The notes under the pieces were generated by a model. That model was not told where the DNA came from. It worked only from the letters and a program-made list of their open reading frames with translations, and made no database searches. The translations under genes were made by a program, and so were the position numbers. Positions 1-64,000 of a stretch of 64,000 nucleotides of DNA are shown here, in pieces. The stretch comes from an uncultured Candidatus Saccharibacteria bacterium (GTDB lineage: Bacteria > Patescibacteriota > Minisyncoccia > Phycocordibacterales > DATDWN01): the NCBI GenBank assembly GCA_964596875.1, contig CAZQVT010000001.1, positions 175,161-239,160 on the forward strand, given 5' to 3'. How positions within the stretch are numbered: the first letter of the stretch is position 1; each line of letters opens with the position of its first letter.

Positions 1-48
1 AAGGCTATTTTGTTGATAATGTCGTGATTTTGTGATAGTATTGGGGTT

Positions 49-1326
49 ATGTTGATAACTCGTACTCAAAGGTTTAAAAATTTTCTAACTTCGATAAAAC
101 TAGGATTTTTCTTGGCATACAGACAGGTAAGGGGAAGTAGTATAGGTACTACTGCTCTTATTGTTTTTATTATGACCCTTACCTTCCTTAACCTTGTAGT
201 TGTGCGTGGGGTTTTGGTAGGTCTTATTCAGAGTTCTACCGACCTTTTCCGAGAAAAGTATGCCGGAGATATTTTCATATCTACTCTTCCTAAAAAAACA
301 TACATTGAAAACAGTCCTAGTGTGGTAGAGATAGTAAAAAATATGCCATGGACTAGAGTTTATTCTGTTCGGTATGTTGAGGCAGGTACTGTAGAAGGCA
401 CATACAAAGAAAGAATCGACTTTACCGAGGATGCCAACATTGCTAACGGAGTTTTTACCGGCATTGATCCAATAAAAGAAGAAGAGACAACAAATATTTC
501 ATCTATGCTTATTGCGGGTTCCATGCTTACTCCCGAAGATACGGACAGTATCCTTATTGGTGCAAACACTTTGAAAAAATATCTTCCTATCGAGGCTCCA
601 GGGCTTTTACTTTTGGAAAATGTTGATGTTGGTTCAAGAGTTCGTATAAAAATAAATGGAAACGTAAAAGAGGTTACTATAAAAGGAATCATAAAAGGCA
701 AAGGTGCTTTTGATGACAGAGTTGTTATTTTAGACTCAGTACTTCGACCACTTATTGGTAGAACAGATTACAACGTAGATGAAATCGCAATAAAAGTTAA
801 AGACGGCACAGACCCGCTTGTTGTAAAACAGGCACTCATTAGTTCAGGTGTAGACAAGGATGCAAGAGTTCAGACTGTAGACGAGGCTCTCCCAAAGTTT
901 TTGAAAGATATCCAGGCAACTTTTGGACTTTTGGGTAATGCTATTGGTTCTATTGGTTTGGTTGTTGCCTCTATCACTATTTTCATTGTTATTTATATTA
1001 ACGCTATTACTCGAAGAAAGTTTATCGGTATTTTAAAGGGTATTGGCATTGACTCTACTGCAATCGAGTTTTCATACATTTTGCAGTCTATACTGTATGC
1101 AACGATGGGAGTTTTGGTAGGACTTGCAATACTTTATGGCTTTCTAGTTCCTTATATAGATGCTCATCCGATAAACTTTCCATTTAGTGACGGAATACTT
1201 GTTGCAGAGTATTCAAACACTCTTATTCGTGCAGGTCTTTTGCTTATTGCCACTATTTTTGCGGGTTACATTCCAGCAAGAATTGTCGTAAAGCAAAACA
1301 CTCTGGATGCAATTCTGGGAAGATAA
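49..1326 (+). CDS. ABC transporter permease, FtsX/MacB family
   Basis: 425-aa ORF with N-terminal TM, large extracytoplasmic loop and C-terminal TM bundle; followed 18 nt later by an ABC ATPase. Confidence 0.75.
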   Translation: MLITRTQRFKNFLTSIKLGFFLAYRQVRGSSIGTTALIVFIMTLTFLNLVVVRGVLVGLIQSSTDLFREKYAGDIFISTLPKKTYIENSPSVVEIVKNMPWTRVYSVRYVEAGTVEGTYKERIDFTEDANIANGVFTGIDPIKEEETTNISSMLIAGSMLTPEDTDSILIGANTLKKYLPIEAPGLLLLENVDVGSRVRIKINGNVKEVTIKGIIKGKGAFDDRVVILDSVLRPLIGRTDYNVDEIAIKVKDGTDPLVVKQALISSGVDKDARVQTVDEALPKFLKDIQATFGLLGNAIGSIGLVVASITIFIVIYINAITRRKFIGILKGIGIDSTAIEFSYILQSILYATMGVLVGLAILYGFLVPYIDAHPINFPFSDGILVAEYSNTLIRAGLLLIATIFAGYIPARIVVKQNTLDAILGR

Positions 1327-1343
1327 ACTATAAATTAATTTGT

Positions 1344-2036
1344 ATGGATTCAATAATTACAGTAAAAAACTTAGTAAAATCTTTTAAGTCTGGAGACTCA
1401 GAACTTGTCGTGCTTAAAGGTTTGGAAATTTCTGTGCCAAAGGGACAGTTCCTTTCTATTACTGGTCGTTCTGGTTCAGGAAAGTCAACACTTCTTTATC
1501 AACTAGGTTTGCTAGATCATCCAAATTCTGGAGATATAAAAATCGACGGCATAGATATTTCAAAACTAAATAATGAGCAGAGAACAAAGTTTAGATTAAA
1601 CAAACTGGGGTATGTGTTTCAGGATTATGCGCTTATTCCAGAACTTACAGCAATGGAAAATGTAGCGTTGCCACTTTTGATGCAGGGTGAAACTTTAGAA
1701 GAAGCAAAAAGTAAGGCGATAGATTCTCTAAACAGAATTGGTCTAGGAGATAAAATAAATAATATTCCAAACCAACTTTCGGGAGGACAACAGCAAAGAG
1801 TTTCCATTGCAAGAGCCATAGCGCATAATCCAACAATTATTTTTGCAGACGAGCCTACGGCGAACCTAGATACCGAAACATCGGATCAAGTGTTGGAAGC
1901 ATTTATAGATCTGCATAAACAAGGGCAAACCATTATCATGGTGACCCACGAAAAAGAATATTCGGAAAGGACAGATCGGGTGGTGCTACTGTCAGACGGA
2001 AAAATTATTTCAGACATAATGAATAAGAAAAAATAA
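1344..2036 (+). CDS. ABC transporter ATP-binding protein (MacB/LolD-type)
   Basis: Walker A GRSGSGKST, ABC signature LSGGQQQR, Walker B IIFADEPT. Confidence 0.9.
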   Translation: MDSIITVKNLVKSFKSGDSELVVLKGLEISVPKGQFLSITGRSGSGKSTLLYQLGLLDHPNSGDIKIDGIDISKLNNEQRTKFRLNKLGYVFQDYALIPELTAMENVALPLLMQGETLEEAKSKAIDSLNRIGLGDKINNIPNQLSGGQQQRVSIARAIAHNPTIIFADEPTANLDTETSDQVLEAFIDLHKQGQTIIMVTHEKEYSERTDRVVLLSDGKIISDIMNKKK

Positions 2037-2040
2037 AAAT

Positions 2041-3522
2041 ATGAAAACAAAAATACAAAACACAAAAAATTATATAATGACCCACAAGAAAACTTCAGTA
2101 GTTATTTTCTTGGTCCTTGCTTTTATCGCTTACAAAGTTTTTTCACCAAGTAGTTCTAAAACAGACCAATACCTAGTAAAAAGATCTGACATTGTTCAAA
2201 AAGTTATTGTAAACGGGAACACAAAAGCGATTCGGGACTCAAGTCTGGCTTTTGAAGTAAATGGAACAGTGAGAACAACACAAGTTTCTGTTGGTTCAAG
2301 AGTTGTTGTTGGACAAGCACTAGTAAGTCTTGACCAGTCAACACTGTATGCAGATTTACTAAAAGCACAGGCAAACGTTGCTAGTGAGCAGGCTAGATTG
2401 GACGAACTGAAAAAGGGTAGTAGACCAGAAGATATTGCTATTTCAGAAACAGAAGTTGCAAATGCAAAAGTAACTCTGGAAGATGCAGAAAGAAACTTAC
2501 AAAACAAAGTTGTCGATATTGTAAACAATAATATAGACCAGTTTTTCAGTAATCCAAAAACAGCAAACCCACAGTTCAATCTTGTGGTAAATGATACTCA
2601 GTTAAAAAATAATATAAATACTGGAAGATTTTTAGTTGAGGCTGTTATCCAAAATTGGACAAGTGCAGATATCGACAAAAACCTACCGCAAGTCGTTTCA
2701 CTTCTAGACAATGTTGCACTAGCAGTAAACTCGCAGTCACAGTCTAGTGGAGTCTCTCAAACTACAGTAGATGCATACCGAGCCTCTATTTCTAGTGCTA
2801 GATCTGCACTAACAACTGCGCGAGAAACACTAAACTCATCTAGATCAAAACTTGCACTAGCTGAAAAAAATCTTTCACTAAAGAAAAGTGGTAGTACTCC
2901 AGAGGCAATAAAAGCCCAAGAAGCAAAAGTTTTACAAAACGAAGCCCAGGTAGAAAGTGTACAAGCTCAACTAAGTAAAATGACACTTCGCTCACCACAA
3001 AATGGTGTTGTTACAAAACAAGACGCAAAAGTAGGTGAAATAGTGACTCCAGGAAAGGTTGTTGTTTCTGTAATTTCAGACAGCGATCTAGAAATCGAGT
3101 CTAATGTTTCAGAAGTAAGTATTGGAAAGGTGGCAGTAGGAAACTCAGTTGTTATTACTTTTGATGCATTTCCAGGAGAAACATTTTCAGGAAAAGTTTC
3201 ATATATCGAACCAGGGGAAACAGTTGTGGATGGTGTAGTAAACTACAAAGTGACAGTGGCTTTCAACGAAAAATATCCACAGATAAAATCTGGTTTAACA
3301 TCTAGACTTGAAATAATTACAGCAGAAAAGAAAGAAGTTATTTCTGTCCCAGAATACGCTGTTACAAAAAATGAGACTGGTTCATTTGTTACAAAAATAA
3401 ACGGAAAAACAACTTCACAAGTTCCAGTAACATTGGGTATACGAGGTCAGGATGGTTTTGTTGAGGTTGTGAGTGGTTTAAATGTGGGTGATTCGATAGA
3501 AACAGTCGCACAAGTAAAATAA
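2041..3522 (+). CDS. HlyD-family periplasmic adaptor (membrane fusion protein) of the efflux system
   Basis: N-terminal TM, long coiled-coil segment, C-terminal beta-rich domain; third gene of permease-ATPase-adaptor operon. Confidence 0.7.
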   Translation: MKTKIQNTKNYIMTHKKTSVVIFLVLAFIAYKVFSPSSSKTDQYLVKRSDIVQKVIVNGNTKAIRDSSLAFEVNGTVRTTQVSVGSRVVVGQALVSLDQSTLYADLLKAQANVASEQARLDELKKGSRPEDIAISETEVANAKVTLEDAERNLQNKVVDIVNNNIDQFFSNPKTANPQFNLVVNDTQLKNNINTGRFLVEAVIQNWTSADIDKNLPQVVSLLDNVALAVNSQSQSSGVSQTTVDAYRASISSARSALTTARETLNSSRSKLALAEKNLSLKKSGSTPEAIKAQEAKVLQNEAQVESVQAQLSKMTLRSPQNGVVTKQDAKVGEIVTPGKVVVSVISDSDLEIESNVSEVSIGKVAVGNSVVITFDAFPGETFSGKVSYIEPGETVVDGVVNYKVTVAFNEKYPQIKSGLTSRLEIITAEKKEVISVPEYAVTKNETGSFVTKINGKTTSQVPVTLGIRGQDGFVEVVSGLNVGDSIETVAQVK

Positions 3523-3545
3523 ATAAGTTAAAATAGAAATATAGT

Positions 3546-4463
3546 ATGACGCAAGACAGTATTCCGGAATATACAATTTTACTTTTCTATAAATACGTAA
3601 ATATAGAAAATCCAGAAAAACTACGAGATGAACAAAGAGCGCTTTGTGAAAAGTTAAAACTGAAGGGAAGAATTATTACAGCCAAGGAGGGAATAAATGT
3701 AACTCTAGAGGGTAAAACTGAAGATACAGAAAAATATCTAGAAGAATTTTTAAAGGATCCACGTTTCCAAAATACTCATATAAAAAGAAGTCCTGGAATA
3801 GGTGATGCTTTTCCTAAACTTTCTGTAAAAGCTAGAAAAGAAATAGTTACTTTAGGTAAAAGTCTGACAGAAGTTAAGTCAAAGGGTAAGGTAATAAAAC
3901 CTGAAGAGTTAAAAGAGTGGTTCCAAACAAAAAAAGTAGGTGAGGATTTTTATATTGTTGACCTTCGGAACGACTACGAGTTTAAGGTCGGGAGGTTTCA
4001 AGGTTCAATGATTCCTGAAAACTTACAAAACTTTCGCGATGTTCCACATGTTTTAAACCAACTGGAACCAATGAAAGATAAGCCAATGATCACTGTCTGT
4101 ACAGGAGATGTTCGCTGTGAAAAAGCATCTGCGTATCTGCAAGATCTTGGGTTCGATAATGCATACCATTTAGATGGTGGGATAGTTACATATATGGAAA
4201 AGTTTCCAGCCCAGGAGTTTTTGGGAACTTTATACGTTTTTGATAAACGTATCACTATGGACTTTGATTCTGCCAAAGGTGTCCAAGATAAACATACAGT
4301 CGTGGGAGAATGTGAGAAATGTAATGTTAAGTCCGAGAGATATGTGAACTGTAAAAATCCTCGTTGCAATAAACATTTCATTTGCTGTTTGGAATGTAGC
4401 GAAGAGGACGGTCGTTCATTTTGTTCCGAGGTTTGTAGAGAAAAAGTTCTTACAACAAAATAA
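3546..4463 (+). CDS. rhodanese-domain protein, TrhO/YceA-like (UPF0176, tRNA U34 hydroxylase family)
   Basis: N-terminal pattern LLFYKY...L...GRI..A.EGIN typical of UPF0176, rhodanese core, Cys-rich C-terminus. Confidence 0.6.
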   Translation: MTQDSIPEYTILLFYKYVNIENPEKLRDEQRALCEKLKLKGRIITAKEGINVTLEGKTEDTEKYLEEFLKDPRFQNTHIKRSPGIGDAFPKLSVKARKEIVTLGKSLTEVKSKGKVIKPEELKEWFQTKKVGEDFYIVDLRNDYEFKVGRFQGSMIPENLQNFRDVPHVLNQLEPMKDKPMITVCTGDVRCEKASAYLQDLGFDNAYHLDGGIVTYMEKFPAQEFLGTLYVFDKRITMDFDSAKGVQDKHTVVGECEKCNVKSERYVNCKNPRCNKHFICCLECSEEDGRSFCSEVCREKVLTTK

Positions 4464-4464
4464 A

Positions 4465-5148
4465 ATGAACAGACGATTCAAGTATTACACTCCTATAGTG
4501 ATGCAGAAGCTTGGATATGTCGTGTTTTATCCTTTACATCGTTTGTTTGTGGATATGGAAATAAGAGGTCGGGAAAATTTAGTCGGTTTAAATGGCCCGA
4601 TTATTTTGGCGTCCAACCATACAGGGGAAATGGATACTATGACAGTACACATGACGTTTCCTTTTTTCTCAAGATTTTTTCCTATTTACTACATTACTTC
4701 TCCAACACTAAAATACAATACATTTGGTTGGCGTAGTTATATATATGGCCAAACTTTCTTCCAACTTTTTGGTGGTTATGCTGTGCATTCAGGTTTTAAA
4801 GATTATGCTATTTCGCTTGAAGACCATATAGATTTGTTGGAACGAGGTCACACTGTGCAAATATATCCTGAAGGAAGAATAACAACAGATGGAAATATCG
4901 GTCCTGCAAGGGGCGGTCTGGGATATATGGTTTATAAAACAGGTGCAACTGTTTTACCGGTGGCTATAGATACTTTTTATGACTTGAGTTGGTATGACTA
5001 TTTTAGAAGAAAAAGAAAAGTCGTGGTTACGATATTAAAGCCATTATCTGAAAATGAAATTGCTACGGCATTCGAGCCCACAGTAGAGGACTACAGACAC
5101 ACAGGAGATTTAGTTTTAAATAAAATACAAGAAGTATTAAAAAAATAA
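4465..5148 (+). CDS. lysophospholipid acyltransferase (PlsC-like)
   Basis: HX4D-type motif NHTGEMD, PEGRIT motif. Confidence 0.6.
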   Translation: MNRRFKYYTPIVMQKLGYVVFYPLHRLFVDMEIRGRENLVGLNGPIILASNHTGEMDTMTVHMTFPFFSRFFPIYYITSPTLKYNTFGWRSYIYGQTFFQLFGGYAVHSGFKDYAISLEDHIDLLERGHTVQIYPEGRITTDGNIGPARGGLGYMVYKTGATVLPVAIDTFYDLSWYDYFRRKRKVVVTILKPLSENEIATAFEPTVEDYRHTGDLVLNKIQEVLKK

Positions 5149-5163
5149 TTTATATTAAAAAAA

Positions 5164-5192
5164 TTGACGTTTATTTAAATAAATGATATACT
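5164..5192 (+). promoter_or_regulatory. sigma70-like promoter TTGACG-17-TATACT driving GC-rich small ORF
   Basis: near-consensus -35/-10 with 17-nt spacer ~55 nt upstream of ORF; GGGAGG RBS at ~5233. Confidence 0.55.
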
Positions 5193-5247
5193 ATATATAG
5201 GTTAATCCGCTCAAGGTTTTGCCTTGGGAGAAGGGAGGTAGATCAAA

Positions 5248-5460
5248 ATGACGCCACTTGCGAGTGAAGTACCGATCGTTCCGAGCATCATTCCTCTGTT
5301 GTTCGGTGAAGAGGGTGACTCCGGAGACGACGGAGACAACGGAAGCTCCGGAGACGACGGAGACGGCGGAACCGGTCAGGGTGATGATCCGGGGGATTCT
5401 TCGGGAGATGACTCCGGACCCGACCATGACGACTACGGTCACGACTCCGATGCCGACTAG
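5248..5460 (+). CDS. small acidic Asp/Gly/Ser-rich protein (70 aa), GC-rich minicassette 1
   Basis: ATG 9 nt downstream of GGGAGG; hydrophobic N-terminus then D/G/S low-complexity tail; internal DNA tandem repeats; GC far above flanks. Confidence 0.4.
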   Translation: MTPLASEVPIVPSIIPLLFGEEGDSGDDGDNGSSGDDGDGGTGQGDDPGDSSGDDSGPDHDDYGHDSDAD

Positions 5461-5486
5461 TTCGGCATGTGACTGACTGACGAGAG

Positions 5487-5513
5487 CGCCACTACCAATC
5501 CGGTAGTGGCGCT
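5487..5513 (+). terminator. hairpin GCGCCACTACC-AATCC-GGTAGTGGCGC after small ORF
   Basis: perfect 11-bp inverted repeat followed by short T stretch. Confidence 0.5.
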
Positions 5514-5539
5514 CGAACTTTTATATTATAATTTTACAC

Positions 5540-6820
5540 ATGAGTATATTTAGTGATTTTAATGTTGTAAGATCAGAAGATTTTCTTGAGAATGGCATTC
5601 GAGTAGTGCTTTTTAAACGTGAAGGTGCTCCAATTACTACCACAGCAATTTTAAAATCTGGTTCAAGACATGATCCCGAATCTATGCCAGGGTTATCACA
5701 TTTTATAGAACATATGATTACAAACGGGTCAAAAGTTTTTCCTACTAAGGATCTTTTGGCAGAACATATAGAATCGGTAGGTGGTGTTTATAGGGCTAGT
5801 ACAGGTCAAGATTCTATGATTGTAGACACTGAAATTTCTGATAGAGCTGATTATTCAAGGGTGGTTGATATCTTTAAGGCAACATTATGTGAACCGTTGA
5901 TGGATATAAAGGTTTTTGAGAATGAAAAAAAAGTGGTTGTGAAAGAAATTAAAAAAAGTGAGTCAAATCCATCTCAAATTGTGATAAAAACTGCAAGACA
6001 GTTATTTTTTTATGGCACTCCGCTTGAACATCCTGTTCTGGGCGATGAAAAAGCAATATTAGATTTTAAGTATGAGGATGTTTTAGATCAACATGTAAAA
6101 CTATTTGATAAATCACGAATTAGCATTATTGTATCTGGTGATATTGAGATGGATATGGTTATTGAAAAATTGAATGAAATTTCGTTTTTAGAAGGAAATA
6201 ATTTTTTGCCAAAGGCTGATAATCTGAATTTTTTAAACGAAAAAAAAATAAAATCAACTTTTTTTGATACAACTCAAACTTATATTTATTTTGGTGTCCA
6301 AGCCCCAGCCTCGTTTACTAAGGATTCTCTACATTTAAATATTCTAGGAAGCATTCTTGCCGGAGGAAGAAATTCAAGGTTAACAAAAAAATTGAGATAT
6401 GAAAAAGGATTGGTGTACAATGTTGGTTTCGGAAGAATTGGTGGAGTAAAACAGGGTTCATGGAATATAATTACTGATACCACCGAGGACAAGGTTCAAG
6501 AAGTTATTGATGAAATTATTAGTGAGATTAGTGATATTAGAAATTTTGGAGTTAAAGATTCAGAATTGGAGTTCGTTAAGAATAAGAGAATAAAATCATT
6601 GAAAAGAAATATGCAGACATCAAATGATTGGGTTGATTTTCATGCAATTGCTGAGGTTTTTTCGGAACAAACTTATAGCATAAATACTTATGTAGAAGAT
6701 ATAAAGAATACTACTGTAGAAGATATAAAAAAAGTAATAGATAAATACTTAGTTGATGACAAATGGAAATTAGCATTGTGTGGTAGAATAAAAGAAGAAT
6801 CAGTTAATATTAATTGGTAG
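5540..6820 (+). CDS. M16-family zinc peptidase (insulinase/pitrilysin-like)
   Basis: inverted zinc motif HFIEH near N-terminus, ~425 aa. Confidence 0.75.
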   Translation: MSIFSDFNVVRSEDFLENGIRVVLFKREGAPITTTAILKSGSRHDPESMPGLSHFIEHMITNGSKVFPTKDLLAEHIESVGGVYRASTGQDSMIVDTEISDRADYSRVVDIFKATLCEPLMDIKVFENEKKVVVKEIKKSESNPSQIVIKTARQLFFYGTPLEHPVLGDEKAILDFKYEDVLDQHVKLFDKSRISIIVSGDIEMDMVIEKLNEISFLEGNNFLPKADNLNFLNEKKIKSTFFDTTQTYIYFGVQAPASFTKDSLHLNILGSILAGGRNSRLTKKLRYEKGLVYNVGFGRIGGVKQGSWNIITDTTEDKVQEVIDEIISEISDIRNFGVKDSELEFVKNKRIKSLKRNMQTSNDWVDFHAIAEVFSEQTYSINTYVEDIKNTTVEDIKKVIDKYLVDDKWKLALCGRIKEESVNINW

Positions 6821-6838
6821 TATATAATGTCTGTATAA

Positions 6839-7531
6839 ATGAAAAAAGAATACACAGCAAGTGTGCATGACAATTTATTTCTTCAATTTTCATATTTTTT
6901 TATAAAAATAACACTAGGGACGCTGGTTAGGCTCATTTGGGTAAAAAAAGTAGAGGGGCTCAAAAATATTCCGAAGGATGGACCCCTAATCATAGCATTC
7001 AACCACCAAAGTTTTTTTGATTTTTTGTGTTTTGTATCAGTATCACCAAGGAAAATACACTTTTTATCTGCTGAAAAATTTTTTTCTCATATTTTATGGG
7101 GGCCATTGGTTAAATTAACAAGTCAAATAAAAGTAGAAAGACAAAGCAGTGATAAAATTGGTCTTCATAAGATCGTTTATGAACATTTATCAAACAATAA
7201 GGTTATAGGGATTTTTCCAGAAGGAACAAGATCTCCTCACGAAAAAGAAATGCTATTGGCTTTTACTGGAGTTGCAGAGTTTGCTTTGCGTGGTGGAGTT
7301 CCAGTGGTACCAGTAGGTATTAGGGGTGCGTATGAAGTAATGGCAAAACATGATAAGACGCCAAAGTTCAAAAAAATAGTTACAATACATGTTGGTGAGC
7401 CAATGCATTTTAACGAGTATCACAAATCTAAACTTGATAAAAAAACATATAGACTTGTGACAAATAAAATAATGATAGAAATAGCCAAACTTTCGGAAAA
7501 AAATTATCCATATTTACATATAGAAGAATAA
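6839..7531 (+). CDS. 1-acyl-sn-glycerol-3-phosphate acyltransferase (PlsC family)
   Basis: NHQSFFD (HX4D) and FPEGTRS motifs. Confidence 0.75.
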   Translation: MKKEYTASVHDNLFLQFSYFFIKITLGTLVRLIWVKKVEGLKNIPKDGPLIIAFNHQSFFDFLCFVSVSPRKIHFLSAEKFFSHILWGPLVKLTSQIKVERQSSDKIGLHKIVYEHLSNNKVIGIFPEGTRSPHEKEMLLAFTGVAEFALRGGVPVVPVGIRGAYEVMAKHDKTPKFKKIVTIHVGEPMHFNEYHKSKLDKKTYRLVTNKIMIEIAKLSEKNYPYLHIEE

Positions 7532-8190
7532 TGAAAAATTTAGTAATTTTCGATGTAGACAACACTATAGTCAAGGGACAGAGTCAGGCGCTATTTATTA
7601 AATATTTGTATAAAAAAAAATATGTAAGTTCCTTTTATTACTTAACTTTGATATCTTGGGTAGTTTTATACAAATTTCATTTGGTTAAAGATCCGTTACC
7701 TCCTATGAAATATGGTTTATCCTTTATCAAGGGCAAGACCGTGAATGAAGGTGAAAAAATTGTGAACAATTTTTTCGATGAAGTTTTAGTGAAATATATT
7801 TATAAACAAGCGTTAGATATTATAAAAAAATATAAAAATGAAGGTTCAGACATAATATTAGTTTCAAATGCGCCTGATATTTTAGTAAAAAAGATTGCAA
7901 ACTACTTAGGAGTTGAAAATTTTTTATCTACAAAGGTTGAATCTGAAAACGGTGTCTATACAGGAAATATATTTGGTGAGATAATGTATGGTGAACAAAA
8001 ATTAATTGCAGTTAAAAAATATATTGAAGTCTCGGGTCACACGCTAGAAAATTCTTATGCATATGGAGATCATGATTCTGATATCCATCTTTTGAAAAAT
8101 GTTGCTCATCCGTATGCTGTAAATCCATCTGGAAAGCTTAAAAAAATTGCAATTAAAAATAATTGGCCCGTACTTAACTTTAGTCTATGA
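7531..8190 (+). CDS. HAD-IB family hydrolase (phosphoserine phosphatase-like)
   Basis: DxDxT motif FDVDNTI at N-terminus, C-terminal GD..D; start overlaps previous stop. Confidence 0.7.
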   Translation: MKNLVIFDVDNTIVKGQSQALFIKYLYKKKYVSSFYYLTLISWVVLYKFHLVKDPLPPMKYGLSFIKGKTVNEGEKIVNNFFDEVLVKYIYKQALDIIKKYKNEGSDIILVSNAPDILVKKIANYLGVENFLSTKVESENGVYTGNIFGEIMYGEQKLIAVKKYIEVSGHTLENSYAYGDHDSDIHLLKNVAHPYAVNPSGKLKKIAIKNNWPVLNFSL

Positions 8191-9737
8191 ATTTATTTGG
8201 TATCACATCCATTATAATATTTTTCGCAAGTATAGGCTTTGGGCTGTTTTTGTACTCATCCAACAGAGAGTCACGAGTAAACAGGTCGTGGTTTGTCGTT
8301 TCGATATTCGTCGGACTATGGGGGCTGTCTTTATATGGAGTTACTTCAACATCAAATATTTTTATAGCAGAAAAGTGGCAGTATCTACTAGATATTTCAG
8401 CGACTCTTATTCCCGTAACGTACTTTGCGTTTGTTTGTGACTTGCTGGGCATTAATAATAGTTGGTTTAGACGTCTCATACTTTACATGGGTGCAGTCGT
8501 ATCAATTTTTAGTGTAACTCCTTATTTTAAACTTGGTGTACATGAAAAGTATGGTTTTTATTGGGTTAATCCAGGTTTTTATTATGAGGTGTTTCCATTA
8601 TTTTTTGGTGGAGTAACACTTATATGTTTAGTTTTTTTGATAATTGGATATAAAAATTCTAAAGATAGTGTGTTCAAGGCTCAAATTAGAAACACATTGT
8701 TGGCAGGGATTATAGGTTTTGGTGGTGGAATTACAAATTTTTTCCCGCAAGTTATAAATATATATCCTTTCGGTAACTATTTTGTGATTCTTTACGTTGC
8801 TTTGATGAGTTATGGAGTTTTGAGATATAAACTTTTGAGTAAAAAAATTATATCCGCTCAACTAGTGAGCGGTGCAATTGTTTTAGTATTTTTGTTTAAT
8901 CTATTACAACCATCATCCTTATTGAACTGGATAGTTAATTTGATTTTGTTTATCTTAGTTCTTATATTTTCAATCTTACTGGTTAAGGGTGTATATAATG
9001 AAATTAGTCAAAAAGAGCAGATAGAGAAACTTGCGGATGATTTGCAAACTGCGAACCAAGGACAAGTAAACCTGATCCATGTTATGAACCACCAAGTTAA
9101 GGGACATTTGGGAAATGCAAAAAATATTTTTGCTGAACTTCTAACTGACGATTATGGAGCAATGCCGGAAGATGCAAAACCACTTTTGGAAAAAGGATTA
9201 CAAGAAACGAATTTGGGAGTGGAGTATGTGCAAAACATATTGCGAGGTGCTTCTGCTGTTACTGGAACTCTGCCTTTTGATATGAAGCCAATAAACTTTA
9301 AGGAAATAGTAGAGGCTGTTTTTGAAAAACAAAAAGGCTACGCAGAAAATAAAGGGCTAAATATTTCTTTGGATATTAAGGAGGGTAAATATGATTTGAC
9401 GGGGGACAGTATACAACTTTCTGAGGCGGTTAAAAATCTTATCGATAATTCCGTGAATTATACGGAAAAAGGAAATATAGATGTAACTCTTTCTCAAGAA
9501 GATAAAATAAGTTTTGTAATAAAGGATACTGGTGTGGGAATTTCGGATGAGGACAAGCCAAAACTATTTAAGTCTGGAGGAAGAGGAACTGATTCACTAA
9601 AAATAAATATAAACTCAACTGGTTATGGTTTGGCTTTTGTAAAAGGTGTTGCTGAAGCACATAAGGGGAAAGTCTCAGCAATATCAGAGGGCGTTGGCAA
9701 AGGATCACAATTTGTACTAGAATTGCCTAAAAACTAA
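8187..9737 (+). CDS. sensor histidine kinase with multi-TM N-terminal domain (orphan)
   Basis: ~6 TM helices, H-box HVMNHQVKGHL, N/G boxes (DNSVNYT, GVGISDED, GYGLAF); ATGA overlap with upstream gene. Confidence 0.8.
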   Translation: MNLFGITSIIIFFASIGFGLFLYSSNRESRVNRSWFVVSIFVGLWGLSLYGVTSTSNIFIAEKWQYLLDISATLIPVTYFAFVCDLLGINNSWFRRLILYMGAVVSIFSVTPYFKLGVHEKYGFYWVNPGFYYEVFPLFFGGVTLICLVFLIIGYKNSKDSVFKAQIRNTLLAGIIGFGGGITNFFPQVINIYPFGNYFVILYVALMSYGVLRYKLLSKKIISAQLVSGAIVLVFLFNLLQPSSLLNWIVNLILFILVLIFSILLVKGVYNEISQKEQIEKLADDLQTANQGQVNLIHVMNHQVKGHLGNAKNIFAELLTDDYGAMPEDAKPLLEKGLQETNLGVEYVQNILRGASAVTGTLPFDMKPINFKEIVEAVFEKQKGYAENKGLNISLDIKEGKYDLTGDSIQLSEAVKNLIDNSVNYTEKGNIDVTLSQEDKISFVIKDTGVGISDEDKPKLFKSGGRGTDSLKININSTGYGLAFVKGVAEAHKGKVSAISEGVGKGSQFVLELPKN

Positions 9738-10426
9738 TGGCACAGGAACAAGTTTGGGACAGGGAATACAAAACATCAAAGCTTTTAACAAAAGACAACA
9801 AACCACAGTCAGATGTGGTGCGTTTTGTTAAATACTTAAAAAAAGATATTAGTTTTCAAATAGAAGGTGCGCAAGTTTTAGATCTTGGTTCTGGCGCAGG
9901 TAGAAACAGTTTTTATTTTGCAGAACTGGGTGCGAGTGTTGTGGGGCTTGAGATATCTAAAACTGCAGTAGAGATCGCAAATAAATACGCAACTGTGGCT
10001 GGGCTCAATATAAAATACATAAAACAAAGTATTGGAGAGACTTTTCCGGTAGAGGATAGTTCAGTAGACATTTTATTAGATATTACATCTTCAAACTCAT
10101 TAGATGAAAAAGAAAGAGAAGTTTATTTAAGCGAATCTCACAGAGTTTTGAAAAATAATGGAATATTTTTTGTAAAAGCACTTTGTTCGGAAGGGGATGA
10201 GAATGCAAAATTTTTAATAAAAAACCATCCTGGTAAGGAAAAAGATACATATATAATGCCGGAACTTGGTGTCACAGAACGTGTTTGGAGTAAGCAGGAT
10301 TTTGTAGATACTTATTCAAAATATTTCAAAGTATTGAATATGGAGAAAAAAACTAGTTATTCGAGGATGAATGGTCGCGTCTACAAACGTAACTTCTGGA
10401 TTTGTTACCTAAAAACAGAAAAATAG
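9737..10426 (+). CDS. class I SAM-dependent methyltransferase
   Basis: motif I VLDLGSGAGRN; TAATG overlap with kinase. Confidence 0.8.
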   Translation: MAQEQVWDREYKTSKLLTKDNKPQSDVVRFVKYLKKDISFQIEGAQVLDLGSGAGRNSFYFAELGASVVGLEISKTAVEIANKYATVAGLNIKYIKQSIGETFPVEDSSVDILLDITSSNSLDEKEREVYLSESHRVLKNNGIFFVKALCSEGDENAKFLIKNHPGKEKDTYIMPELGVTERVWSKQDFVDTYSKYFKVLNMEKKTSYSRMNGRVYKRNFWICYLKTEK

Positions 10427-10512
10427 CATCGTCTGCGTTGTTGCAGTTCAGTTTTGTTTGTTCACCTTACTACCTGTAAGGCTCACTCACAAAACTTCCT
10501 GCGCCTAGCATC
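10427..10512 (+). repeat. intergenic structured hairpin element, copy A (nested stems GTTTTGT/ACAAAAC and CCTTAC/GTAAGG)
   Basis: ~95% identical to copy B at 28221-28303; shares core with copies C, D, E. Confidence 0.7.
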
Positions 10513-10569
10513 CAATACTATTTATCTCCTTTTAGATTTACAAATGTTGTTTATCTGTAAAAATAAACA

Positions 10570-10597
10570 TTGACAAAATAGTTTTATTGTGTAATTT
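10570..10597 (+). promoter_or_regulatory. sigma70-like promoter TTGACA-16/17-TAATTT for GC-rich ORF
   Basis: consensus -35, AT-rich -10, AGGAGGG RBS at ~10621. Confidence 0.5.
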
Positions 10598-10633
10598 TAA
10601 TGTTGAACTGTTCCGACCCAAGGAGGGTCAAAG

Positions 10634-11305
10634 ATGGCGAAAAGCGTGAAAAAGGCTAAGGCTCGTCGAAACAACTGGAAGCGCGAAGCGACCGAAATCA
10701 TGGAGTTGCTGAAGGGCGCCAAGGCAACCATCGAGGCTCTCGAGCTCAAGCAGACTCAGTCGGATTCGGAGCTCGTCGGGGTGAAGGCCGAACTCGAATC
10801 GGCGAAGGCCGAACTCGACAAGGCCAAGGAAGAACTCGGTGCCGTGAAGGCCAAGTTGGCCGAAGTGGAGGCCGGCCTGTCGGCGCTGGAGACCACCAAC
10901 AAGGACCTGGTCAACAGGAACTTCGCTCTGGAAAGCGGCTTCTACGGCTCGCGTAGCAAGTCGCGTCGGCTCGAGAGTCGAAATCGCGAACTGCGGTTGG
11001 AAATCGACTCGCGCCGTCGGCTCGCCGGGGTTCTGGCTGTGTTTCATCACGCCAGTACCTGCACGGAGGACTGCTTAGAGGAGTTCGCGGCAGCCGGCCG
11101 GGCTGTGGGCGTCGACATCGACAAGATCGACAAGGCCCATGTGTCGGAAGCCTACAAGGCAGCCGGCCGTCGGCTTCACAAGCTGACCTGGGAGAAGGGT
11201 ATCCGCATGACCAAGTCGCACATGAGCCCTCAGTCAGCGACGGACTCACTCGAGGCTACGATCAACGCTGTCGAGCAGATGCTCGGGATGCGCGATCGGG
11301 TCTAG
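10634..11305 (+). CDS. coiled-coil hypothetical protein (223 aa), GC-rich minicassette 2
   Basis: heptad-like E/K/A/L-rich N-terminal half; strong RBS; GC ~58% vs ~35% flanks. Confidence 0.5.
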   Translation: MAKSVKKAKARRNNWKREATEIMELLKGAKATIEALELKQTQSDSELVGVKAELESAKAELDKAKEELGAVKAKLAEVEAGLSALETTNKDLVNRNFALESGFYGSRSKSRRLESRNRELRLEIDSRRRLAGVLAVFHHASTCTEDCLEEFAAAGRAVGVDIDKIDKAHVSEAYKAAGRRLHKLTWEKGIRMTKSHMSPQSATDSLEATINAVEQMLGMRDRV

Positions 11306-11323
11306 CCGAGGGGTGTAGAAGGT

Positions 11324-11358
11324 GGGGTGGCTTCGGTCGCCCCAGCTTCTTTTTTTTA
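11324..11358 (+). terminator. GC-rich hairpin + T9 run
   Basis: GGGGTGGC-TTCG-GTCGCCCC stem (with wobbles) followed by TTTTTTTTT. Confidence 0.6.
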
Positions 11359-11385
11359 TTTGAAATTTTGATATCATTTATAGTT

Positions 11386-13167
11386 ATGGAAAAAACTACT
11401 AAATCATCAAAGAACATACCGATAAGAAAAATTTTTGAGCAATATTGGATTGGTACTGAAAGTAAAAGAACTTTACTGTCTCTTTCAGTAGCCTTTTTCT
11501 TTGTTGCTCAGGTTGTGAGAGTGGTAATTCCTATTTTTTATAAAAAATTCTTTGATTTATTGAGTAGCTCAACAAATCCTGGTTCGGATGTGAATAATTT
11601 AGTTCATATTATATATATAGTATTGGGTCTAAATATTGTAAGTTGGGTTTCATGGAGAGTTGGTGTAAACATGTATAATGTAATGGAATCTCGTGTAATG
11701 GCAAAATTAAAACAAAATGCCTTTAACTACTTAACTAGACATTCATACACATTTTTCGCCAACACATTTGGAGGAAGTTTGGTTCAAAAAATAGGCCGTT
11801 TCAGTAGAGCATTTGAGGCCATACTAGATACTTTGGTGTTTAACTTGATGCCACTACTCATTGCGATTTTCGGCTCGATTTATGTAACCTGGACTATAGT
11901 TCCAGTGGTGTCTCTAATGATAATTGCCTGGGTAATAGTTTTTGTTGTGTTTAGTTTTGTTTTCTCAAATTGGAAACTTAAATACGACGAAATATCTGCC
12001 AAGGCTGACACTGCAACTACGGCATATCTTTCTGACGCTATTACAAACAGCACAGCGATGTCTTTTTTTACTGGTCATGAACACGAGTCGAACGGATTCA
12101 AAGATGTAACACAAGATCAAGCAAATAAGACATTGTTTTCTTGGAGACTTGGGGATGTTGTTGATGCTGTACAAACATTACTCATTTTAATAATAGAGTT
12201 TTTTGTATTTTATTATGCTGTCAGATACTGGAAGTCGGGTCTAGCAACTGTCGGTACTTTTGTTTTGATACAGTCTTATATCATTGGTCTTGCAAACCAA
12301 CTTTGGGGACTGAACAGAATAATCCGAAACTTGTACCAAAGTATTGCTGACTCAAAAGAAATGGTGGAGATTTTGATAACTCCATATGAAATTCAAGACA
12401 AACCAGATGCAAAAGATATTGTTGTGAAAAATGGTGAGATAAAGTTCGAGAATGTTACTTTCAATTTTGGAAAAGGGGAAGATGCCTTGAAGGAAATTAA
12501 CCTTACTATCGGTGCCGGTGAAAAAGTTGCTGTGGTTGGTCATAGTGGTGCGGGTAAAACAACTTTGGTTAGACTTATTATGCGACTTTATAATATTACT
12601 TCGGGACATCTATATATAGACAACCAAGATATTGAAGAAGTAACACAAGACAGTTTGAGAAATAACATAAGTTTTGTTCCTCAAGATCCAATACTATTTC
12701 ACAGAACTCTAATGGAAAATATTAGATATGGAAAGCGTGATGCAACAGATGAGGAAGTTATACAGGCTTCAAAACTAGCACATTGTGATGACTTTATAGA
12801 TAAACTTCCTTTGAAATACGATACATATGTTGGTGAAAGAGGTATAAAACTTTCTGGAGGTGAAAGACAAAGGGTCGCTATTGCCAGAGCTTTACTTAAA
12901 AAAGCCCCGATACTTATTTTTGATGAAGCCACGTCGTCACTCGACTCATACTCAGAGTCACTTATTCAGGATGCGTTAGAAAACCTAATGAAAAATAGTA
13001 CAACAATAGTTATAGCCCACAGACTTTCCACTATAAAGAGAATGGATAGAATTATTTCTATGGATGAAGGCAGGATTGTAGAAATCGGAACACACGAAGA
13101 ACTGGCACACAAAGAAAATGGTTTGTATAAAAAGTTGTGGGACTTACAGGTTGGTGGTTTTGTTTAG
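11386..13167 (+). CDS. ABC exporter, fused permease/ATP-binding (MsbA-like)
   Basis: 6-TM domain then Walker A GHSGAGKT, signature LSGGERQR, Walker B ILIFDEATS; ATG at 11386 preferred over TTG at 11368. Confidence 0.85.
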   Translation: MEKTTKSSKNIPIRKIFEQYWIGTESKRTLLSLSVAFFFVAQVVRVVIPIFYKKFFDLLSSSTNPGSDVNNLVHIIYIVLGLNIVSWVSWRVGVNMYNVMESRVMAKLKQNAFNYLTRHSYTFFANTFGGSLVQKIGRFSRAFEAILDTLVFNLMPLLIAIFGSIYVTWTIVPVVSLMIIAWVIVFVVFSFVFSNWKLKYDEISAKADTATTAYLSDAITNSTAMSFFTGHEHESNGFKDVTQDQANKTLFSWRLGDVVDAVQTLLILIIEFFVFYYAVRYWKSGLATVGTFVLIQSYIIGLANQLWGLNRIIRNLYQSIADSKEMVEILITPYEIQDKPDAKDIVVKNGEIKFENVTFNFGKGEDALKEINLTIGAGEKVAVVGHSGAGKTTLVRLIMRLYNITSGHLYIDNQDIEEVTQDSLRNNISFVPQDPILFHRTLMENIRYGKRDATDEEVIQASKLAHCDDFIDKLPLKYDTYVGERGIKLSGGERQRVAIARALLKKAPILIFDEATSSLDSYSESLIQDALENLMKNSTTIVIAHRLSTIKRMDRIISMDEGRIVEIGTHEELAHKENGLYKKLWDLQVGGFV

Positions 13168-13204
13168 TATTTTCGACTAAACCTAAATGTGATAATATGT
13201 TCCT

Positions 13205-14182
13205 ATGGCTAAAAAAACTTTACTGTCTGGGGTAAAACCTACTGGACGACCACATATTGGAAACTATTTTGGAGCAATGAAACAGTTTGTAGATATGCAG
13301 GAGGAGTTCAACTGTATGTGCTTTATTGCTGACTATCACGCTCTAAACTTTATTCAAGATGGCGCTGAAATGAAACAAAAAATCCTAGATTTAACACTAG
13401 ACTATCTTGCTATTGGTTTGGATCCTAAAAAAACTCTTATTTACAAACAGTCAGATGTGTCAGAACACACAGAACTAACATGGATTTTCGACACAATAAC
13501 AACCATGCCTTACCTTATGCGAGCACACGCTTACAAAGATGCTGAGGCTAAAGACAAAGAAATAAATGTTGGAACTTTTAACTACCCAATGCTAATGGCA
13601 GCAGATATTCTTTTGTATGATGCCGATGTTGTGCCTGTGGGGCAGGACCAAAAACAACACATAGAATACACACGAGATACTGCACAAAAGTTTAATGGTA
13701 CTTTTGCAAGAGAATCAGGCCGCGAAGTTTTCAAACTTCCAGATGCAAAAATATTAGACACTGTTGCGGTAGTGCCAGGAACAGATGGACAAAAAATGTC
13801 TAAAAGTTATGGAAATACTATTCCACTTTTTGCCAGTGACGAAGAAATAGAAAAAGCTGTTATGTCTATTGTTACAGACTCAAGCGCAGTAGGTGAGGGT
13901 GGACGACCAGAAAATGTTTATGCGATTCATAGACTGATAAGAAGTGAAGAAGAGCTTGCTCCTATATATGCAGAAAATATGGGTAAGTACAAAAACTTAA
14001 AAGAAGCACTCATAAAAGATTTAAAAGAATTTATAAAACCACTTCGAGAGAAAAGAGAGCAACTTGCAAGTGATCCGGACTATGTTTTGGATGTTTTGAA
14101 AGAGGGCGGAAAGAGAGCAAAGGCCATTGCAGAAAAGAAAATGGAGGAAGTTAGAGAGGCTATCGGGGTCAAACTATATTAA
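13205..14182 (+). CDS. trpS: tryptophan--tRNA ligase
   Basis: class I HIGH-like PHIGNYFG and KMSKS motifs, ~325 aa. Confidence 0.9.
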   Translation: MAKKTLLSGVKPTGRPHIGNYFGAMKQFVDMQEEFNCMCFIADYHALNFIQDGAEMKQKILDLTLDYLAIGLDPKKTLIYKQSDVSEHTELTWIFDTITTMPYLMRAHAYKDAEAKDKEINVGTFNYPMLMAADILLYDADVVPVGQDQKQHIEYTRDTAQKFNGTFARESGREVFKLPDAKILDTVAVVPGTDGQKMSKSYGNTIPLFASDEEIEKAVMSIVTDSSAVGEGGRPENVYAIHRLIRSEEELAPIYAENMGKYKNLKEALIKDLKEFIKPLREKREQLASDPDYVLDVLKEGGKRAKAIAEKKMEEVREAIGVKLY

Positions 14183-14195
14183 ATTATCTTAACAA

Positions 14196-15983
14196 ATGAA
14201 TAGTATAAAAAAATACTTCAGTAGTGTGAGGTTTAGTCTAGGATATTCTTTTTTGTTTGCAAGGAATGAAACTATGTTTCTAGGGCTAATAAATGTCGTA
14301 ATTGGTGTGATGCCGTACGCTACAGCTTTTTTTCTTGGAAAACTTGTAGACACAATAGTTTCTGGAGCAGATAATAGTTCATTTCTTGGACTATGGTCAG
14401 TTTTAATACTTTACGCAATTGTAAGTTCTTTGCCATCATTTACCGGAAACTTTCAGAGATTTATAGCTAGAAAGAGAATGTCAAAAATGCAAGTGGGTAT
14501 GGAAGTTGAGATTGTTAAAATGAGAGAAAGAGTTGATATTTCAAAGTATGAAGACCCAAAATTTTTGGATTTAATACAAAGAACCTTCAGACAGGGACCA
14601 AATCCTGTATATCAATTGGGGATATCTCAATTTGATTTAACCCAATCAGTCACAAGTTTAATTGTTGGAACAGTACTAGCAATACATTTTGACCCACTTA
14701 TTTTTATAATAGTAATTGCTACCGCAATACCAGCTTTTATCGTTGATATTAAATTTGCTGGTATGGCTTGGAGTATTTGGGCAAAAGATTCAGTAGAACA
14801 GCGTAGACTTGGGGATTTAAGACAGCATATTTTTTTGCGCCACTCGTTAATTGAAACAAAACTATTTCAATCTTCAAATAAAATATTTAAGTGGATGGAA
14901 AAGATACTTACTGATTTTTCACGCAAGCAAATGGGAGTTGAAAGAAAAATCGTATGGTACACGACAATAACTGATATTTTGTCCTTGGTAGGTTTTGGTG
15001 TCGGATTAGTGTTGGTAGTAAAAGGTAATATATCTGGTGTTACAAAAGTAGGTTCAGTAGTTTATATTATTAGTACATTATCAAGTGTTCGAAGATCAAT
15101 AGCAAATTTCTTAAAAGATATTTCAAGTCAATTTGAAAATAATCTTATCGTTCAAGATATGATCGAGGTTTACAACACTAAACCGGTTATTATTGAAAAG
15201 ACTGAACCAACTTTTATTAACTTAAGTCATGCTCCAGAAATTGTTTTTGAGAATGTTGGTTTTAAGTATCAAGGTTCGGAAAAATGGAGTTTGAGAAATG
15301 TAAATCTAACTTTCAGTGCCGGAGATAATATTGGACTAGTTGGAAACAATGGTGCAGGTAAAACTACACTCGTAAAACTTATTTGTAGAATATATGACCC
15401 AACAGAAGGCAGAATACTTATAAATGATGTGGATTTGAAAGATATTTCTACAAAAGAATGGTGGTCATATTTGGCGGTTATGTTTCAGGATTATGCCAGT
15501 TACGACTTTCTAGTTAAAGATGCAATTGGTATTGGTAGGCCTGACAAACCTACAAACTTAACAAAAGTTATAGATGCCTCAAGGGTTGCACAGTCACATG
15601 ACTTTATCATGGATTGGAAAGACAAATATGATGAGCAACTCGGAGTGGATTTCAGTGGTAAAGAACCATCAAAGGGTCAGAAACAAAAACTTTCAATTGC
15701 AAAAATACTATATAGAGATGGTTTAGTCATGATTCTTGATGAGCCTACTGCATCAGTGGATGCTGAGTCAGAAGCAAAGATTTTTGATTCTATTGAAAAC
15801 TTACCAAAAGACAGAACGGCGATACTAATTTCTCATGACTTCTCTACCATTTCACAGTGCGATAAAATTTTTGTTTTGGATAAGGGCTCATTAATAGAGG
15901 AGGGAAGTCATAAAGAATTAATGGCCAAAAAGGGTATGTATTCTGAACTTTATAATCTTCAGGCAAAAAGATTCAAAAAATAA
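14196..15983 (+). CDS. ABC exporter, fused permease/ATP-binding
   Basis: TM domain + Walker A GNNGAGKT + Walker B ILDEPTAS. Confidence 0.85.
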   Translation: MNSIKKYFSSVRFSLGYSFLFARNETMFLGLINVVIGVMPYATAFFLGKLVDTIVSGADNSSFLGLWSVLILYAIVSSLPSFTGNFQRFIARKRMSKMQVGMEVEIVKMRERVDISKYEDPKFLDLIQRTFRQGPNPVYQLGISQFDLTQSVTSLIVGTVLAIHFDPLIFIIVIATAIPAFIVDIKFAGMAWSIWAKDSVEQRRLGDLRQHIFLRHSLIETKLFQSSNKIFKWMEKILTDFSRKQMGVERKIVWYTTITDILSLVGFGVGLVLVVKGNISGVTKVGSVVYIISTLSSVRRSIANFLKDISSQFENNLIVQDMIEVYNTKPVIIEKTEPTFINLSHAPEIVFENVGFKYQGSEKWSLRNVNLTFSAGDNIGLVGNNGAGKTTLVKLICRIYDPTEGRILINDVDLKDISTKEWWSYLAVMFQDYASYDFLVKDAIGIGRPDKPTNLTKVIDASRVAQSHDFIMDWKDKYDEQLGVDFSGKEPSKGQKQKLSIAKILYRDGLVMILDEPTASVDAESEAKIFDSIENLPKDRTAILISHDFSTISQCDKIFVLDKGSLIEEGSHKELMAKKGMYSELYNLQAKRFKK

Positions 15984-15984
15984 A

Positions 15985-16518
15985 ATGAAAAATGAAATAA
16001 AAATTATAGATAAGTTGCCCGTTGAAAGATGGGAGGAGTATAAAGAGTTAAGACTAGAAGCTCTAAGGACTGACCCAAGTGCCTTTTGGGCAGACTTTGA
16101 CTCCACTGAAAAGGTGGAAGATAAGGAGTGGAAAACCGAACTGGAAAGAAATATAAATGGCGATGAAATAATTATTTTTGCTGAATACGATAATAAATTA
16201 ATTGGTATGGGTACAGTTTATTTGTATGAAAGAGAAGATTGCAAACACAACGCCACATTGAAATCATTGTACGTTTCACCTGAACATAGAGGTAAAAAAA
16301 TAGGTGAAATTCTAGTAAAAAGAAGAATAGAGCTGATTCTTGAAAAACCTTACATTAGGAATATATTTTGTGAAATATTTGGGTATAACGTTTCTTCGAT
16401 AGAGCTTCATAAAAAACTTGGATTTGAAGAGGTTGGCAAAGTTAAGGATTTTATATTGCTAGATGGTAAGTATTTTGACTCACTAACTTTTCAAAAGAGG
16501 TTTGGTCAGAGAGAATAA
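15985..16518 (+). CDS. GNAT family N-acetyltransferase
   Basis: 177 aa, acetyl-CoA motif RGKKIGEIL. Confidence 0.7.
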   Translation: MKNEIKIIDKLPVERWEEYKELRLEALRTDPSAFWADFDSTEKVEDKEWKTELERNINGDEIIIFAEYDNKLIGMGTVYLYEREDCKHNATLKSLYVSPEHRGKKIGEILVKRRIELILEKPYIRNIFCEIFGYNVSSIELHKKLGFEEVGKVKDFILLDGKYFDSLTFQKRFGQRE

Positions 16519-16538
16519 ATATGTTAGATTAGGAACAT

Positions 16539-16648
16539 ATGATCCCGTAAGAAATAGAAGGAGATCGGGATTACCATTATCAGATAATTCAAATAATTAA
16601 ATAAGGAGTAGTAATTAAATATACGATCTCCTATTTCAAACGGGATGA
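16539..16648 (+). promoter_or_regulatory. structured leader / TIR element L1 enclosing aspS start codon
   Basis: 5' arm ATGATCCCGTAAGAAAT pairs with 3' arm ATTTCAAACGGGATGA (ATG = aspS start); same arms in L2 and L3. Confidence 0.6.
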
Positions 16649-18039
16649 CAAGAATTTATATTAAAGATTTGGGGGCACATGTGGGGGAGGAGGTCACTAT
16701 TAAAGGCTGGGTAGACGTACGCCGAGACCAAGGAAAAATGGTCTTTATCGATATGCGAGATATGTCTGGCCGAGTTCAGTGTGTGGTTTTGCCAAACTAT
16801 ACAGAGGTTATTGAAAAGGTTAAAGAAGTTAGAACAGAATGGGTTCTAGAACTAAAAGGAAAAGTAAACAAAAGACCAGAAAGAAACATTAAGGCTGGTG
16901 TACTAAACGGGGATATTGAGCTAGAGGTTACTGGACTAGAAGTTCTAAACAAGTCTGACACTATCCCTTTTGATATTTCAGGAGATACAAAAGAGATAAA
17001 CGAAGAGGTGAGACTAAAATATAGATATGTAGATCTTCGTTCTGACCGAATGCAGAAAAACATTCGAAACCGTCACAAGGTAATAAAACACATACGAGAT
17101 TTTCTAGATAAAGAAAACTTTATTGAGGTGGAAACTCCAATGCTAACAAAATCTACACCAGAAGGTTCTCGAGACTATGTTGTTCCAGCTAGACTATATC
17201 CTGGAAAGTTTTATGCATTGCCACAGTCTCCACAACAGTACAAACAACTACTTATGACATCTGGAGTTGAAAAATATTTCCAAATAGCCCGATGTATGCG
17301 TGACGAGGACACTCGTGGAGACAGACAACCAGAGTTTACACAACTTGATATGGAAATATCTTTCGTTGCACGCGAGGATGTAATGGAGCTAAACGAGAAA
17401 CTACTTATAGATCTAGTTACAAAACTTTATCCAGAAAAGAAAATCCAACAGGTTCCTTTCCCACGACTTACATATGCGGAGGCAATGGAGAAATACAACT
17501 CTGACAAACCAGACCTGCGAGAAGATAAAAACGATCCGAACCTTTTGGCATTCTGCTGGGTGATAGATTTTCCTTTCTTTGAGAAAACTGACACAGGAGC
17601 ATGGACATTTACTCATAACCCATTTTCTAGACCAAAACCTGAACACATGGATTGGTTAATGAAGAAAGAAAATATTGCTGAGATACTTACAACTCAATAC
17701 GACGTTGCGCTAAACGGCTTTGAAATCGGTGGGGGAAGTATAAGAAACCATAACCCAGAGGCACTAGAAAAAGTTTTTGAAATCATGGGTCACAGTATGG
17801 AAAACATCAAAGCAAACTTTGGTCACATGCTTTCTGCATTTTCATTAGGTACTCCACCGCACGGAGGTATAGCGTGGGGACTAGATAGACTTGTTATGCT
17901 ACTACAAAACGAACCAAACATTCGTGAAGTTATTCCTTTTGCAAAAACTGGTGAAGGTAAGGACCCTATGATGGATTCTCCAAGTGAAATCTCTGACGAG
18001 CAACTGCTTGAACTAAATATCAAAACACTAAAGAAATAA
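16645..18039 (+). CDS. aspS: aspartate--tRNA ligase (short form without GAD insertion)
   Basis: class II motifs FYALPQSPQ, GGGSIRNHN; N-terminal OB fold; 464 aa. Confidence 0.8.
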   Translation: MTRIYIKDLGAHVGEEVTIKGWVDVRRDQGKMVFIDMRDMSGRVQCVVLPNYTEVIEKVKEVRTEWVLELKGKVNKRPERNIKAGVLNGDIELEVTGLEVLNKSDTIPFDISGDTKEINEEVRLKYRYVDLRSDRMQKNIRNRHKVIKHIRDFLDKENFIEVETPMLTKSTPEGSRDYVVPARLYPGKFYALPQSPQQYKQLLMTSGVEKYFQIARCMRDEDTRGDRQPEFTQLDMEISFVAREDVMELNEKLLIDLVTKLYPEKKIQQVPFPRLTYAEAMEKYNSDKPDLREDKNDPNLLAFCWVIDFPFFEKTDTGAWTFTHNPFSRPKPEHMDWLMKKENIAEILTTQYDVALNGFEIGGGSIRNHNPEALEKVFEIMGHSMENIKANFGHMLSAFSLGTPPHGGIAWGLDRLVMLLQNEPNIREVIPFAKTGEGKDPMMDSPSEISDEQLLELNIKTLKK

Positions 18040-18056
18040 TTTGGTATAATTATTTC

Positions 18057-18359
18057 ATGAACTTAGAATATTTGTTTATATTAATTTTTTTACTGCTAAC
18101 TGGATTATTTATTGAATGGAAATACAAGATACATCTTTATCACTCTCGTCGCGAAAGATTTGTAGCTACATTGGTGATGTTTGTTATTGGTGTTGCATGG
18201 GATAATTTTTCAACATGGAGAGGTCACTGGATGTTTCCAGCAGAGGGAACTATCGGTATAAAAATTGGCTTTATCCCAATTGAGGAATATTTGTTTATAT
18301 TAATTGTCCCATTTTGGGTTCTGACAGTTTATAAATTAGTTGTAAAAAAAGTAAAATAG
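18057..18359 (+). CDS. lycopene cyclase domain-containing small membrane protein
   Basis: 100 aa, 3 TM, PxEE-like IPIEEYLF motif. Confidence 0.45.
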   Translation: MNLEYLFILIFLLLTGLFIEWKYKIHLYHSRRERFVATLVMFVIGVAWDNFSTWRGHWMFPAEGTIGIKIGFIPIEEYLFILIVPFWVLTVYKLVVKKVK

Positions 18360-18360
18360 T

Positions 18361-19089
18361 ATGCCGGATGAGTTTCTAGTTAAAACACATATTTTTGAAG
18401 GTCCATTGGACACACTCCTTTCTCTTATTGAAAAAAGGAAACTTTTCATAAACGATATTTCACTTGCACAGGTTGCCGATGACTATATCGCGTATATAAA
18501 AACTCTAGAAAATTTTCCAATAGCCGACTCCTCACATTTTATTCTTATCGCATCAACCTTAGTTTTAATTAAATCAAAATCTTTACTACCAGACTTGCAA
18601 CTAACCCCCGAAGAAGAAGAAAACATTCACAACCTTGAGGATAGACTAAAGCAGTACCAAAAATATAAGGCACTTTCGCAACATTTGAAAGAAAAGTTTG
18701 GGATAAACATAGAGTACCTAAGACTTCCAAGCAAAGAAAAAAAGATCGTTTTTACTCCTGACAAAAACACTGACATCTCTAAAATGCGTGAAGCGGTAAA
18801 AATACTTATCCAAAACCTACCTAAAAAAGAATTCGTCCCAAAGGCTATAGTTCAAAAAGTTATTTCACTTGAGGAAATGATGGATAATTTGTCGGAAAGA
18901 ATCACAAAGAGTTTCAAAATGAGTTTTAAGGATTTTTCTGGACACGGCAAGGCGGAAAAGGTAAATGTGATAGTGAGTTTCCTTGCGATGCTTGAACTAG
19001 TAAAACAGGGGATAATAAATGTAAGACAAGATGCGGACTTTCATGATATTGAAATGGAGACACAATCCATCGGTGTTCCAAGGTATTAA
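18361..19089 (+). CDS. scpA: segregation and condensation protein A
   Basis: N-terminal FEGPLDxLLxLI signature. Confidence 0.85.
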   Translation: MPDEFLVKTHIFEGPLDTLLSLIEKRKLFINDISLAQVADDYIAYIKTLENFPIADSSHFILIASTLVLIKSKSLLPDLQLTPEEEENIHNLEDRLKQYQKYKALSQHLKEKFGINIEYLRLPSKEKKIVFTPDKNTDISKMREAVKILIQNLPKKEFVPKAIVQKVISLEEMMDNLSERITKSFKMSFKDFSGHGKAEKVNVIVSFLAMLELVKQGIINVRQDADFHDIEMETQSIGVPRY

Positions 19090-19090
19090 A

Positions 19091-19213
19091 ACTTCCAAAT
19101 TTGGCGATCTACTCGTTTCAAAATTGAAAATGTTCGTCACCTTACTACTTGTAAGGCTTCTCACATTTTCAATTCCTCAACTTTGTGTCTCATCCAAATT
19201 GTGAAAGTTTGTT
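19091..19213 (+). repeat. intergenic structured hairpin element, copy C
   Basis: outer stem ATTGAAAATG/CATTTTCAAT, internal loop TTCGTCA/CTTCTCA, inner stem CCTTAC/GTAAGG, 3' tail CAAATTGTGAAAGTTTG; homologous to copy D. Confidence 0.7.
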
Positions 19214-19236
19214 GTATAATAAAAATATAAAATAAA

Positions 19237-19770
19237 ATGAATTTAGAAAAACAAATTGAGGCAATACTTTTTTATACTGGGGAACCGGTGAAAATTAGTT
19301 TTTTGGCGAAAACTTTAGAAGTAAAAATAGATGCTATTCGCGAGGCGCTTCAAAACCTTGTAACTAGTTTGGAAAATAGAGGTCTAAAGATGGTGGAACA
19401 CAACGAGGAAGTCTCTCTCGTTACTTCACCTGAACTTGCACCACTTATAGAGAAAATCATAAAAGAAGAAAGAGAAAGAGAGTTGGGCAGAGTAGGGCTA
19501 GAGACTCTTACTATTGTGGCTTACAAAGGACCTATATCTAAAAAGGAAATAGAGTACATAAGAGGGGTAAACTCTCAATACGCTATACGAAACCTGCTTT
19601 TGCGTGGCCTTATAGAGCGAAATGGTGTGGATGGCAGGGTGGTTTACACTGTTACATCTGATACAATTAGATTTCTGGGACTTACAAAAATTTCAGACCT
19701 TCCAGAGTATGCAGAAATGAACAAAAGTCTAGAAGTGGCAGACGAAACAACAGATGAAGTAGAAGAGTAA
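19237..19770 (+). CDS. scpB: segregation and condensation protein B
   Basis: ScpB-like winged-helix repeats, 177 aa, downstream of scpA. Confidence 0.85.
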   Translation: MNLEKQIEAILFYTGEPVKISFLAKTLEVKIDAIREALQNLVTSLENRGLKMVEHNEEVSLVTSPELAPLIEKIIKEERERELGRVGLETLTIVAYKGPISKKEIEYIRGVNSQYAIRNLLLRGLIERNGVDGRVVYTVTSDTIRFLGLTKISDLPEYAEMNKSLEVADETTDEVEE

Positions 19771-19774
19771 AAAA

Positions 19775-20713
19775 ATGGAGCATCAAAAAATTTCTAAAAA
19801 ATTATATATATTTAATATTGTTTTGGTTTTGGCGGTAGTTTTCATGACTTTTCTTTTATACCAAAACTCTATTCAGAAAAAAGTTGAAAAAATAGTAAAA
19901 GCGAAGGTGGAGAAAAAAAGTTTGGCAATGTTTGAAAATGTAAATGTGAAAGCAAAAGCAGTTTTGGTTTACGACTTAGCTGACAACAGAGTTTTGTATG
20001 CAAAAAACGAGGGAACTCAGTTGCCACTTGCATCTATCACAAAACTAATGACGGCTTTGGTTGCTACAGAACTTTTACCAAAAGACTCCAAGATAACATT
20101 AAAAAGTGAGTTTTTGCGTGAAGAGGGGGACTCTGGCTTAGCGGTTTCAGAGTCTTGGAACCTAAAAGAGTTGCTAGACTTTTCACTTGTGACTTCTTCT
20201 AACGACGGTATGCGTTCAGTAGCGTCTGTTATAGGTGCAGTTAAACTAAACTCAAAAGACTATGACTTGGGAAGAAAAGATTTTATTGAAAAAATGAACA
20301 AGCGTGCAAAAGAGTTGGGTCTAGCACAAACTTTCTTTGTAAATGAAACAGGTCTTGATGTGGGCAATGTAAGTGGGGGATATGGCTCTGCAAATGATGT
20401 AACAAGTCTAGTAAAGTACATGATACGAAACAGACCAGAAATACTAGAAGCTACAAAGTTTCAAAAACTAACTATAGATTCTGATACAAAAAAACATACA
20501 GCAAAAAATACAAACGATATTGTAAACGAGATACCGGGACTGTTTGCATCTAAAACTGGATACACAGATATGGCCGGTGGAAACCTAGTTGTTGCTTTTG
20601 ATCCAAGTTTGGGTAAACCAATAATTGTTACTGTGTTGGGTTCTACACAAGATGGAAGGTTCACCGATGTGGAAACTCTAGTTGATGTAACACTAGATTA
20701 CTTAAACCAATAG
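19775..20713 (+). CDS. D-alanyl-D-alanine carboxypeptidase (S11, PBP5-like)
   Basis: N-terminal TM, SxxK motif SITK, SxN motif SSND, KTG motif. Confidence 0.8.
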   Translation: MEHQKISKKLYIFNIVLVLAVVFMTFLLYQNSIQKKVEKIVKAKVEKKSLAMFENVNVKAKAVLVYDLADNRVLYAKNEGTQLPLASITKLMTALVATELLPKDSKITLKSEFLREEGDSGLAVSESWNLKELLDFSLVTSSNDGMRSVASVIGAVKLNSKDYDLGRKDFIEKMNKRAKELGLAQTFFVNETGLDVGNVSGGYGSANDVTSLVKYMIRNRPEILEATKFQKLTIDSDTKKHTAKNTNDIVNEIPGLFASKTGYTDMAGGNLVVAFDPSLGKPIIVTVLGSTQDGRFTDVETLVDVTLDYLNQ

Positions 20714-20840
20714 AAAATTTTCAAATTTGGCCAATCTCATCTTCTAAATTTTCAAAATTCTCGTCACCTTAGCACTAACTAAGGCTTCTCACATTTTCAA
20801 AATTTATAAGCGACCTTGTCTCAAATTGTGAAAGTTTGAA
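20714..20840 (+). repeat. intergenic structured hairpin element, copy D
   Basis: inner stem CCTTAG/CTAAGG compensatory relative to copy C; conserved flanks and GTGAAAGTTTG tail. Confidence 0.7.
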
Positions 20841-20850
20841 AAGTTTTTGT

Positions 20851-20898
20851 AAACGAAAAGGCCGACACGATAGTCTGTATGACCTGATCGTATCGGCC
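20851..20898 (-). terminator. hairpin GGCCGA(T)ACGAT...ATCGT(G)TCGGCC + TTTTCGTTT ending GC-rich minicassette 3
   Basis: 11-bp imperfect inverted repeat followed by T run on - strand, just after stop of 20917 ORF. Confidence 0.55.
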
Positions 20899-20916
20899 GA
20901 AGCCCGTGTGTGTGGG

Positions 20917-21186
20917 CTAGAACCGCTTACTGACGTACTTGAGTGCTTCCCAGGTGAGTAACACCAGTGAGGAGTACACGATTGGCAGTGACGCCAGTCC
21001 GTACTCGTAGCTCTCGGTGAACATGGAGACCATGAGTCCCAGAGTCAGTACTCCGTGCAGAAGCAGGGGAACGAAGTACAGTACTATTGCAGGGAGAACG
21101 AGGCTAATGATTGCCCCGAACACCCTGAGCCACTTGTCGTCTCGATACCCGCCCATGAGGAGCGGGTTAAAGCCCAAGCATCCCAT
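20917..21186 (-). CDS. hypothetical small membrane protein (89 aa, ~2 TM), gene 3 of GC-rich minicassette 3
   Basis: ATG preceded by GGAGGAGCG; hydrophobic helices; GC-rich. Confidence 0.45.
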   Translation of the reverse strand: MGCLGFNPLLMGGYRDDKWLRVFGAIISLVLPAIVLYFVPLLLHGVLTLGLMVSMFTESYEYGLASLPIVYSSLVLLTWEALKYVSKRF

Positions 21187-21194
21187 CGCTCCTC

Positions 21195-21299
21195 CTACAT
21201 CTTGAAGGCGATAACCGCCAGGATTACGGCGATGCAGCCCAAGGCGAATTGGATTTCTCTTGTAGCCTTCTTGAAGTACTCGAACTGTTCTTCGGTCAT
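21195..21299 (-). CDS. 34-aa single-TM peptide (MTEEQFEYFKKATREIQFALGCIAVILAVIAFKM), gene 2 of minicassette 3
   Basis: not in ORF track (<60 aa); ATG 6 nt after TAGGAGGCT RBS; stop 8 nt before next ATG. Confidence 0.4.
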   Translation of the reverse strand: MTEEQFEYFKKATREIQFALGCIAVILAVIAFKM

Positions 21300-21309
21300 G
21301 CCTAGCCTC

Positions 21310-21735
21310 CTATCGAAGTTGGACCATCTCGCCGACCACGTCGTCCTTGCCTTCGAGGCTTTGGACGATGAAGTTGGTTGCTCCGCAGGCGTCGCAGAGG
21401 AACTTCACGACATCCATCTTCTGGATCTCGAGTTCCTCCACCTTGTCGATCGTGACGAAGTTCTTGTCGACGATCTTGCCGAGATGCACTCGGACCTTGC
21501 CCGTTGTGTTCAACTTGAACGCGATCACTCCGGGCTTGGTGTCGTACCGGAGCTTCATCCCGATGGCGCTGTGAGGCACGATGGTGAACTGGACGGAGTT
21601 TTCAAGTGCGATCGCGTACGGCTTCATGGGCTGGGTTGTTTCCACCCAGTAAACCATTGAAACTATCGCGACCGTGAGTGCGCAAATGACGAGTATTCCT
21701 CGCCAGTGGCGGGACAGAGTAGTGTCTTCGGTCAT
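21310..21735 (-). CDS. hypothetical membrane-anchored protein (141 aa, N-terminal TM), gene 1 of minicassette 3
   Basis: ATG 6 nt after GGAGGCC RBS, consensus promoter upstream. Confidence 0.5.
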   Translation of the reverse strand: MTEDTTLSRHWRGILVICALTVAIVSMVYWVETTQPMKPYAIALENSVQFTIVPHSAIGMKLRYDTKPGVIAFKLNTTGKVRVHLGKIVDKNFVTIDKVEELEIQKMDVVKFLCDACGATNFIVQSLEGKDDVVGEMVQLR

Positions 21736-21754
21736 GCTGTGGCCTCCGATATTA

Positions 21755-21782
21755 ATTATATCATTTATACAGTATAAGTCAA
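21755..21782 (-). promoter_or_regulatory. consensus sigma70 promoter TTGACT-16-TATAAT (on - strand)
   Basis: read from reverse complement; 5'UTR GTATAAATGATATAATTAATATCGGAGGCCACAGCATG is homologous to 5'UTR of cassette 6. Confidence 0.6.
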
Positions 21783-21798
21783 GGTATAAAAACCTTCA

Positions 21799-21828
21799 TT
21801 TTAGACACATTTCCGGCCTTAGGGTATA
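21799..21828 (+). promoter_or_regulatory. putative asnB promoter TTAGAC-18-TATACT, near-leaderless
   Basis: -10 element ends 8 nt before ATG at 21837; divergent from cassette 3 promoter. Confidence 0.3.
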
Positions 21829-21836
21829 CTTTGTAC

Positions 21837-23684
21837 ATGTGTGGAATATCAGGCGTTATAGGCCAAAATCTAGACGATAAAGAGGGTATTATAGGCAAAA
21901 TGGTAGAAAGGATTACTCACCGTGGACCAGACGATGATGGTTTTTATGTAGACAAAAGTGTGGGTCTTGGAATGCGTCGTCTAGCTATTATCGACCTTGA
22001 AACTGGCAGGCAACCTATAACATCCGAGGACGGCAAACTAATTATTTTTTTCAATGGGGAAATCTACAACTACAAAGAGTTGAAAAATGATTTAAAGAAA
22101 AAAGGACACAAGTTCACAACATCATCAGACACAGAAGTTATTTTGAAAATGTATGAGGAGCACGGCAAAGACATGCTACCAAAACTTCGTGGCATGTTTA
22201 CATTTTCTATATACAACACAGAAACAAAACATTTGTTTATCGCTCGAGACTTTTTTGGTATCAAGCCACTTTATTACCTGATACAAAATGAAAACATCGT
22301 GGCGTTTTCTTCGGAAATAAAATCCTTTATAGATTTCCCAGGGTTCCAAATGGAGGTAAACCACAACGCTGTTGTGAACTATCTTTCATTCCAGTACAAC
22401 CCACTTGTGGAGACATTTTTCAAAAATGTTTACAAACTTCCACCAGCACACTACCTGTCTATAGATACAGACAAAAATGAAATCGAAATCCAGAAATATT
22501 GGAGCATGTCTTTTGAACAAGACGAGACTTTGGACGAACAACTAACAGCTGACAAGATTTTGGAAACAATGAAAGACTCTGTTGAACACCACATGATAGC
22601 AGATGTTCCTGTCGGTGCTTTTCTTTCTGGAGGTATCGACAGTAGTATCATAACGACTTTGATGCAGGAAATACGCGGAGAAAAAAAGATCAAAACTTTT
22701 ACTGTTGGTTTTAACACCTTGACCGAGGGGGAAGAAGCAAAAGAAACATCTAGTTTCCTTGGCACTGACCATACTGAACTCAGTGTCGGTCCTGACGAGT
22801 ATTTTTCCGTGCTTCCAAAAGTTGTATACCATTTTGATGAACCTATTGCGGACCCATCTGCAGTTGGACTTTATTTTGTTGCACAGGAGGCGCGAAAACA
22901 TGTGAAAGTTGTACTTTCTGGTGAAGGATCGGACGAACTTTTTGGTGGATACAATATTTACCTAACTCCACAAGACTCCGACAAACTTTTATGGCTCCCA
23001 AAAAGCATTGTAAAAATGCTAACCAGTCTACCTTTTGAGTTTTACGGCAAAAACTATTTGCGACGTGTGTCTATGAAACTCGAAGACTGGTATATCGGCC
23101 AAAAGTATTTCAATGGCTCTATTTTTACACGCCAAGAAATAAAAGATTTGTGGAACGGTGGCAACGAAAAGTTTATGTCGCTTAGTTCGCTTTTCAAACA
23201 AACAAAGGGTCTGAGTGACTCTACCTCAATGCAGTTTATAGATATAAACACATGGCTGGTCGGAGATATTTTGGCAAAGGCAGACAAAATGACAATGGCA
23301 AACTCGCTTGAACTTCGAGTACCGTTTCTAGATACCGAGGTAGCAAAACTTGCTGGAACTTTGCCTGACAAATACAAATGGAAGGGTAAGGTAACAAAGT
23401 ACCTACTTCGTGAAGCTTTTAAAAATGTTATTCCAGAAAGTGCTCGAAACAGAAGAAAGCTTGGTTTTCCAACTCCTGTTAAGGACTGGTTTACAAAAGA
23501 CAGACAAGACGTGTATGACACTATTTTGCAAAACGAGTATATAAAAAAACACATGAATGTATACCGTATTCAAAATATTATTGATGACCACTTGGAAGGA
23601 AAGAGCGAAAACTCTAGAAAGATTTACACATTACTAATGCTCGCCCTATGGTACAATACTTTCATAAAAGCAAACCAAAAATAG
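21837..23684 (+). CDS. asnB: asparagine synthase (glutamine-hydrolysing), possibly peptidoglycan-amidating
   Basis: N-terminal MCGI nucleophile, SGGIDSS PP-loop; ATG 21837 preferred over TTG 21831. Confidence 0.85.
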   Translation: MCGISGVIGQNLDDKEGIIGKMVERITHRGPDDDGFYVDKSVGLGMRRLAIIDLETGRQPITSEDGKLIIFFNGEIYNYKELKNDLKKKGHKFTTSSDTEVILKMYEEHGKDMLPKLRGMFTFSIYNTETKHLFIARDFFGIKPLYYLIQNENIVAFSSEIKSFIDFPGFQMEVNHNAVVNYLSFQYNPLVETFFKNVYKLPPAHYLSIDTDKNEIEIQKYWSMSFEQDETLDEQLTADKILETMKDSVEHHMIADVPVGAFLSGGIDSSIITTLMQEIRGEKKIKTFTVGFNTLTEGEEAKETSSFLGTDHTELSVGPDEYFSVLPKVVYHFDEPIADPSAVGLYFVAQEARKHVKVVLSGEGSDELFGGYNIYLTPQDSDKLLWLPKSIVKMLTSLPFEFYGKNYLRRVSMKLEDWYIGQKYFNGSIFTRQEIKDLWNGGNEKFMSLSSLFKQTKGLSDSTSMQFIDINTWLVGDILAKADKMTMANSLELRVPFLDTEVAKLAGTLPDKYKWKGKVTKYLLREAFKNVIPESARNRRKLGFPTPVKDWFTKDRQDVYDTILQNEYIKKHMNVYRIQNIIDDHLEGKSENSRKIYTLLMLALWYNTFIKANQK

Positions 23685-23685
23685 C

Positions 23686-24741
23686 ATGACAGACGTTTTA
23701 AAAGTAGTAATCCCATCAGTTCTTACATTTCTTATAGGTATTGGTATTACTCCTTTTTTCACAAATATATTTTTTAAATATAAAATGTGGAAAAAGTCTC
23801 CTCGTACCCAAAATGCTGACGGGGTTTCAAAAGATTTTGCAGATACTCACAACACAACCGCAGAACTTTCTACGCCAAGAGTTGGAGGGGTTATTATTTG
23901 GGTTTCGGTTTTGTGTACGGTTATTATCATTTACTTTATCTCAAAGGTTTTTCCAAACGACCTTACTTTGAAACTAAACTTTTGGAGCAGAAGCCAAACA
24001 TACATACCTATAGGTACACTTATTTTTGCATCTCTTATTGGTCTTGCAGATGATCTTATGCAGATTTTTGGAAAAGGGGAGTATGCTCGAGATCCGCTTA
24101 TCTATAGAAAAATAAAAATATTTTTTATTAGTGTTATCGGGCTACTTATCGGTTTTTGGTTTTATGACAAGCTACAGTTTACCGCGATACATATTCCTTT
24201 TGACGGAGAGCTGGAACTAGGTCTGTGGTTTATTCCATTTTTGGTTGTCGTTATGCTTGGGGTTTTCTCTGGAAGTGTTATAGACGGTATGGACGGGCTT
24301 TCGGGGGGAGTAATGTCTGTTGTATTTACAGCATATTCTGTTATTGCTTTTACAAACAACCAGGTGGATATTTCTGCACTTTGTGCTGTTATTGCGGGAG
24401 GCATTTTGGCTTTTCTTTGGTTCAATATTCCACCGGCAAGGTTTTATATGGGGGAAACGGGGATACTGGGACTTACCGTAACACTTTCTGTTATAGCATT
24501 TCTAACTGACTCTGTTTTGGTTCTGCCACTTATTGCATTGCCACTAGTAGCAACTTCACTTTCAGTTGTTATACAGATAGTTGGTTACAAATATTTTAAT
24601 AAAAAAAGAGTTTTCCGTGTCGCGCCATTGCACCACCATTTTGAAGCACTAGGCTGGCCAAGGACAAAAATTGTTATGAGGTATTGGGTTATTTCCGTAG
24701 TTTGTGCAATCTCTGGGGTAATTATTTCAATAATTAGTTAG
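23686..24741 (+). CDS. mraY: phospho-N-acetylmuramoyl-pentapeptide transferase
   Basis: motifs GLADD, DGMDGLSGG, PLHHHFE; 10 TM. Confidence 0.85.
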   Translation: MTDVLKVVIPSVLTFLIGIGITPFFTNIFFKYKMWKKSPRTQNADGVSKDFADTHNTTAELSTPRVGGVIIWVSVLCTVIIIYFISKVFPNDLTLKLNFWSRSQTYIPIGTLIFASLIGLADDLMQIFGKGEYARDPLIYRKIKIFFISVIGLLIGFWFYDKLQFTAIHIPFDGELELGLWFIPFLVVVMLGVFSGSVIDGMDGLSGGVMSVVFTAYSVIAFTNNQVDISALCAVIAGGILAFLWFNIPPARFYMGETGILGLTVTLSVIAFLTDSVLVLPLIALPLVATSLSVVIQIVGYKYFNKKRVFRVAPLHHHFEALGWPRTKIVMRYWVISVVCAISGVIISIIS

Positions 24742-24746
24742 AAATT

Positions 24747-25859
24747 ATGGAGGAGTTTAGATATGAGTACGAACATGTGGGCAGAGATTCTGAAGATGTT
24801 GCAAAATCAGTAGAGTCAAAAAGAGCAGATAGAGAATTATACGATGAATTCCATGTATATTCAGTAGAGAATATTTCTGCGGCGTTAGATTCTTTGGATG
24901 AAGCAAGATTGGAAGAAGGCCTAAGTGCTGAATTAAGGGTTAAGGCACTTAACGGAAGATTAAAAAATGCTTACGCGTCTTTTATTCAAAGTTCTACATT
25001 TGAGGTTAAAAAGAGTTTAATTAGGGACTTGTCTCAAGATAGCGCCTTGCTTGATGAAATGTTAGATAAGTCGCTAGTAGTTAGTGATGTTGATGATATT
25101 CCTCCAGAAATGATTGCTAAAATTTTGAGATTAAGACTAGTTTCGAATGAAAGAAGGGAAAAAATTCTAAATGAGAAACTGGGAGAAATGTTGGGTGAAG
25201 TTAAAAAACAAATAATTGAAGGAATAAAACAAGGAATTGTTAAAAGGACTGAAGAAGAGGTGGATAAAATAATTAGTTCCTTTAGTTTTAAAACTTTTGA
25301 CCCATTTTTTATAGGTCATACAGCTTACGCACTTCATAATGCCAGTATAAGAGTTATAGAACTTGCGACAGATGTAAATGTTGAACAAGCACCTCATTTT
25401 ATTTTGCATGAAATAATGCATTCACTCTCTGGTATTACAATACTGGGAGAGAAAAATCCTATTGATGATAAGGTAGATACTATTACAAATCAAAGAGTTG
25501 GCTTGATGTTTTTTGGCTTCGATCACGAAAGCGGCAAATTAAATGGTAGAAAATTAGATTGGATAAATGAAGCTGTTACTGAAGAAATTACAATGAATTT
25601 ATCTGGGAAATCGGTGAATGTGTATTCTGTAGAAAGAAGAAAGTTAAAAAAGCTTTATGAACTAGGAGTTGATCGTGAAATAATATATAATGCATACTTT
25701 GAGGACTACAATCCTGACGATCCTGAAAGAGTTCCTCATTGGAAAAAGTTTGTAGCAGAACTAAAGAAAATTTTCCCGGATATGTCTGTTTTGCAAGCAT
25801 TGGAACATGTTAGTTCTTTGGTAGAAGAAGAGATTAAAAATGAAAAAACTCAAAGTTGA
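24747..25859 (+). CDS. hypothetical protein with HExxH motif (HEIMH) in the murD position of the dcw cluster
   Basis: 370 aa, acidic, no Mur ligase motifs. Confidence 0.45.
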   Translation: MEEFRYEYEHVGRDSEDVAKSVESKRADRELYDEFHVYSVENISAALDSLDEARLEEGLSAELRVKALNGRLKNAYASFIQSSTFEVKKSLIRDLSQDSALLDEMLDKSLVVSDVDDIPPEMIAKILRLRLVSNERREKILNEKLGEMLGEVKKQIIEGIKQGIVKRTEEEVDKIISSFSFKTFDPFFIGHTAYALHNASIRVIELATDVNVEQAPHFILHEIMHSLSGITILGEKNPIDDKVDTITNQRVGLMFFGFDHESGKLNGRKLDWINEAVTEEITMNLSGKSVNVYSVERRKLKKLYELGVDREIIYNAYFEDYNPDDPERVPHWKKFVAELKKIFPDMSVLQALEHVSSLVEEEIKNEKTQS

Positions 25860-26940
25860 TATACCATTTTTAATATCAGTTGTGATTTTGGTAGTTGGAG
25901 GCTACCTTATTTTTCGTTCTGCATCTTTGGGACTACTTTCTAAACAGTCTCTAAAGTACGCAGGTGTTGCTTTCAACCAAACTGTTTTTGGACTTATAGG
26001 TGGAACGATCATTTGTTTTATTACCTCTAAAATAGACTATAGAGTCTACCGAAAATTTGCCTTTCCTATACTTATTGGTTCTGTCATAGCCACACTTTTG
26101 GTTTTTGCACCCGGAATCGGTTTTGCTCACGGAGGTGCGCACAGATGGATAAAAATCGGTACACTTTCATTCCAACCTTCTGAGTTTCTAAAGATCGGCT
26201 ATATTATTTTTCTTGCGGCATGGTTTGCCTCGGTAAAAGATAGAGTAAAACAGTTTAAATACGGGCTTCTGCCTTTTATGATTGTGTCTGGGATTGCGGG
26301 TATAGTTTTGCTCATACAGCCGGACACAGATACTTTTATGATCACTGTGTTTGCTGGTCTTGCGATATATCTTTCTAGTGGAGGACAATGGAAACATATT
26401 TTGGTTTTGGGAATTTGTTGCGTTCTTGGTATTGGTTTACTCGCAATGCAGAGGCCGTATGTAAAAAGTAGAATCATGACTTTTATAAATCCAGCAAATG
26501 ACGCACTGGGAAGTGGTTATCAAATCCAACAGTCACTTATTGCGGTGGGAAGTGGAGGAATGTTCGGGCGAGGTTTCGGACAAAGTATTCAAAAGTTTAA
26601 TGTACTTCCGGAACCTATCGGAGATTCTATTTTTGCTGTAGCAGCGGAAGAGTTCGGTTTTGTTGGTGCTGTTGGGATAATATTTTTGTTTATATTTTTT
26701 GCTGTTCGTGGGCTTAAAATTGCCTCAAACACCACAGATGCTTTCGGTAGACTAATGGTTGTGGGAATTGTTATAATGATTTCAACTCAAGCCTTTGTAA
26801 ACATAGGTGCGATGGTGGGAGTTTTGCCACTTTCGGGTATTACTTTGCCTTTTATAAGTCATGGTGGTACGGCATTGTTTATGACACTTGCAGAGGTTGG
26901 AATCATATTAAACATTTCGAAGTTTAGGAAAAATAAATAA
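25840..26940 (+). CDS. ftsW: FtsW/RodA/SpoVE family peptidoglycan glycosyltransferase
   Basis: 10-TM SEDS protein, 366 aa. Confidence 0.85.
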   Translation: MKKLKVDIPFLISVVILVVGGYLIFRSASLGLLSKQSLKYAGVAFNQTVFGLIGGTIICFITSKIDYRVYRKFAFPILIGSVIATLLVFAPGIGFAHGGAHRWIKIGTLSFQPSEFLKIGYIIFLAAWFASVKDRVKQFKYGLLPFMIVSGIAGIVLLIQPDTDTFMITVFAGLAIYLSSGGQWKHILVLGICCVLGIGLLAMQRPYVKSRIMTFINPANDALGSGYQIQQSLIAVGSGGMFGRGFGQSIQKFNVLPEPIGDSIFAVAAEEFGFVGAVGIIFLFIFFAVRGLKIASNTTDAFGRLMVVGIVIMISTQAFVNIGAMVGVLPLSGITLPFISHGGTALFMTLAEVGIILNISKFRKNK

Positions 26941-26952
26941 CACATCCTCATT

Positions 26953-27078
26953 ATGAATCCCGTAAGAAATTATTTAGTTAAAAGGATGAATGTGGTTATG
27001 TGTGATAAAATTATTCGAACAAACATTATTATTAATTTTATATACGGAAACTAAAGTTTCCTATTTCAAACGGGATGA
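26953..27078 (+). promoter_or_regulatory. structured leader / TIR element L2 enclosing murG start codon
   Basis: 5' arm ATGAATCCCGTAAGAAAT, penultimate hairpin ACGGAAAC-TAAA-GTTTCC, 3' arm TATTTCAAACGGGATGA. Confidence 0.6.
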
Positions 27079-28208
27079 AAATATTACTTACTGGTGGAGG
27101 TAGCGCAGGACATTTTTACCCACTTGTTGCGGTTGCACAAAAACTAAATGAACTAGCAAAAGAAAACAGGCTTTTGAAACCAGAGTTGTACTATATGTCG
27201 ACTGACCCTTTTGACGAAAACCTTTTGTACGAAAACAGTATTACCTTTATAAAAGTAAACGCGGGAAAAATCCGAAAAGATAAAACACTTTCGAACAGAA
27301 TCCTAAACTTTATGGATTTGTTTAGTACTTTTCACGGAGTGCTTACAGCGCTTTGGAAAGTTTTTGTTATTTATCCAGATGTAGTTTTTGGAAAAGGGGG
27401 CTATGTGAGTTTCCCAGCACTTTTTGCAGCAAGGTTTCTAGGAATACCGGTAGTGATACACGAGTCAGACAGTAAACCTGGAAAAGTAAACGCTTGGGCT
27501 GGAAAGTTTGCAACAAAAGTTGCGGTTTCATACCCCGATGCCGCTTCATACTTTAAGGCTGAAAAAACTGCCTACACCGGTAACCCGATAAGAAAAGAAA
27601 TAGAAGACCCACAAGTTTCTGGTTCACACGAGCATTTTGGTTTCGACAGCAGTATACCTACAGTTTTTGTTATAGGTGGTTCACAGGGTGCTCGTTTCAT
27701 AAACAGCGCTATCATGGATGCTTTGCCAGAACTTGTAAAGAAATACCAAGTCATACATCAGACGGGCGTAAACAACCTTTCCGTTATTCAGGAGACTTCT
27801 GCGGTGGTGCTTTTAAACAGTGAACACAAGGAAAGATACGTGGCAATACCGTACCTAAACGCCCTAAACCTGCGTATGGCGGCGGGGGCTGCAGATGTGA
27901 TAGTATCACGAGCAGGTTCAACTATATTTGAAATAGCGAGTTGGGGCAGGGCTTCTATTATTATCCCTATCCCAGAGCCAACAAGTCATGACCAAAAAAC
28001 AAACGCTTATGCCTATGCTAGAAGTGGCGCTGCGGTTGTAATAGAAGAAAAAAACATGGCACCAGGAATACTACTAGCAGAGATACAAAGAGTAGTAACT
28101 GTTGAAAAAGAAAAAATGCAGGCTGCAGCAAAAGCATTTTCTAGAAGAGATTCTGCAAGACTCATAGCCGAAGAGTTGATAGCAATCGGCCTACAACACG
28201 AGAGATGA
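27075..28208 (+). CDS. murG: undecaprenyldiphospho-muramoylpentapeptide beta-N-acetylglucosaminyltransferase
   Basis: N-terminal ILLTGGGSAGH motif, GT28 fold. Confidence 0.85.
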   Translation: MKILLTGGGSAGHFYPLVAVAQKLNELAKENRLLKPELYYMSTDPFDENLLYENSITFIKVNAGKIRKDKTLSNRILNFMDLFSTFHGVLTALWKVFVIYPDVVFGKGGYVSFPALFAARFLGIPVVIHESDSKPGKVNAWAGKFATKVAVSYPDAASYFKAEKTAYTGNPIRKEIEDPQVSGSHEHFGFDSSIPTVFVIGGSQGARFINSAIMDALPELVKKYQVIHQTGVNNLSVIQETSAVVLLNSEHKERYVAIPYLNALNLRMAAGAADVIVSRAGSTIFEIASWGRASIIIPIPEPTSHDQKTNAYAYARSGAAVVIEEKNMAPGILLAEIQRVVTVEKEKMQAAAKAFSRRDSARLIAEELIAIGLQHER

Positions 28209-28220
28209 TTAAAATTAACT

Positions 28221-28303
28221 CATCTGCGTTGTTGCAGTTCAGTTTTGTTCGTTCACCTTACTACTTGTAAGGCTCACTCACAAAACATCCTGCGCCTAGC
28301 ATC
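28221..28303 (+). repeat. intergenic structured hairpin element, copy B
   Basis: ~95% identical to copy A over ~85 nt. Confidence 0.7.
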
Positions 28304-28336
28304 TGAACCAATTTAAATCATCTCAGAACAAATTAT

Positions 28337-29800
28337 ATGAACGATAAAAAAGTAGTAACAAGATTCGCACCTAGTCCAACTGGGTTCATGCATATAGGCG
28401 GTGTTCGCACTGCTCTTTTTGCATACTTGTACGCTAAAAAAATGAAAGGTACTTTTATACTTCGTATCGAAGACACTGATAAGGCACGAGAAGTGGAAGG
28501 TTCAATAGGTCACATACAAGAGTCGCTAAAATGGCTAGGTATCGACCCAGACATAGGTCCAAACAATCCTGGCGAGTTCGGTACTGTTATCCAGTCTGAG
28601 AGACTTCCATCATATCTAGAGTATGCAAATAAACTAATAGAAAAAGGTTTGGCATATCCTGACCCCTATACTGCAGAAGAACTAGATGCTTTTCGTAAAA
28701 AAGCTGAGGAAGAAAAAAGACCTTTTCTGTACCGTGACCACAGACCAGAAAAATTTGAAACTTGGGATGGTAAAAAACCTTTGCGTCTAAAAGTTCCAGA
28801 AATAAAAAGATACAAATGGACCGATGCTGTTCGTGGTGAACTGGAGGCGGGACCAGAAGCACTAGATGACTTTGTGCTTATCAAAGCAGACGGATATCCG
28901 ACATACAACTTTGCACATATTATAGACGACTTAAACATGGGCGTGACACATATCATGCGCGCTGATGAGTTTATTTCTAGCATGCCAAAGTTTCTTTCAC
29001 TATATGATGCACTTGAAATCCCATATCCTGTTTTTGTAACACTTCCTCCTATACTTAAAGACGACCGCACAAAAAAACTTGGTAAAAGAGACGGAGCAAA
29101 AGATATTTTAGAATACAGAACAGAGGGATATCTGCCAGAAGCCATGGCAAACTTTCTCGCACTTATCGGTTGGAACCCGGGTACAGAACAAGAAGTATTT
29201 ACAAAAGATGAACTTATAAACGCATTTGAAATAGAAAAAATTCAGAAATCTGGAGGCGCATTTAACGAGGAAAAACTAGACTGGATGAACAAAGAGCACA
29301 TGAAAAGATTGGACTTAAAAACTGTAACAGACGAGATTGTTTCTCGTCTAAAAAAGTGTGACAAGTTTCAAAATAGTGAAAAGTTTGAAGACTCTGCATT
29401 TGTAGAGAAAGTTTGTCATATAATCTTTGACCATATTTCAAAATGGGGAGATGTAGATGTACAAGCAGGGGAGGGGGAATATGACTTTTATTTCGGCATA
29501 CCCGCATATGACACTACCCTACTTTCATGGAAGGGAAGTAGTCTAGAAAACTCCAAAAAACACCTTGAGTGGGTTTTGGAGAAACTATCTAGTTTGAATG
29601 AAGTAGAGTTTGCAGACGCAGAAAAAATAAAAGCGCATATTTTTGACTATGCTACAGAACAAGGACGTGGTGATGTATTGTGGCCGCTACGAGTTTCACT
29701 TTCTGGCCTAGAAAAAAGCCCTGACCCATTTTCACTTCTTTCTATATTTGGAAAAAATGAAAGCATAAACAGAATAAAAAATGCATTAAATAAGTTGTAA
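28337..29800 (+). CDS. gltX: glutamate--tRNA ligase
   Basis: N-terminal RFAPSPTGFMHIGGVRTALF (HIGH), KLGKRDG (KMSKS-like). Confidence 0.9.
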   Translation: MNDKKVVTRFAPSPTGFMHIGGVRTALFAYLYAKKMKGTFILRIEDTDKAREVEGSIGHIQESLKWLGIDPDIGPNNPGEFGTVIQSERLPSYLEYANKLIEKGLAYPDPYTAEELDAFRKKAEEEKRPFLYRDHRPEKFETWDGKKPLRLKVPEIKRYKWTDAVRGELEAGPEALDDFVLIKADGYPTYNFAHIIDDLNMGVTHIMRADEFISSMPKFLSLYDALEIPYPVFVTLPPILKDDRTKKLGKRDGAKDILEYRTEGYLPEAMANFLALIGWNPGTEQEVFTKDELINAFEIEKIQKSGGAFNEEKLDWMNKEHMKRLDLKTVTDEIVSRLKKCDKFQNSEKFEDSAFVEKVCHIIFDHISKWGDVDVQAGEGEYDFYFGIPAYDTTLLSWKGSSLENSKKHLEWVLEKLSSLNEVEFADAEKIKAHIFDYATEQGRGDVLWPLRVSLSGLEKSPDPFSLLSIFGKNESINRIKNALNKL

Positions 29801-29805
29801 AAATA

Positions 29806-31077
29806 ATGAGATGGCAGAAATACATACTTTTTCTAATACTCCTACTTTCAACTAGTATTGCTATTGCCCAAAACGCCACAACTTCAGAAGTTCTAAAAAA
29901 CAAAATCGACGAAAGAAACAACCAGATAAAAAAACTTGAAGAAGAAATAAAAGTCTACAACAAAGAAGTAGAAACTGCTGGCAAACAAGCCAAGACTTTG
30001 CAGACTACACTAAAAACTCTTGACCTTACCAAAAAGAAAATCGAAACGGATATTTCGCTTACAGAAAACAAAATAACTAAAACTACCCTAACTATAGATC
30101 AACTTGGTCAAGAAATAGGTACTACTAGAAGCAAAATAGATGTAAACAAACAGGCTATAAGTGCGGCACTCAAAAATAGACAGTACATGGACAGTACTGA
30201 CTTTATTAGTATGATGCTGTCGAAAAAAAGTCTGGGTGAAATATGGGGCGACATAGACGACATAGAGGAAGTTCGTGAAGCGATACGTGTAAAGACTTTG
30301 GAGTTAGACTCTCTAAAGAAAAATATGGAAAACAATCAAGAAAATCTAAAAGGTGAAAAGACCAACTTGGTTACCCTAAAACAAGACCTCTCTGGTAAAA
30401 AACAAGCCGTAGAATACACAACTCAGGAAAAGGCTGCGGTGCTAGTTGAAACAAAAAATAAAGAACAAACATACAAAGAACTTGTAAAAACAAAACAACA
30501 ACAAAAAGATCAGTTCGAGAAAGAACTTTTCGAATACGAGTCACAACTAAAATATCTTATCGACCCAAACAGTTACCCTAAAGGTAGAAGCGGAATTTTT
30601 GCGTGGCCACTAGATAAAGTTATCATTACACAAAAGTTTGGTAAAACTGTTGGCGCAGAAAAACTATACGCATCTGGTAGTCACAATGGTGTAGACTTTG
30701 GCGCAAGTATTGGAACAAGAGTTAAAAATGTTTTAGACGGAGAAGTTGTGGGTACAGGGGACACAGACAAATACCCTGGCTGTTACTCTTTTGGTCGCTG
30801 GGTTATGGTAAAACACGGCAATGGTCTCTCTACAATATACGGACACCTTTCTGTGATAAGTGTGCAGAAAGGTCAAACACTTAAGACTGGAGATACGATA
30901 GGTTTTTCTGGAAACACAGGTTACTCTACTGGTCCGCATTTACATATATCTGTTTATGCGACTCAAGGTGTGCGTATAGAAAAATACGTAAATAGTAGGG
31001 GATGTAAAGAGGCGACTCTCCCACTTGCCGACATCAAAGCCTACCTAGACCCACTGGCATACTTCCCATCACTTTAG
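29806..31077 (+). CDS. M23 family metallopeptidase with N-terminal coiled coil (EnvC-like)
   Basis: signal/TM, long coiled coil, HNGVDFGA...GNTGYSTGPHLH M23 motifs. Confidence 0.85.
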   Translation: MRWQKYILFLILLLSTSIAIAQNATTSEVLKNKIDERNNQIKKLEEEIKVYNKEVETAGKQAKTLQTTLKTLDLTKKKIETDISLTENKITKTTLTIDQLGQEIGTTRSKIDVNKQAISAALKNRQYMDSTDFISMMLSKKSLGEIWGDIDDIEEVREAIRVKTLELDSLKKNMENNQENLKGEKTNLVTLKQDLSGKKQAVEYTTQEKAAVLVETKNKEQTYKELVKTKQQQKDQFEKELFEYESQLKYLIDPNSYPKGRSGIFAWPLDKVIITQKFGKTVGAEKLYASGSHNGVDFGASIGTRVKNVLDGEVVGTGDTDKYPGCYSFGRWVMVKHGNGLSTIYGHLSVISVQKGQTLKTGDTIGFSGNTGYSTGPHLHISVYATQGVRIEKYVNSRGCKEATLPLADIKAYLDPLAYFPSL

Positions 31078-31101
31078 GCATATATTTGGTATAATAAACA
31101 T

Positions 31102-31308
31102 ATGAAAAAACCTAGAACAAACCAAGGATTTGTAGTGAAAATTGTTTTGATCATCGTTGCGCTTATCTTTGTGAAATACTATTTCCATATAGATATAGTT
31201 GAATGGTATAAGTCTCCTACAGGCCAAAAGTACGTTGGAAGTATCTGGAATATGATAAAGGACTTCTACAACTGGGCCGACAACTACGCTAGGACTAAGG
31301 TGTTTTAG
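31102..31308 (+). CDS. small hypothetical membrane protein (68 aa)
   Basis: ORF only; stop abuts stop of convergent RloB-like gene. Confidence 0.25.
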   Translation: MKKPRTNQGFVVKIVLIIVALIFVKYYFHIDIVEWYKSPTGQKYVGSIWNMIKDFYNWADNYARTKVF

Positions 31309-31830
31309 TTACGAATTGAATAATTTATGTATTTCAGGAAAGTATGTTTTGAAAATAATATTGTTTGGTATTATCTTTATTAAATCAATATTTTTCATGT
31401 GTTGTGCTTCCTTGCCGAAGTGGCTCAAAAAATTCTTTTTACAGATGGATCTGAAATTTTTTGAATCGATAGTATTTTTGATTTTTTTACCCACTATTTC
31501 CAGTAAGACACCCTCTGGATTGGGGTTACATAATTGAACTTTGTGGCGAAGACCTTTTATGTATAGTGCTATTTTTTGAGAATCATCAAGATCGTAGTCC
31601 GCCATAAAAAAGAAGTGGATTTTCTCACTTAGTTTTTTTGGTTTAATTTCATACTTTCGTGTTAAGCTAGAAACTTTATTACTGAAAGTCTTTAAGTCAT
31701 TAAACCCCCCCATAATCTCATATTTAAAAGATAAGGGCTTTGAGCAAAAATAAGTTTTGAAAAATCCAAAAAGATTGTATTCTGTGGGTCCTTCACAACA
31801 TATCACATATACATCCTTGGTACTTCTCAT
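31309..31830 (-). CDS. RloB-like (TOPRIM-like) protein, AbiLii-like
   Basis: N-terminal VYVICCEGPTEYNLF matches RloB family CEGxxTExxYF signature; 14 nt downstream of AAA_21 ATPase gene. Confidence 0.6.
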   Translation of the reverse strand: MRSTKDVYVICCEGPTEYNLFGFFKTYFCSKPLSFKYEIMGGFNDLKTFSNKVSSLTRKYEIKPKKLSEKIHFFFMADYDLDDSQKIALYIKGLRHKVQLCNPNPEGVLLEIVGKKIKNTIDSKNFRSICKKNFLSHFGKEAQHMKNIDLIKIIPNNIIFKTYFPEIHKLFNS

Positions 31831-31843
31831 AAATAGTTTATTT

Positions 31844-33052
31844 TTAAATAAATTGCTTGATCATGTGTTCGAATCCAATTGTATCAGGTGTGCCTCCAAG
31901 CAAACCGAGTCTATACTTCTTCTTTAAATTATCCCTATTTTTTACATCCTTCAATTCAGATACCTTGTAAACAATTGAATTATGCTTCTCTTTTTCCACA
32001 ATAAAAGTTTGATCAAGATTCAGGAGCTCTAAGGTTTCGTGATTATGTGTCGCAAAAAAAATTTGAGCATTACCAGTATTTATATCTTTGTTTTTAAATA
32101 AAGATATAATTGATTTCTCTATTTCTGGGTGAAAATACAAATTTGTCTCGTCATAGACAACTAAACCGCCCTTTTTGAAGACAGTAAGTAAATTATATAT
32201 ATGTGCAAAAAGCTCCTTTGTTCCAGCTGATTCTTGCATTAAATCTACGCTTTCATAAAAACCTTTATGTGAAACTTTCACTGATGATGTATTGTTTTCA
32301 ATATCAAGTGATTCAATAGTGTCGTCAAATCGACTCATTATATCTCTAGTAAGTTTTATCATTTCTTCTTTCTTGTTTTTTTCAGCAGTACTTATTCGAA
32401 ATGCATGAGATATTATTCCAAAAATAGTTGGCATAGAATCTAGCTCCGCAGTTTTCGTAAACCAGGACTTTAAATCCCTAAAATAATTAAAATCTTGACC
32501 AGCCCTAAACCCCTCTATTAGATGTGATAGAAGGGTTTGGTACTCAGCAAGCTTTAAAACTGAAAAATATGATTTATGATCTTTGAAGTCTGGGCCAAAA
32601 GTTATTTTTCCATTGAGTCTGTTGAATACAAGCTTAGGTTTTCCAGATTTTAACTTTGTGTTAGTTACGAACAGAGTTTCCGAGCTAATATTTTTTCTAT
32701 CCTTAATTTCTATGTCGTATTTGTAATAGTTTTCATTCAACAAAATATCTATACCAAGCTTGGTTGGTTTATTTTTAAAAGTAGAATGAAAGTTGTTGTA
32801 GGCTAAAATAGTGTCTTTTTGTTCAGGAGTAAGTGTTGTTTTTGTATACATTAAACGTATAAGCGAACTGATTGCTTTTAAAATAGTACTTTTGCCACTA
32901 GCATTAGCACCGTAGAATCCATTTAGAAGAGAAATCTTCTGATTTTTAAAGTTTAAATATCCATCTTCAGTAGTAGAACCTCCCTTTATAAAGTTCAATT
33001 CTAGTGGTTTACCAACAGAATAAAAGTTTGCTAAACGTATTTTTGTTATCAT
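31844..33052 (-). CDS. AAA_21/ABC-type ATPase, RloA/AbiLi-like
   Basis: Walker A GANASGKST, Walker B VVYDE, H-loop ATHNHE; 402 aa; low GC. Confidence 0.7.
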   Translation of the reverse strand: MITKIRLANFYSVGKPLELNFIKGGSTTEDGYLNFKNQKISLLNGFYGANASGKSTILKAISSLIRLMYTKTTLTPEQKDTILAYNNFHSTFKNKPTKLGIDILLNENYYKYDIEIKDRKNISSETLFVTNTKLKSGKPKLVFNRLNGKITFGPDFKDHKSYFSVLKLAEYQTLLSHLIEGFRAGQDFNYFRDLKSWFTKTAELDSMPTIFGIISHAFRISTAEKNKKEEMIKLTRDIMSRFDDTIESLDIENNTSSVKVSHKGFYESVDLMQESAGTKELFAHIYNLLTVFKKGGLVVYDETNLYFHPEIEKSIISLFKNKDINTGNAQIFFATHNHETLELLNLDQTFIVEKEKHNSIVYKVSELKDVKNRDNLKKKYRLGLLGGTPDTIGFEHMIKQFI

Positions 33053-33557
33053 ATTAATATTTATGCAATAAAATGTACAATTTAAAGTATAGTACCTTAA
33101 ATTAAATACGTCAAACCTTAGGGCAGGGGACTTCCCTACAAATAATAGGAAATTTTAGAACCTCAAATAATGGGGTTCGGATGGTAAAAGGGGTGCTATC
33201 TAGGTACCTAGAAAAGAGAACTCTAAGCCAATTATTTGGTGCATTTTTATATATAAATATTTAATGAAAACCATTTAATGATTAAACTGAACAAACGAAT
33301 CTTTTGAGCAAACCCCCTTAGGGACTATGCTAAAAAGATATATTGTGCGACACGGCTATATACTCCCCCCCTCTATATAACTAACTAAAAACAATAAAAC
33401 ATTTAATTACTAAAATAATTGAATATGTAATTATTTTGCATCAAAAAAATCCCGCCCCCACCCCACCCTGGTTCAGCCGGTTTACACAAAAGTAAAAATA
33501 CATATACTTATTACGAAACACAATATCCGTTCTTTTCGGTTTCTGGAGGTTCGCGCC

Positions 33558-34007
33558 ATGAATGGCATTGAAGGAAACGTTCAGCTGGTGTTCGTGCTGA
33601 TGGGCGTGATCTCTGGTCTTTTGGGCGGAATTGCCCACGCCAAGAAACGGCACGGTTTGGGGTGCTACAAGAACGGCACTCTGAGTCTGACACCACAGTG
33701 GTACCGCTGTGGCAGTTGCTGGACTGCCGTAGTCTTCTACGCGGTTTTCATGGGCTGCATTTTTGCGCTCATGCACGACATTTACTACGCTGGCACTCAG
33801 ACAGTTGGAGGTGCCATCGGACAAGTTGTCGTCACGTTTTTTGGTGTCATATTGTCTGCCGTGTTGACGTTAGCGGTGGCACTGCTGGGCTTGCTTGCCA
33901 TCGGCTACTCGGAACATCGCTGGCCTCAGTGTCGTAAGTATAAGTGGATCTCCTACAGCTTCGCAGTCATCGTTCGAACGTATCTCTATCACCTCACTAG
34001 ATACTAG
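33558..34007 (+). CDS. hypothetical integral membrane protein (149 aa, ~4 TM, Cys-containing), GC-rich minicassette 4
   Basis: ATG 7 nt after GGAGG; GC-rich. Confidence 0.45.
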   Translation: MNGIEGNVQLVFVLMGVISGLLGGIAHAKKRHGLGCYKNGTLSLTPQWYRCGSCWTAVVFYAVFMGCIFALMHDIYYAGTQTVGGAIGQVVVTFFGVILSAVLTLAVALLGLLAIGYSEHRWPQCRKYKWISYSFAVIVRTYLYHLTRY

Positions 34008-34028
34008 GAGCGCAGACAACCACCACAC

Positions 34029-34077
34029 ATCGCAAGTCGCAAGATCCGGAGGATCGCAAGGCGACTTGCGATTTTCC
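34029..34077 (+). terminator. 12-bp perfect hairpin ATCGCAAGTCGC...GCGACTTGCGAT + TTT
   Basis: immediately after 33558-34007 ORF; two further small hairpins follow. Confidence 0.55.
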
Positions 34078-34198
34078 ATATATAAAAATACAGGCTACTT
34101 GCCTGTTTCACATAAATACAAATAGCCCTTGCGGGCCATTTGTCTAATTAGTATAACTCTGGGGCTTTTGTATAGATAGTAAGTTATGCACAGGTAAC

Positions 34199-34232
34199 AA
34201 AAGACCACCTTTCTTTCGATTGGTGGTCTTTT
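34199..34232. terminator. bidirectional hairpin AAAAGACCACC...GGTGGTCTTTT
   Basis: A-run/T-run flanked perfect 7-bp GC-containing stem, 2 nt from stop of 34235 gene. Confidence 0.55.
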
Positions 34233-34234
34233 GT

Positions 34235-34705
34235 TTATTTGTTTATGGCTATTTGATTTGAACCATCATTTAGGTATTTACCCCAACAAGGCTTTGATGA
34301 AATCCAAGGTTGTGTTCCCTGTCTCTCATACAAGTCTCGGGCGTAAGCAGTATTTCCTTCGATAGTGTAGATATCCATACCTTTGTCAGTTGCAGTATCC
34401 AAGTGGTAATACTCGTTTATCTGCATAACTCCAACATCGGCATTGTTTACTCTACCTCGGTGAATTTCTCCGTCCTCGTCTAGTTGTCTAAATGTAGACT
34501 CACAACGAGCAATCTGTACCATGATAGGAATATCTTTGAAGTACTGACGAACGTACTGTTCTGTACTCATCATCTTTTCAACTTCTTTGTTTGATATTTC
34601 TCTTACTACTTTGTATGAGGAGTTTTCTACTTTTGGCTGTGTATTTCCTAGGACCTTTACGTTTGCTGTAGTAGTACCTGTAAATGTGGAAAGAACCATG
34701 AACAA
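34235..34705 (-). CDS. secreted lysozyme-like / lytic transglycosylase domain protein
   Basis: signal peptide; CES...GVMQIN resembles SLT/GEWL catalytic Glu-Ser and MQI motifs. Confidence 0.5.
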   Translation of the reverse strand: MFMVLSTFTGTTTANVKVLGNTQPKVENSSYKVVREISNKEVEKMMSTEQYVRQYFKDIPIMVQIARCESTFRQLDEDGEIHRGRVNNADVGVMQINEYYHLDTATDKGMDIYTIEGNTAYARDLYERQGTQPWISSKPCWGKYLNDGSNQIAINK

Positions 34706-34904
34706 ACTAACTGCTGTGAAATTTAAAATATGTTTATTTTAAGTTGTAATTCAGACGTAATTGAATAGGTTGCCCTTTTCAAAAGAAAAACTCAGGAAAT
34801 CTGAGTTAGGTATATATTAGCATATCTTGGACTTCTTGTCAATATAAAACAATAGATTTGGGGTATTGGCAAGGCTTAGAAAACTCATATTTATAGCCAT
34901 ATTA

Positions 34905-34954
34905 TTGTGAAAAAACACCACACAAGAAAACCACAAATTTTGCAACTTGTGGTT
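34905..34954 (-). terminator. dnaJ intrinsic terminator (AACCACAA...TTGTGGTT + T run on - strand)
   Basis: 8-bp stem then TTTTCTTGTGTGGTGTTTTTT on - strand ~30 nt past dnaJ stop. Confidence 0.55.
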
Positions 34955-34982
34955 CCTGTTGGTTAAAAGTTTTTAACTTTTT

Positions 34983-36053
34983 CTATAGACCCTCGTTTCT
35001 AAGACCCTCTATAGTCTTTTTTGCGTCTTTTGAGAGTTTGTGAGGCATAACTATGCTTGTTATGACCAATATATCACCCCTACTTCCCCTATCTAGGGCG
35101 ACACCCTTGCCTTTGATACGAAGTATTTCTCCATGTTTTAGACCCTCTGGTACTTTTAGGGTGATATCGCCTTCTAGAGTTTTGATAACAGTTTCGCCTC
35201 CCAGGATGGCATCGGTAAGTTTGACTGGAAGATCCATGACAAGGTTTGCACCTTCTTTTCTAAAGAAAGCATGTTTTTTAACGTAAACCTTTATATACAA
35301 GTCTCCTGACTGGCCAGAGGCTATGGCTTCCCCTGCCCCAGATAGGCGGATCATTTCTCCACTTTCTATACCTGCGGGAATATGGACTTTTATCTCTGTT
35401 TCGCGTTTTAGTAGGCCCTCTCCGCGACAAGTTTCACATTTATTTTTAGGGACTTTGCCAGCACCGTGACAGACGTCACATGTTGTTTGAGTTTCAAACT
35501 GACCAAAGAATGTTCTTTTGACTTCGCGAATAGAGCCCTTGCCGTTACATTTTGAACAAGTCGCTTGTTCGCTACCTTTTTGTCCACCAGAACCATTGCA
35601 AGTCTCACATTTTGAAACCTTGTTTAGTAGAACTGTTTTGTCTACTCCAAAGACAGAGTCTTCGAAAGATATTTCAGTGTCGATAGATATGTCACGACCT
35701 CTTTTTGATTGTCTTCTTCCACCACCGCCAAATACATCACCAAAGATGTCACCAAAGTCGAACTCGAAGCCACCGTTCGCACCCTGCGTAAACTGTGAGA
35801 AGTCAAAACCTTCAAATCCGCCACCGAAACCACCTCCTCCCATGTTTGGACCGGCAGAGCCAAACTGGTCGTACTGCGCACGTTTCTGGTCATCAGAAAG
35901 AATCGAGTAAGCCTCGTTTATTTCTTTGAACTTTGCATCATCGCCAGTTTTTTTGTCCGGGTGATATTTATGGGCTAGGGTTCGAAAAGCCTTTTTGATC
36001 TCGTCTTTTGAGGCCTTTTTGTCGACGCCCAAAGTTTGGTAGTAATCTTTCAT
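34983..36053 (-). CDS. dnaJ: molecular chaperone DnaJ
   Basis: J domain with HPD, G/F region, four CxxCxGxG zinc-finger repeats; start at MKDYYQTLGV preferred over upstream extension. Confidence 0.9.
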   Translation of the reverse strand: MKDYYQTLGVDKKASKDEIKKAFRTLAHKYHPDKKTGDDAKFKEINEAYSILSDDQKRAQYDQFGSAGPNMGGGGFGGGFEGFDFSQFTQGANGGFEFDFGDIFGDVFGGGGRRQSKRGRDISIDTEISFEDSVFGVDKTVLLNKVSKCETCNGSGGQKGSEQATCSKCNGKGSIREVKRTFFGQFETQTTCDVCHGAGKVPKNKCETCRGEGLLKRETEIKVHIPAGIESGEMIRLSGAGEAIASGQSGDLYIKVYVKKHAFFRKEGANLVMDLPVKLTDAILGGETVIKTLEGDITLKVPEGLKHGEILRIKGKGVALDRGSRGDILVITSIVMPHKLSKDAKKTIEGLRNEGL

Positions 36054-36160
36054 GATTGTTATTATAAGGTTTTTTTGGGTAATGTATAGGTTTGACCACA
36101 CCCTATCTATAATGTAGTCTGTATTGTGGAATACGGGTCATCTTGGCCCACGGAGAAACC

Positions 36161-36496
36161 ATGAGCGAGTCTCTTTTGGGTGAGGTTAAGTTCCCAGTGC
36201 AGTTTGCCTGCGATATCTGCGGGCATCACTTTTCGTGCGAGCGAGAGGGCCTGAAGAGCCACGAAGTCAACAGGAGGCACTTTATCAGACTGATTCGTAC
36301 CACGGTCGTTGCGGCCTGTCCCGCGTGCGATGCAAACGTGGGCAGATCATTCGATGAGCTGCTTCCGGATGCTCCTAACACTCTCGGTGAACTGCGAGCG
36401 CAGTACAAAGTCGCCCGCGGCAACGGTGCTGGGCCTCTCGAGGCCATCGGCTTCGCCAAGTTCAAGATTCGTCTCGTCAAGCGGAGGATCGCATGA
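36161..36496 (+). CDS. hypothetical Cys4 zinc-ribbon protein 1, GC-rich minicassette 5
   Basis: CxxC...CxxC, Arg/Lys-rich tail, GGAG RBS; ATG 36161 preferred over TTG 36143. Confidence 0.4.
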   Translation: MSESLLGEVKFPVQFACDICGHHFSCEREGLKSHEVNRRHFIRLIRTTVVAACPACDANVGRSFDELLPDAPNTLGELRAQYKVARGNGAGPLEAIGFAKFKIRLVKRRIA

Positions 36497-36783
36497 ATCG
36501 TCAGCGCCATCGGTTTGTATGCAGCAATTGTAGTACCTCATTCGAACCGGAGTGTCCGGTCGTCCCAACGGAGAACGTTCGGTCTGAAGTTCCGAAGGCG
36601 AAGCTCCTGGAGGCGAGTTGTCCGCTTTGCGGTTACACGGTCAAGATGATCGTGAACGGAGTGTTGGACATCGAGAGGCTTCATAGCGATCCGGTGAAAC
36701 GTCAGTACTTCCATCACAGGCGTCGCGGAATGGATGCTCCTCTAGCCAGGCGCTTGGCGAACCGGCTCGCCACAAGAAACTAG
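36493..36783 (+). CDS. hypothetical Cys4 zinc-ribbon protein 2 (translationally coupled)
   Basis: ATGA start/stop overlap with previous ORF, GGAGG RBS, CxxC...CxxC, basic C-terminus. Confidence 0.4.
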   Translation: MNRQRHRFVCSNCSTSFEPECPVVPTENVRSEVPKAKLLEASCPLCGYTVKMIVNGVLDIERLHSDPVKRQYFHHRRRGMDAPLARRLANRLATRN

Positions 36784-36806
36784 TTCCCGCCCCTCTGGGG
36801 CATACC

Positions 36807-36841
36807 AGCCCGTGGCCGAGTTCGCTCGTCGCGGGCTTTGT
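36807..36841 (+). terminator. hairpin AGCCCG...CGGGCT + TTT after zinc-ribbon pair
   Basis: 6-bp GC stem with weak U tract; also GCCCC-TCT-GGGGC hairpin at 36789-36801. Confidence 0.4.
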
Positions 36842-36853
36842 CACATCTCTTTG

Positions 36854-38755
36854 CTATTTATTGTCTTCTGGTTTCTTTTCCTCAAAGTCCGCGTCTCGAA
36901 CATTATCCCCTTCTTGTTTTGGAGCCTCAGTTCCAGCACTAGCGTTTGCTTTGTTTATCGCCTCCCCTATTTTAGATGTTTCGTTTGAAAGATCTACAGT
37001 AGCTTTTTTAATCGCTTCTATCTCTGAAGCAGTATTTGCAAGTACATCTTTCAATGCTTTAGATTTTTCTTCTACACTTGCTTTTACATCACTAGGCACT
37101 TTGTCGCCTGCATCTTTTAATGCTTTTTCTGCTGTGTAGATAAGTTGCTCACCAATGTTTTTTGCTTCAACAAGATCTTTTTTCTTTAAGTCGTCTTGTG
37201 CGTGCATCTCTGCGTCCTTTTGCATTTTTTCTATGTCCTCTTTAGAAAGTCCAGAACGAGCCTCTATGCGAATAGACTGCTCTTTGTTTGTCGCTTTATC
37301 TTTTGCTTTTACTGATAGGATTCCGTTTGCATCTACATCAAATGAAACTTCTACCTGAGGCATACCTCTTGGTGCAGGTGGAATACCGTCTAGAATAAAT
37401 CTACCTAGGGACTTGTTGTCACTTGCCATCGCTCTTTCACCTTGAACAATGTGAATTTCTACAGAAGTTTGATTGTCGGCTGCCGTAGAGAAAACTTGTG
37501 AACGACTTGCAGGGATAGTCGTGTTTCTCTCAACTAGTTTTGTTGCAACACCTCCCATAGTTTCGATACCAAGAGAAAGTGGAATAACATCTAGAAGTAG
37601 AACGTCTTTAACATCACCAGCAAGTATTCCACCTTGGATAGCAGCACCTAGGGCTACAACTTCGTCTGGGTTTATAGACTTGTTTGGATCTTTCTGGAAG
37701 AACTCTTTAACTTTTTCTGCAATTTTTGGCATTCTTGTCTGTCCTCCTACTAGGATAACTTCATTTACTTGTGAAGTAGAAAAACCTGAAGCCTCCATAG
37801 CTCTTTTTGTGATAGCCATTGCTCGGTCAATGAATTCTGCTGTAAGCTCCTCTAGTTTTGCTCGAGTTATTTTTATAAGCAAGTGTCGTGGACCAGAAGC
37901 ATCAGATGTTATGAACGGAATATTTACTTCAGACTCCATTGCCGTAGAAAGTTCTATTTTTGCTTTCTCTGCAGCCTCATCAAGGCGCTGTAGTGCTAGA
38001 GTGTCGCCTCTTAGGTCTATACCAGATTCCTTTTTAAATTCATCTGCAAGGAAGTTAATAATTTTTTGGTCAATATCTTTACCTCCCAAGTGTGAGTCTC
38101 CGTCTGTAGATTTTACCTCTATAACAGAGTCCCCTACTTCTAGAACTGACACGTCGAATGTTCCGCCTCCAAAGTCGAACACTACGATTTTCTCTTCTTT
38201 TTTACCCTTGTCAAAACCGTATGCAAGTGCTGCGGCTGTTGGCTCGTTTATGATTCGCAATACTTCAAGACCTGCAATAGCGCCAGCGTCTTTTGTTGCC
38301 TGTCTTTGTGAGTCGTTAAAGTATGCAGGCACTGTGATGATAGCCTGTGTTACTTTCTCACCTATTTTTGCTTCTACATCTGCTTTGATTTTTGAAAGCA
38401 CCATTGCAGATATTTCTTCTGGAGAATAGTTTTTATCTCCCATCTTTACACTTACCCCGCCCGTAGAGCCTTTTGAAACAGCAAAAGGAACTATTGCTTT
38501 GTCTTTTTGAACAGCTTCATCGTCAAATGTGTGACCAATGAATCTTTTGATCCCAAAAACTGTGTTTGTTGGGTTTGTTACTGCCTGTCTTTTTGCTAAG
38601 AGGCCCACAAGTCTTTCACCAGTTTTAGATGTTGCGATGATAGAAGGTGTTGTTCTTGCACCCTCTGAGTTTTCTAATATTTTTGGTTGCCCTGCTTCCA
38701 TGATTGCGACAGCAGAGTTTGTTGTACCTAAGTCGATACCTATTATTTTTGCCAT
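36854..38755 (-). CDS. dnaK: molecular chaperone DnaK (Hsp70)
   Basis: [16 protein letters not shown], full 633-aa Hsp70. Confidence 0.95.
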
Positions 38756-38774
38756 AAATTTTGTTTGTTAGTCA

Positions 38775-38900
38775 CAGAGCTTCCATTTTTGAAAAATTTC
38801 TTTGTTGGAACTTCGGAAACTCTCGTCACCTTATACTAGATAAGGCTCCTCGCTTTTCCTTGTTCCGCCTCGAACTTTTCTCAAAAACTGAAAGCGTGTG
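38775..38900 (+). repeat. intergenic structured hairpin element, copy E (in dnaK upstream region, + orientation)
   Basis: CTCGTCA-CCTTAT-ACTAG-ATAAGG-CTCCTCGC with outer GGAAA/TTTCC; compensatory stem change vs copies C and D. Confidence 0.65.
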
Positions 38901-38931
38901 GTTGATTAAAACTAGTAAAAATAAAACAAAA

Positions 38932-39237
38932 TTAATTTGAGTTTGGGCCTCTTGGTTTAGATCCTAGTGCGTAAACAGTAGCTAGTTTATATTTTTTAGA
39001 TACAAATAAAGTTTTAACAAAGTTGAAGATAGTTGTTTCAGTCTTTGAAACAATAGAAAGTAATAGGTCTCTACCCTTTAGAAGTAGTTGTTCAGTTAAG
39101 TATACAAAATCCAGTAGTCTAGCTTTTACTCTGCTACCTTCAAGGTAAACGAAAAATCTTGCACGAATAAGTTTGCCTTCCTTGTCTCGAAGTACTTTTT
39201 CTACGATATTAACTTGTGATTTTGTGACTTGTGTCAT
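38932..39237 (-). CDS. hypothetical protein between grpE and dnaK (101 aa)
   Basis: ORF only; ATG 39237 just after grpE stop; ORF-track TTG start at 39246. Confidence 0.3.
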   Translation of the reverse strand: MTQVTKSQVNIVEKVLRDKEGKLIRARFFVYLEGSRVKARLLDFVYLTEQLLLKGRDLLLSIVSKTETTIFNFVKTLFVSKKYKLATVYALGSKPRGPNSN

Positions 39238-39238
39238 T

Positions 39239-39838
39239 TTATTCAAAGTGTGCGACTTTTACTTTGGGCGCTCTTATCTCTTTTCCATTTAGTTCATATC
39301 CTACTTGTATTACGTCCAATATTTTACCCTCGTCATCCTTGCTGTCAACTTTTACTGTTTCTATGGCCTCATCTCTCTTACTATCATACATTTGTCCAAC
39401 AGGGTTTATTACATTTAAACCATGACCTGCCAAGGCGTTTAGAAGTTGAGTTCTTATATATTCGATACCAACTCTCCAGTTTTTATCTACTTTTTCCCAA
39501 GTCTCTTTGTTTCGCATTGCGTTGTCAAAAGAGTCTAGTGCTGGAATTATCTCAGAAATAAGGTCGGCTTTTGCAAACTTTAAAAACTCAGACTTTTCAT
39601 CCGCATCTCGTTTTCTAGAGTTAAGAAACTCTGCTTTATCGCGTTGCCAAGCATCCAAAATTTCTGCATTTTTCTTTTGCAACTCCTTTATTTGGGCCTT
39701 TAGTTTTTCTGTGCGGTCTTTTATCTCAGGAGCAAGGTTTTCCGGCATATCTTCAAAAGTGACATCGTCACCTGGGTCTGTGTCTACCTCGTCTTTTGTT
39801 ACTCTATTTAACTCTTCATCTCTCTGGTCATCATTCAT
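39239..39838 (-). CDS. grpE: nucleotide exchange factor GrpE
   Basis: coiled-coil N-terminus and C-terminal beta-domain typical of GrpE; start at MNDDQRDEEL. Confidence 0.85.
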   Translation of the reverse strand: MNDDQRDEELNRVTKDEVDTDPGDDVTFEDMPENLAPEIKDRTEKLKAQIKELQKKNAEILDAWQRDKAEFLNSRKRDADEKSEFLKFAKADLISEIIPALDSFDNAMRNKETWEKVDKNWRVGIEYIRTQLLNALAGHGLNVINPVGQMYDSKRDEAIETVKVDSKDDEGKILDVIQVGYELNGKEIRAPKVKVAHFE

Positions 39839-39891
39839 AGGACTGTATTTTAACACAAAAAATATATGGGTCAAATGTAGCACTTTGATTT

Positions 39892-39913
39892 AGTCGCCAT
39901 AGTACGAGGCGGT
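39892..39913 (+). repeat. direct repeat DR1 (AGTCGCCATAGTACGAGGCGGT, extends to ~35 nt)
   Basis: identical 22-mer at 40240-40261; both followed by (T)TTTTCGT. Confidence 0.7.
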
Positions 39914-39956
39914 CATTTTCGTATAAATATGTTATGTTAATTTCGGAGGTGCACAG

Positions 39957-40220
39957 ATGGCTTTTTGTCGACTTACTCGTGTAGTAAAGAAAGATGGAAC
40001 CACCAGGGATGTACTCCAGGTGTTTTACGATGATCAAAAGATCGAACCGGTAATTCTTGAAAAAGGAGAAGGAACTCAATATGTTATAGAAGGGACCACA
40101 ACCATCTTTGGGAATTCAGAAGAAATGCTTCCCGAAGATCTCAAGGCTGAGGTGCTGGCGATTCGTGATTCGATTGAGCGTGGTGAATTCGTAGACATTG
40201 ATCACAAGCTCGACAAGTGA
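39957..40220 (+). CDS. hypothetical small protein (87 aa), minicassette 6
   Basis: GGAGG RBS 7 nt upstream; 5'UTR homologous to cassette 3; flanked by direct repeats. Confidence 0.4.
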   Translation: MAFCRLTRVVKKDGTTRDVLQVFYDDQKIEPVILEKGEGTQYVIEGTTTIFGNSEEMLPEDLKAEVLAIRDSIERGEFVDIDHKLDK

Positions 40221-40239
40221 CCGTCACGTACGGCGATTA

Positions 40240-40261
40240 AGTCGCCATAGTACGAGGCGGT
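40240..40261 (+). repeat. direct repeat DR2 (terminator-like CGCC...GGCG + T6)
   Basis: copy of DR1 348 nt downstream. Confidence 0.7.
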
Positions 40262-40460
40262 TTTTTCGTTGGGTGATCTCTTAGTCTAGAGTAATTTACT
40301 CGTCGCCACTCCTAAATTCTCTCCGACCGCTGACTCGCTTGTTTTGTTTGCTAACAAAACATAGCTCCGTCTTCGAAGAGTAAAGAAAAAGCCCCATAAA
40401 AGGGGCTGTTTTCTATCTCTTCGACCAATGTGGAACGAAAATTTATTAAAATTTTCTCCT

Positions 40461-40517
40461 GGGAAACCCACAGTTTTCCCAATCTTTCCTCCACGGGAAA
40501 ACACCCAGTTTTCCCGA
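40461..40517. repeat. two tandem near-identical hairpins (C/T)GGGAAAAC-ACCCA-GTTTTCCC
   Basis: 9-bp stems 34 nt apart, REP-like. Confidence 0.55.
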
Positions 40518-40526
40518 CCCCTTTCT

Positions 40527-40594
40527 GCACCTCAGTGGAGTAAAAGAAAAACGCCCCTAAGGGCGTTAGTCTATCTTTTACTCCACTGAGGTGC
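40527..40594 (-). terminator. 20-bp perfect inverted repeat hairpin whose one arm is the last 7 codons of rpsI, nested canonical terminator in loop
   Basis: GCACCTCAGTGGAGTAAAAG...CTTTTACTCCACTGAGGTGC; loop contains CGCCCTTAGGGGCG+T5 on - strand. Confidence 0.6.
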
Positions 40595-40972
40595 TTTTCT
40601 CGCTTTTTTCAGACCGAATTTTCTTCTTTCCTTAGATCGTGGATCTCGTTTTAGGAAACCTGCTTTCTTTAGAGTTTTTCTTAGCATTTCGTCCCCTTCT
40701 ACAAGTGCTCTTGCAATACCGTGTCGCATTGCTTCTGACTGTGAGTGGATTCCTCCACCAACTATCTTTGCAGTGATCTTGAACTTTTCAGGAGTGTCTT
40801 TCAAAGGTTCTTTAACGATGTCTTGCATTCCCTTTATAGCAAAGTATTCATGTAGGTCTTTGTCGTTTACAACAAAACTTGTTTTAGATGCAGGAGTAAG
40901 TCGAACACGCGCAACAGAAGTTTTTCTTCTTCCAACAGTTTCTATGTATTTTTCTGATTTTGTTTTTTCCAT
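40571..40972 (-). CDS. rpsI: 30S ribosomal protein S9
   Basis: C-terminal ...KARKAPQWSKR. Confidence 0.9.
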   Translation of the reverse strand: MEKTKSEKYIETVGRRKTSVARVRLTPASKTSFVVNDKDLHEYFAIKGMQDIVKEPLKDTPEKFKITAKIVGGGIHSQSEAMRHGIARALVEGDEMLRKTLKKAGFLKRDPRSKERRKFGLKKARKAPQWSKR

Positions 40973-40988
40973 ATGTTTATTCAGTCTG

Positions 40989-41333
40989 TTATTCTGTTAT
41001 GATCAAATTATTCATCATCTTTGTTCGAAGTTTGTTCTTTGGAAGCATACCTGAAACAGCCTCTTTGAAAAGTTCACTGTATCCTTTTTTAGCAATAACT
41101 TGCTCCATAGTAGGCTGTCTTAGACCTCCTGGGTATCCAGAGTATCTACTGTAAGTTTTTTGTTTTCTCTTTGAGTCAAGGATAAGAGCTTTTGAAGTGT
41201 TTTTGATTTCAACCTTTACATCTGGAATAGAGTTTTTAGCAAATGTACCTAGGTTTTTACCCATTAGAAATACTGCTGCTTGTGTAGCTATTCTTCCGAT
41301 TCTTTTGTTTTCTGCGTCTAATGTGTATTTCAT
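40989..41333 (-). CDS. rplM: 50S ribosomal protein L13
   Basis: L13 N-terminal pattern, precedes rpsI. Confidence 0.85.
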   Translation of the reverse strand: MKYTLDAENKRIGRIATQAAVFLMGKNLGTFAKNSIPDVKVEIKNTSKALILDSKRKQKTYSRYSGYPGGLRQPTMEQVIAKKGYSELFKEAVSGMLPKNKLRTKMMNNLIITE

Positions 41334-41354
41334 AAAATTATATTTACTTAAAAA

Positions 41355-41702
41355 CTATACCAACTCTACTATTGCCATCAAACTTCCATCTGAAACTCTT
41401 GCAGGAAGTTTTGTGATTCTTGTATAACCACCTTTTCTGTCTGCATACTTTGGAGCAACATCTTTTACGATTTTAGTTGCGCCGATAGCTCCTATTTGTG
41501 ATACAAGGTTTCTTCTAGACGCTACTGTTCCTAGTCTTCCCGCAGTAATAAGTTTCTCTACCATAGGTCGTAGTTCTCTAGCCTTTGCGTCTGTAGTTTT
41601 TATTTTGCCCTCTAGAACCAATGCCAAAGCCAAAGACTTCATAAGTCCGTTTCTTACTTTTCTTTCTCGTCCGAATTTTCTGTTTGCTTTGTGATGATTC
41701 AT
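41355..41702 (-). CDS. rplQ: 50S ribosomal protein L17
   Basis: MNHHKANRKFGRE... L17 signature, after rpoA. Confidence 0.9.
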   Translation of the reverse strand: MNHHKANRKFGRERKVRNGLMKSLALALVLEGKIKTTDAKARELRPMVEKLITAGRLGTVASRRNLVSQIGAIGATKIVKDVAPKYADRKGGYTRITKLPARVSDGSLMAIVELV

Positions 41703-41724
41703 GTTAATAAATTACAAATGCTAA

Positions 41725-42678
41725 TTATTTTAGTGTTATTCCAAAAGTCTCTAGAACTTCTTTGATTTCTGCTACTCCTTTTGCTCCCATTCCTTCGATA
41801 TCTAGAAGATCCTTTTCTTTTTTTCTTGCTAGACCACCTACTGTTCGAATGTTTGCGTTTGAAAGGGCGTTTAAAGTTCTTGCTGAAAGGTTTAGAGTCT
41901 CGATTCTTGTTTTAAGAGAATCTTCGTCTGCAGCACTCTTTGTGAAGGGACCCTCACTTTCAGGGCTAGATAGTACCACATCTTCCTCTTTAAAACCAAT
42001 AATAGCTTTTAGCTGAGTTATCATAGTTTCGATACTCTTTTCTAGAGCCTCTTTAGGAGAAATAGTTCCATCTGTCTCGATAAAGATTTTTAGTCTGTTG
42101 AAATCTGTTCTGTCGCCTACACGCATGTTCTCTACTTCGTATGAAACTCGTCTGATAGGTGTGAAAATAGCATCAACTGTGATAGAGCCAATATCTACTC
42201 TGTTTTTTTGTAGAACCTCCTTTGGAACGAATCCAAGTCCCTTTTCTACAGTTATTTCCATGTTTAGTTCAGCATTTTTGTCTGTAAGGTTTGCAATAAC
42301 TAGATCTGGGTTAAGAACCTCAACACCTCCAGGAAGTTTGATATCAGAAGCTTTTACTTCTTTTGCACCTTTTACTTTTAGAGTTAGTGTCTGAGGCTCG
42401 TTTCCTACCATGTTGATTCTAAGTCTCTTTAGGTTTAGAAGCATAGTAATAGCGTCTTCTTTTACACCAGAAAGTGTAGAAAATTCATGCTCAATACCGT
42501 CTATTTTTACAGAAGTAACCGCTACTCCAGGTAGAGATGAAAGAATGATTCTTCTTAGAGAGTTTCCAAGAGTGTGTCCGTATCCAGGATAAAGACCGTC
42601 TATTTCATAAGAGCCACTGAAGTCAACTTCAGATACAATTTTTGGTTTTGATGGGATAACGATTGTGTAGTCAGACAT
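41725..42678 (-). CDS. rpoA: DNA-directed RNA polymerase subunit alpha
   Basis: NTD dimerisation motifs and CTD; 317 aa. Confidence 0.9.
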   Translation of the reverse strand: MSDYTIVIPSKPKIVSEVDFSGSYEIDGLYPGYGHTLGNSLRRIILSSLPGVAVTSVKIDGIEHEFSTLSGVKEDAITMLLNLKRLRINMVGNEPQTLTLKVKGAKEVKASDIKLPGGVEVLNPDLVIANLTDKNAELNMEITVEKGLGFVPKEVLQKNRVDIGSITVDAIFTPIRRVSYEVENMRVGDRTDFNRLKIFIETDGTISPKEALEKSIETMITQLKAIIGFKEEDVVLSSPESEGPFTKSAADEDSLKTRIETLNLSARTLNALSNANIRTVGGLARKKEKDLLDIEGMGAKGVAEIKEVLETFGITLK

Positions 42679-42758
42679 ATAGGGTAAGTTATTTTTTAAT
42701 AATTATTTAATAAATTTGTGAACTATAGTATACATTAAAACAATTAAAGAATCAAGAC

Positions 42759-43370
42759 CTATCTACTGTAGAACTCGATAACAGTGTTCAAGTCGAACAT
42801 ATTATCAACTTTGTTATATATAGGCTTTCCTTGCACTTCTCCTGCTCTCTTTCCTGCATCTAGTTTTAACCATGAAGGTAGTGATGAGTTTTTGAACTTT
42901 TCATCTAGGTTTACAAACAGAGGTTTGTTTGCAGAACGGTCGTTTATCTCTACCTTGTCCCCTATTTTTAGTCTCATAGAAGGAGTATCTACTTTTCTAC
43001 CGTTTACTTTCATATGACCATGAGAAACCATTTGTCTACTACCAGAACGAGTTGTTGCGAAACCTAGTCTGTATACTACGTTGTCTAGTCTTGATTCTAG
43101 ATATTCGAAAATAAGTTGAGGAGCGTGAGAAGTTTTCTTTGCTATAGCTTCTTTAACGTAGTTTGAGAACTGCTTTTCTGAAAGGCCATAAATAAATCTA
43201 GCTTTTTGCTTTTCGTTAAGTTGTGTACCAAACTCTGACTTTGGTTTTGAAAAGCCCTTTCTAGTTTTTGACTTTCTTTCTAGATGAAGAGCGTACTTTT
43301 GAGTTTGTGTCTTCTCAAAGATTGGTGCTCCTAGTCTTCTAGCTATTTTGTATTTTGGTCCTGTTATCAT
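42759..43370 (-). CDS. rpsD: 30S ribosomal protein S4
   Basis: S4 N-terminus and S4 RNA-binding domain. Confidence 0.9.
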   Translation of the reverse strand: MITGPKYKIARRLGAPIFEKTQTQKYALHLERKSKTRKGFSKPKSEFGTQLNEKQKARFIYGLSEKQFSNYVKEAIAKKTSHAPQLIFEYLESRLDNVVYRLGFATTRSGSRQMVSHGHMKVNGRKVDTPSMRLKIGDKVEINDRSANKPLFVNLDEKFKNSSLPSWLKLDAGKRAGEVQGKPIYNKVDNMFDLNTVIEFYSR

Positions 43371-43388
43371 AATTTTTTTATGTTACTT

Positions 43389-43817
43389 TTATACTCTTCT
43401 CGGCTTTTTAGGCTTTGGTCCATTATGTGGTACAGGAGTAACGTCTTTTATAGAACTAATGTTCATTCCTTTTGAAATGAATCCTCTGATACCAGACTCT
43501 CTTCCTGATCCTACTCCTTTTACAACAACAGAAACCTCCTTCATACCCATAGTTGCTGCCTTTGCTCCTACGATTTCACCAACTTTTGCAGCTGCGAAAG
43601 GTGTACCTTTTTTAGCACCTTTGAAACCAATAGCTCCTGATGATGAAGTTGAAAGTACATTTCCTTTACTGTCTGTTAAAACGATCTGTGTGTTGTTGTA
43701 TGAAGATTGAACATACAAAATACCAACATCAACTTTCTTTTTTGATACTGTTGCAACTGGAGCATTTTTCGCTCCACCTTCACCTCCCTCTGTTTTTACA
43801 ATTCTTTTTTTACCCAT
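43389..43817 (-). CDS. rpsK: 30S ribosomal protein S11
   Basis: S11 C-terminal conserved region. Confidence 0.9.
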   Translation of the reverse strand: MGKKRIVKTEGGEGGAKNAPVATVSKKKVDVGILYVQSSYNNTQIVLTDSKGNVLSTSSSGAIGFKGAKKGTPFAAAKVGEIVGAKAATMGMKEVSVVVKGVGSGRESGIRGFISKGMNISSIKDVTPVPHNGPKPKKPRRV

Positions 43818-43833
43818 ATATTTTATTCAAATT

Positions 43834-44211
43834 TTATTTCTTATCGGCTACTTTTCTACCAGTACCCATAGTTTTCTTGGCACCTCGTTTAGTTCTGGCA
43901 TTAGTTTTAGTTCTTTGGCCTCGTACAGGAAGGTTTCGAGCGTGTCTTGTGCCTCTGTAAGTCTTGATATCTTTTAGTCTTTTAATGTTTCCAGCAACAT
44001 CTCGCTTTAGGTCTCCCTCTATTTTAAGAGTTTCAATAACCTTTCTGATAGCATTTTCTTGGTCAATAGTAATATCCTTTGGCTTTGTGCCATAGTCTAC
44101 CTTTGCCTTATCCAAAATAGTGTGAGAAAGAGAACGTCCTACACCGTAAAGCACAGTTAGTCCAATTTCAATTCTTTTCTCTTCTGGTATTGTGATTCCA
44201 AGTATTCTCAT
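43834..44211 (-). CDS. rpsM: 30S ribosomal protein S13
   Basis: MRILGITIPEEKR... S13 signature. Confidence 0.9.
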   Translation of the reverse strand: MRILGITIPEEKRIEIGLTVLYGVGRSLSHTILDKAKVDYGTKPKDITIDQENAIRKVIETLKIEGDLKRDVAGNIKRLKDIKTYRGTRHARNLPVRGQRTKTNARTKRGAKKTMGTGRKVADKK

Positions 44212-44236
44212 TTTGATATTTATTTAAATTTAGTTT

Positions 44237-44353
44237 GTTTGAGCTATTATCCTTGTCTTTGCTTGTGTCTTGCGTTTGCCGAACACACAACATAAACATA
44301 GCCCTTTCTTCGGACTACTTGGCAACTTGGACAGATTTTTTTAACAGATGATT
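44237..44353 (-). CDS. rpmJ: 50S ribosomal protein L36 (38 aa, [38 protein letters not shown])
   Basis: not in ORF track (<60 aa); hand-translated from reverse complement; zinc-ribbon CxxC...C...H pattern; between rpsM and infA. Confidence 0.8.
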
Positions 44354-44365
44354 TAACTTTCATAT

Positions 44366-44587
44366 TTATACTCTTTTTACAATCCTACCTTTTCCTCCAT
44401 ACGGATCGATTTCTACAGCGACTTTGTCGCCAACAAGAACTCGGATTCTGTGTAATCGCATTTTCCCTGAAAGATAAGTTAACATTTCCACCTCATTATC
44501 AAGTCTTTTAACCTTGAAAAACGTATTTGGAAGGGCCTCTATAACTTGGGCCAAAACAGCATCATCTTTTTTATTTTGATCCTGCAT
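44366..44587 (-). CDS. infA: translation initiation factor IF-1
   Basis: S1-like OB fold ...[28 protein letters not shown]; start at MQDQNKK. Confidence 0.85.
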
Positions 44588-44699
44588 TATTATATGTATC
44601 TTTTTTGAAAAATAACTATTAAGTAAAACCCTCAAACGCTCAAAATTTGTACAAGTAACATCCTAACAGAACTATGGGTATTAAGTCAATGCCCTAGCC

Positions 44700-46091
44700 C
44701 TATTCTAAAGTTAAGGTATTTACAAGGCTTACATCCTCTGGGTTTCTAGGTATGTTTTGGTTCCAAAAAGGCTTGGTTTCGATCCATGCTTCACTAACTG
44801 CTGGATACTGACTTATGACCACTTTTGCTGACTTTTTAGAGAGGCCAAGTAACTCAGTTTTAAGTTTGTTTTCATCAAAAACCCATACAAAATTAGCATT
44901 TCCTCCTATAGTAAACGATACTTGCTTGTCCACATCAGTAAAATTGTTTATCTTGAATTCTAGACTAGAAAGGTTAAGTATTTTTACAGCCTCAGACTCA
45001 ACATCAGGCATGAGTTTGTTTAGTAAGGCCTTTGAAAGTGCCCCCTTATCAAAAATAATAGCAGTTACTTTTGCTTTCTTTCGCAATGTCACATCTTGTT
45101 TGGTTGTGTCAGGAACTTGGACAGTATTTTCAAATTCAAATGAAAGTCCGTCTTTATACGAAACAAAATTTGCTGGTATTTGAGCTTCGATATCTTTAAG
45201 AAGAGTTGCTTCCAGTTCAGTTTTCATTTCTTTGTCTGAAGCGTCTAGTGTTTCCTTAGAAACCACTTTTTGCATACCAGAAAAACCTCCTGTCATTTCT
45301 GTCTTTGATCTAGCGTACACAGATGTATATTTAGGATCGCCCTTAAAACCAGGAATAGTAAAGTCTTTTAGGCCAATGTTGTAGGAAACTCCAGGTTTGT
45401 CTGCTTCTACAGTGACTTCTACGCTTCCCGGCACTGTTTTGCCGTCTTTTACCTCTCTACCAGGCACAGTTGCGGGAGCTATAAGTCTAAAAATAAGGCC
45501 TTCTGGGGTTTGGAAACGAGTAGTAGCAACAAGTTTTTGTGGCTGATTGTTAAAGTTGTTATAAATCACGATCTTTCCAGAACTTTTTCTATCTACTTTT
45601 TCTTCTCCAGAGGCTTTCGCTGTTTTTTCTATATCTTTAGACACGGTTACAGTCTGGAAACTTAAACCAGTCGCAACATCTTTTTTCGCGGTAAATGACT
45701 CTGAAATAGTTTTCTGTTCCTGTTTTGGAGAAATTTTTACAGTCGCTTTTTTGAAAAAAGCAGATACTGCAAATGCCAAAACTAAAATTAATACAAGTGA
45801 AGAAATGTAAAACCATTTTTTAGAAGGTTTTTTAGGTTCATTGAACTCGTATTTGTATGAAGGGGCATTGAAAGTCTCTGGAGGAGTTTTTATAAGTGGC
45901 TCTATCTTCATAGGAGCCTGTTTTATTATTGGAACTGGTCTAGAAAAGTCTTCTGCCATTTTAGGCATTTCTTCTGGCTCATCACGGTATTTTGGAGTCG
46001 GTGCCGGCTTTTCAGTTTCTCGTCTTCCAGCGAGTTTAACATTTCGAATAGATTTTTTAGGAACTACGTCCTGTACTACGTTCTTTTTCAT
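44700..46091 (-). CDS. hypothetical membrane-anchored protein (Pro/Lys-rich cytoplasmic N-terminus, one TM, large external domain); possibly PilN/O-like
   Basis: 463 aa; TM at ~aa 95-117; follows actin-like ATPase gene. Confidence 0.35.
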   Translation of the reverse strand: MKKNVVQDVVPKKSIRNVKLAGRRETEKPAPTPKYRDEPEEMPKMAEDFSRPVPIIKQAPMKIEPLIKTPPETFNAPSYKYEFNEPKKPSKKWFYISSLVLILVLAFAVSAFFKKATVKISPKQEQKTISESFTAKKDVATGLSFQTVTVSKDIEKTAKASGEEKVDRKSSGKIVIYNNFNNQPQKLVATTRFQTPEGLIFRLIAPATVPGREVKDGKTVPGSVEVTVEADKPGVSYNIGLKDFTIPGFKGDPKYTSVYARSKTEMTGGFSGMQKVVSKETLDASDKEMKTELEATLLKDIEAQIPANFVSYKDGLSFEFENTVQVPDTTKQDVTLRKKAKVTAIIFDKGALSKALLNKLMPDVESEAVKILNLSSLEFKINNFTDVDKQVSFTIGGNANFVWVFDENKLKTELLGLSKKSAKVVISQYPAVSEAWIETKPFWNQNIPRNPEDVSLVNTLTLE

Positions 46092-46153
46092 CCATTTTAT
46101 TGTAACTCAACCAAGTTGTTTTGCAAACAAAATAAACGTGGATAAATATAGAT

Positions 46154-47350
46154 TTAGTTAAAAACTTTTTTGAAAAACAGCGCGATTAGAACTATAAACT
46201 CATCCAACAAAAAGCCAGATTCATTTGTATAAAATGTGGAGGTCTTTTCTAGGTTGATATGTTCAAGTTTAAGATTTCTTCTAAAAATATTAGTTGTGTC
46301 AGTTTTTGGTATAGAAAGAAAATCTATATACATTTGTGCGACATCATTTTCAGCCGTTAAAAACATTTTACTAGGTAGATTCATGTCTGGAGAAAGTTCA
46401 GTTAGGGCGTTCTCTATATAAACTGCCCACTCACTTTCAACAGCCACAATAATATCTGCCATTTTTTTACCAGTTTCATCTTCTAGTTTTTTAGACAAGT
46501 ATAGTCTAAGAGTTGACTCGGCTATTTCGGTTGAAACGCCGAAACTTTTTGCTATCTGCCTTATAATAAAGTTTCTCCCAGACGGAATAGTTACAGTATC
46601 TGTAATAATATCCCCCCTTACCAAAGTAATGTCTGTGACTTCACCCGTCACATCCATAATAATAAAGTTTTGCTCCTTTGTGAACAAATCTCTGATAACT
46701 GAAAAAGAAATAAGTGGGAACGTATTAAAAATTACATTTTCATTTGAAACATGAGTGTGCTTGTTTAAAGCCCCCAATACTTTGTTTATAAAACTATCAC
46801 TAACAACTGACATATATAAAGATGCATCAAAAGACTTTGTATTTTTACCAATAGCATTTTCTAGGGTGTAACCGTTGATTTTACTGTGTACTATACTTCT
46901 TTCTATTACTTCAAAGTCGTGACCGGAGTCCTTATTTAGTTCGCTTTTAAGAAGTTCTACTTCTTCTGTCATTATATTGTTTAAAAACGTAGGAGTTATT
47001 ACGAACTCCTTGTCTTTTTCCAGGTGGATGCTTTTTGTTTTAGAAATAAACCATGGCGAAGAAAAAGAAACTAAAATTCTGTCGAATTTTTTCTTTTTTC
47101 CTACCCAATACTTATGCTCGAGACCTTTTTGGGTCATTGTTGAGAGCATTTCCTCTAAAAGAGCATGCATTTCCGCCTCCAACTTTTCACCCTCAACTTT
47201 TTCTGAGATAAGGAAAAACTTTTTAATTACATAAATAAACCTAGGTTTCTCATTTTTAGGAAAAACTACAATGCCGCCTGTAGTGCTACCGTTTCCAATA
47301 TCAATAAGTATCACAACTTTTTCACTTTTTGAGTTTAGAAAAGAAAACAT
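46154..47350 (-). CDS. actin-like (ASKHA) ATPase, PilM/FtsA-like
   Basis: phosphate-1 ILIDIGNGST and phosphate-2 IIMDVTGEVTDI motifs. Confidence 0.4.
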   Translation of the reverse strand: MFSFLNSKSEKVVILIDIGNGSTTGGIVVFPKNEKPRFIYVIKKFFLISEKVEGEKLEAEMHALLEEMLSTMTQKGLEHKYWVGKKKKFDRILVSFSSPWFISKTKSIHLEKDKEFVITPTFLNNIMTEEVELLKSELNKDSGHDFEVIERSIVHSKINGYTLENAIGKNTKSFDASLYMSVVSDSFINKVLGALNKHTHVSNENVIFNTFPLISFSVIRDLFTKEQNFIIMDVTGEVTDITLVRGDIITDTVTIPSGRNFIIRQIAKSFGVSTEIAESTLRLYLSKKLEDETGKKMADIIVAVESEWAVYIENALTELSPDMNLPSKMFLTAENDVAQMYIDFLSIPKTDTTNIFRRNLKLEHINLEKTSTFYTNESGFLLDEFIVLIALFFKKVFN

Positions 47351-47398
47351 GATACAAATATTCTATCACAGAGAACGATAACAAAGAAAACAGTTCGT

Positions 47399-49144
47399 CT
47401 AATTTAGTACTCCTTTTATTCTACGAACACCAGCTGATACAGCCTCCTCTTTTTGGATTTTAAATGTTCCTAGGTTTCCAATATTTTCCACATGAGGACC
47501 ACCGCAAAACTCTTTTGAAAATGCTGTGTCTAGATTCTCACCAATATAATAAACATTTACTTCATCGGGATATTTTTCGCCAAAAAAGTGCAGTGCGCCG
47601 GTTTTTTCTGCATCTTCTTTTTTCATTACAACTTTGTGCACTGGCAAAGCTTCCTTAATCTTCTCATTTACAAGATCTTCTACTTTTTGTCTTTCTTCGT
47701 CAGTTAGTTTGCGTGGAAAAGCGAAGTCAAAACGCAATCTTTCAGGAGTTATGTTACTTCCCTTTTGAGAAACCTCACCGCCTAATATATCTCGAAGTGC
47801 CTTATGCAAGAGGTGTGTGGCTGTGTGGTATTTTGTTTCCATTTCACCAGTACCAGAAAGCCCACCCTTAAACTTTTGTTCTGAACCCGCTCTAGAAAGT
47901 TCTTGGTGTTTCTCAAAGTCTTGTTTAAATTTTTCCAAATCAACATTTACCCCTCTTTCTTTTGCCAGTTCTGCCGTAAGTTCTATTGGAAAACCATAAC
48001 TAGTGAAAAGCACAAAAGCATCAGTGCCTTTTTCAAACTCCTTCATTCCAGACTCTAAAGTCTTTTCAAATTTTATTATTTCATCCTCAATAACTTTTTT
48101 TGTGTGTTCAATATCAAAACCGTATATAGAGTACAACTCATTTGAAGAAATATTTTTAGAAACCTCGATTATTTTATCTATACTTAACCCTATTTTCTTT
48201 GCGTGTATATACGCTCGCCGGAGTAGTCTTCTAAGTATATAACCTCTGTCTGTGTTTGAAGGCAAAACACCGTCGTTTATCATAAACACAGATGTTCTTA
48301 CATGATCCGCTATTATTCTTCCAGATTTATCAGTGTTTCCTATTAGATTCAAAATATAGTCAAACACATCTGTTTCAAAAACGCTTTTCTTACCCTGCAC
48401 AACAGCCACCATTCTTTCGAAACCAGCGCCAGTGTCTACATTTTTGTTTGGTAGTTCACTTACTACTTTTCCATCTTTTGATAGGTACTGCATAAAAACG
48501 TTGTTCCAAATCTCCACAACTCTTTGCTCGTCATCTGCTTTTAGGTACTCGTCTAAAGTCATTCCAGAGTTTAACTCCCCTGTAAGGTCATAGAACATTT
48601 CTGTGTCTGGGCCACAAGGGCCATTTGGACCAGCAGCCCACCAGTTCTTTTCTTTTGGTCTAAAATAAATTCTCTCGCCAGTTATATTGTTTTTAGCAAA
48701 AATTTCTTTCCAGATTTCCTCTGACTCTGTGTCTCTTGGTGCATTTTCATCTCCTTCAAAACAAGTGACATAAAGTCTTTGTGGATCAAGACCGAAACCA
48801 TAGTCTTTGTTTGTAAGTAGTTCATAACTCCAGTTTATGGATTCCTTTTTCCAGTAGTCACCTAGTGACCAGTTTCCCATCATTTCAAAAAATGTAAGGT
48901 GGGTGTTGTCCCCGACTTCGTCTATATCATTTGTTCTAACGCATTTTTGTATGTCAGCTAGCCTTTTGCCTTGAGGATGTGTTTCACCTAGCAAATAAGG
49001 TACTAAAGGTTGCATACCTGCGGTGTTAAAAAGCACAGAAGGGTCATTTTGAGGCACAAGCGAAGCCGAAGGGATAATAGAGTGCCCTCGTGTTTCGAAA
49101 AACTTTAAAAATCTCTGTCTTATTTCGTTTGATGTCATAAACAT
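47399..49144 (-). CDS. alaS: alanine--tRNA ligase (short form, lacks C-terminal C-Ala domain)
   Basis: class II AlaRS N-terminus FETRGH, FNTAGM; editing HxxxH motif HTATHLLH; 581 aa. Confidence 0.9.
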   Translation of the reverse strand: MFMTSNEIRQRFLKFFETRGHSIIPSASLVPQNDPSVLFNTAGMQPLVPYLLGETHPQGKRLADIQKCVRTNDIDEVGDNTHLTFFEMMGNWSLGDYWKKESINWSYELLTNKDYGFGLDPQRLYVTCFEGDENAPRDTESEEIWKEIFAKNNITGERIYFRPKEKNWWAAGPNGPCGPDTEMFYDLTGELNSGMTLDEYLKADDEQRVVEIWNNVFMQYLSKDGKVVSELPNKNVDTGAGFERMVAVVQGKKSVFETDVFDYILNLIGNTDKSGRIIADHVRTSVFMINDGVLPSNTDRGYILRRLLRRAYIHAKKIGLSIDKIIEVSKNISSNELYSIYGFDIEHTKKVIEDEIIKFEKTLESGMKEFEKGTDAFVLFTSYGFPIELTAELAKERGVNVDLEKFKQDFEKHQELSRAGSEQKFKGGLSGTGEMETKYHTATHLLHKALRDILGGEVSQKGSNITPERLRFDFAFPRKLTDEERQKVEDLVNEKIKEALPVHKVVMKKEDAEKTGALHFFGEKYPDEVNVYYIGENLDTAFSKEFCGGPHVENIGNLGTFKIQKEEAVSAGVRRIKGVLN

Positions 49145-49159
49145 ATATTAGCAATTAAA

Positions 49160-50947
49160 CTACTTTTTTGCAGTTTTGTTTACTATTTTTTCAAGAGTAT
49201 TTATATCTTTCTCGATTTCTTTTATCCCATTTTTCCAGAAGTCAGGATTCCTTAAGTCCAGACCAATTGCCTTAAAAGTATCCTCAGGACTTTTTGAACT
49301 GCCAGTAGAAAGGAACTGTTTGATTTTTTCTATATAGTTTTTGTCTTGTTTGTACTTAGCATATAAAACTTTACTAGTTAGTTGTCCAAACGCGTATGAG
49401 TAAACATAGAAAAAATATCGAAGATGAGGCCATCCTACAAAAAAGTATCCGTCTTTTGGTCCAAAGTTAATGTCCCCGGCATAACTTTTCATGTGCTTGT
49501 TCATGCTGTTTGCAAGTTCTTCTTTCGACATAGAACCATTTTTTCTTATTGTGTTGTGCATTTCCAACTCAAAGTTGAAACATGCTATTTGTCTAAAAAT
49601 AGTAGCTATATCGTCCTGGATTTTGTCATGCAGGGCTATTACTTTTTCCTCCTCTGACAATTTTTCAAACATTTCATAAAATAAGAAATACTCAAAAAGT
49701 GTACTTGCTACTTCTGCTGTAGACATAGAATAGCCTTCGTATATAGATGGCTGAGTTTTGGCAAACTCTGTATGTATAGCGTGACCCATTTCGTGAGCAA
49801 ATGTAGAAAGCGAGTACATATTATCCGCATGGTTTAGCATAACAAATGTTGGTGTGCCATGGTTTGGCGAACAGTATGCACCACCACGTTTGCCTACTTT
49901 TGGATATGCATCTATCTGACCATTTGTAACAAAAGTTTTCAAAATTTCAGCAAATTTTGGATCAACTTTGTTAAATATATCCTGCAAAACTTTGTACGAA
50001 GTTTCATAATCATACGAAGAGTTGGTTTTTCCAACGGAAGCCGATCTATCAGAGTAATTTAGTTTAGAAACACCCAACATTTTTGCTTTTACCTTGTAAA
50101 ACTTTTTAGATACCGCAAAGTTTTTTGTAACAACATCTACCAAACTTAGTACAGTACTTTTGTCATTTTCATATGAAAGTACTGTGGCATCATAGGCCTC
50201 CTTGAAACCACGCAATTCGTCGTCAATTTTTTTGTCTGTAACTATTGCATTCAGTTCGCTTTCAGCCATCTCTGAGATAGAAAAGTACACCTCCATTACT
50301 TTGTTTTGAAGTTCATACCTATCTTTTTGACTTGGGAGATCTTTTATAAGTGCTTCTGCCTCGGGCAAGGAAATAGTCTTGCCATTATGCTCAACAGTTC
50401 TTTTGCTTTTTATATCACCAACGGCTTTTGTCCACATACTGCTAGAAGGTAGGGACTTAAGTGAAAGTATTTTTTCTTCAGGCTCTGTTAGCAAATATCT
50501 GCTGTTTTCAAATACTTTTTTTAGATAGTAGTTGTACTTCTCTAGTTTTTTACTTTTCAAAAAAACTTTTTGTTGCTTTTGACTTACTTTTGAAAGGTTT
50601 AATTGGAAAAATAATACAGAGTTTCCAATCTTTTGTAACTTTTGTGAGACAAGGTTCATTTTAGACTTTATATCTTCGTTGAAACTGTTTATGTCTCCAG
50701 CCAAATGCAAGTAAAAATATGTTTTTGAAACAGGTAAGTCTTCAAGTGCCTCAAACTCTTTAAAAGCCTTCAGAAGCTCAACGTCGCTGGATAAGTATTT
50801 TGCATTTTTTTGGTACTTTTTAGCAAAAGCGAGATATGCTTTTTCAGCGCCATCTAGGTCCTTGTCAATTTGAGGGTCCTTAGGAGACTTGTATAGCACA
50901 GACAAATCCCACTCTTTTTTTATTTTTACATTTTCTGATTTTGCCAT
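49160..50947 (-). CDS. pepF: oligoendopeptidase F (M3B)
   Basis: HEMGH zinc motif, ~595 aa. Confidence 0.85.
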   Translation of the reverse strand: MAKSENVKIKKEWDLSVLYKSPKDPQIDKDLDGAEKAYLAFAKKYQKNAKYLSSDVELLKAFKEFEALEDLPVSKTYFYLHLAGDINSFNEDIKSKMNLVSQKLQKIGNSVLFFQLNLSKVSQKQQKVFLKSKKLEKYNYYLKKVFENSRYLLTEPEEKILSLKSLPSSSMWTKAVGDIKSKRTVEHNGKTISLPEAEALIKDLPSQKDRYELQNKVMEVYFSISEMAESELNAIVTDKKIDDELRGFKEAYDATVLSYENDKSTVLSLVDVVTKNFAVSKKFYKVKAKMLGVSKLNYSDRSASVGKTNSSYDYETSYKVLQDIFNKVDPKFAEILKTFVTNGQIDAYPKVGKRGGAYCSPNHGTPTFVMLNHADNMYSLSTFAHEMGHAIHTEFAKTQPSIYEGYSMSTAEVASTLFEYFLFYEMFEKLSEEEKVIALHDKIQDDIATIFRQIACFNFELEMHNTIRKNGSMSKEELANSMNKHMKSYAGDINFGPKDGYFFVGWPHLRYFFYVYSYAFGQLTSKVLYAKYKQDKNYIEKIKQFLSTGSSKSPEDTFKAIGLDLRNPDFWKNGIKEIEKDINTLEKIVNKTAKK

Positions 50948-50969
50948 GATTTGTAGTGAAATTTAGTTA

Positions 50970-51581
50970 TTATTTTATGTATTTGGTTAACACCTGGAAA
51001 TCCTTAAGGATAGTTTCCTTATTTGAGCCATCATACAGGGCAACGGCTGGATGGTAAAGGGGTATTATCGAAATAGGGCCGTAATTTGTTTTTGCTATAA
51101 ATTCCTTACCGTGCAACTCGCCAATAGTGCCGATTTGTTCAACAAGACCGAAATGGTTCATAACATAATCCATAGAAAATCTTCCTAGTGTTGCAATAAC
51201 CTGAGGCTGGATTATTTCTATCTGTCTGTCTAGAAATGGCGCGTACATTTTTATCTCTTCAACAGTCGGATCTCTATTTTCTTGTGGCCTATCTTTTACA
51301 ATGTTTGTTATGTAGACATCACTTCTGTTTAAATGAATGGACTCCAGCATACTATCTAAAACTTTTCCAGATTTACCACAAAAAGGTCTTCCAGTTTCTG
51401 CTTCATTTTTTCCTGGAGCCTCTCCTATAAACAATATGTGTGCAGTGTGACTTCCCTCACCTACTACAGGAAAATATTTATTCTCAATTCTGTATTCGTA
51501 TAGTGGTGATTCCTTCAGTTGCAAAAGTTCGTCTCTAATCTCTTGCATTTTTACAAACCTTTCTTCTAATGATAGTGACAT
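50970..51581 (-). CDS. uracil-DNA glycosylase family 4
   Basis: GEAPG...E...G.PF.G..G motif; start at MSLSLEE preferred. Confidence 0.8.
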   Translation of the reverse strand: MSLSLEERFVKMQEIRDELLQLKESPLYEYRIENKYFPVVGEGSHTAHILFIGEAPGKNEAETGRPFCGKSGKVLDSMLESIHLNRSDVYITNIVKDRPQENRDPTVEEIKMYAPFLDRQIEIIQPQVIATLGRFSMDYVMNHFGLVEQIGTIGELHGKEFIAKTNYGPISIIPLYHPAVALYDGSNKETILKDFQVLTKYIK

Positions 51582-51585
51582 ATTT

Positions 51586-52194
51586 TTATAGATATTTTTT
51601 CTTTCGAATAACCGAATCCTCTGGTGACCACCAGTCACTAGACTCTGTGGTCATAACAGTCCCAGCGATTTTCTTTGCTATTGGAGTTTTTAAAAGGCTT
51701 ATAGCATAATCTATTCTATCAAATGCCCTGGTGTTGCCTATATCGATTTCTTCCTTCAGAGATATTATCCACTCTAAAATGTCAGCATCTTTGACCAAAA
51801 TAGACTCCCGAGACTCTCTTTTTTCATATTCACCCAACGTATTTAGAATGTCCTTACCAAATGGAACTGAGTCAGAAATATCTTGTATAGCACTGTGTTC
51901 TTTTCTTTCTACATATTTTTGGTGAATATGGTTTAAGTCAGAAATACGAGTTTCTGAGACGTCGTGAAATAAAGCCATTTTCAAAACCTTTGACTCATCA
52001 ACATTTCCGTCTAGTTGCGAAAGTGTATATGCAATAAAAACCGTCCTACTTATATGCTCTGCTACTGACTGCTTACCTGTACCTAAAAAATGAAAACCGC
52101 TTCTTGGGGTTTTTGCGAGCATACCAACTTCGTATAAAAAGTTAGCAATATTTTTGTACTCGCTTGTGACTTTAGTTGTGCTTTTCTTTTTCAT
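51586..52194 (-). CDS. HD-domain phosphohydrolase
   Basis: H...HD...D metal-binding pattern (FHDVSE). Confidence 0.7.
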   Translation of the reverse strand: MKKKSTTKVTSEYKNIANFLYEVGMLAKTPRSGFHFLGTGKQSVAEHISRTVFIAYTLSQLDGNVDESKVLKMALFHDVSETRISDLNHIHQKYVERKEHSAIQDISDSVPFGKDILNTLGEYEKRESRESILVKDADILEWIISLKEEIDIGNTRAFDRIDYAISLLKTPIAKKIAGTVMTTESSDWWSPEDSVIRKKKYL

Positions 52195-52195
52195 A

Positions 52196-53023
52196 CTAGA
52201 GTGATTCTATTTCATCTACGACTTTTTGCGTCTTTGCAGAGTTGAAACCTAGTCCCAACAACAAATCTGGGTTAAGAAGTAAAGTTTTACAAAGCACCAC
52301 CCCCTTGTCCAACAAATATTTTTTCTCACGGCCATTTAGTGACAAAAGACATGTGAGTGGGTGAAGTTTTGACTCCAAGATCATGTCGTGAAGGTTTCCG
52401 ACGGGCGGATAGTTCCAACCTATCATTCGTAAACCTCCCTGACAAGAACCGTATTCTATGGCCGTAGAGGTAAACTTTGTGTTTGTTACAAGCCAACCTT
52501 CATCTAGTTGTCTTTCTTTACCATACCTAAATGTCATTTTTCTCAAATCATCAAAACGAGCTTTCACATATAGAGCAATTTTTAAATCAGATTTTACACC
52601 GAGTTCATTATGAAACTTTGCTTCTACCATTATTAGTTTTTCTTCATTCCACGCCACAACATCCACCTCGTGCTCCACACAAAAACCACGAACAATTTTT
52701 CCAGTTTCTGCGGTGTAACCTTTCTGTCTGAAAATCTCGGCAACAAAATCTTCGAAAGGAAAACCAGATGGCCCCAACTCCATTATCGCTCTTTTTAGGG
52801 AGTACTTTAAAGCAATAGGCTTTTCTTCTTTATGAAGTAGTTCAAAAGCGTGTTTGTAAAGTTCGTGTGTGCTAATTTCTTTCGTAAGGTGTGACTTTAT
52901 GTGTTCAATAATATCCTGAACGGACTTGCTCGATGCCCCTGCTTTTTTAAGCGAACGTTCTAGTTTTTCGACATCAAATAACTCTTTTGTTCCGTCTGCT
53001 TTTACTACGTATATAGGTCCCAT
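52196..53023 (-). CDS. ATP-cone domain fused to restriction-endonuclease-like (Mrr_cat, PD-(D/E)xK) domain
   Basis: N-terminal VVKADGTKELFDVEKL ATP-cone-like; C-terminal D...EAK nuclease-like core. Confidence 0.45.
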   Translation of the reverse strand: MGPIYVVKADGTKELFDVEKLERSLKKAGASSKSVQDIIEHIKSHLTKEISTHELYKHAFELLHKEEKPIALKYSLKRAIMELGPSGFPFEDFVAEIFRQKGYTAETGKIVRGFCVEHEVDVVAWNEEKLIMVEAKFHNELGVKSDLKIALYVKARFDDLRKMTFRYGKERQLDEGWLVTNTKFTSTAIEYGSCQGGLRMIGWNYPPVGNLHDMILESKLHPLTCLLSLNGREKKYLLDKGVVLCKTLLLNPDLLLGLGFNSAKTQKVVDEIESL

Positions 53024-53059
53024 ACAAACATTATCGCACAGAACAGTGACCAGGCAAAA

Positions 53060-54142
53060 TTAATTTGTTTTCTCTATAATTCCTCCACCTAAGCAGACTT
53101 CATCGTCATAAAATACAGCTGACTGTCCTACAGCAATAGCGCTTTGTGGTGTTTGAAACTCAATATTATATATATCTCCGTCTTTATTTATTACACACGA
53201 AACTTTTTCTTGTCTGTATCTTATCCGAACACTAGTTTTATAGGGAAACTGCATTTCCTGACCAGAACAAAAATGAAGGTTTTTGATTTCGAAACCTTTT
53301 ATATTGTTTACAGTTTCTATTTCAAGTTCTTTACTTGCAACAGTCACTGTATTTTTTTCTAAATCTTTTTTGATTACGAAAAATCTAGGATCTTCTGGAG
53401 ACTTTTTTGTTATCGTAAAGCCATGTCTTTGGCCTATAGTTAAAAACTGTGAACCTTCATGAAAACCAATAACTTCCCCGAGAGTATTTAACACATCACC
53501 TCTTTTTGCCTCTATAAAATGCGATAGAAACTCTTTTATATCGATATTTCCCATAAAGCAAAGCCCCTGGCTGTCTTTTTTAGTAGCAGTTGGTAGTTTG
53601 AAACTTTCTGCAAGCTTTCGAACTTCTGGTTTTGTTAGGTGTCCCACTGGAAACATAATGTGTTTCAGTTGGTCTTGGTTAAGAGTGTAAAGGAAATAAC
53701 TCTGGTCTTTTTCCTTGTCGACAGACTCAGTTAGATTAAACACACCATCCTTTTCAATATTTTGTGCGTAGTGACCAGTTGCGACAAAGTCAGCACCCAT
53801 TTCTTTAGCTTTGTTTAGAAACACACCAAACTTAACGTACTTGTTGCAAAAAACATCTGGGTTTGGAACTCTACCCTCTCTATACTCGCGTATCATGTAA
53901 TCCACTACCTCTTGCTTGTATTCTTTTTCACAATCTAGTGTGATAAAGGGCACATTGAGCGTTGCACAAACTCGCATTGCAGAAAGTCTTTCTTCTTTCC
54001 AGTCGCAGGGCATAAAATCTGGGTACCAAACCTTCAAAAATACGCCTGTTACATCGAAACCCTGCTCTTTTAGCAATGCCAAAGAGACGGATGAGTCCAC
54101 TCCGCCTGAAACACCCACAAAGACTTTCTTTGTTTTGTTCAT
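53060..54142 (-). CDS. mnmA: tRNA 2-thiouridine(34) synthase
   Basis: PP-loop VGVSGGVDSSV, catalytic Cys pattern. Confidence 0.9.
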   Translation of the reverse strand: MNKTKKVFVGVSGGVDSSVSLALLKEQGFDVTGVFLKVWYPDFMPCDWKEERLSAMRVCATLNVPFITLDCEKEYKQEVVDYMIREYREGRVPNPDVFCNKYVKFGVFLNKAKEMGADFVATGHYAQNIEKDGVFNLTESVDKEKDQSYFLYTLNQDQLKHIMFPVGHLTKPEVRKLAESFKLPTATKKDSQGLCFMGNIDIKEFLSHFIEAKRGDVLNTLGEVIGFHEGSQFLTIGQRHGFTITKKSPEDPRFFVIKKDLEKNTVTVASKELEIETVNNIKGFEIKNLHFCSGQEMQFPYKTSVRIRYRQEKVSCVINKDGDIYNIEFQTPQSAIAVGQSAVFYDDEVCLGGGIIEKTN

Positions 54143-54169
54143 AAGTTAAAATCTATAACACAAAAAGCA

Positions 54170-55153
54170 TTAAATGTCTAAATGTAGTCTACGGTTGGTT
54201 TTATGTTCTTCAAAATTTTTACCATAGTACATTTTGCCGTCCTGGCCAGTTAAAAAGAAAAGATACTTTGTTTTTGCTGGGTAAAGGGCTGCGACAATAG
54301 AATCCATTCCAGGGTTATTGATCGGGCTTGGTGGTAAGCCTTTATTTTTATATGTATTGTATGGAGAATCTATTTTCAAGTCGTTTAGTGTAAGTTCAAA
54401 TGTTCCCTTGCCGTTTATATACACAAAAGTCGTGTCTAGCTGCAACGGCATATCTATTTCTATTCGTTTCCAAAGTATGCCCGAAACAATATTTTTGTCC
54501 GCCTTACTTCTGGTTTCTGCTTCTATGATAGAAGCCATTGTAATTATTTCCTTTAGCGAATGCGTGGATGTCGCAATACCAGGCAACGTTTTGATTTTCG
54601 CCTCAAAGTTTTGACTCATTAAGTTTACGATTGTCTTTGGTCTTGCTGTTGAACTTATAAAATATGTGTCAGGAAAAAGATACCCCTCTTTATTCTTTGC
54701 TAGTTTTATAAATTCATCTTCATCAAAATCATTTAGTTGCTTGTTTAAACTATCGGCAATATCATAAATAGTCCATCCTTCAAAAATAGTTATCTTTCGA
54801 GTTTCCATATGAAACCTACCCTTTATAAGTCTGTATGCTATACCAACCGGCCCAGATCTTTCATCTAAAAGATAATCCCCTGCAATAACTTTTCTTTCAC
54901 CTCCTAAAATAATTACAGCACTTCTAAATACAAACTCATGTCTTATAACCCCAGATTCATGTAGATGATTCGTAATGTTTTGCAAGGACTCCCCTTGTTC
55001 GATGGTTACTACTTCGTTAAATGGAAAGTTCGAAGGTGGTCTTTGTAGGTATGCTAAAAAACTTAAAAATACAATCATTGAAGAACCAACAATATAGTAA
55101 TACTGAGTTTTCTTTGGTAGCTCTTTCCAGTTTTTATACAGTTCCTTCAGCAT
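54170..55153 (-). CDS. mltG: endolytic murein transglycosylase MltG/YceG family
   Basis: N-terminal TM + YceG-like domain. Confidence 0.75.
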   Translation of the reverse strand: MLKELYKNWKELPKKTQYYYIVGSSMIVFLSFLAYLQRPPSNFPFNEVVTIEQGESLQNITNHLHESGVIRHEFVFRSAVIILGGERKVIAGDYLLDERSGPVGIAYRLIKGRFHMETRKITIFEGWTIYDIADSLNKQLNDFDEDEFIKLAKNKEGYLFPDTYFISSTARPKTIVNLMSQNFEAKIKTLPGIATSTHSLKEIITMASIIEAETRSKADKNIVSGILWKRIEIDMPLQLDTTFVYINGKGTFELTLNDLKIDSPYNTYKNKGLPPSPINNPGMDSIVAALYPAKTKYLFFLTGQDGKMYYGKNFEEHKTNRRLHLDI

Positions 55154-55170
55154 GTAGTTTATTATCTAGT

Positions 55171-56481
55171 TTATACAGGAAGATTTGAAGGAGCCTCAGC
55201 TTTCTTAGACTCAATTCTGTTAACAGTAGGAGTAGTAGATACGACACCAGGAAAGTGAAAAAGTGTTGCCAACTCTTCAGTGTTTAGAATAAAATGTGGA
55301 CTCTGGTATGGAGCGTAATAGTAAGCACGTCTTTTAAACGCATCCAACAGATCTTGTTTCTCTTCGTTTCGTTTCTTATCGCTTCTTTTTTTCCATGCTA
55401 GAAACACATTACTGTACCTTTCGTCAGACCCTCGTGCAGGTTTGAAACCATTTAGACTAGAGTTAAAGTGAGTTATACCCCCAACTATACCTCCTAGGTT
55501 AGAAGGGTCAAATACATCGTTTGGAGCAAAATATATTGCACGAATACCCACATCGAAGCCACTTTTAGAAATACTTCGACTCAGTGCATTTATGGTTTCC
55601 TTTTCTACATCTGTAAGTTGTCTACCAGTACCAGGAATAAGTTTGCCCTCCTTGTCTTTTTCACCTTTTGTACCAGCGATTATCTTTTCTATTTGCTCCC
55701 TTGCTGCCTCTTTCCAACGCAAATCTTTTTTCTCCCATCTATCCCAAATGTCTTTTGGTCGAAATGTCTCCCATATTTTTGCATTACTCCAGGTTTTGCC
55801 TGGATCTTTTTCTTCAGCTTTGTGTGACCTCACTATGATTTGAATCCAGACTTGATGTCTAGAGTCAAGGTTACCCAAAAACTCTATAAGTGGTGTCATT
55901 GGATCTATTTTGTATTCTTCTTTTGGATCCTTATCCATTCCATAGTCAACATAGGTTTTAATTGGAAAAACATCATCTTTTGTTAGATCAAACTCTGTAG
56001 CCCACATTGTGATTTGTGTTGGGTCATAACTTACTGGAAGTGTGTAGTCTTCTACCACATGTATTTCTATACCTGGATATTGTGAATAAAGGTTTGCTTC
56101 AATATTTGCCTTAAATGCTTTTCTTGTCCAAACAAAAAACCTTACTTCACCATTTATAGATGCGATTTCCAGTGAAAAATGTGCTCGAACTTTTCCTTCC
56201 CAATACTTTTCAAACCAGTTTTTTTCACCAACAGTTTGATATAGAGATGCAATGAAAAACTCTGCAGCCTTTGGCGACTTATATACCTCGCGAGGAAGTT
56301 TTATTTCCAAAAGCAAATGTGTTTGTTTTGCCTGAAATTGTGCACGAACATACATAACCCACAAACTCCATGCTATATAAAGTATAATTGCCGGTATCCA
56401 AACATAAGCCGAGTAAAGTATAAACTTCAAAGTCATCTGCCCAACAGGCCCCTTGAAAAGATCTATATAGATTTGAAACAT
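55171..56481 (-). CDS. hypothetical membrane protein (436 aa)
   Basis: N-terminal TM pair, no recognised motifs. Confidence 0.4.
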   Translation of the reverse strand: MFQIYIDLFKGPVGQMTLKFILYSAYVWIPAIILYIAWSLWVMYVRAQFQAKQTHLLLEIKLPREVYKSPKAAEFFIASLYQTVGEKNWFEKYWEGKVRAHFSLEIASINGEVRFFVWTRKAFKANIEANLYSQYPGIEIHVVEDYTLPVSYDPTQITMWATEFDLTKDDVFPIKTYVDYGMDKDPKEEYKIDPMTPLIEFLGNLDSRHQVWIQIIVRSHKAEEKDPGKTWSNAKIWETFRPKDIWDRWEKKDLRWKEAAREQIEKIIAGTKGEKDKEGKLIPGTGRQLTDVEKETINALSRSISKSGFDVGIRAIYFAPNDVFDPSNLGGIVGGITHFNSSLNGFKPARGSDERYSNVFLAWKKRSDKKRNEEKQDLLDAFKRRAYYYAPYQSPHFILNTEELATLFHFPGVVSTTPTVNRIESKKAEAPSNLPV

Positions 56482-56543
56482 ATAAACAAATTATAACAAT
56501 TCGAAAAATAAAAAACCACCGATCGCTCGGTAGTTTTCTATTT

Positions 56544-57581
56544 TTATGCGTTACTGTATTTTCCGTCTTTAGATTTTTTGAAGAATTTTGGATTCTGAAG
56601 ATTCACCATGATTGTGTTTTCCTTTACGTATCTCTCTTTCAAAACCTTACTTACTATCTCGTCTTTAGTTAGTGGGCCGTTTTTGTCGATAATGCCTTTT
56701 ATAACATCTCGTACAACTCCTGACATATATCCCCATTCAGACAAAGCGTATAGACCTCGTCCAACCAAAACAAATCTTGGGTCCTTGATAAGTTCGTTGT
56801 GAGTAGTAGCAACATGAGCCTTTTTATTGAAAAGTTCTGTAATAAGTTTCGCTACTTCTCTAAAGTGTATTGGAGAACCGTGTCTTCTGATCACTAGGTA
56901 TGCATAGTCTCGCATGCCTTTTGCGTTAATGTTTTGAGAGTCAGACTTACCCCATTCTCCTAATGGGTTTTTGTCTATAAGTTTTGAAAGAGTTAGCCAT
57001 CTTTTCGCTATTTCTGCATTTTTGTATTTTTCTGAAACGTCTTTAATGTTTTCTAGAAACTTTTCGATCATGTCAGACTCTAAAAGAATCTCATCGTCAG
57101 AAAGCGTAGAGTAAAGTTCTCGTAGTGAAGCGTGAATTTTCTTTGAAAGTTCCTTGTCTACTGACCATCGGTGCTTGAACTCGTTGTCTTCTTTTTCCTT
57201 TGTAAAGTCTTCACCTATAACTAGTAGGAAGTGTATCTGGTTTTGTGTAGCCTTGTCTTTTGAAATATGCTTTAACAAAGCTTCCTCAGATATAGTAGAA
57301 CCAAGGTCAGTCAGAAGTTTAAATAACTCGTCAAAAGCTTCTTTTTCTTTTGCGTATTCTTTAGACTTTCTTATGTTTATTATTGAGTAGTTTTCAATCT
57401 GTCGAACTCTTTCTCGAGTTATTTTGTACTTCTTTCCAATAGCTTCTAGGGTCATTCTCTTTGTGTCATCTCCTAGTCCAAAACGAGAAACTAAAACATC
57501 TCTAGATCTGTCAGAAACAACACTAAGCAGTCTTTTGACTACTTGTTTTGGTTTGAATTTGATTGGTGTTTTTTCACTCAT
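56544..57581 (-). CDS. hypothetical protein with N-terminal sigma-70 region-4-like HTH
   Basis: LEAIGKKYKITRERVRQIENYSI resembles sigma70 r4 HTH. Confidence 0.4.
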   Translation of the reverse strand: MSEKTPIKFKPKQVVKRLLSVVSDRSRDVLVSRFGLGDDTKRMTLEAIGKKYKITRERVRQIENYSIINIRKSKEYAKEKEAFDELFKLLTDLGSTISEEALLKHISKDKATQNQIHFLLVIGEDFTKEKEDNEFKHRWSVDKELSKKIHASLRELYSTLSDDEILLESDMIEKFLENIKDVSEKYKNAEIAKRWLTLSKLIDKNPLGEWGKSDSQNINAKGMRDYAYLVIRRHGSPIHFREVAKLITELFNKKAHVATTHNELIKDPRFVLVGRGLYALSEWGYMSGVVRDVIKGIIDKNGPLTKDEIVSKVLKERYVKENTIMVNLQNPKFFKKSKDGKYSNA

Positions 57582-57718
57582 ATTTTGATAAAAGCCTAAT
57601 TTTTTAATAAATACCCTAGACTTACGTCGTCTATTTGTATCATTATACTGGTTTTAAGTCAAGCCTTGACCTTTTTCCGTATAATAGAGTTAAAAAAGAG
57701 GTTATTTGGGCCCCGAAA

Positions 57719-60082
57719 CTAGTTAATAACAAAATTTACTAGACGGTTTTTAACGTAAATAACTTTGATTATGTTTTTCCCTATAAGCCACTTATCCACA
57801 CCTGGAGCGCCTTTGGCCAGGCTAACTATTTCTTGTTCTGACATCTCGTAGTTTATATCGCATTCTCCCCTAACCTTTCCGTTTATTTGTATAGCAATTT
57901 TTACCTCTACTTCTTGTAGTTTTTTTGGATCTGCTTTTGGCCAACTTTCCAAAACGAGTAAATTTTTATTTCCTAGACTGTGCCAAATCTCTTCTGTCAT
58001 GTGTGGCGCAAAAGGAGAAAGAATTTTCAAAAATAATTCAAAACTTTTCTTTGGAACTGTCTCCGAACGCTCCATTTCATTTAGTAAAATCATCATACTC
58101 GAAACAGCAGTGTTGAAACCAAGGTTTTCTATGTCGTCAGTAACTTTTTTTATGGTTTTATTTAGCAGTATTTCAAACTTTTCAGTTGGTTTTGTGTTTG
58201 TGACCTTATCAGATAGTCTCCAAACTCTTTCAAGGAATCGTCGAACGCCAAAAATATTGTCTTCATTCCATGCTACAGACTGGTCAAAAGGTCCCATGAA
58301 CATTTCATACATTCGCAAGGTGTCCGCGCCATAATTTTTTATTATTTCATCTGGGTTTATCACATTACCAAACCTTTTCGACATTTTTCTACCATCAGAT
58401 GCGATAATAAGACCTACATTTTGAAGTTTTTTAAAAGGTTCTTTTGTAGAAACCACTCCAATATCATATAGAAACTTATGCCAGAAACGAGCATAGATAA
58501 GATGTCTGGTTGCATGTTCTGCTCCTCCTACATAAAGGTCTACCATGTTCCAGTACTTATCTTTCTTCTTGTCCACAAGTGCTTTTTTGTTGTTTGGATC
58601 CATGTATCGCAAGTAATACCATGAAGAACCCGCCCACTGGGGCATAGTATTGCTCTCTCTTTTTAGATTTTTACCTCCGACTTTTACATTCATCCACTTT
58701 GAAACTGCAACAAGTGGTGACTCAGCCTCTCCTGTAGGTTCGTATGACTTCACTTTTGGAAGTTTTACTGGAAGATCCTTTTCTTTTAGTGGAACAATGG
58801 TTGTGCCATCTCGCAAAACTGGAATAGGCTCACCCCAATATCTTTGTCGACTGAAAACCCAGTCACGAAGTTTGTATTTTGTTACTATTCTTCCACGTAC
58901 AAAACGAACTATCTCTACTTTTGCCTTTTGCGACTGCATTCCTGTAAAGTCTCCGGAGTTAACTAAAACCTCTACCCCGTCTCGATCCTCTACAACCTTG
59001 ATTATCGGCAGGTTGAATTTTTTTGCAAAAGCACCGTCACGCTCATCGTGTGCAGGTACACCCATAACAGCACCTGTTCCGTAACTCGCTAGAACATAGT
59101 CTGCTGTCCAAATAGGAATACGTTCATTGTTAACAGGGTTTACAGCATGAATACCCTTTAGTTCCACCCCTGTTTTTTCTTTTTCGTCTTTTGTTCTGTC
59201 TATTTCTGACTTATTTTTTACAGAGTTGAAATATTTTACAACCTCGTCTTTGTTTTCTATCTGAGGCCACAGTCTTTCGATGACTTCATGTTCTGGCGAA
59301 AGTACAAGGTATGTTGCGCCAAAAATAGTATCCGCTCGTGTTGTGAAAACTTTTATTTTTTCTCCAGAACGCCAAACTTCAAACTCTATTTCACTTCCAA
59401 CAGACTTTCCTATCCAATTTCTTTGGCTTTCTTTTATTGATTCTGGCCAGTCTAGAGCGTCTAGGTCAGAAAGTAGTCTTTCAGCGTAGTCAGTAATGCG
59501 CAAAACCCACTGGCGTATCGGTTTTTTTTCAACTACGGCACCGCATCTTTCACATTTACCCCCCTCTACATCTTCGTTCGATAGAACTGTTTTATCTACC
59601 GGACACCAGTTTACAGGTTCGTTTGACTCATAGGCCAAACCTTTCTCTAGAAGTTTTAAAAAGATCCATTGTGTCCATTTATAAAAGTTTGGGTCGGTTG
59701 TGTTTACTTCTCGAGACCAGTCATAGTCTAGACCGATAATTTCTAGTTGTTTTTTAAACCTTGCTACATTTTTTTTAACAGCAATTTCAGGGTTGGTTTT
59801 GTTTTTTATTGCATAGTTTTCTGCCGGTAGTCCAAACGCATCAAAACCCATAGGGTGAAGTACGTTTAACCCCTGCATTCTTTTCATTCTAGAAATAATA
59901 TCTGTCGCAATATATCCCTTTGGGTGTCCTACATGCAGACCCTCACCACTCGGGTATGGAAACATATCCAAAACATAGTATTTTTTCTTTTTGGAATTGT
60001 CCTGTGTTTTAAAGGCTTTTTTCTTAGACCATTCTCTCTGCCACTTTTTTTCAACAGCCAAATGGTTGTAATCTTTCTTCAT
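57719..60082 (-). CDS. leuS: leucine--tRNA ligase
   Basis: HVGHP HIGH motif, KMSKS (KMSKR), 787 aa. Confidence 0.95.
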   Translation of the reverse strand: MKKDYNHLAVEKKWQREWSKKKAFKTQDNSKKKKYYVLDMFPYPSGEGLHVGHPKGYIATDIISRMKRMQGLNVLHPMGFDAFGLPAENYAIKNKTNPEIAVKKNVARFKKQLEIIGLDYDWSREVNTTDPNFYKWTQWIFLKLLEKGLAYESNEPVNWCPVDKTVLSNEDVEGGKCERCGAVVEKKPIRQWVLRITDYAERLLSDLDALDWPESIKESQRNWIGKSVGSEIEFEVWRSGEKIKVFTTRADTIFGATYLVLSPEHEVIERLWPQIENKDEVVKYFNSVKNKSEIDRTKDEKEKTGVELKGIHAVNPVNNERIPIWTADYVLASYGTGAVMGVPAHDERDGAFAKKFNLPIIKVVEDRDGVEVLVNSGDFTGMQSQKAKVEIVRFVRGRIVTKYKLRDWVFSRQRYWGEPIPVLRDGTTIVPLKEKDLPVKLPKVKSYEPTGEAESPLVAVSKWMNVKVGGKNLKRESNTMPQWAGSSWYYLRYMDPNNKKALVDKKKDKYWNMVDLYVGGAEHATRHLIYARFWHKFLYDIGVVSTKEPFKKLQNVGLIIASDGRKMSKRFGNVINPDEIIKNYGADTLRMYEMFMGPFDQSVAWNEDNIFGVRRFLERVWRLSDKVTNTKPTEKFEILLNKTIKKVTDDIENLGFNTAVSSMMILLNEMERSETVPKKSFELFLKILSPFAPHMTEEIWHSLGNKNLLVLESWPKADPKKLQEVEVKIAIQINGKVRGECDINYEMSEQEIVSLAKGAPGVDKWLIGKNIIKVIYVKNRLVNFVIN

Positions 60083-60127
60083 ATAGAACTTATACTACCT
60101 AAAATCTGCTCACCTTGCAAAACAAAA

Positions 60128-61114
60128 CTAACTAGAAATGTATTTTTTGTTTATATTTATAGAAGCGTATCCTAGAGCAATAAATATCATACCAAGCAAT
60201 ATAAGTGATAGTGGCCATCCAAGAGAATCGGCAAAGTATTTTGAAGTAATATAAGAGACGTGAGCAACTAGGAAAACTGTACTTAGAACTAGAATATTTC
60301 GATTCTTAACCAAAACAGACAAGTAAATTCCAGCCAAAACTATAAAGAAGAACAGCATTTGCCAAACACCAGAGTCGAACACTTTGCTATAAGCCGCACC
60401 AAGCACTCCCAAACTTCCAAGGGCGTACAAAGATTCAGAAAGTTTTGAATTCCATGTATTAGTGAATGCATAACCAAACAACATATATGAAACACCCATA
60501 ACCATAGTCAGATTGGCATAGAAGTCAGGATGCATATAGAACTGGCCAGAAAGCATTGCATTTACAAACAAATATACAAATGCAGTCCCGTTTGCAAAAC
60601 TAAATAGTGTCAGTACTACATTCTTTTGAACCATAGTTAGTAGCACATAAAAGACTGTTAGGATTCCAAACACAGTAACCATTGGCCAATTTCCAGTTGC
60701 ATGCATTTCATATAGTAGTACACCGGCTCCAGATGGTATTAGGATCCCACCAATAGCATGGAAAACTTGTCCGATTTTGTCTTCTGGTTTTGTTGCTAAA
60801 AATACTGAGCCAGTTCCAGCAAATACCAAACCTAGTCCCAATGTAACAAGCACTCTACCTCCAGAACCAATTTCGTCCCAGATCTGTCCCACAAAAATAA
60901 CAATACCGATAACAACAATAGCAGCGCCTACAAGGTAAAGTATTCGGTTCAGAGAATAGTGTGTAGACTCCTCCTGTTTAGGCTTAATAGGAACATTTAG
61001 AATGGGTGCTGAGGGTTGTGAAGCAAATCCAAATTTGGAGGCCACTTCTTCTCTTGAAATTTCTCCTGTACTTATTTTTGCACTTAACTCTTGAAACAAT
61101 TGATCTTTATTCAT
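60128..61114 (-). CDS. hypothetical polytopic membrane protein
   Basis: 328 aa, ~8 TM. Confidence 0.4.
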   Translation of the reverse strand: MNKDQLFQELSAKISTGEISREEVASKFGFASQPSAPILNVPIKPKQEESTHYSLNRILYLVGAAIVVIGIVIFVGQIWDEIGSGGRVLVTLGLGLVFAGTGSVFLATKPEDKIGQVFHAIGGILIPSGAGVLLYEMHATGNWPMVTVFGILTVFYVLLTMVQKNVVLTLFSFANGTAFVYLFVNAMLSGQFYMHPDFYANLTMVMGVSYMLFGYAFTNTWNSKLSESLYALGSLGVLGAAYSKVFDSGVWQMLFFFIVLAGIYLSVLVKNRNILVLSTVFLVAHVSYITSKYFADSLGWPLSLILLGMIFIALGYASININKKYISS

Positions 61115-61121
61115 ATTTTTA

Positions 61122-61700
61122 TTATTTATTTTTAGTCCAGCCTAAAACTATTAGGTCGTTTTGGTAATAATATCTGTCATTGTCATTTATAAGGTTCATT
61201 TTCTTTTTATTTCTACCCTTAGACAAAAACCAACCAGAAGTATATGAACTTCCGCCAAATGGGAACATGAAATATTCACCTCCTGTAGAATCTTTTGACA
61301 AAGTAACTCCATCTGGAGAAGTGTATAGACTGTTGTCTAAAATAAGTTGCTGTTGTTCTGACAAACTTAACTCTCTACTTTCGTTTGTCTTTGTATTGTG
61401 TAGAAATAATCTAGAGTTAAACGAGATATTTTGTTGTTTATTGTATGGATCTGTAACTACCAAGTCATTGTTTGTTAGTATCTTGCTACCAAAAACTGAA
61501 TATTTTTGAGAAAGCAGACTTGAGCAGTTGTAGTTACCGTAATAGTAGTTTGTATCTGTACATGTGGCATACACAAAGTTGTAGTCTGTTTTTACAAACA
61601 AGTTTGGCAAATAAATACCAAGCGCTACTGTAAATATAAGTAGCACAGGCAACATAAACGCCACCAATACTAGCCAATTCTTTTTTAGAAAATCATTCAT
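61122..61700 (-). CDS. hypothetical secreted/membrane-anchored protein
   Basis: N-terminal TM/signal, Asn/Tyr-rich. Confidence 0.35.
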   Translation of the reverse strand: MNDFLKKNWLVLVAFMLPVLLIFTVALGIYLPNLFVKTDYNFVYATCTDTNYYYGNYNCSSLLSQKYSVFGSKILTNNDLVVTDPYNKQQNISFNSRLFLHNTKTNESRELSLSEQQQLILDNSLYTSPDGVTLSKDSTGGEYFMFPFGGSSYTSGWFLSKGRNKKKMNLINDNDRYYYQNDLIVLGWTKNK

Positions 61701-61720
61701 ATATGTTTTATTAATAATAA

Positions 61721-62137
61721 TTACTCTGTTGTTTGGCCGTCAAAGTCAGCTTCGTTTTCCACGGCATCTTGTTTAGTCTCTCGAATTATACCATCCTTGT
61801 GGTGTGGGGGCATGTATATAGTGTATAAACTAAGACGCCCACTACCAGTGTTAATTACATTATGCTCTGCGCCTTTTGGAATCACCACAGCATCACCGTC
61901 TGAAACCTCATATTCAGTTTGGTTTATTAAAACCTTGCCTGTGCCCGACTCAAATCTAAAAAACTGATCGTTGTCTGGATGAGTTTCAAGACCAATCTCT
62001 TCTCCGGGTAAAAGCGACATCAAAACTAACTGGCTTTGTTCCCCTGTGTACAAAACCTTTCTAAAACTAGTGTTTTCTGTTGTTAACTTCTCAATATTAT
62101 CCTTGTATCCTTTTTTCATAACCCAATTATACCACAA
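61721..62137 (-). CDS. cupin domain protein
   Basis: G(X)5HXH...E...G...P.G..H cupin motifs. Confidence 0.6.
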   Translation of the reverse strand: MWYNWVMKKGYKDNIEKLTTENTSFRKVLYTGEQSQLVLMSLLPGEEIGLETHPDNDQFFRFESGTGKVLINQTEYEVSDGDAVVIPKGAEHNVINTGSGRLSLYTIYMPPHHKDGIIRETKQDAVENEADFDGQTTE

Positions 62138-62196
62138 AAATCGATAGATTGAATTCTGATAGAGTTCAGAATTTAGATGAGATTCAAGGCGGACAA

Positions 62197-62240
62197 GAAA
62201 AATAACTTGAGCCTTATAAGTATAAGGTGAAAGTTATTTT
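62197..62240 (+). repeat. diverged hairpin element, possible copy F (outer AAAATAACTT/AAGTTATTTT, inner CCTTATA/TATAAGG)
   Basis: same CCTTAN...NTAAGG inner stem and GTGAAAGTT tail as copies C-E but different internal loop. Confidence 0.4.
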
Positions 62241-62264
62241 ATCGCAGTCCAACACAGAAGATCG

Positions 62265-63266
62265 CTAAATTCTGAACTCTATAACGTCGCCGTCCTTTAC
62301 AATATACTCCTTCCCCTCCGTCCTAACCTGCCCCTTCTCTCTCGCTACTGCATATGAACCAGACGCAAGTAAGCCATCGCAGTGAACAACTTCTGCACGT
62401 ATAAACTTATCTTTAAAGTCTGTATGTATTGCTGTTCCTGCCATAGGCGCGCTCCAACCTTTCTCTATAGTCCATGCGCGACTCTCGTCCTCACCTGTCG
62501 TAAAATAAGTAATTAGTCCCAAAGTTTCGTATGCTTTTTTAATTAGATCGTCGAAACCCTTTTCAAAAACTGGATCAATCTCAACAAAGTTTCCAGGGAT
62601 TCTATCTTTTACATCCAAAACATTTTCACTACTCGCCTCCGATGTGTTTAGTGCATACAAAATAGGTTTCATCGTCAAAAGGTGCATGTTTTTTACAACT
62701 TCTAGTTCTTCTTCGGTCAGCAAAAGAGTATTTGCAAGTTTGCCTTGTTTTAAAGTCTCCTGTACTTTTGTAAGAACTTCGTTTTCAAAAACAGCTTCTT
62801 TTTTGTTTTGTTTTACTTCACGCTGAATATTTCCAAGTCTTTTTGTTATAGTTTCGTCATCCGCCAAAACTAGTTCGTAGTTTATAACATCTATATCTCC
62901 TAGTGGGTCAACTTTTCCATGCACATGGATAACATCGTCGTCCTTGAATACTCGCACCATTTCAAGAATCGCATCTACCTCACGAATATTAGTCAAAAAT
63001 TTATTTCCTAGACCTTCTCCTGCTGCCGCCCCTTTTACAAGACCTGCAATATCAACAAACTCGATAACTGCTGGGATAGTTTTCGCAGATTTAGAAAGTT
63101 CTGAAAGTTTCCAAAGTCTTTCGTCTGGAACAGGCACAATACCAACAGATGGGTCGATAGTACAAAAAGGATAGTTTTCTGCCGGAACGCCTTTTTTTGT
63201 AAGTGCATTAAAAAGCGTAGATTTACCCACGTTTGGAAGGCCAACGATACCTATAGAAAGTTTCAT
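62265..63266 (-). CDS. ychF: ribosome-binding ATPase YchF (Obg family)
   Basis: G1 GLPNVGKST, C-terminal TGS domain. Confidence 0.85.
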   Translation of the reverse strand: MKLSIGIVGLPNVGKSTLFNALTKKGVPAENYPFCTIDPSVGIVPVPDERLWKLSELSKSAKTIPAVIEFVDIAGLVKGAAAGEGLGNKFLTNIREVDAILEMVRVFKDDDVIHVHGKVDPLGDIDVINYELVLADDETITKRLGNIQREVKQNKKEAVFENEVLTKVQETLKQGKLANTLLLTEEELEVVKNMHLLTMKPILYALNTSEASSENVLDVKDRIPGNFVEIDPVFEKGFDDLIKKAYETLGLITYFTTGEDESRAWTIEKGWSAPMAGTAIHTDFKDKFIRAEVVHCDGLLASGSYAVAREKGQVRTEGKEYIVKDGDVIEFRI

Positions 63267-63390
63267 CCCGTTTGAGATAGGAAACCTGTGGTTTCCGTAG
63301 TTAAATTATGTTTTATTAAATTATTTCGACCACTTAGTTATTTATAAATATATTTTTCAACATTAACCACGTAATCTCTTACGGGATCAT
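63263..63390 (-). promoter_or_regulatory. structured leader / TIR element L3 enclosing ychF start codon
   Basis: on - strand: ATGATCCCGTAAGAGAT ... ACGGAAACCACAGGTTTCC TATCTCAAACGGGATGA. Confidence 0.6.
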
Positions 63391-63406
63391 ATTTTATAAA
63401 TATGAC

Positions 63407-63949
63407 TTATTTTCTTCTGAAAATCAATTCTCCAGATACCAAAACAAAAACAAGTACTACTAAAACGGGAACAATGATAGAAAAAGGATGTTCTATTTGA
63501 GGTGCATTTGTTTTCAGTTTGTTGTTTAGAAAACCAATAACTATTGCAGTCCACCAACCTGCCTGAGAAATAGTAGACGCTAGTGTAATTCTAAATTTTG
63601 CAAGATTTGGCAAAACAGTTTCGTCTGTTACCTCTCCCATACTTTTTTTAATAATGTGAAGATATACACCATTTAAACCAACTACTAGCACTGCAAATAT
63701 TTTCAAAGTAGAAAGACCACTAACACTACCTTTCATCAAAATAAGAGGAATACCTGTTAGAACTAAAAGTGTCCAGCCTATCCAAATAAGTGGTTGAGTT
63801 ACATTTGCAACCTGATTAACAAAAGTGAGTTTCACTTTTTTAAGTAACCAAAGAAGTCCAAAAGTATCAATAACAATAACACTTCCAAAACCAACAATAA
63901 GCGAAACGAAATGTACAAACAAAACTATATGGTTAATTTCAATATTCAT
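63407..63949 (-). CDS. hypothetical membrane protein (180 aa, ~5 TM)
   Basis: ORF with hydrophobic helices. Confidence 0.4.
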   Translation of the reverse strand: MNIEINHIVLFVHFVSLIVGFGSVIVIDTFGLLWLLKKVKLTFVNQVANVTQPLIWIGWTLLVLTGIPLILMKGSVSGLSTLKIFAVLVVGLNGVYLHIIKKSMGEVTDETVLPNLAKFRITLASTISQAGWWTAIVIGFLNNKLKTNAPQIEHPFSIIVPVLVVLVFVLVSGELIFRRK

Positions 63950-64000
63950 ATAAACAGTTTACTAATAATTTGAATATAAAAAAAGAGCCCGCCCCCTCGC

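Follow-up and report, generated by a model that had tools for sequence, protein, structure and literature searches.

A persistently GC-rich one-gene unit of moron-like build, probably one allele of a recombining orphan family, on a Patescibacteria chromosome

Our analysis concerns cassette 2, a GC-rich segment at positions 10570 to 11358 of a 64,000-nucleotide stretch of DNA, which we call the window. The best overall explanation is that cassette 2 is a chromosomal one-gene unit that carries one allele of a recombining orphan family, that its GC-richness is maintained, and that its product is a coiled-coil protein. We think this account somewhat more probably right than wrong. The unit would have the build of a phage moron and reside on the chromosome of a Zambryskibacteria-like bacterium within the Patescibacteria. 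It would represent a small, fast-evolving family that is confined to a narrow clade and present or absent among its genomes. The regulatory frame would stay conserved while the ORF has diverged into two deeply separated allelic types, and the module most likely passes among related genomes by homologous recombination via the conserved frame and the core flanks. Cassette 2 would also belong to a class of small GC-rich accessory units, which keep a GC3 of about 0.55–0.78 compared with about 0.29 in other genes, despite saturation. Candidate causes of the GC-richness are selection on mRNA or codons and continual re-supply from an unsampled GC-richer vehicle.

The segment has a GC content of 58.3%, compared with a window mean of 37.2% (sd 4.3%), and ranks at the top of 1265 sampled stretches of 789 nt. 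Its open reading frame (ORF) of 223 codons reaches 60.7%, compared with the roughly 58% given in an earlier note on this DNA, and its GC per codon position is 0.62/0.42/0.78. Among 49 ordinary genes of the window, GC3 averages 0.29 (sd 0.04) with a maximum of at most 0.38. The composition steps are abrupt, from 0.33 to 0.51 near position ~10600 and from 0.64 to 0.21 near ~11350. The earlier note had also proposed a promoter, a ribosome-binding site, a 223-aa ORF, a terminator, and a location between a methyltransferase (MTase) and an ABC exporter. The ribosome-binding site, the ORF and both flanking genes were found in place; the promoter and the terminator needed some correction. The elements are as follows.

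9737-10426: methyltransferase, flanking gene
10570-10575, + strand: predicted −35 box, TTGACA, a perfect hexamer and one of two TTGACA on the + strand of the 64 kb
10588-10595, + strand: predicted TGTGTAAT box, the presumed extended −10 region, conserved, not a canonical TATAAT
10615-10629, + strand: 5'-UTR hairpin GACCC-AAGGA-GGGTC carrying the Shine-Dalgarno sequence, 5-bp stem with covariation
10620-10627, + strand: Shine-Dalgarno sequence AAGGAGGG, 6 nt ahead of the ATG at 10634
10634-11305, + strand: ORF of 223 aa, contains SRSKSRRLESRNRELRLEIDSRRR, GC3 0.78
11317-11357, + strand: intrinsic terminator, extended GC stem 11317-11350 with core 11323-11344, then T8 at 11350-11357
11386 (gene call of L001) or TTG at 11368 (ORF listing): start of the ABC exporter, flanking gene

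An antisense ORF of 140 aa lies opposite the 223-aa ORF, at 10628-11050.

One could argue that such a segment is an artefact: a chimera made in assembly, or an ORF that arose by chance because GC-rich DNA is poor in stop codons. Such DNA does yield long ORFs in several frames, and the antisense ORF is an example. Three observations stand against this reading. First, independent assemblies share the junctions, and one of them (L001, from Logan SRR12712864) has the identical arrangement; hence, the segment is not an assembly chimera. Second, the GC values of the three codon positions are typical of a coding frame. Third, dN/dS amounts to 0.52, and ten proteins share a conserved C-terminal domain with 17 invariant residues. 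For practical purposes the artefact reading is refuted, and we regard it as extremely improbable.

That the segment is a self-contained transcription unit, as the earlier note had it, is supported by comparison with related loci. Eight of them keep the predicted −35 box, the TGTGTAAT box, the hairpin that holds the ribosome-binding site, and the terminator, although identity in the intervening ORF has fallen to 23–48%. At the −35 position, eight of nine aligned family loci read TTGACAAA, and L004 has TTTACAAA instead. The spacing between the TGTGTAAT box and the −35 box is fixed in the family loci. The homologue of another GC-rich unit of the window, cassette 3, is preceded in L037 by the same promoter design. 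For the TTGACA promoter of the earlier note, then, the −35 hexamer is perfect, while the −10 region departs from TATAAT and a consensus promoter scan of the DNA does not call the promoter of cassette 2. The leader consensus across nine loci is GAAAC..GTTCCGGCC-AAGGA-GGGCCAAAyATG. Within it, the 5'-UTR stem pairs in 42 of 42 cells (100%) of the nine sequences, with two two-sided changes (n = 2): G-C to A-U in the window and C-G to U-A in L009. Out of 500 shuffles, just 2 matched the observed value for stem pairing and covariation.

The terminator has a predicted stability of −27.7 kcal/mol (z = −3.7), with a 9-bp core within a 14-bp extended stem, and the terminator scan calls it. The strong GC stem had thus been read correctly; the T-run is T8 and not the T9 that had been reported. 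The terminator is conserved in eight relatives, where variants of the stem preserve pairing, and its consensus across nine loci is GGGGTGrCTTCGGyCrCCC...CTTCTTTTTTT. Promoter, UTR and terminator are conserved across both allelic types described below, and this regulatory frame is kept over nine loci while the ORFs in between are only 23–54% identical. Because the frame is conserved and the stem covaries, we consider it supported, as far as sequence comparison goes, that cassette 2 is a genuine one-gene transcription unit with its own predicted promoter and terminator. The consensus −35 box, the strong Shine-Dalgarno sequence, the 5' hairpin and the strong terminator suggest a stable, well-expressed mRNA and an abundant product. 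The 5' hairpin itself could be either a stabiliser of the mRNA or a brake on initiation. Scans of the 64-kb window for Rfam families and tRNAs returned nothing.

The unit had also been described as bounded upstream by a hairpin, copy A. This part of the description does not hold. Copy A is a long imperfect hairpin at 10420-10540 (z = −5.0) and belongs to a repeat family of about 115–120 nt with a conserved tip, CACCTTA-N(4-6)-TAAGG. There are six copies in the window, most of them close to a gene end, and just two stand next to GC-rich units. In eight relatives the cassette directly follows the preceding gene, with no hairpin, and in L037 a hairpin follows MurG, syntenic with the window copy at 28254. 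A boundary function was rejected on these grounds, and copy A is an independent intergenic repeat unrelated to the cassette. The equal spacing of the repeats had also raised the idea of a segmental duplication of the histidine kinase (HK) and MTase genes at 25.8–28.2 kb; the genes there are FtsW and MurG.

How widespread is the family? A word-indexed search of 5.8 billion proteins returned the protein itself and one homologue (50% identity). An exhaustive HMMER search with the C-terminal domain against 1.84 billion representatives gave only ten true members, and a later profile search added no further ones. A divergent eleventh member was found by tblastn of 15 related loci (L012). The family thus comprises about eleven known sequences, all on AT-rich Zambryskibacteria-like contigs of the Patescibacteria, most of them short (1–6 kb). 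A metagenome scan with the family returned only an already known contig, and a scan of GTDB genomes with the family profile gave no match. No relatives were found among IMG/VR, INPHARED phages or PLSDB plasmids, and no homologue turned up outside the AT-rich clade or in a GC-rich, phage or plasmid context, the 1.84 billion representatives included. Nor does the literature that we searched describe such units in Patescibacteria.

Where neighbours can be read, all members but one share a neighbourhood of kinase, methyltransferase, (ABC exporter) and TrpRS. The usual order is HK - MTase - family member - (GNAT) - TrpRS, as in L002, L004, L029, L031/32 and L033-36. The member in L012 lies between HK and MTase, that in L026 between the ABC exporter and TrpRS, and that in L027 after a hydrolase-like gene; L009 has no called neighbour. 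Readable members adjoin AT-rich genes of the same lineage, with the exception of L030, whose sole neighbour, on a 1.1-kb contig, is itself GC-rich. The gene content (TrpRS, ABC transporters, kinase, FtsW, MurG, aminoacyl-tRNA synthetases, DnaK/DnaJ/GrpE, ScpA/B) is that of a bacterial chromosome and not of a phage.

The presence of the family is patchy. Relatives of the MTase (62–81% identity) occur in 15 species-representative metagenome-assembled genomes, and at 14 of these 15 MTase-bearing loci the family is absent. Loci that do have it include L002, L004, L029, L031 and L033-L036. At least eight of the MTase-bearing loci without the family hold other GC-rich genes at this place, namely a 192-aa GNAT, an orphan of 170–193 aa or a different ABC exporter. 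In L004, three GC-rich units follow the methyltransferase consecutively. Since different GC-rich genes are found at one site, the site is a hot spot for GC-rich accessory units. The GC-rich ABC exporter of L019/L014 was considered as an orthologue of the AT-rich exporter of the window, in which case GC-richness would be a property of the locus. This was rejected: the two share 30% identity, and the true orthologue is an AT-rich gene of L031 with 68% identity.

The earlier note had called the unit compositionally foreign. As a description this is true (GC3 of 0.78 compared with 0.29), and GC of this kind in conserved core genes, which would have pointed to an intrinsic heterogeneity, does not occur among the housekeeping genes of the window: none of the 49 has a GC3 above 0.38. 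What the word implies is a different matter. A classical recent acquisition would make cassette 2 an islet freshly imported from a GC-rich donor and not yet ameliorated. Its GC3 lies about 12 sd above the host mean, its composition boundaries are sharp, the gene is missing from most related species representatives, and in L004 a GC-rich DUF397 gene occupies the site of cassette 1. DUF397 is a mainly actinobacterial domain. A search for plasmid donors of the neighbouring GC-rich GNAT and DUF397 genes gave at most 36% identity or no match.

The implied recent import is nevertheless unsupported. At least eight diverged relatives hold a homologue in the same neighbourhood, and their flanking genes are saturated at synonymous sites; hence, the cassette did not arrive recently. 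Between the window and L002, the MTase proteins are 75% identical (dS 1.19) and the TrpRS proteins 79% (dS saturated). The cassette protein is 48% identical (dN 0.40, dS 0.77), with a GC3 of 0.77 and 0.73. Furthermore, the AT-rich promoter and UTR belong to the conserved unit, there is no homologue in a GC-rich context among the 1.84 billion representatives, and a search of the 64-kb window revealed no mobility gene, integrase, tRNA or direct repeat flanking the unit. Synteny largely refutes recent import, which we consider very unlikely. Cassette 2 looks instead like a fast-evolving gene that keeps the same chromosomal spot in a few relatives.

The alleles fall into two types. Type A comprises the window, L002, L004, L009 and, loosely attached, L026; type B comprises L027, L029, L030, L031 and L033. 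Between types, identity is only 22–31%. This split conflicts with the flanking genes. For L002 and L029, identity is 91% in TrpRS and 86% in the MTase yet drops to 27% in the cassette; the window is farther from L002, with which its cassette nonetheless shares 48%. The conflict points to an exchange of the module between lineages, which would have proceeded by homologous recombination.

Is the GC-richness decaying? At fourfold sites of shared amino acids, identity between types is 0.31, and 0.27 is expected from composition. Such closeness to the compositional expectation means that the sites are saturated between types. At the same time, of the ten members compared, nine have a GC4 of 0.55–0.78, and L026 has 0.26. 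Saturation together with persisting GC4 indicates that the GC-richness is maintained or re-supplied. It does not look like the fading scar of an import. Across 333 ORFs from 15 loci, GC3 is bimodal, with a mode at 0.25–0.30 and a shoulder at 0.45–0.70, and the ORF of cassette 2 has the most extreme value. Parsimony-polarised synonymous changes in the family number 57 from GC to AT and 31 from AT to GC (1.8:1), in a weak test whose MTase control failed. The same weak test counts 63 and 59 for the GC-rich GNAT. Decay to host composition would, by our estimate, give about 6:1. The polarisation was informative for TrpRS and the GNAT. Of its two controls, TrpRS gave an equilibrium of 0.33, which is host-like as expected, and the MTase gave 0.51, where the actual figure is 0.25. 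An ancestor of extreme GC content that has ameliorated very slowly would fit L026, whose GC3 of 0.33 is host-like, and this reading keeps a small residual probability.

If the GC-richness is maintained, it could be selected in place. A structured mRNA may resist RNases that prefer AU, or rare GC-ending codons may throttle or condition translation. We think this possible, if on the unlikely side. It would fit the GC4 of 0.55–0.78 that is retained at saturated fourfold sites and the polarised changes, whose two directions are almost even in the GNAT and stand at a ratio of just 1.8:1 in cassette 2. It would also fit mRNA folding: per nucleotide, the fold of the cassette 2 coding sequence is about two times as stable as that of host genes, and the mean z in the family is about −2.5 in GC-rich members (−2 to −4 in most of them), compared with +0.5 in L026 and about −0.7 in host genes. 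In addition, the 5' hairpin and the strong Shine-Dalgarno sequence resemble, by analogy, known mRNA stabilisers. On the other hand, the structure excess is modest in the family, and the other cassettes are mixed, with c1, c5a and c5b at z near 0. AT-rich L026 has been retained, which shows that GC-richness is not obligatory for the gene, and the polarisation control is unreliable.

Alternatively, the unit could be a moron in the strict sense that resides mostly on an unsampled GC-richer phage or plasmid and is repeatedly delivered to the same hot spot. This would explain the presence/absence polymorphism, the incongruent allelic types, and a hot spot downstream of the MTase whose GC-rich genes differ from one relative to the next. 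High GC also extends to the untranslated parts of the units, which fits an origin from a GC-richer replicon better than codon selection, and the unit's own promoter, own terminator and deviant GC match the published definition (PMC3594210). Every readable copy is chromosomal, though, the phage and plasmid collections named above hold no relatives, and the genes nearby, which encode TrpRS, ABC transporters, a kinase, DnaK and DnaJ, include neither an integrase nor a phage gene. We therefore judge delivery from such a vehicle rather improbable. As a third possibility, the site could be a recombination hot spot that is subject to GC-biased gene conversion. Against this speak the very abrupt steps in composition and the lack of any GC enrichment in the flanking homology arms. 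Without strong conviction, we rank selection in place first, a re-supplying vehicle second and gene conversion third.

Cassette 2 is not the only unit of its kind. The window contains five sharp GC-rich islands, which together make up about 5% of it.

5181-5520: GC-rich island
10581-11421: GC-rich island holding cassette 2
20836-21760, − strand: GC-rich island
33530-34080: GC-rich island
36100-36850: GC-rich island

Each island holds one to three short ORFs with a GC3 of 0.59–0.78, and each appears to have an AT-rich leader that resembles a promoter and to end in a GC hairpin. None of the ORFs matches Pfam, PHROG, PADLOC or NCBIfam above threshold. One GC-rich unit lies on the opposite strand, between dnaJ and dnaK. 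Cassette 3 follows the pattern of cassette 2: it has few homologues, is found at the same site in L037 and is absent in L033-L035.

The 223-aa protein has a basic N-terminal arm (residues 1–16), one long helix (residues 15–139), which is presumed to be a coiled coil, and a conserved helical C-terminal domain at about residues 120–190. An alignment of the family and an AlphaFold2 model with a pLDDT of 81.8 underlie this layout. Family proteins have 195–267 aa, and the length of the coiled coil varies among them. Their N-terminus is basic and reads R-x-S-W-K in most members; across the family the arginine and the lysine are invariant, and the tryptophan that they enclose is nearly so. The C-terminal domain follows the pattern RRR[LFI][AS][GA].LA.[FL]H ... 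ED ... F ... G ... AYK.A.R and has a polar cluster of H138, E145/D146, Y174/K175 and R179. A search for structural and remote homologues, which the earlier note had proposed, found nothing beyond coiled-coil noise in Pfam, PHROGs, PADLOC, NCBIfam and PDB sequence profiles. Known coiled-coil families (Tropomyosin PF00261, EzrA PF06160, SMC TIGR02168, JetC/LmuB of PADLOC) scored 15–24 bits, with cut-offs of 24–729 bits, and these sub-threshold matches span the coiled coil only. The conserved C-terminal domain has no match in any family or structure library that we searched.

The product is probably a cytoplasmic, dimeric coiled-coil protein with a lysine- and arginine-rich N-terminal arm and a new helical C-terminal domain. 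The combination of basic arm, long coiled coil and polar helical domain suggests a dimeric adaptor or a nucleic-acid-binding protein. The family evolves fast (dN/dS of about 0.5), has split into deep allelic types and is present in some genomes only, all of which hints at diversifying pressure on its role, and an adaptor or nucleic-acid-binding protein could act, for example, where cells are in conflict with a phage or a host.

As a single orphan gene, cassette 2 is ordinary. What is unusual is a whole class of self-contained units with a lasting compositional contrast. Compositional outliers are routinely taken as recent imports that decay to host composition, and cassette 2 is syntenic, saturated and still GC-rich. 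Either a gene-specific force maintains its composition, or an unseen GC-richer gene vehicle serves an uncultured, ultra-small lineage. Either answer would matter for our picture of the supply and expression of flexible genes in Patescibacteria, and for the reliability of GC-based searches for horizontal transfer in their genomes. Going further, we would tentatively propose that Zambryskibacteria-like genomes harbour moron-like modules whose GC is actively held at a gene-specific set-point (GC3 of about 0.6–0.8 compared with 0.29) and which are shuffled via conserved frames, with cassette 2 as a new, abundant coiled-coil family under diversifying pressure. Taken as a whole, this proposal is possible, if on the unlikely side. 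More practically, the conserved frame of promoter, UTR and terminator could serve as an expression cassette in a lineage without genetic tools, and the protein adds a family without detectable relatives.

Several known systems resemble cassette 2 in part. In the Lawrence–Ochman model, genomic islets and strain-specific ORFan genes are acquired horizontally and then ameliorated. Cassette 2 shares with them atypical composition, a patchy distribution and an orphan product. Unlike an islet, it has no donor lineage or mobility signature, its location is conserved, its promoter is AT-rich and looks native, and nine of the ten members compared show no amelioration despite saturation.

Like integron gene cassettes, the GC-rich units are small single-gene modules that accumulate at one hot spot, as the three in a row in L004 illustrate. 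An integron cassette, though, is a promoterless ORF with an attC recombination site that lies beside an intI integrase, whereas cassette 2 has its own predicted promoter and a Rho-independent terminator with the expected GC-rich stem-loop and T8. A general repeat search of the window found no attC-type imperfect inverted repeats at the ends of the unit, and no integrase is among the window genes scanned.

The STAB-SD of cryIIIA and the 5' hairpin of ompA are known examples of mRNA stabilisers that act through a strong Shine-Dalgarno sequence or a 5' stem-loop. Cassette 2 likewise has a short GC hairpin near its predicted 5' end, placed over a perfect Shine-Dalgarno sequence and with compensatory changes. 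In cassette 2, though, any such effect is putative, and the hairpin could equally restrain initiation.

Among bacterial coiled-coil proteins (SMC arms, EzrA, DivIC, ZapB, tropomyosin-like proteins), the likeness lies in a continuous helix of ~125 residues with heptad-like composition. The scores are far under the cut-offs, and the C-terminal domain (RRRLAG.LA.FH..G...ED...F ... AYK.A.R) is unmatched.

The closest likeness in build is to phage morons, which are independent transcription units with their own promoter and terminator and a deviant composition, such as gene 15 of HK97 (PMC3594210). Unlike a moron, cassette 2 lies among chromosomal housekeeping genes (histidine kinase, methyltransferase, ABC exporter, TrpRS), with no phage families or phage relatives around it among the window genes and the viral databases. 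It is also syntenic across diverged genomes, and its composition contrast persists at saturated neutral sites. Residence in a phage is the one of the four defining features of morons that it lacks; the other three, namely its own predicted promoter and terminator, deviant composition, and presence or absence among genomes, are all found in cassette 2.

The slot downstream of the methyltransferase gene, which in the window holds cassette 2, is a hot spot, where different relatives carry different GC-rich genes. These genes lie at the following positions of related contigs:

L004, 8412-10726
L010, 10756-12147
L013, 6255-6833
L019, 11002-12903
L029, 2058-2636
L033, 10873-11451

Among them are a well-conserved GNAT acetyltransferase (192 aa, GC3 0.63-0.75), an orphan of 170-193 aa, and an ABC exporter (633 aa, GC3 0.61). 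This exporter and the AT-rich one in the window are not orthologues.

Besides cassette 2, our analysis found four more stand-alone GC-rich units in the window, with GC3 values of 0.59-0.78. Read from the sequence, their leaders look promoter-like and their ends appear to be GC hairpins:

5181-5520 (cassette 1): 70-aa acidic ORF, rich in Asp, Gly and Ser, with repeats of 9-nt periodicity
20836-21760, minus strand (cassette 3): three small membrane ORFs
33530-34080: membrane ORF of 149 aa
36100-36850: two zinc-ribbon-like ORFs with CxxC

None of their ORFs has a family match. For the 141-aa ORF of cassette 3, there are only three homologues among 5.8 billion proteins, one of which occupies the same AsnB/S11-peptidase site in the related locus L037; the unit is missing from L033-L035. 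In place of cassette 1, L004 carries a GC-rich 97-aa DUF397-domain gene (4483-4776, minus strand), for which no close plasmid-borne relative was found. The DUF397 family is mainly actinobacterial.

The two-gene unit at 36100-36850 is inserted between dnaJ (34983-36101, minus strand) and dnaK (36854-38755, minus strand), on the strand opposite to both, and interrupts an otherwise conserved grpE-dnaK-dnaJ arrangement.

At about 30000-33600, cumulative GC skew peaks and gene orientation changes from plus to minus. Hence, this region is probably the replication terminus. Within it lie:

31844-33052, minus strand: AAA_21/AbiEii-like ATPase gene
33053-33557: ORF-free stretch of 500 nt

Two kinds of repeat lie in or adjoin a GC-elevated stretch at about 40.1-40.3 kb, which has no tRNA or Rfam match. 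One is a direct repeat of 32 nt (39887-39918 and 40235-40266), whose copies are 91% identical and lie 348 nt from each other. The other is an inverted repeat of 26 nt (40527-40594), 92% complementary, with a spacer of 16 nt.

A family of hairpins, long (about 115 nt) and imperfect, has the conserved apical motif CACCTTA-N(4-6)-TAAGG:

10420-10540, plus strand (hairpin copy A)
19088-19208, plus strand
20714-20835, plus strand
28211-28330, plus strand
38781-38894, plus strand
62212-62229, minus strand (tip)
L013, 5244-5262 (relative)
L037, 525-543 (relative)

The family has no Rfam match; its folding z-scores range from -2.7 to -5.5. Its members are mostly intergenic and near gene ends, and the copy following MurG is syntenic in one relative. 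These hairpins could serve as terminators or as sites for protein binding, or they could represent a MITE-like repeat.

Follow-up and report, generated by a model that had tools for sequence, protein, structure and literature searches.

Three unrelated genes, aspS, murG and ychF, begin directly behind sequences that share the same ends, and the ends of each copy can pair across the start codon of the gene that follows. What are these sequences, and how did they come to lie at the starts of such genes? We studied them in the window, the whole 64-kb stretch of DNA analysed here, and in related contigs. The nearest homologues of the MurG and YchF proteins of the window come from Parcubacteria/Paceibacteria (CPR), near Zambryskibacteria.

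Three elements at the start codons of aspS, murG and ychF

Searches with the common ends led back to the three elements of the preliminary description, here called L1, L2 and L3. Their parts are as follows, with the positions on the minus strand given as read for that strand where the feature is read in that direction.

16539–16542, plus strand: upstream target copy ATGA of L1, the original aspS start
16539–16550, plus strand: mini-ORF in L1, ATG ATC CCG TAA, three codons, opened by the old aspS start
16543–16644, plus strand: element body of L1, 102 nt, subfamily B
16542–16555, plus strand: 5' arm of L1, (A)TCCCGT-AA-GAAAT
16560–16567 paired with 16624–16631, plus strand: long-range helix P3 of L1, GGAGATCG with CGATCTCC
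16633–16646, plus strand: 3' arm of L1, ATTTC-AA-ACGGG(AT)
16645–16648, plus strand: downstream target copy ATGA of L1, the working aspS start codon
16645–18039, plus strand: aspS ORF
26953–26957, plus strand: upstream target copy ATGAA of L2, the original murG start
26958–27074, plus strand: element body of L2, 117 nt, subfamily A, which aligns to the GIY-YIG parents (below) minus the nuclease core
26957–26970, plus strand: 5' arm of L2
27045–27051 and 27056–27061, plus strand: P3 hairpin of L2, CGGAAAC and GTTTCC, with the loop TAAA
27063–27076, plus strand: 3' arm of L2, ATTTC-AA-ACGGGAT
27075–27079, plus strand: downstream target copy ATGAA of L2, the working murG start
27075–28208, plus strand: murG ORF
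63387–63390, minus strand: upstream target copy ATGA of L3, the original ychF start
63390–63379, minus strand: mini-ORF in L3, ATG ATC CCG TAA, opened by the old ychF start
63267–63386, minus strand: element body of L3, 120 nt, subfamily A, with ends identical to those of the ORF-bearing element of contig L073
63387–63374, minus strand: 5' arm of L3, its GAGAT paired to ATCTC
63297–63290 and 63286–63280, minus strand: P3 hairpin of L3, CGGAAACC and GGTTTCC, with the loop ACA
63278–63265, minus strand: 3' arm of L3, ATCTC-AA-ACGGGAT
63263–63266, minus strand: downstream target copy ATGA of L3, the working ychF start
63266–62265, minus strand: ychF ORF

The 19-nt 3' end TCCTATYTCAAACGGGATG has three exact matches in the 64 kb (0.08 expected from shuffles), and the 5' core ATCCCGTAAGA also occurs there three times without a mismatch. 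Behind each 3' end a long ORF has its natural start at the ATG, and the resulting N-termini of AspS, MurG and YchF are typical. No intact ORF lies within the bodies of these miniature copies, which measure 102–120 nt. The preliminary description had let the elements fill the entire intergenic gap; in fact 12–20 nt of original spacer and the old start codon precede each of them. The short reading frame that it reported in L1 and L3 is present in both and missing in L2, where the old murG start now opens a 33-codon junk uORF beginning MNPVRN.

Pairing of the ends across the three start codons, as had been proposed, was reproduced by RNA folding. The closing helix consists of AUCCCGU/ACGGGAU, a 2 × 2 loop of A·A mismatches and then GARAU/AUYUC, and the inner helix of L3 carries a compensatory change from A-U to G-C. 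L1–L3 folded at −26.6 to −31.2 kcal/mol; relative to shuffles, the z-scores lay between −2.1 and −4.3. The penultimate hairpin was likewise recovered: the helix adjoining the 3' strand is a hairpin in L2 and L3 (GGAAAC-loop-GTTTCC) and the long-range P3 pairing in L1. A closing helix that takes in the AUG, in a sequence that folds more stably than its shuffles, would suit a conserved cis-regulatory leader RNA that hides the start codon, be it a thermosensor, a riboswitch, a protein-binding leader or a uORF switch. Against this reading, the whole window gave no match to any Rfam family at gathering thresholds, and two of the elements searched in E-value mode gave only sub-threshold matches to miRNA hairpins. 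ARAGORN found no tRNA or tmRNA in the window. We also looked for an outward promoter inside the element and rejected it, as a consensus scan returned no more sites than in shuffles. The motif TATYTC was discarded as a promoter box, because the invariant final T is missing and the motif is not kept in other subfamilies.

Empty sites, duplicated targets and dispersed copies

The preliminary description had left two identities open, a shared cis-acting control RNA and a MITE that inserts at ATGA and reconstitutes the start, and had proposed a comparison with orthologous loci and a search for the arm sequence elsewhere. The first of these gave a clear result. In relatives with 88–92% identical proteins the element is absent at all three loci. 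Contigs L002 and L003 (MurG 88% identical) have empty murG and aspS sites; ftsW and murG overlap by ATGA in both, with no element between them, and aspS in L002 directly follows ggtagattactaaacatATGA, where the window counterpart reads gttagattaggaacatATGA, then the element, then ATGA. The murG site is also empty in L023–L028 (MurG 91–92% identical), with the sequence aaatcatATGAaaatc in L023. In L087 and L088 (YchF 92% identical) gttagtatgtttttATG leads straight into ychF. At murG the window and one relative at 77% (L033) carry an element and the 88–92% relatives have none, and two orthologous sites hold different subfamilies in different contigs (L014 versus L032; L035 versus L065). This mixture of filled and empty sites, together with the differing subfamilies, suggests that elements have repeatedly come and gone at a restricted number of permissive sites.

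Further copies were sought with the pattern ATCCCGTAAGA-N(75–105)-TCAAACGGGAT, which matched 13 loci among contigs from one genome per species and 41 among metagenomic contigs; when the DNA of element loci was searched less strictly, it yielded further copies that fall outside the fixed pattern. As the DNA patterns demanded ATCCCGTAAGA and TCAAACGGGAT, the sample is biased to one subfamily and to an A before TCCCGT. The contigs with copies are CPR-type wherever labelled, except for one Methanobrevibacter MAG (L017), whose hit we took for a probable chance match because its arms do not extend and it has no ATG context. In viral contigs both 3'-end matches were chance occurrences inside coding sequence, and a protein scan of these contigs returned one weak, unrelated locus only. 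The outcome was about 60 further copies in other Parcubacteria/CPR contigs, lying at the start codons of unrelated genes; 61 distinct copies entered the flank and target analysis. Behind nearly all of them, the ATG created at the 3' border opens an ORF of 100 codons or more. More than 50 unrelated genes stand behind them (leuS, map, rpiB, ftsX, glycosyltransferases, membrane proteins and others), and the orientation relative to the downstream gene is the same in every copy. Outside the window the bodies are 67–122 nt long. The ends are inverted, TCCCGTWWGARAT...ATYTCWWACGGGA.

Direct repeats were scored with the element taken as TCCCGT...ACGGG. On this definition 38 of the 61 copies are flanked by a repeat of the form ATGNN and 12, including L1 and L3, by ATGN; one has a 6-bp repeat, and in 10 the upstream repeat is decayed or unmatched (e.g. 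GTGAA, ATTAA or TTTAA). The variable bases are equal on both sides (GA, GG or GT, and ATGAC in L082) and must therefore come from the target. Direct repetition of the target ATGN(N) leaves the old ATG in place upstream and puts an identical one behind the 3' end. We had considered a 2-bp duplication GN with the longer ends ATCCCGT...ACGGGAT and rejected it, as the A was forced by the search pattern. The A before TCCCGT does not belong to the element and is derived from the target, according to L082 (ATGAC on both sides), L053 (ATGG followed directly by TCCCGT) and L042.

Subfamilies differ in the interior and in the inner part of the terminal helix, and 16 related copies of subfamilies B and B' elsewhere have the L1-type interior. 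We rejected the idea that B' copies lie in the opposite orientation: they carry the B interior in gene orientation, with a TT/TT loop replacing AA/AA. The pairs of the inner helix covary (GAAAT/ATTTC, GAGAT/ATCTC, GAACTC/GAGTTC, GACTCC/GGAGTC, GAGGCAG/CTGCCTC and others). In an alignment of the arms only, 85.9% of the cells of the terminal helix are paired, compared with 79.7% in shuffles (0 of 500 shuffles reach the observed value), and pairing falls to 18–46% when the partner strand is slid. Across the family the mismatch loop is AA/AA, TT/TT or fully paired, and the interiors of the copies share no consensus fold. The A·A mismatches singled out in the preliminary description are real in the window copies and do not extend to the family, being confined to one subfamily; their apparent conservation is an effect of ascertainment, as parent proteins ending in SLTG (fully paired) number 71 and those ending in SQTG (A·A) number 11.

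The covarying helix and the single orientation of all copies are features that a regulatory leader would also display. Such a leader is nevertheless very improbable as the identity of the element, which is absent at aspS, murG and ychF in the 88–92% relatives and present before more than 50 genes of unrelated function. Its interior is decayed nuclease coding sequence (below) with no conserved fold, and its mismatch loop varies. A uORF-coupled switch fares no better, as the mini-ORF is not conserved and uORF lengths run from 3 to 38 codons. The empty sites, the duplicated ATGN(N), the dispersed copies that the search for the arm sequence produced and the ORF-bearing parent all bear out the alternative of a MITE that inserts at ATGA and restores the start. 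The window elements are short, have terminal inverted repeats and a target duplication, occur as dispersed polymorphic copies and have a gene-bearing parent, the properties by which MITEs are recognized. L1, L2 and L3 are mobile insertions, and of this we are as good as certain.

A GIY-YIG parent unit and its miniature derivatives

A lone 3' end in contig L064 led to a longer unit of 281 bp (L064:7065–7345), with the 5' end ATCCTGTAAGAGAT, an ORF of 88 amino acids of the GIY-YIG type and the 3' end GGTTTCCCATCTCAAACGGGA, bordered by TAA. Units of 279–282 bp were found in six independent contexts (L064, L070, L073, L079, L082 and L085). All six sit between co-directional genes and share an ATGA overlap of the GIY-YIG ORF with the downstream gene; the ORF of L073 additionally overlaps the stop of the upstream gene. 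The sole gene between the parent ends encodes an 86-aa GIY-YIG nuclease of the Slx1/UPF0213 type, and its frame runs through both ends. The host ATG and the 5' end are in frame with the nuclease and give MNPVRD (ATG AAT CCC GTA AGA GAT), and the 3' end encodes the C-terminus, FLSLTG or FLSQTG (TTC CTA TCT C(T/A)A ACG GGA), the TGA stop overlapping the regenerated ATG.

A protein search returned 686 homologues at E below 1e-5, all of which carry Pfam PF01541. Among the best 120 of the 686, 53 are 86 aa and 44 are 95 aa long, the longer forms start predominantly with MNPVR (41 proteins), and about 103 end in TG (FLSLTG or FLSQTG). The wider family comprises 9,214 clusters (50% identity) at E ≤ 1e-3, with end-encoded termini in the nearest members only. 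Among structures, the protein matched PDB entry 1zg2 (UPF0213; E = 1.4e-8) and, weakly, SLX1 (7wme). Residues Y12, Y14, Y25, G27, R35 and E59 are conserved in 40 sequences of 44–85% identity, and judged by its sequence the parent nuclease looks functional. Neither a DNA-binding module nor a chemistry for strand transfer is obvious in the 86-aa GIY-YIG domain. With the model for group I intron endonucleases, the parent protein scored 21.9 bits (cutoff 56).

In the parents P3 is an inverted repeat of 14–15 bp inside the ORF. It stays paired in five haplotypes through compensatory changes, several of them synonymous, which indicates that P3 is under selection as a nucleic-acid structure. Aligned with the parents (alignment A4), L2, L3 and the other copies of subfamily A match over the first ~105 nt and the last ~30 nt. 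The longer match includes the 5' end and continues through the N-terminal codons, now decayed, as far as TTACGGAAAC, which encodes D-L-R-K-R, and the deletion in L2 and L3 falls exactly between CGGAAAC and GTTTCC, the two P3 strands of the parents. P3 is kept in the miniature copies as a hairpin or as a long-range helix. By this comparison the window elements very probably derive from the GIY-YIG unit by internal deletion: a nuclease core of ~160 bp has been lost between the P3 strands, and the remainder has decayed to AT-rich sequence. We also consider it likely, with good confidence, that L1–L3 are non-autonomous MITEs of a start-codon-targeting, GIY-YIG-bearing family in Parcubacteria/Paceibacteria (CPR).

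What moves the family is a separate question. The nuclease is the most likely mobility enzyme, since it is the only ORF between the ends and is interlocked with both ends and with P3; on these sequence grounds we give it about an even chance of being the enzyme that mobilizes the element. Characterized GIY-YIG enzymes (I-TevI, Eco29kI) leave 2-nt 3' overhangs, from which there is no obvious route to a 4–5-bp duplication, and we know of no bare GIY-YIG domain that transposes DNA. A conventional transposase or recombinase whose gene lies elsewhere might instead move the MITEs, with the GIY-YIG gene as a passenger or an addiction-type cargo. Inverted ends together with a 4–5-bp duplication are what DDE transposition classically leaves, an 86-aa nuclease seems too small for recognition, cleavage and joining, and the window lacks a nuclease gene, tblastn finding no GIY-YIG gene in its 64 kb. 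However, none of ten window ORFs tested against Pfam is a transposase or integrase, and in ~600 kb of element-bearing loci no conventional transposase was seen and the only longer units were those of 280 bp with the GIY-YIG gene. Moreover, the nuclease ORF reads through both ends, which supply its N-terminus, C-terminus and stop, and contains the conserved P3. We hold a conventional enzyme acting from elsewhere to be the less likely alternative, though one to be taken seriously. A bolder model, to which we give somewhat less than an even chance, is that the 280-bp parent is an autonomous transposon. Its only protein, an Slx1-like nuclease of 86–95 aa, would recognize the folded P1-P2-P3 ends and integrate at start codons; the unit would use the promoter and ATG of the host and spare the host gene through ATGA. 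The window copies would be mobilized in trans.

Host translation and relation to known elements

Essentially none of the 57 genes in the window has a Shine-Dalgarno sequence, and many have a TGnTAnAAT box 6–9 nt upstream of the ATG. At 27 of the 61 insertion sites a −10 box (TATAAT, at least five of six positions) ends 5–10 nt before the old ATG, with the distances peaking at 6–9 nt. This spacing suggests that many of the targets are probably leaderless genes and that the rest are operon-internal stop/start junctions. The family integrates at start codons and rebuilds the ATG behind the element. The parent would borrow the promoter and start codon of the host to express its nuclease. Its ATGA layout is as used in stop/start translational coupling, and termination-reinitiation at this overlap would hand ribosomes on to the host gene. 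The miniature copies no longer have the stop/start overlap, and their uORFs end at scattered positions. Here a ribosome that initiates at the old AUG, still present upstream, may open the 5' arm and so expose the real AUG. We regard the RNA helix that buries the AUG as a by-product, because the ends are inverted, and any effects on translation as secondary.

Processing of the helix by RNase III may offer the miniature copies another route to the host AUG. In this model the terminal helix P1-P2-P3 is the substrate, and cleavage would excise the element from the transcript and restore a near-leaderless mRNA. The hairpins of the Correia MITEs of Neisseria are cut by RNase III, as are intervening sequences in rRNA. 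The helix of 12–14 bp and P3 lie exactly at the borders of the element, and the host seems to depend on leaderless initiation without SD sequences. Non-intron insertions encoding GIY-YIG proteins are tolerated in the rRNA genes of CPR bacteria (PMC11270868) and would need removal at the RNA level. A typical RNase III site would, however, be longer and uninterrupted, and an mRNA cut inside the helix would begin with a few nucleotides of leader and not with the AUG. We think excision by RNase III improbable.

The family resembles the bacterial MITEs Correia (Neisseria), RUP, ERIC and Nezha, which are non-coding, ~100–150 bp long and bounded by inverted repeats and a target duplication. They too are multi-copy, polymorphic between relatives, co-transcribed with their neighbours and able to form a long hairpin. 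Unlike them, the present family targets the start codon at ATGN(N), regenerates the ATG and keeps a fixed orientation to the gene, and its parent is a 280-bp GIY-YIG unit, not an insertion sequence with a DDE transposase. IS200/IS605 with PATE, and REP/RAYT, are comparable in their very small size, their hairpin-recognized ends and their non-autonomous palindromic derivatives. They differ in their HUH Y1 transposases and in inserting 3' of a tetra- or pentanucleotide, with subterminal hairpins and neither duplication nor terminal inverted repeats; as our elements duplicate variable target bases and end in terminal inverted repeats, we rejected an origin of the IS200/IS605 or PATE type. Models with a serine recombinase or attC-like sites were discarded too, either because they do not fit duplicated variable bases or because their defining motifs are missing. 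Two other groups of small repeats lie inside operons or genes and leave their expression intact: mycobacterial interspersed repetitive units (MIRUs), which have small ORFs that overlap the neighbouring stop and start codons at their ends, and Rickettsia palindromic elements (RPEs), which insert in frame. MIRUs are tandem direct repeats with neither inverted ends nor a nuclease parent, and RPEs lie inside coding sequence; neither of the two duplicates a start codon.

Homing endonuclease genes of the GIY-YIG type, free-standing or borne by introns (I-TevI, Seg), are likewise selfish units with a GIY-YIG nuclease as the sole gene. Their enzymes have added DNA-binding domains and recognize specific sites of some length, and the genes reach one and the same locus through recombination, whereas the present nuclease is a bare domain and its element has inverted ends, a target duplication and dozens of unrelated loci that share ATGN(N). 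We therefore rejected a GIY-YIG homing endonuclease gene, given that the loci share nothing beyond ATGN(N), that the domain is a bare 86 aa and that the intron endonuclease model stays below its cutoff. The nuclease corresponds to the stand-alone Slx1-like proteins (UPF0213/YhbQ; PDB 1zg2) in its domain, its size and its catalytic Tyr, Arg and Glu. Bacterial members of this group were treated as vertically inherited repair nucleases in a 2006 survey (PMC1564403). Unlike the UPF0213/YhbQ genes, the present gene lies between inverted ends, has captured a host ATG and is multi-copy. A 2024 study described GIY-YIG ORFs in the rRNA genes of CPR bacteria, within insertions that belong to neither the group I nor the group II introns, and judged that these insertions do not spread by homing (PMC11270868). 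Host group and GIY-YIG ORF are shared with our family; inverted ends, start-codon targeting and miniatures are not described in that study. In the openly accessible full texts searched, we found no published description of a start-codon-targeting GIY-YIG element. Unusual traits of the family are the start codon as target with a regenerated ATG, the fixed orientation combined with a parent that rides on host translation, and the GIY-YIG parent of 280 bp.

For CPR genomes, the family accounts for "intergenic" hairpins at gene starts and for GIY-YIG mini-genes with MNPVRD N-termini that annotation pipelines have missed, and start-codon and operon calls would be corrected once it is recognized. 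The family illustrates how selfish DNA survives in genomes with almost no spare intergenic DNA: it inserts into the start codon and duplicates it and, in the proposed model, takes over the transcription and translation start signals of the host and returns ribosomes through a stop/start overlap. Should the 86-aa nuclease prove to be the mobility enzyme, it would represent a new and extremely small class of transposase with a simple target of 4–5 bp; if the autonomous reading is true, the parent would be the smallest autonomous DNA transposon and the first with a GIY-YIG enzyme. The stable helix over the AUG of essential genes, in a host devoid of Shine-Dalgarno sites, is, in addition, a natural test of SD-independent, leaderless or reinitiation translation.

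Target sites of the element family

Two pairs of orthologous start codons are occupied by different subfamilies of the miniature element, which differ in their interiors and in the inner part of the terminal helix. At one (L014:6540-6662 and L032:990-1095), one genome has a copy of subfamily A and the other a copy of subfamily B; the same holds at a second start codon (L035:5778-5899 and L065:1671-1775). This implies that each site was hit independently in the two genomes or that one copy replaced the other. The ORF-bearing copy L064:7065-7345, which has a C-to-T change at its 5' end, is inserted at ATAA, not ATG, and overlaps the stop codon of the upstream gene. Targets besides ATGN therefore exist.

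Two YchF homologues from the protein search, P0398 (367 aa) and P0457 (366 aa), are ∼ 34 residues longer than the usual 333. The annotated genes may begin at an ATG further upstream, with an element inserted at the ychF start translated as part of the protein.

GIY-YIG genes and homologues

A conventional 80-aa UPF0213 GIY-YIG gene without inverted ends (L038:2982-3224, minus strand) lies directly 5' of a miniature copy of subfamily B' (L038:2867-2971), the variant with a TT/TT loop. The 117-aa GIY-YIG homologue P0259 carries the same peptide, KFTTSEVKDFDSWPN, in its N- and C-terminal regions. Because this peptide recurs at both termini, P0259 may represent another subfamily, one that would be bounded by terminal direct repeats instead of inverted ones.

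Gene content and spacing compared with relatives

In the window, an extra ∼ 125 nt (28209-28336) separates the murG stop from the gltX start; the spacing is only 4 nt in the closest relatives (L023). The insert shows no sequence relationship with the ATG element, and its inverted repeat is a different one (GTTCAGTTTTGT...ACAAAAC..CTGAAC). A second family of miniature mobile elements may be represented here.

A 402-aa AAA_21 (AbiEii-like) ATPase and an adjoining 173-aa protein, for which no family match was found, are encoded on the minus strand at 31309-33052. Since the relative L002 has neither gene in its syntenic region, the segment looks like a small defence-type island. The ABC-transporter gene and aspS, only 27 nt apart in L002, have a GNAT acetyltransferase gene (15985-16518) between them in the window.

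Replication terminus candidate and translation starts

Cumulative GC skew peaks at ∼ 30000-34000 of the window. Gene orientation flips from plus to minus over the same interval, so the genes are convergent, and the region looks like a replication terminus.

Shine-Dalgarno sequences are almost wholly missing from the gene starts of the window, and many ATGs are preceded, at a distance of 6-9 nt, by an extended -10 box (TGnTAnAAT). Examples of the gene starts considered are:

5540, gene start
13205, gene start
18057, gene start
44700-46091, gene starts
55171-56481, gene starts

Judged from the start regions across the window, the pattern suggests that leaderless mRNAs would be widespread in this organism.

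Follow-up and report, generated by a model that had tools for sequence, protein, structure and literature searches.

ERIC/IRU elements are 127-bp imperfect palindromes that extend over their whole length around a conserved central inverted repeat. They lie scattered through transcribed intergenic regions, with tens of copies in each genome, and longer variants arise by insertion of ~70 bp at fixed internal sites. ERIC elements are conserved across genera above the level of neutral DNA, and the sites that they occupy differ between species. Their function is unproven, and the role proposed for them is that of an RNA hairpin affecting mRNA. The REP/BIME and REPIN-RAYT elements are extragenic palindromes found at the 3' ends of genes and between convergent genes, and REPINs are hairpins of ~100 nt with long vertical persistence. 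Correia/NEMIS, RUP, BOX and other MITE-like elements measure 100-150 bp, have inverted termini, form long RNA hairpins and sometimes lie over stop codons. The Correia/NEMIS, RUP and BOX elements are co-transcribed with neighbouring genes.

The genomes of CPR/Patescibacteria are ~1 Mb in size, with a coding density of roughly 94%. A hairpin-forming repeat family of ~125 bases was characterised here, and it is well supported that this family is previously undescribed and lineage-specific to Zambryskibacteria-like Parcubacteria (Patescibacteria/CPR). The literature on repeats, hairpins, terminators and RNA motifs in Patescibacteria/Saccharibacteria gave no account of the element. Rfam 15 returned no match at the gathering score over the whole window, that is, the entire 64-kb stretch of DNA analysed. 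At E<=1 the sole Rfam match was an irrelevant snoRNA model inside scpB, and at E<=10 nothing overlapped convincingly around copies C and D. A tRNA/tmRNA scan found none. An earlier annotation made from the letters of the window, the sequence-only reading, had recognised no Rfam family or REP type in the element, and it agrees with the Rfam result and with the lack of REP architecture described below.

A covariance model run over the window returned exactly six copies, A to F, or about one per 10 kb, and one covariance model collected 108 copies from 84 sources among the genomes of Zambryskibacteria-like Parcubacteria. Such a search had been proposed in the sequence-only reading, and compensatory changes are kept in the copies that it gathers. 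The window copies and the best-conserved part of copy C are as follows.

Copy A, type 1: 10410-10534, + strand, covariance model (CM) score 44.5 bits, nhmmer E=2.6e-14; overlaps the final 17 nt of a SAM-methyltransferase ORF (9737-10426).
Copy B, type 1: 28201-28325, + strand, CM 49.8 bits; covers the final 8 nt of murG (27075-28208) and stops 12 nt short of the gltX ATG (28337).
Copy C: 19087-19211, + strand, 134.5 bits with CM model R1; begins at the scpA TAA stop (19087-19089) and ends 26 nt before the scpB ATG (19237).
Invariant apical module of copy C: 19134-19162, + strand, TCGTCA-CCTTAC-loop-GTAAGG-CTTCTC, as defined by invariant alignment columns and the pair table.
Copy D: 20713-20838, + strand, CM 79 bits; its first base is also the last of a D-Ala-D-Ala carboxypeptidase gene (19775-20713, TAG stop).
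Copy E, type 3: 38775-38898, + strand, CM 70.1 bits; lies between grpE/a small ORF and dnaK, all on the minus strand, and ends 20 nt upstream of the dnaK ATG (38755).
Copy F, diverged: 62159-62282, - strand, CM 55.6 bits on the model strand opposite to A-E, nhmmer E=1.5e-11; overlaps the stop codon of minus-strand ychF (62265-63266) and stops 22 nt short of a cupin gene start (62137).

The sequence-only reading had located A to E in the right places, together with their shared core, but it gave A and B 83-86 nt and F 44 nt, and by the covariance model every window copy is ~125 nt long. It had also suspected F to be a diverged copy. This is true by the scores above, although the part that it reported (62197-62240) is the apical part only, read on the opposite strand. 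The upstream genes were as it had guessed (SAM methyltransferase, MurG, ScpA and D-Ala-D-Ala carboxypeptidase), and Pfam supports the identity of ScpA upstream of copy C and of the genes next to copy B.

Each copy forms a single rod-like imperfect hairpin over its whole ~125 nt. The hairpin comprises a basal stem, with the upstream stop codon in or next to its 5' arm, a lower internal region with purine/pyrimidine asymmetry, a middle stem rich in A/U and, at the apex, the invariant module TCGTCA-CCTTAN-loop-N'TAAGG-CTYCTC. The apical columns are invariant in alignments of 84 and 36 sequences, and the core TCGTCACCTTA-loop-TAAGGCT(Y)CTCRC, common to A-E, had no match in 100 shuffles of the window. 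The loop enclosed by CCTTA and TAAGG ranges in length from 6 to 9 nt, a variability in keeping with a hairpin but not with a rigid dimer on a DNA duplex. Among the 108 copies, the loop-closing pair is C-G in 68, U-A in 24 and G-C in 12. In the window this pair changes between C-G, G-C and T-A, and the outer stems vary yet stay paired, exactly as the sequence-only reading had it. That reading had also noticed that C and D share additional modules, 5' CAAATTTGG and 3' CAAATTGTGAAAGTTTG; these were found to be the basal stem of the same long hairpin and to follow the family consensus. Its suggestion of a joint action of C and D as flanking direct repeats gains no support: in the relative L114, D is present and C is replaced by a SET-domain gene.

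No pairing was detected beyond the 125 model positions, and the length of the hairpin is defined by this. A continuation of pairing into copy-specific flanks was considered and rejected; the copy-specific stems of type 1 sit inside the model. The termini are inverted repeats (AACTTCC...GGAAGTT) that differ between types, and the best-conserved part is the centre, or apex, not the termini. Nested insertions of 43 nt and ~70 nt occur at fixed internal sites.

Covariation was measured on an alignment not fitted to the structure, in which 18 of the 36 pairs show compensatory changes and 96.7% of cells are paired, against 89.5±0.4 in shuffles. Compensatory cells number 93, against 20.5±6.2 in shuffles, and on all five measures the observed covariation was reached by none of 500 shuffles. 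When the partner columns were slid, pairing collapsed to 28-57%. The same pattern is seen across the 108 copies, and the sense RNA is significantly structured (z -2 to -4.8). With RNAalifold on plain MAFFT alignments of all types, the apical stem alone was recovered because the types differ by indels, a difficulty that was solved by per-type alignments and the covariance model. These data demonstrate a conserved secondary structure. They do not prove an RNA, as templated (quasi-palindrome) DNA mutation could also yield compensatory changes.

The placement of the element relative to genes is strongly constrained. For 85 of the 108 copies, a sense ORF terminates within -7 to +17 nt of the 5' end, with a mode of +2, and among copies that abut one ORF only, 70 are sense to it and 4 antisense. 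The rule is therefore that the element takes the strand of the upstream gene. The earlier claim that all copies lie on the + strand whatever the gene orientation is contradicted by F, which is on the minus strand. Copy E is the one exception to the rule in the window, and its strongly folding strand is the mRNA-sense strand. The upstream proteins (67, falling into 54 clusters) include the products of rplK, which is flanked on both sides in two genomes, tuf, rpsJ, scpA, murG and ychF, and this diversity rules out a gene-specific cis-regulator such as a riboswitch or leader. In 32 of 81 copies, no more than 40 nt separate the 3' end from the next start codon, which makes many of them intercistronic. 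A ribosome-binding or coupling module with regular spacing to the downstream start was also rejected, the distance distribution being broad. Fifteen copies fit exactly between two convergent stop codons, and some ORFs read into the element. Copy C is followed by a TATAAT box just before scpB, and copy D lies opposite a convergent pair of small minus-strand ORFs with a canonical terminator of their own (about 20860-20900). Among the adjoining genes and the window genes scanned, in ~1 Mb of fragments, no transposase, RAYT or integrase was seen beside the copies.

The copies are old. Orthologous copies are 0.71-0.94 identical, compared with 0.69-0.83 for upstream coding DNA and 0.44-0.79 for the downstream spacer. 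Within a genome, copies share a mean identity of 0.59 with a maximum of 0.92, and near-identical copies are rare; two copies from one genome resemble each other no more closely than copies taken from different genomes. The nearest relative of 81 of 91 copies is in another genome, which indicates that there was no recent burst or homogenisation. What is thus well supported is an old element that keeps its positions behind housekeeping genes and in which purifying selection acts on sequence as well as pairing; a decaying repeat is not. The sequence-only reading had proposed a selected hairpin, RNA or ssDNA, that a protein could recognise, and the covariation, the conservation of orthologs relative to spacer and the lack of homogenisation all speak for it. 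Selection as strong as that on proteins would imply that the element does real work in expressing genes or maintaining the genome, in organisms about whose regulation almost nothing is known.

Site occupancy differs between relatives at 75-80% nucleotide identity. The site of copy B (murG|gltX) is empty in the syntenic relative L112, the relative L023 carries an element where the window has overlapping genes, and L114 differs at C as described above. The presence or absence of the element at a site coincides with differences in gene content between relatives. At the one clean empty/filled pair, no consistent target-site duplication was found. The ScpB-linked loci at 45-65% identity held no copies, which confines the family to a sub-lineage, and diverged forms were found in a Nomurabacteria MAG and in UBA6201 (L092, L087). 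An apparent conservation across phyla (Saccharibacteria and Parcubacteria) was set aside as probably an artefact of TPA MAG labels, the proteins of those MAGs being 70-91% identical to Zambryskibacteria and Paceibacterota MAG proteins. Genome-scan matches in Prevotella and other non-CPR genomes lie inside conserved coding sequence and are unrelated. A single viral-contig match, with dissimilar flanks, was attributed to chance, and the family is otherwise absent from the viral collection. Extrapolation from 6 copies per 64 kb gives ~80 copies per ~1-Mb genome which, at 125 nt each, would make up roughly 1% of the genome.

The family is new by sequence, but its kind has precedents, with ERIC/IRU, REPIN and Correia elements as close analogues. 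The resemblance is greatest to ERIC. The 6 window copies and 108 related copies are dispersed intergenic palindromes of ~125 bp, they carry ~43- and ~70-nt insertions where ERIC has ~70 bp, and they combine conservation above neutral between species with variable occupancy. The likeness is put forward as analogy only; the phylum is another and the core motif differs from that of ERIC. The element described here is further set apart from ERIC by a 5' end locked to the stop codon, a 70:4 orientation bias and a strong strand asymmetry of the fold; neither stop-codon locking nor fold strand asymmetry is known to be established for ERIC. REPINs resemble the family in location and size, and both have been proposed to act as ssDNA or RNA hairpins. 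Unlike REP/REPIN elements, however, the copies have no GTAG-type 5' tetranucleotide and no REP-doublet architecture, and their apex is conserved instead of the stem base. They are diverse within a genome (mean identity 0.59) and not clustered around a master sequence, and no RAYT was seen in an incomplete search. Correia-type elements differ in that their terminal repeats are best conserved, TA target duplications are present and near-identical recent copies are many, whereas here the termini vary by type, no duplication can be defined and the copies are old. BOX elements are modular and do not form a single hairpin.

Other likenesses are functional analogies only. The RNase III hairpins of phage T7 are intercistronic, directly follow a stop codon and have a conserved internal loop between covarying stems, and rutA-boxB-rutB of lambda tR1 presents C-rich single strands on a hairpin scaffold to Rho. 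There is no sequence relation to either, and the element described here is twice as long and, by the extrapolation above, present at ~80 per genome. Integron attC sites, such as the 120-130-nt VCRs of Vibrio, are similar in size, palindromic form, position at the stop codon and antisense folded strand. They differ in that the family has no R-box consensus and no arrays, follows core genes instead of cassettes, and has no integrase in sight.

The two strands of the element fold unequally, which was unexpected. With RNA parameters, the minimum free energy (MFE) of the strand antisense to the upstream gene is -48.5 kcal/mol, compared with -33.8 kcal/mol for the sense strand, and it is lower in 84 of 84 copies; with DNA parameters it is lower in 83 of 84. 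In copy C the values are -46.4 antisense and -30.6 kcal/mol sense, the better-folding strand being minus. Canonical pairs make up 94.4% on the antisense strand, with 352 G·U, versus 85.9% on the sense strand, with 32 G·U. Isolated mismatches inside helices of the sense strand are C·A in 70 cases and G·U in 5, and the mismatch spectrum of that strand contains 885 pyrimidine-pyrimidine versus 79 purine-purine oppositions. At several covarying pairs the wobble state outnumbers every other (for example U·G 69, U-A 15 and C-G 14). The invariant 'loops' become tandem G·A pairs on the antisense strand, and type-1 copies have a whole extra U-A pair inserted between them, which looks like a designed helix on that strand. 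In copy C, the minus strand of the apical module reads GAGAAG-CCTTAC-loop-GTAAGG-TGACGA and gives a G·U plus tandem G·A pairs. The asymmetric internal loop of the sequence-only reading is therefore conserved as claimed, but it is unpaired only on the strand which that reading used; its complement forms a G·U and two tandem G·A pairs.

Base composition gives a different indication. On the sense strand, the element contains 23.2% C and 13.6% G; its C/G ratio is 1.71, and that of the upstream coding DNA is 0.78. The excess of C extends to the apical loop (86 C to 49 G), where neither strand pairs, and this points to a constraint on the sense strand itself. Mutational bias was rejected as the source of the strand asymmetry on two grounds: the sense strand of the genome is G- and A-rich, and deamination of an exposed strand would produce sense-strand G·U pairs, contrary to observation.

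The reading placed first, tentatively and with a probability a little short of even, is that of an ERIC/REPIN-like gene-end or intercistronic hairpin module that acts on the sense strand as mRNA punctuation. The element would be co-transcribed with the upstream gene as a 3'-UTR or intercistronic segment. In sense orientation it is predicted to form a moderately stable hairpin whose internal loops expose C/U-rich, G-poor single strands, and to serve as a gene-end punctuation module. With its base at the stop codon, the hairpin would form on untranslated RNA only, and a terminating ribosome would have to open the base. A putative conserved trans-factor may recognise the invariant modules, apical as well as internal. 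In this way the fate of the transcript would be controlled at the boundary, through protection or processing of the 3' end or through a conditional termination that is Rho-like and translation-coupled. A role of this sort has been suggested for the ERIC, REP/BIME and Correia hairpins. An obligatory stop is impossible, since the next start codon follows within 40 nt in about 40% of copies. The element has the composition of a rut site (C-rich, G-poor, at least ~80 nt of untranslated RNA), in a stretch that starts right after the stop codon. A rut site should also be largely unstructured, and the sense RNA still carries the significant structure given above. A tblastn search for Rho, with an E. 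coli query, gave no match in ~1 Mb of fragments, a scope at which the result is uninformative. The better fold and the G·U excess of the antisense strand count against a sense RNA, because selection on a sense helix normally gives the opposite, and the enrichment of wobble on the transcribed strand that is typical of structured RNAs in general is not seen. A 2022 preprint on the transcriptome of the Saccharibacteria strain TM7x notes that small RNAs have not been validated; if the sense-strand reading is correct, the family would be the first candidate for a cis-acting element of mRNAs shared across a CPR lineage.

It is possible, but on balance unlikely, that the functional molecule is instead the strand antisense to the upstream gene, as an ssDNA hairpin or antisense RNA. 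That strand is the template of transcription and of leading-strand synthesis, and it forms a near-continuous helix with G·U and tandem sheared G·A pairs. It could be what an ssDNA-hairpin enzyme recognises or acts upon, as with REPIN/RAYT, the ends of IS200/IS605 or the bottom strand of integron attC sites. Alternatively, it could be a polar insulator in which a strong hairpin forms only when RNA polymerase enters the 3' end in antisense, while sense transcription reads through. The folding energies, the wobble and mismatch counts and the invariant tandem G·A with its compensated pair insertion all favour the antisense strand. Its geometry (an ORF, then a hairpin whose folding strand is antisense) is also that of chromosomal integron attC sites, and filled and empty sites coincide with differences in gene content. 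For an antisense RNA, however, only 0-40 nt precede the next start in about 40% of copies and the flank lacks conservation, so most copies leave no room for an antisense promoter. For antisense ssDNA, the strand normally exposed at the fork, the lagging-strand template, would be the sense strand of co-oriented genes. Moreover, the lack of any transposase, RAYT or integrase among the genes scanned beside the copies, the age and unhomogenised state of copies that differ from an active REPIN population, and host genes that are core members of conserved operons and not cassettes all tell against it, and pairing does not explain why G-depletion of the sense strand reaches the apical loop. A particular form of this idea, a new chromosomal 'gene-end mark' in which an antisense ssDNA hairpin or antisense RNA is read by a putative conserved protein as a polar insulator or as an attC/REPIN-like recombination substrate, is considered distinctly unlikely. 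As an insulator, it would stand at the 3' ends of about 80 genes in a genome of ~1 Mb and there block transcription that is antisense or convergent, or conflicts between replication and transcription; as a recombination substrate, it would drive gene gain and loss at operon junctions in minimal genomes. If correct, the antisense reading would add a new class of ssDNA or antisense 'punctuation'.

A purely selfish, non-autonomous transposon (MITE) of no use to the host, whose adjacency to stop codons and orientation merely reflect where compact genomes tolerate insertions, would account for the presence/absence polymorphism in L112, L023 and L114, the inverted-repeat termini, the nested insertions and the ORFs that run into the element. 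It is improbable, as the centre and not the terminal repeats is most conserved and orthologous copies match or surpass coding DNA in conservation, next to spacers that are near random. In addition, near-identical copies are few, the nearest relative is usually elsewhere, no target-site duplication is definable, no parent element or transposase was found in ~1 Mb, and the viral contigs hold none. A non-canonical bidirectional intrinsic terminator, in which an A-tract, long hairpin and short U-tract (TAAAAC...GTTTTA) operate on both strands, has about as small a chance. The position of copies at gene ends, the 15 exact fits between convergent stops, D at a convergent junction, the TATAAT box between C and scpB and the GUUUUA ends of both strands would suit it. 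Yet the co-directional starts within 40 nt in 32 of 81 copies (for example B 12, C 26 and F 22 nt) are too close to accommodate a new promoter, the basal stem contains mismatches and is rich in A/U, the U-run is about 4 nt and itself paired, and hairpin stability alone does not explain the invariant non-Watson-Crick positions. Canonical GC-rich terminators with long T-runs occur elsewhere in the window (for example 11316-11357, 20860-20900 and 34200-34230), so the organism needs no such element to terminate, and a terminator scan flagged other window sites and not the elements on the sense strand.

Integron-type attC sites in a CALIN-like scatter, serving gene-cassette exchange, are very improbable. 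They are suggested by a ~125-nt imperfect palindrome at or over a stop codon with AAC...GTT ends, by the better-folding strand being antisense to the ORF, and by gene content that differs between relatives at element sites. But the ends TAAAAC/GTTTTA fail the R''/R' consensus RYYYAAC/GTTRRRY, and conservation of the centre between species is not an attC property. The copies are dispersed ~10 kb apart after core genes, without arrays; no IntI-like integrase was seen among the scanned genes; and the extra gene of a relative comes without an element of its own.

Whichever strand is active, the family provides a ready-made covariance model for annotating such genomes. It is a natural test case for palindromic repeats fixed at stop codons, and it poses a testable puzzle in that the strand that folds best is not the mRNA strand. 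A last observation concerns the GC-rich minicassettes for which the sequence-only reading had imagined the element as a landing site. This role gains no support, and the minicassettes are foreign-looking genes of an ordinary kind that have a promoter and a canonical terminator of their own.

A search of the window with R1, a covariance model of the repeat family, run with filters off, found exactly six elements. Each copy is one long imperfect hairpin (z = −2.0 to −4.8), more than a short inner stem.

Copies in the window (R1 search; copy F also by nhmmer and sequence) and neighbouring genes (Pfam)
Copy A, 10410-10534, + strand: SAM methyltransferase gene upstream
Copy B, 28201-28325, + strand: MurG gene upstream, GltX gene downstream
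Copy C, 19087-19211, + strand: ScpA gene upstream
Copy D, 20713-20838, + strand: S11 carboxypeptidase gene upstream
Copy E, 38775-38898, + strand: GrpE/DnaK genes around
Copy F, 62159-62282, − strand: YchF gene upstream, cupin gene downstream

The core that the sequence-only reading had proposed for copies A to E, TCGTCACCTTA-loop-TAAGGCT(Y)CTCRC, was read at all five places, and a degenerate core had 3 matches in the window (at most 2 mismatches) compared with 0 in 100 shuffles. Copy F, listed there as a likely diverged member, is a genuine one, but it lies on the strand opposite to the other five, and what had been reported is its apex read backwards; the claim that all copies lie on the + strand thus fails. 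The sequences CAAATTTGG ... CAAATTGTGAAAGTTTG, taken for extra modules of C and D, are present in both copies but make up the basal stem, one arm each.

The element is about 125 positions long with defined ends, pairing beyond the model ends having a mean run of 2.3 vs 2.5 in controls. From base to tip, the hairpin is built as follows.

Part 1 (base): basal stem, in the commonest types TAAAACTTCCAAATTTGG / CCAAATTGTGAAAGTTTTA
Part 2: lower asymmetric region
Part 3: A/U-rich stem, ~11 bp
Part 4 (tip): invariant apical module, with a closing loop of 5-8 nt whose sequence is free

At least five types were distinguished, which differ in the lower half, have the apex in common and are mixed within genomes; in type 1, which includes A and B, the basal stem is copy-specific and still paired. 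Covariation was tested with 36 copies aligned by MAFFT, with no fitting to a structure. In this alignment 96.7% of cells were paired vs 89.5 ± 0.4 when shuffled, both-sided changes were found at 18 of 36 pairs, and 93 cells were compensatory vs 20.5 ± 6.2, a value reached in 0 of 500 shuffles. Sliding the partner columns by 1-3 brought pairing down to 28-57%. Most pairs occur with 3-4 Watson-Crick types in 108 copies (e.g. C-G 41 / U-A 37 / G-C 17 / A-U 8), so that the stem covariation first claimed from the window copies is correct on much more data.

Some copies are variants with additional modules, placed at fixed points inside the element. At two loci outside the window (L006:6590-6640 and L071:4990-5035), the lower internal region has an inserted ~43-nt hairpin, CACAAGrGyACTTCTTGTTTTATAAAyAAAACAAwGTCGCTC. 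It sits in the 5' arm of one copy and in the 3' arm of the other, its orientation being the same in both; it is an additional, optional stem of the repeat or else a second mobile element, smaller in size, that targets the repeat. At locus L114 (2405-2480), a ~70-nt structured insert of the form …GGTACACCTTTCGC-loop-GCGCTCAAGGTCTTGCGAAAGTG-loop-CACTTTC lies in the apical stem or replaces part of it, and related sequence is found at L005:1585-1647 and in L065 (minus strand, ~7226-7290).

The core pattern was found at at least 112 loci in a species-representative genome collection. About 80 of the matches listed are Patescibacteria MAGs, in which several loci occur per genome and whose labels are Zambryskibacteria, Paceibacterota, Parcubacteria, Minisyncoccia, Nomurabacteria or 'Saccharibacteria'; the remaining core matches listed (Prevotella, others) lie inside coding sequence with no flank similarity and were rejected as family members. 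R1 yields 108 distinct copies in 84 sources, ~20 of them without the exact core used in the scan. Proteins of the 'Saccharibacteria'-titled TPA MAGs are 70-91% identical to those of Zambryskibacteria, Paceibacterota and Parcubacteria MAGs, and the carriers are therefore treated as one Parcubacteria sub-lineage, not two phyla. Many MAGs among loci L006-L113 are titled 'uncultured Candidatus Saccharibacteria bacterium', and contig L010, with a typical copy, is titled Alphaproteobacteria; MAG taxon labels among the carriers look unreliable. Among the matches listed, the genome nearest to the window is CAZSNI01, syntenic at 75-79% nucleotide identity, and the window ScpB was found elsewhere in only one Logan contig (99.7% identical). 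ScpB relatives were present at 18 metagenome loci, with copies only at the closest (83% identity) and none at those of 45-65% identity. No Rfam family matches the element, no description of such a repeat was found in the literature on Patescibacteria, and a viral collection gave one chance match only.

At orthologous sites, compared where the upstream proteins are 70-91% identical, identity was 0.71-0.94 for the element, 0.69-0.83 for the 3'-terminal 300 nt of the upstream genes and 0.44-0.79 for the 100 nt downstream. Mean identity between copies is 0.59 within and 0.58 between genomes, and 81 of 91 copies have their nearest relative in another genome. The family thus shows neither a recent burst nor concerted evolution, but it is strongly constrained. 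Over longer times, site occupancy changes between the window and its relatives. Locus L112 has murG and gltX adjacent (AGATAAATATATG) at the site of copy B and carries a copy at the site of the window's extra gene (24747-25859); L114 has a SET-domain gene at the copy-C site; and the syntenic relative L023 has a copy between the histidine-kinase and methyltransferase genes, where the window has a TAATG overlap. No target-site duplication was definable in these comparisons. The L023 kinase ORF extends ~30 nt into the element. The histidine-kinase 3' end in the window (9700-9740) reads CTAGAATTGCCTAAA, coding LELPK, and the 5' terminus of the L023 element (reverse strand, ~3990-4060) reads CTAGAACTTCCAAAT, coding LELPN. 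With 12 of 15 positions alike, the first bases of the L023 element thus encode the conserved kinase C-terminus; the likeness may be coincidence, microhomology-guided insertion or a deletion remnant.

A sense ORF of at least 60 codons ends −7 to +17 nt from the element 5' end in 85 of 108 copies (mode +2), which places the stop codon (TAA 59, TAG 23, TGA 3) in or beside the first bases of the basal stem. In 15 of the 85 the opposite end likewise adjoins a stop codon, that of a convergent gene, and only 4 copies adjoin an antisense ORF alone; relative to the upstream gene, the sense vs antisense bias is 70:4. Clustering of the 67 upstream proteins gave 54 clusters, and copies are placed after highly expressed housekeeping genes. 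Genes between two copies include rplK (two genomes), tuf, rpsJ, lemA, a TPM-domain protein gene and an MFS transporter, with no transposase among them. In 32 of 81 copies the next co-directional start codon lies within 40 nt of the element 3' end (B 12 nt, C 26 nt, F 22 nt), and in 19 the distance exceeds 150 nt, so that many copies are intercistronic. The leaders of native genes beside the window copies are A/T-rich and lack a Shine-Dalgarno motif (e.g. 19225-19237, 28325-28337, 38755-38775).

In the window, copies A-D and the genes around them are on the + strand, copy F and its neighbours on the − strand. Copy E is the exception: it is on the + strand within grpE-orf-dnaK, a minus-strand operon, 20 nt upstream of the dnaK start. 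An unannotatable 101-aa ORF (38932-39237, −) starts 1 nt past the grpE stop; copy E lies 33 nt beyond it, just upstream of dnaK, in the orientation that puts the strongly folding strand in the mRNA. At ~32 kb, at what looks like a replication terminus, the GC skew reverses together with gene direction, and gene and replication direction are therefore inseparable in the window. Genes switch from + to − within ~30000-34000 and cumulative GC skew peaks at ~32 kb; near the switch are an AAA_21/AbiEii-like ATPase gene (31844-33052, −), several ORFs with no family match and a bidirectional canonical terminator (~34200-34230).

The strand antisense to the upstream gene folds better as RNA in 84/84 copies (mean −48.5 vs −33.8 kcal/mol) and in 83/84 with DNA parameters. 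Over the same column pairs, 94.4% are canonical on the antisense strand, with 352 G·U, vs 85.9% on the sense strand, with 32 G·U. Comparison of the arms, with no energy model, gave sense mismatches of 691 C·T/T·C, 293 C·A/A·C, 129 T·T, 65 C·C, 91 G·T and 79 purine-purine; among isolated sense-strand mismatches inside helices, C·A outnumbers G·U by 70 to 5. The 'conserved asymmetric internal loop' of the sequence-only reading is conserved in sequence, but it pairs on the antisense strand, where 5'-UGAGGAG[CCUUAN...N'UAAGG]UGACGA-3' contains one G·U pair as well as two tandem G·A/A·G pairs, with a G-C between them. Type 1 has a complete additional U-A pair inserted between the tandem G·A pairs, and wobble is commonest at several covarying pairs (e.g. 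U·G 69 / U-A 15 / C-G 14). The element sense strand is C-rich and G-poor (C/G 1.71 vs 0.78 in upstream coding DNA), and the apical loop, unpaired on either strand, is also biased on the sense strand (C 86, G 49). Mutational bias was rejected as the cause of the strand asymmetry of the fold, since the genome sense strand is G-/A-rich and deamination of an exposed strand would yield sense G·U. The sense strand has two sequences like the 16S 3' tail, UCACCUUA and CUCCUC, and the antisense strand thus has the SD-like GAGGAG and UAAGGUGA.

The reading we tentatively prefer, itself somewhat short of an even chance, is that the element acts in the transcript of the upstream gene, as a hairpin bound by a candidate conserved factor. 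Stop-codon anchoring, orientation bias, housekeeping placement, intercistronic location and sense composition point to it. The hairpin would start at the stop codon and expose C/U-rich internal loops, and its invariant modules would be recognised by the candidate factor; plausible outputs would be protecting or processing the 3' end, or attenuation that is Rho-like and coupled to translation. The spacing between CCTTA and TAAGG varies by copy (6-9 nt), which favours a hairpin over a duplex operator. An obligatory terminator is ruled out by the next start codons close to the element 3' end, and canonical terminators are present elsewhere in the window.

The fold statistics are best explained by the main rival, which we consider possible yet clearly less probable, that the antisense strand is active, as ssDNA (similarly to REPIN/RAYT, IS200/IS605 ends or attC bottom strands) or as an antisense-RNA polar insulator. 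This would need a source of single-strandedness or a promoter, which it lacks, and no enzyme was seen among the genes scanned next to copies. It is countered by the sense composition, since a sense constraint for C/U-rich, G-poor single strands alone would create purine-purine and G·U juxtapositions on the complement. A purely selfish MITE and a non-canonical bidirectional terminator are both unlikely and an attC site very improbable, each failing at least one tested feature.

Judged by analogy, the closest known kind is ERIC/IRU, whole-length palindromes with a conserved centre in intergenic transcribed locations, conserved across genera with shifting occupancy and of unproven function. The present element resembles them in all of these respects, transcription being inferred for the Parcubacteria element, and in size. 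ERIC variants carry ~70-bp internal insertions at fixed sites, which the internal insertions here, and the ~70-nt one of L114 in length, parallel. REPINs and the Correia, RUP and BOX repeats are also similar in kind; a sequence relation to these families is not known, and neither the stop-codon lock nor the strong strand asymmetry is known from them.

Other features of the window were also noted. The 'GC-rich minicassette' after copy A (10540-11360) is a 223-aa ORF (10634-11305) with weak coiled-coil/SMC-like matches only. Promoter-like boxes of its own (TTGACA/TAATTT) go with a strong AAGGAGG ribosome-binding site, which neighbouring genes lack, and a very strong terminator (−23 kcal/mol + T8, ~11316-11357). 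Copy A, this gene and the next are missing in L023, so the minicassette looks like a foreign insertion. After copy D are two small − strand ORFs with no family match (20917-21186, 89 aa; 21310-21735, 141 aa), kept in loci L001 and L114, with a canonical − strand terminator at ~20860-20900 (GGCCGATACGAT...ATCGTGTCGGCC plus TTTTCGTTT). A 32-nt direct repeat, GATTWAGTCGCCATAGTACGAGGCGG..., unrelated to the hairpin family, occurs at 39887-39918 and 40235-40266 (91% identical, 348 nt apart), close to hairpins that resemble terminators and lie upstream of rpsI. Short tandem 9-nt repeats (CGGAGACGA-like) at 5300-5380, in the spacer between + genes 4465-5148 and 5540-6820, overlap a − strand ORF (5191-5442).
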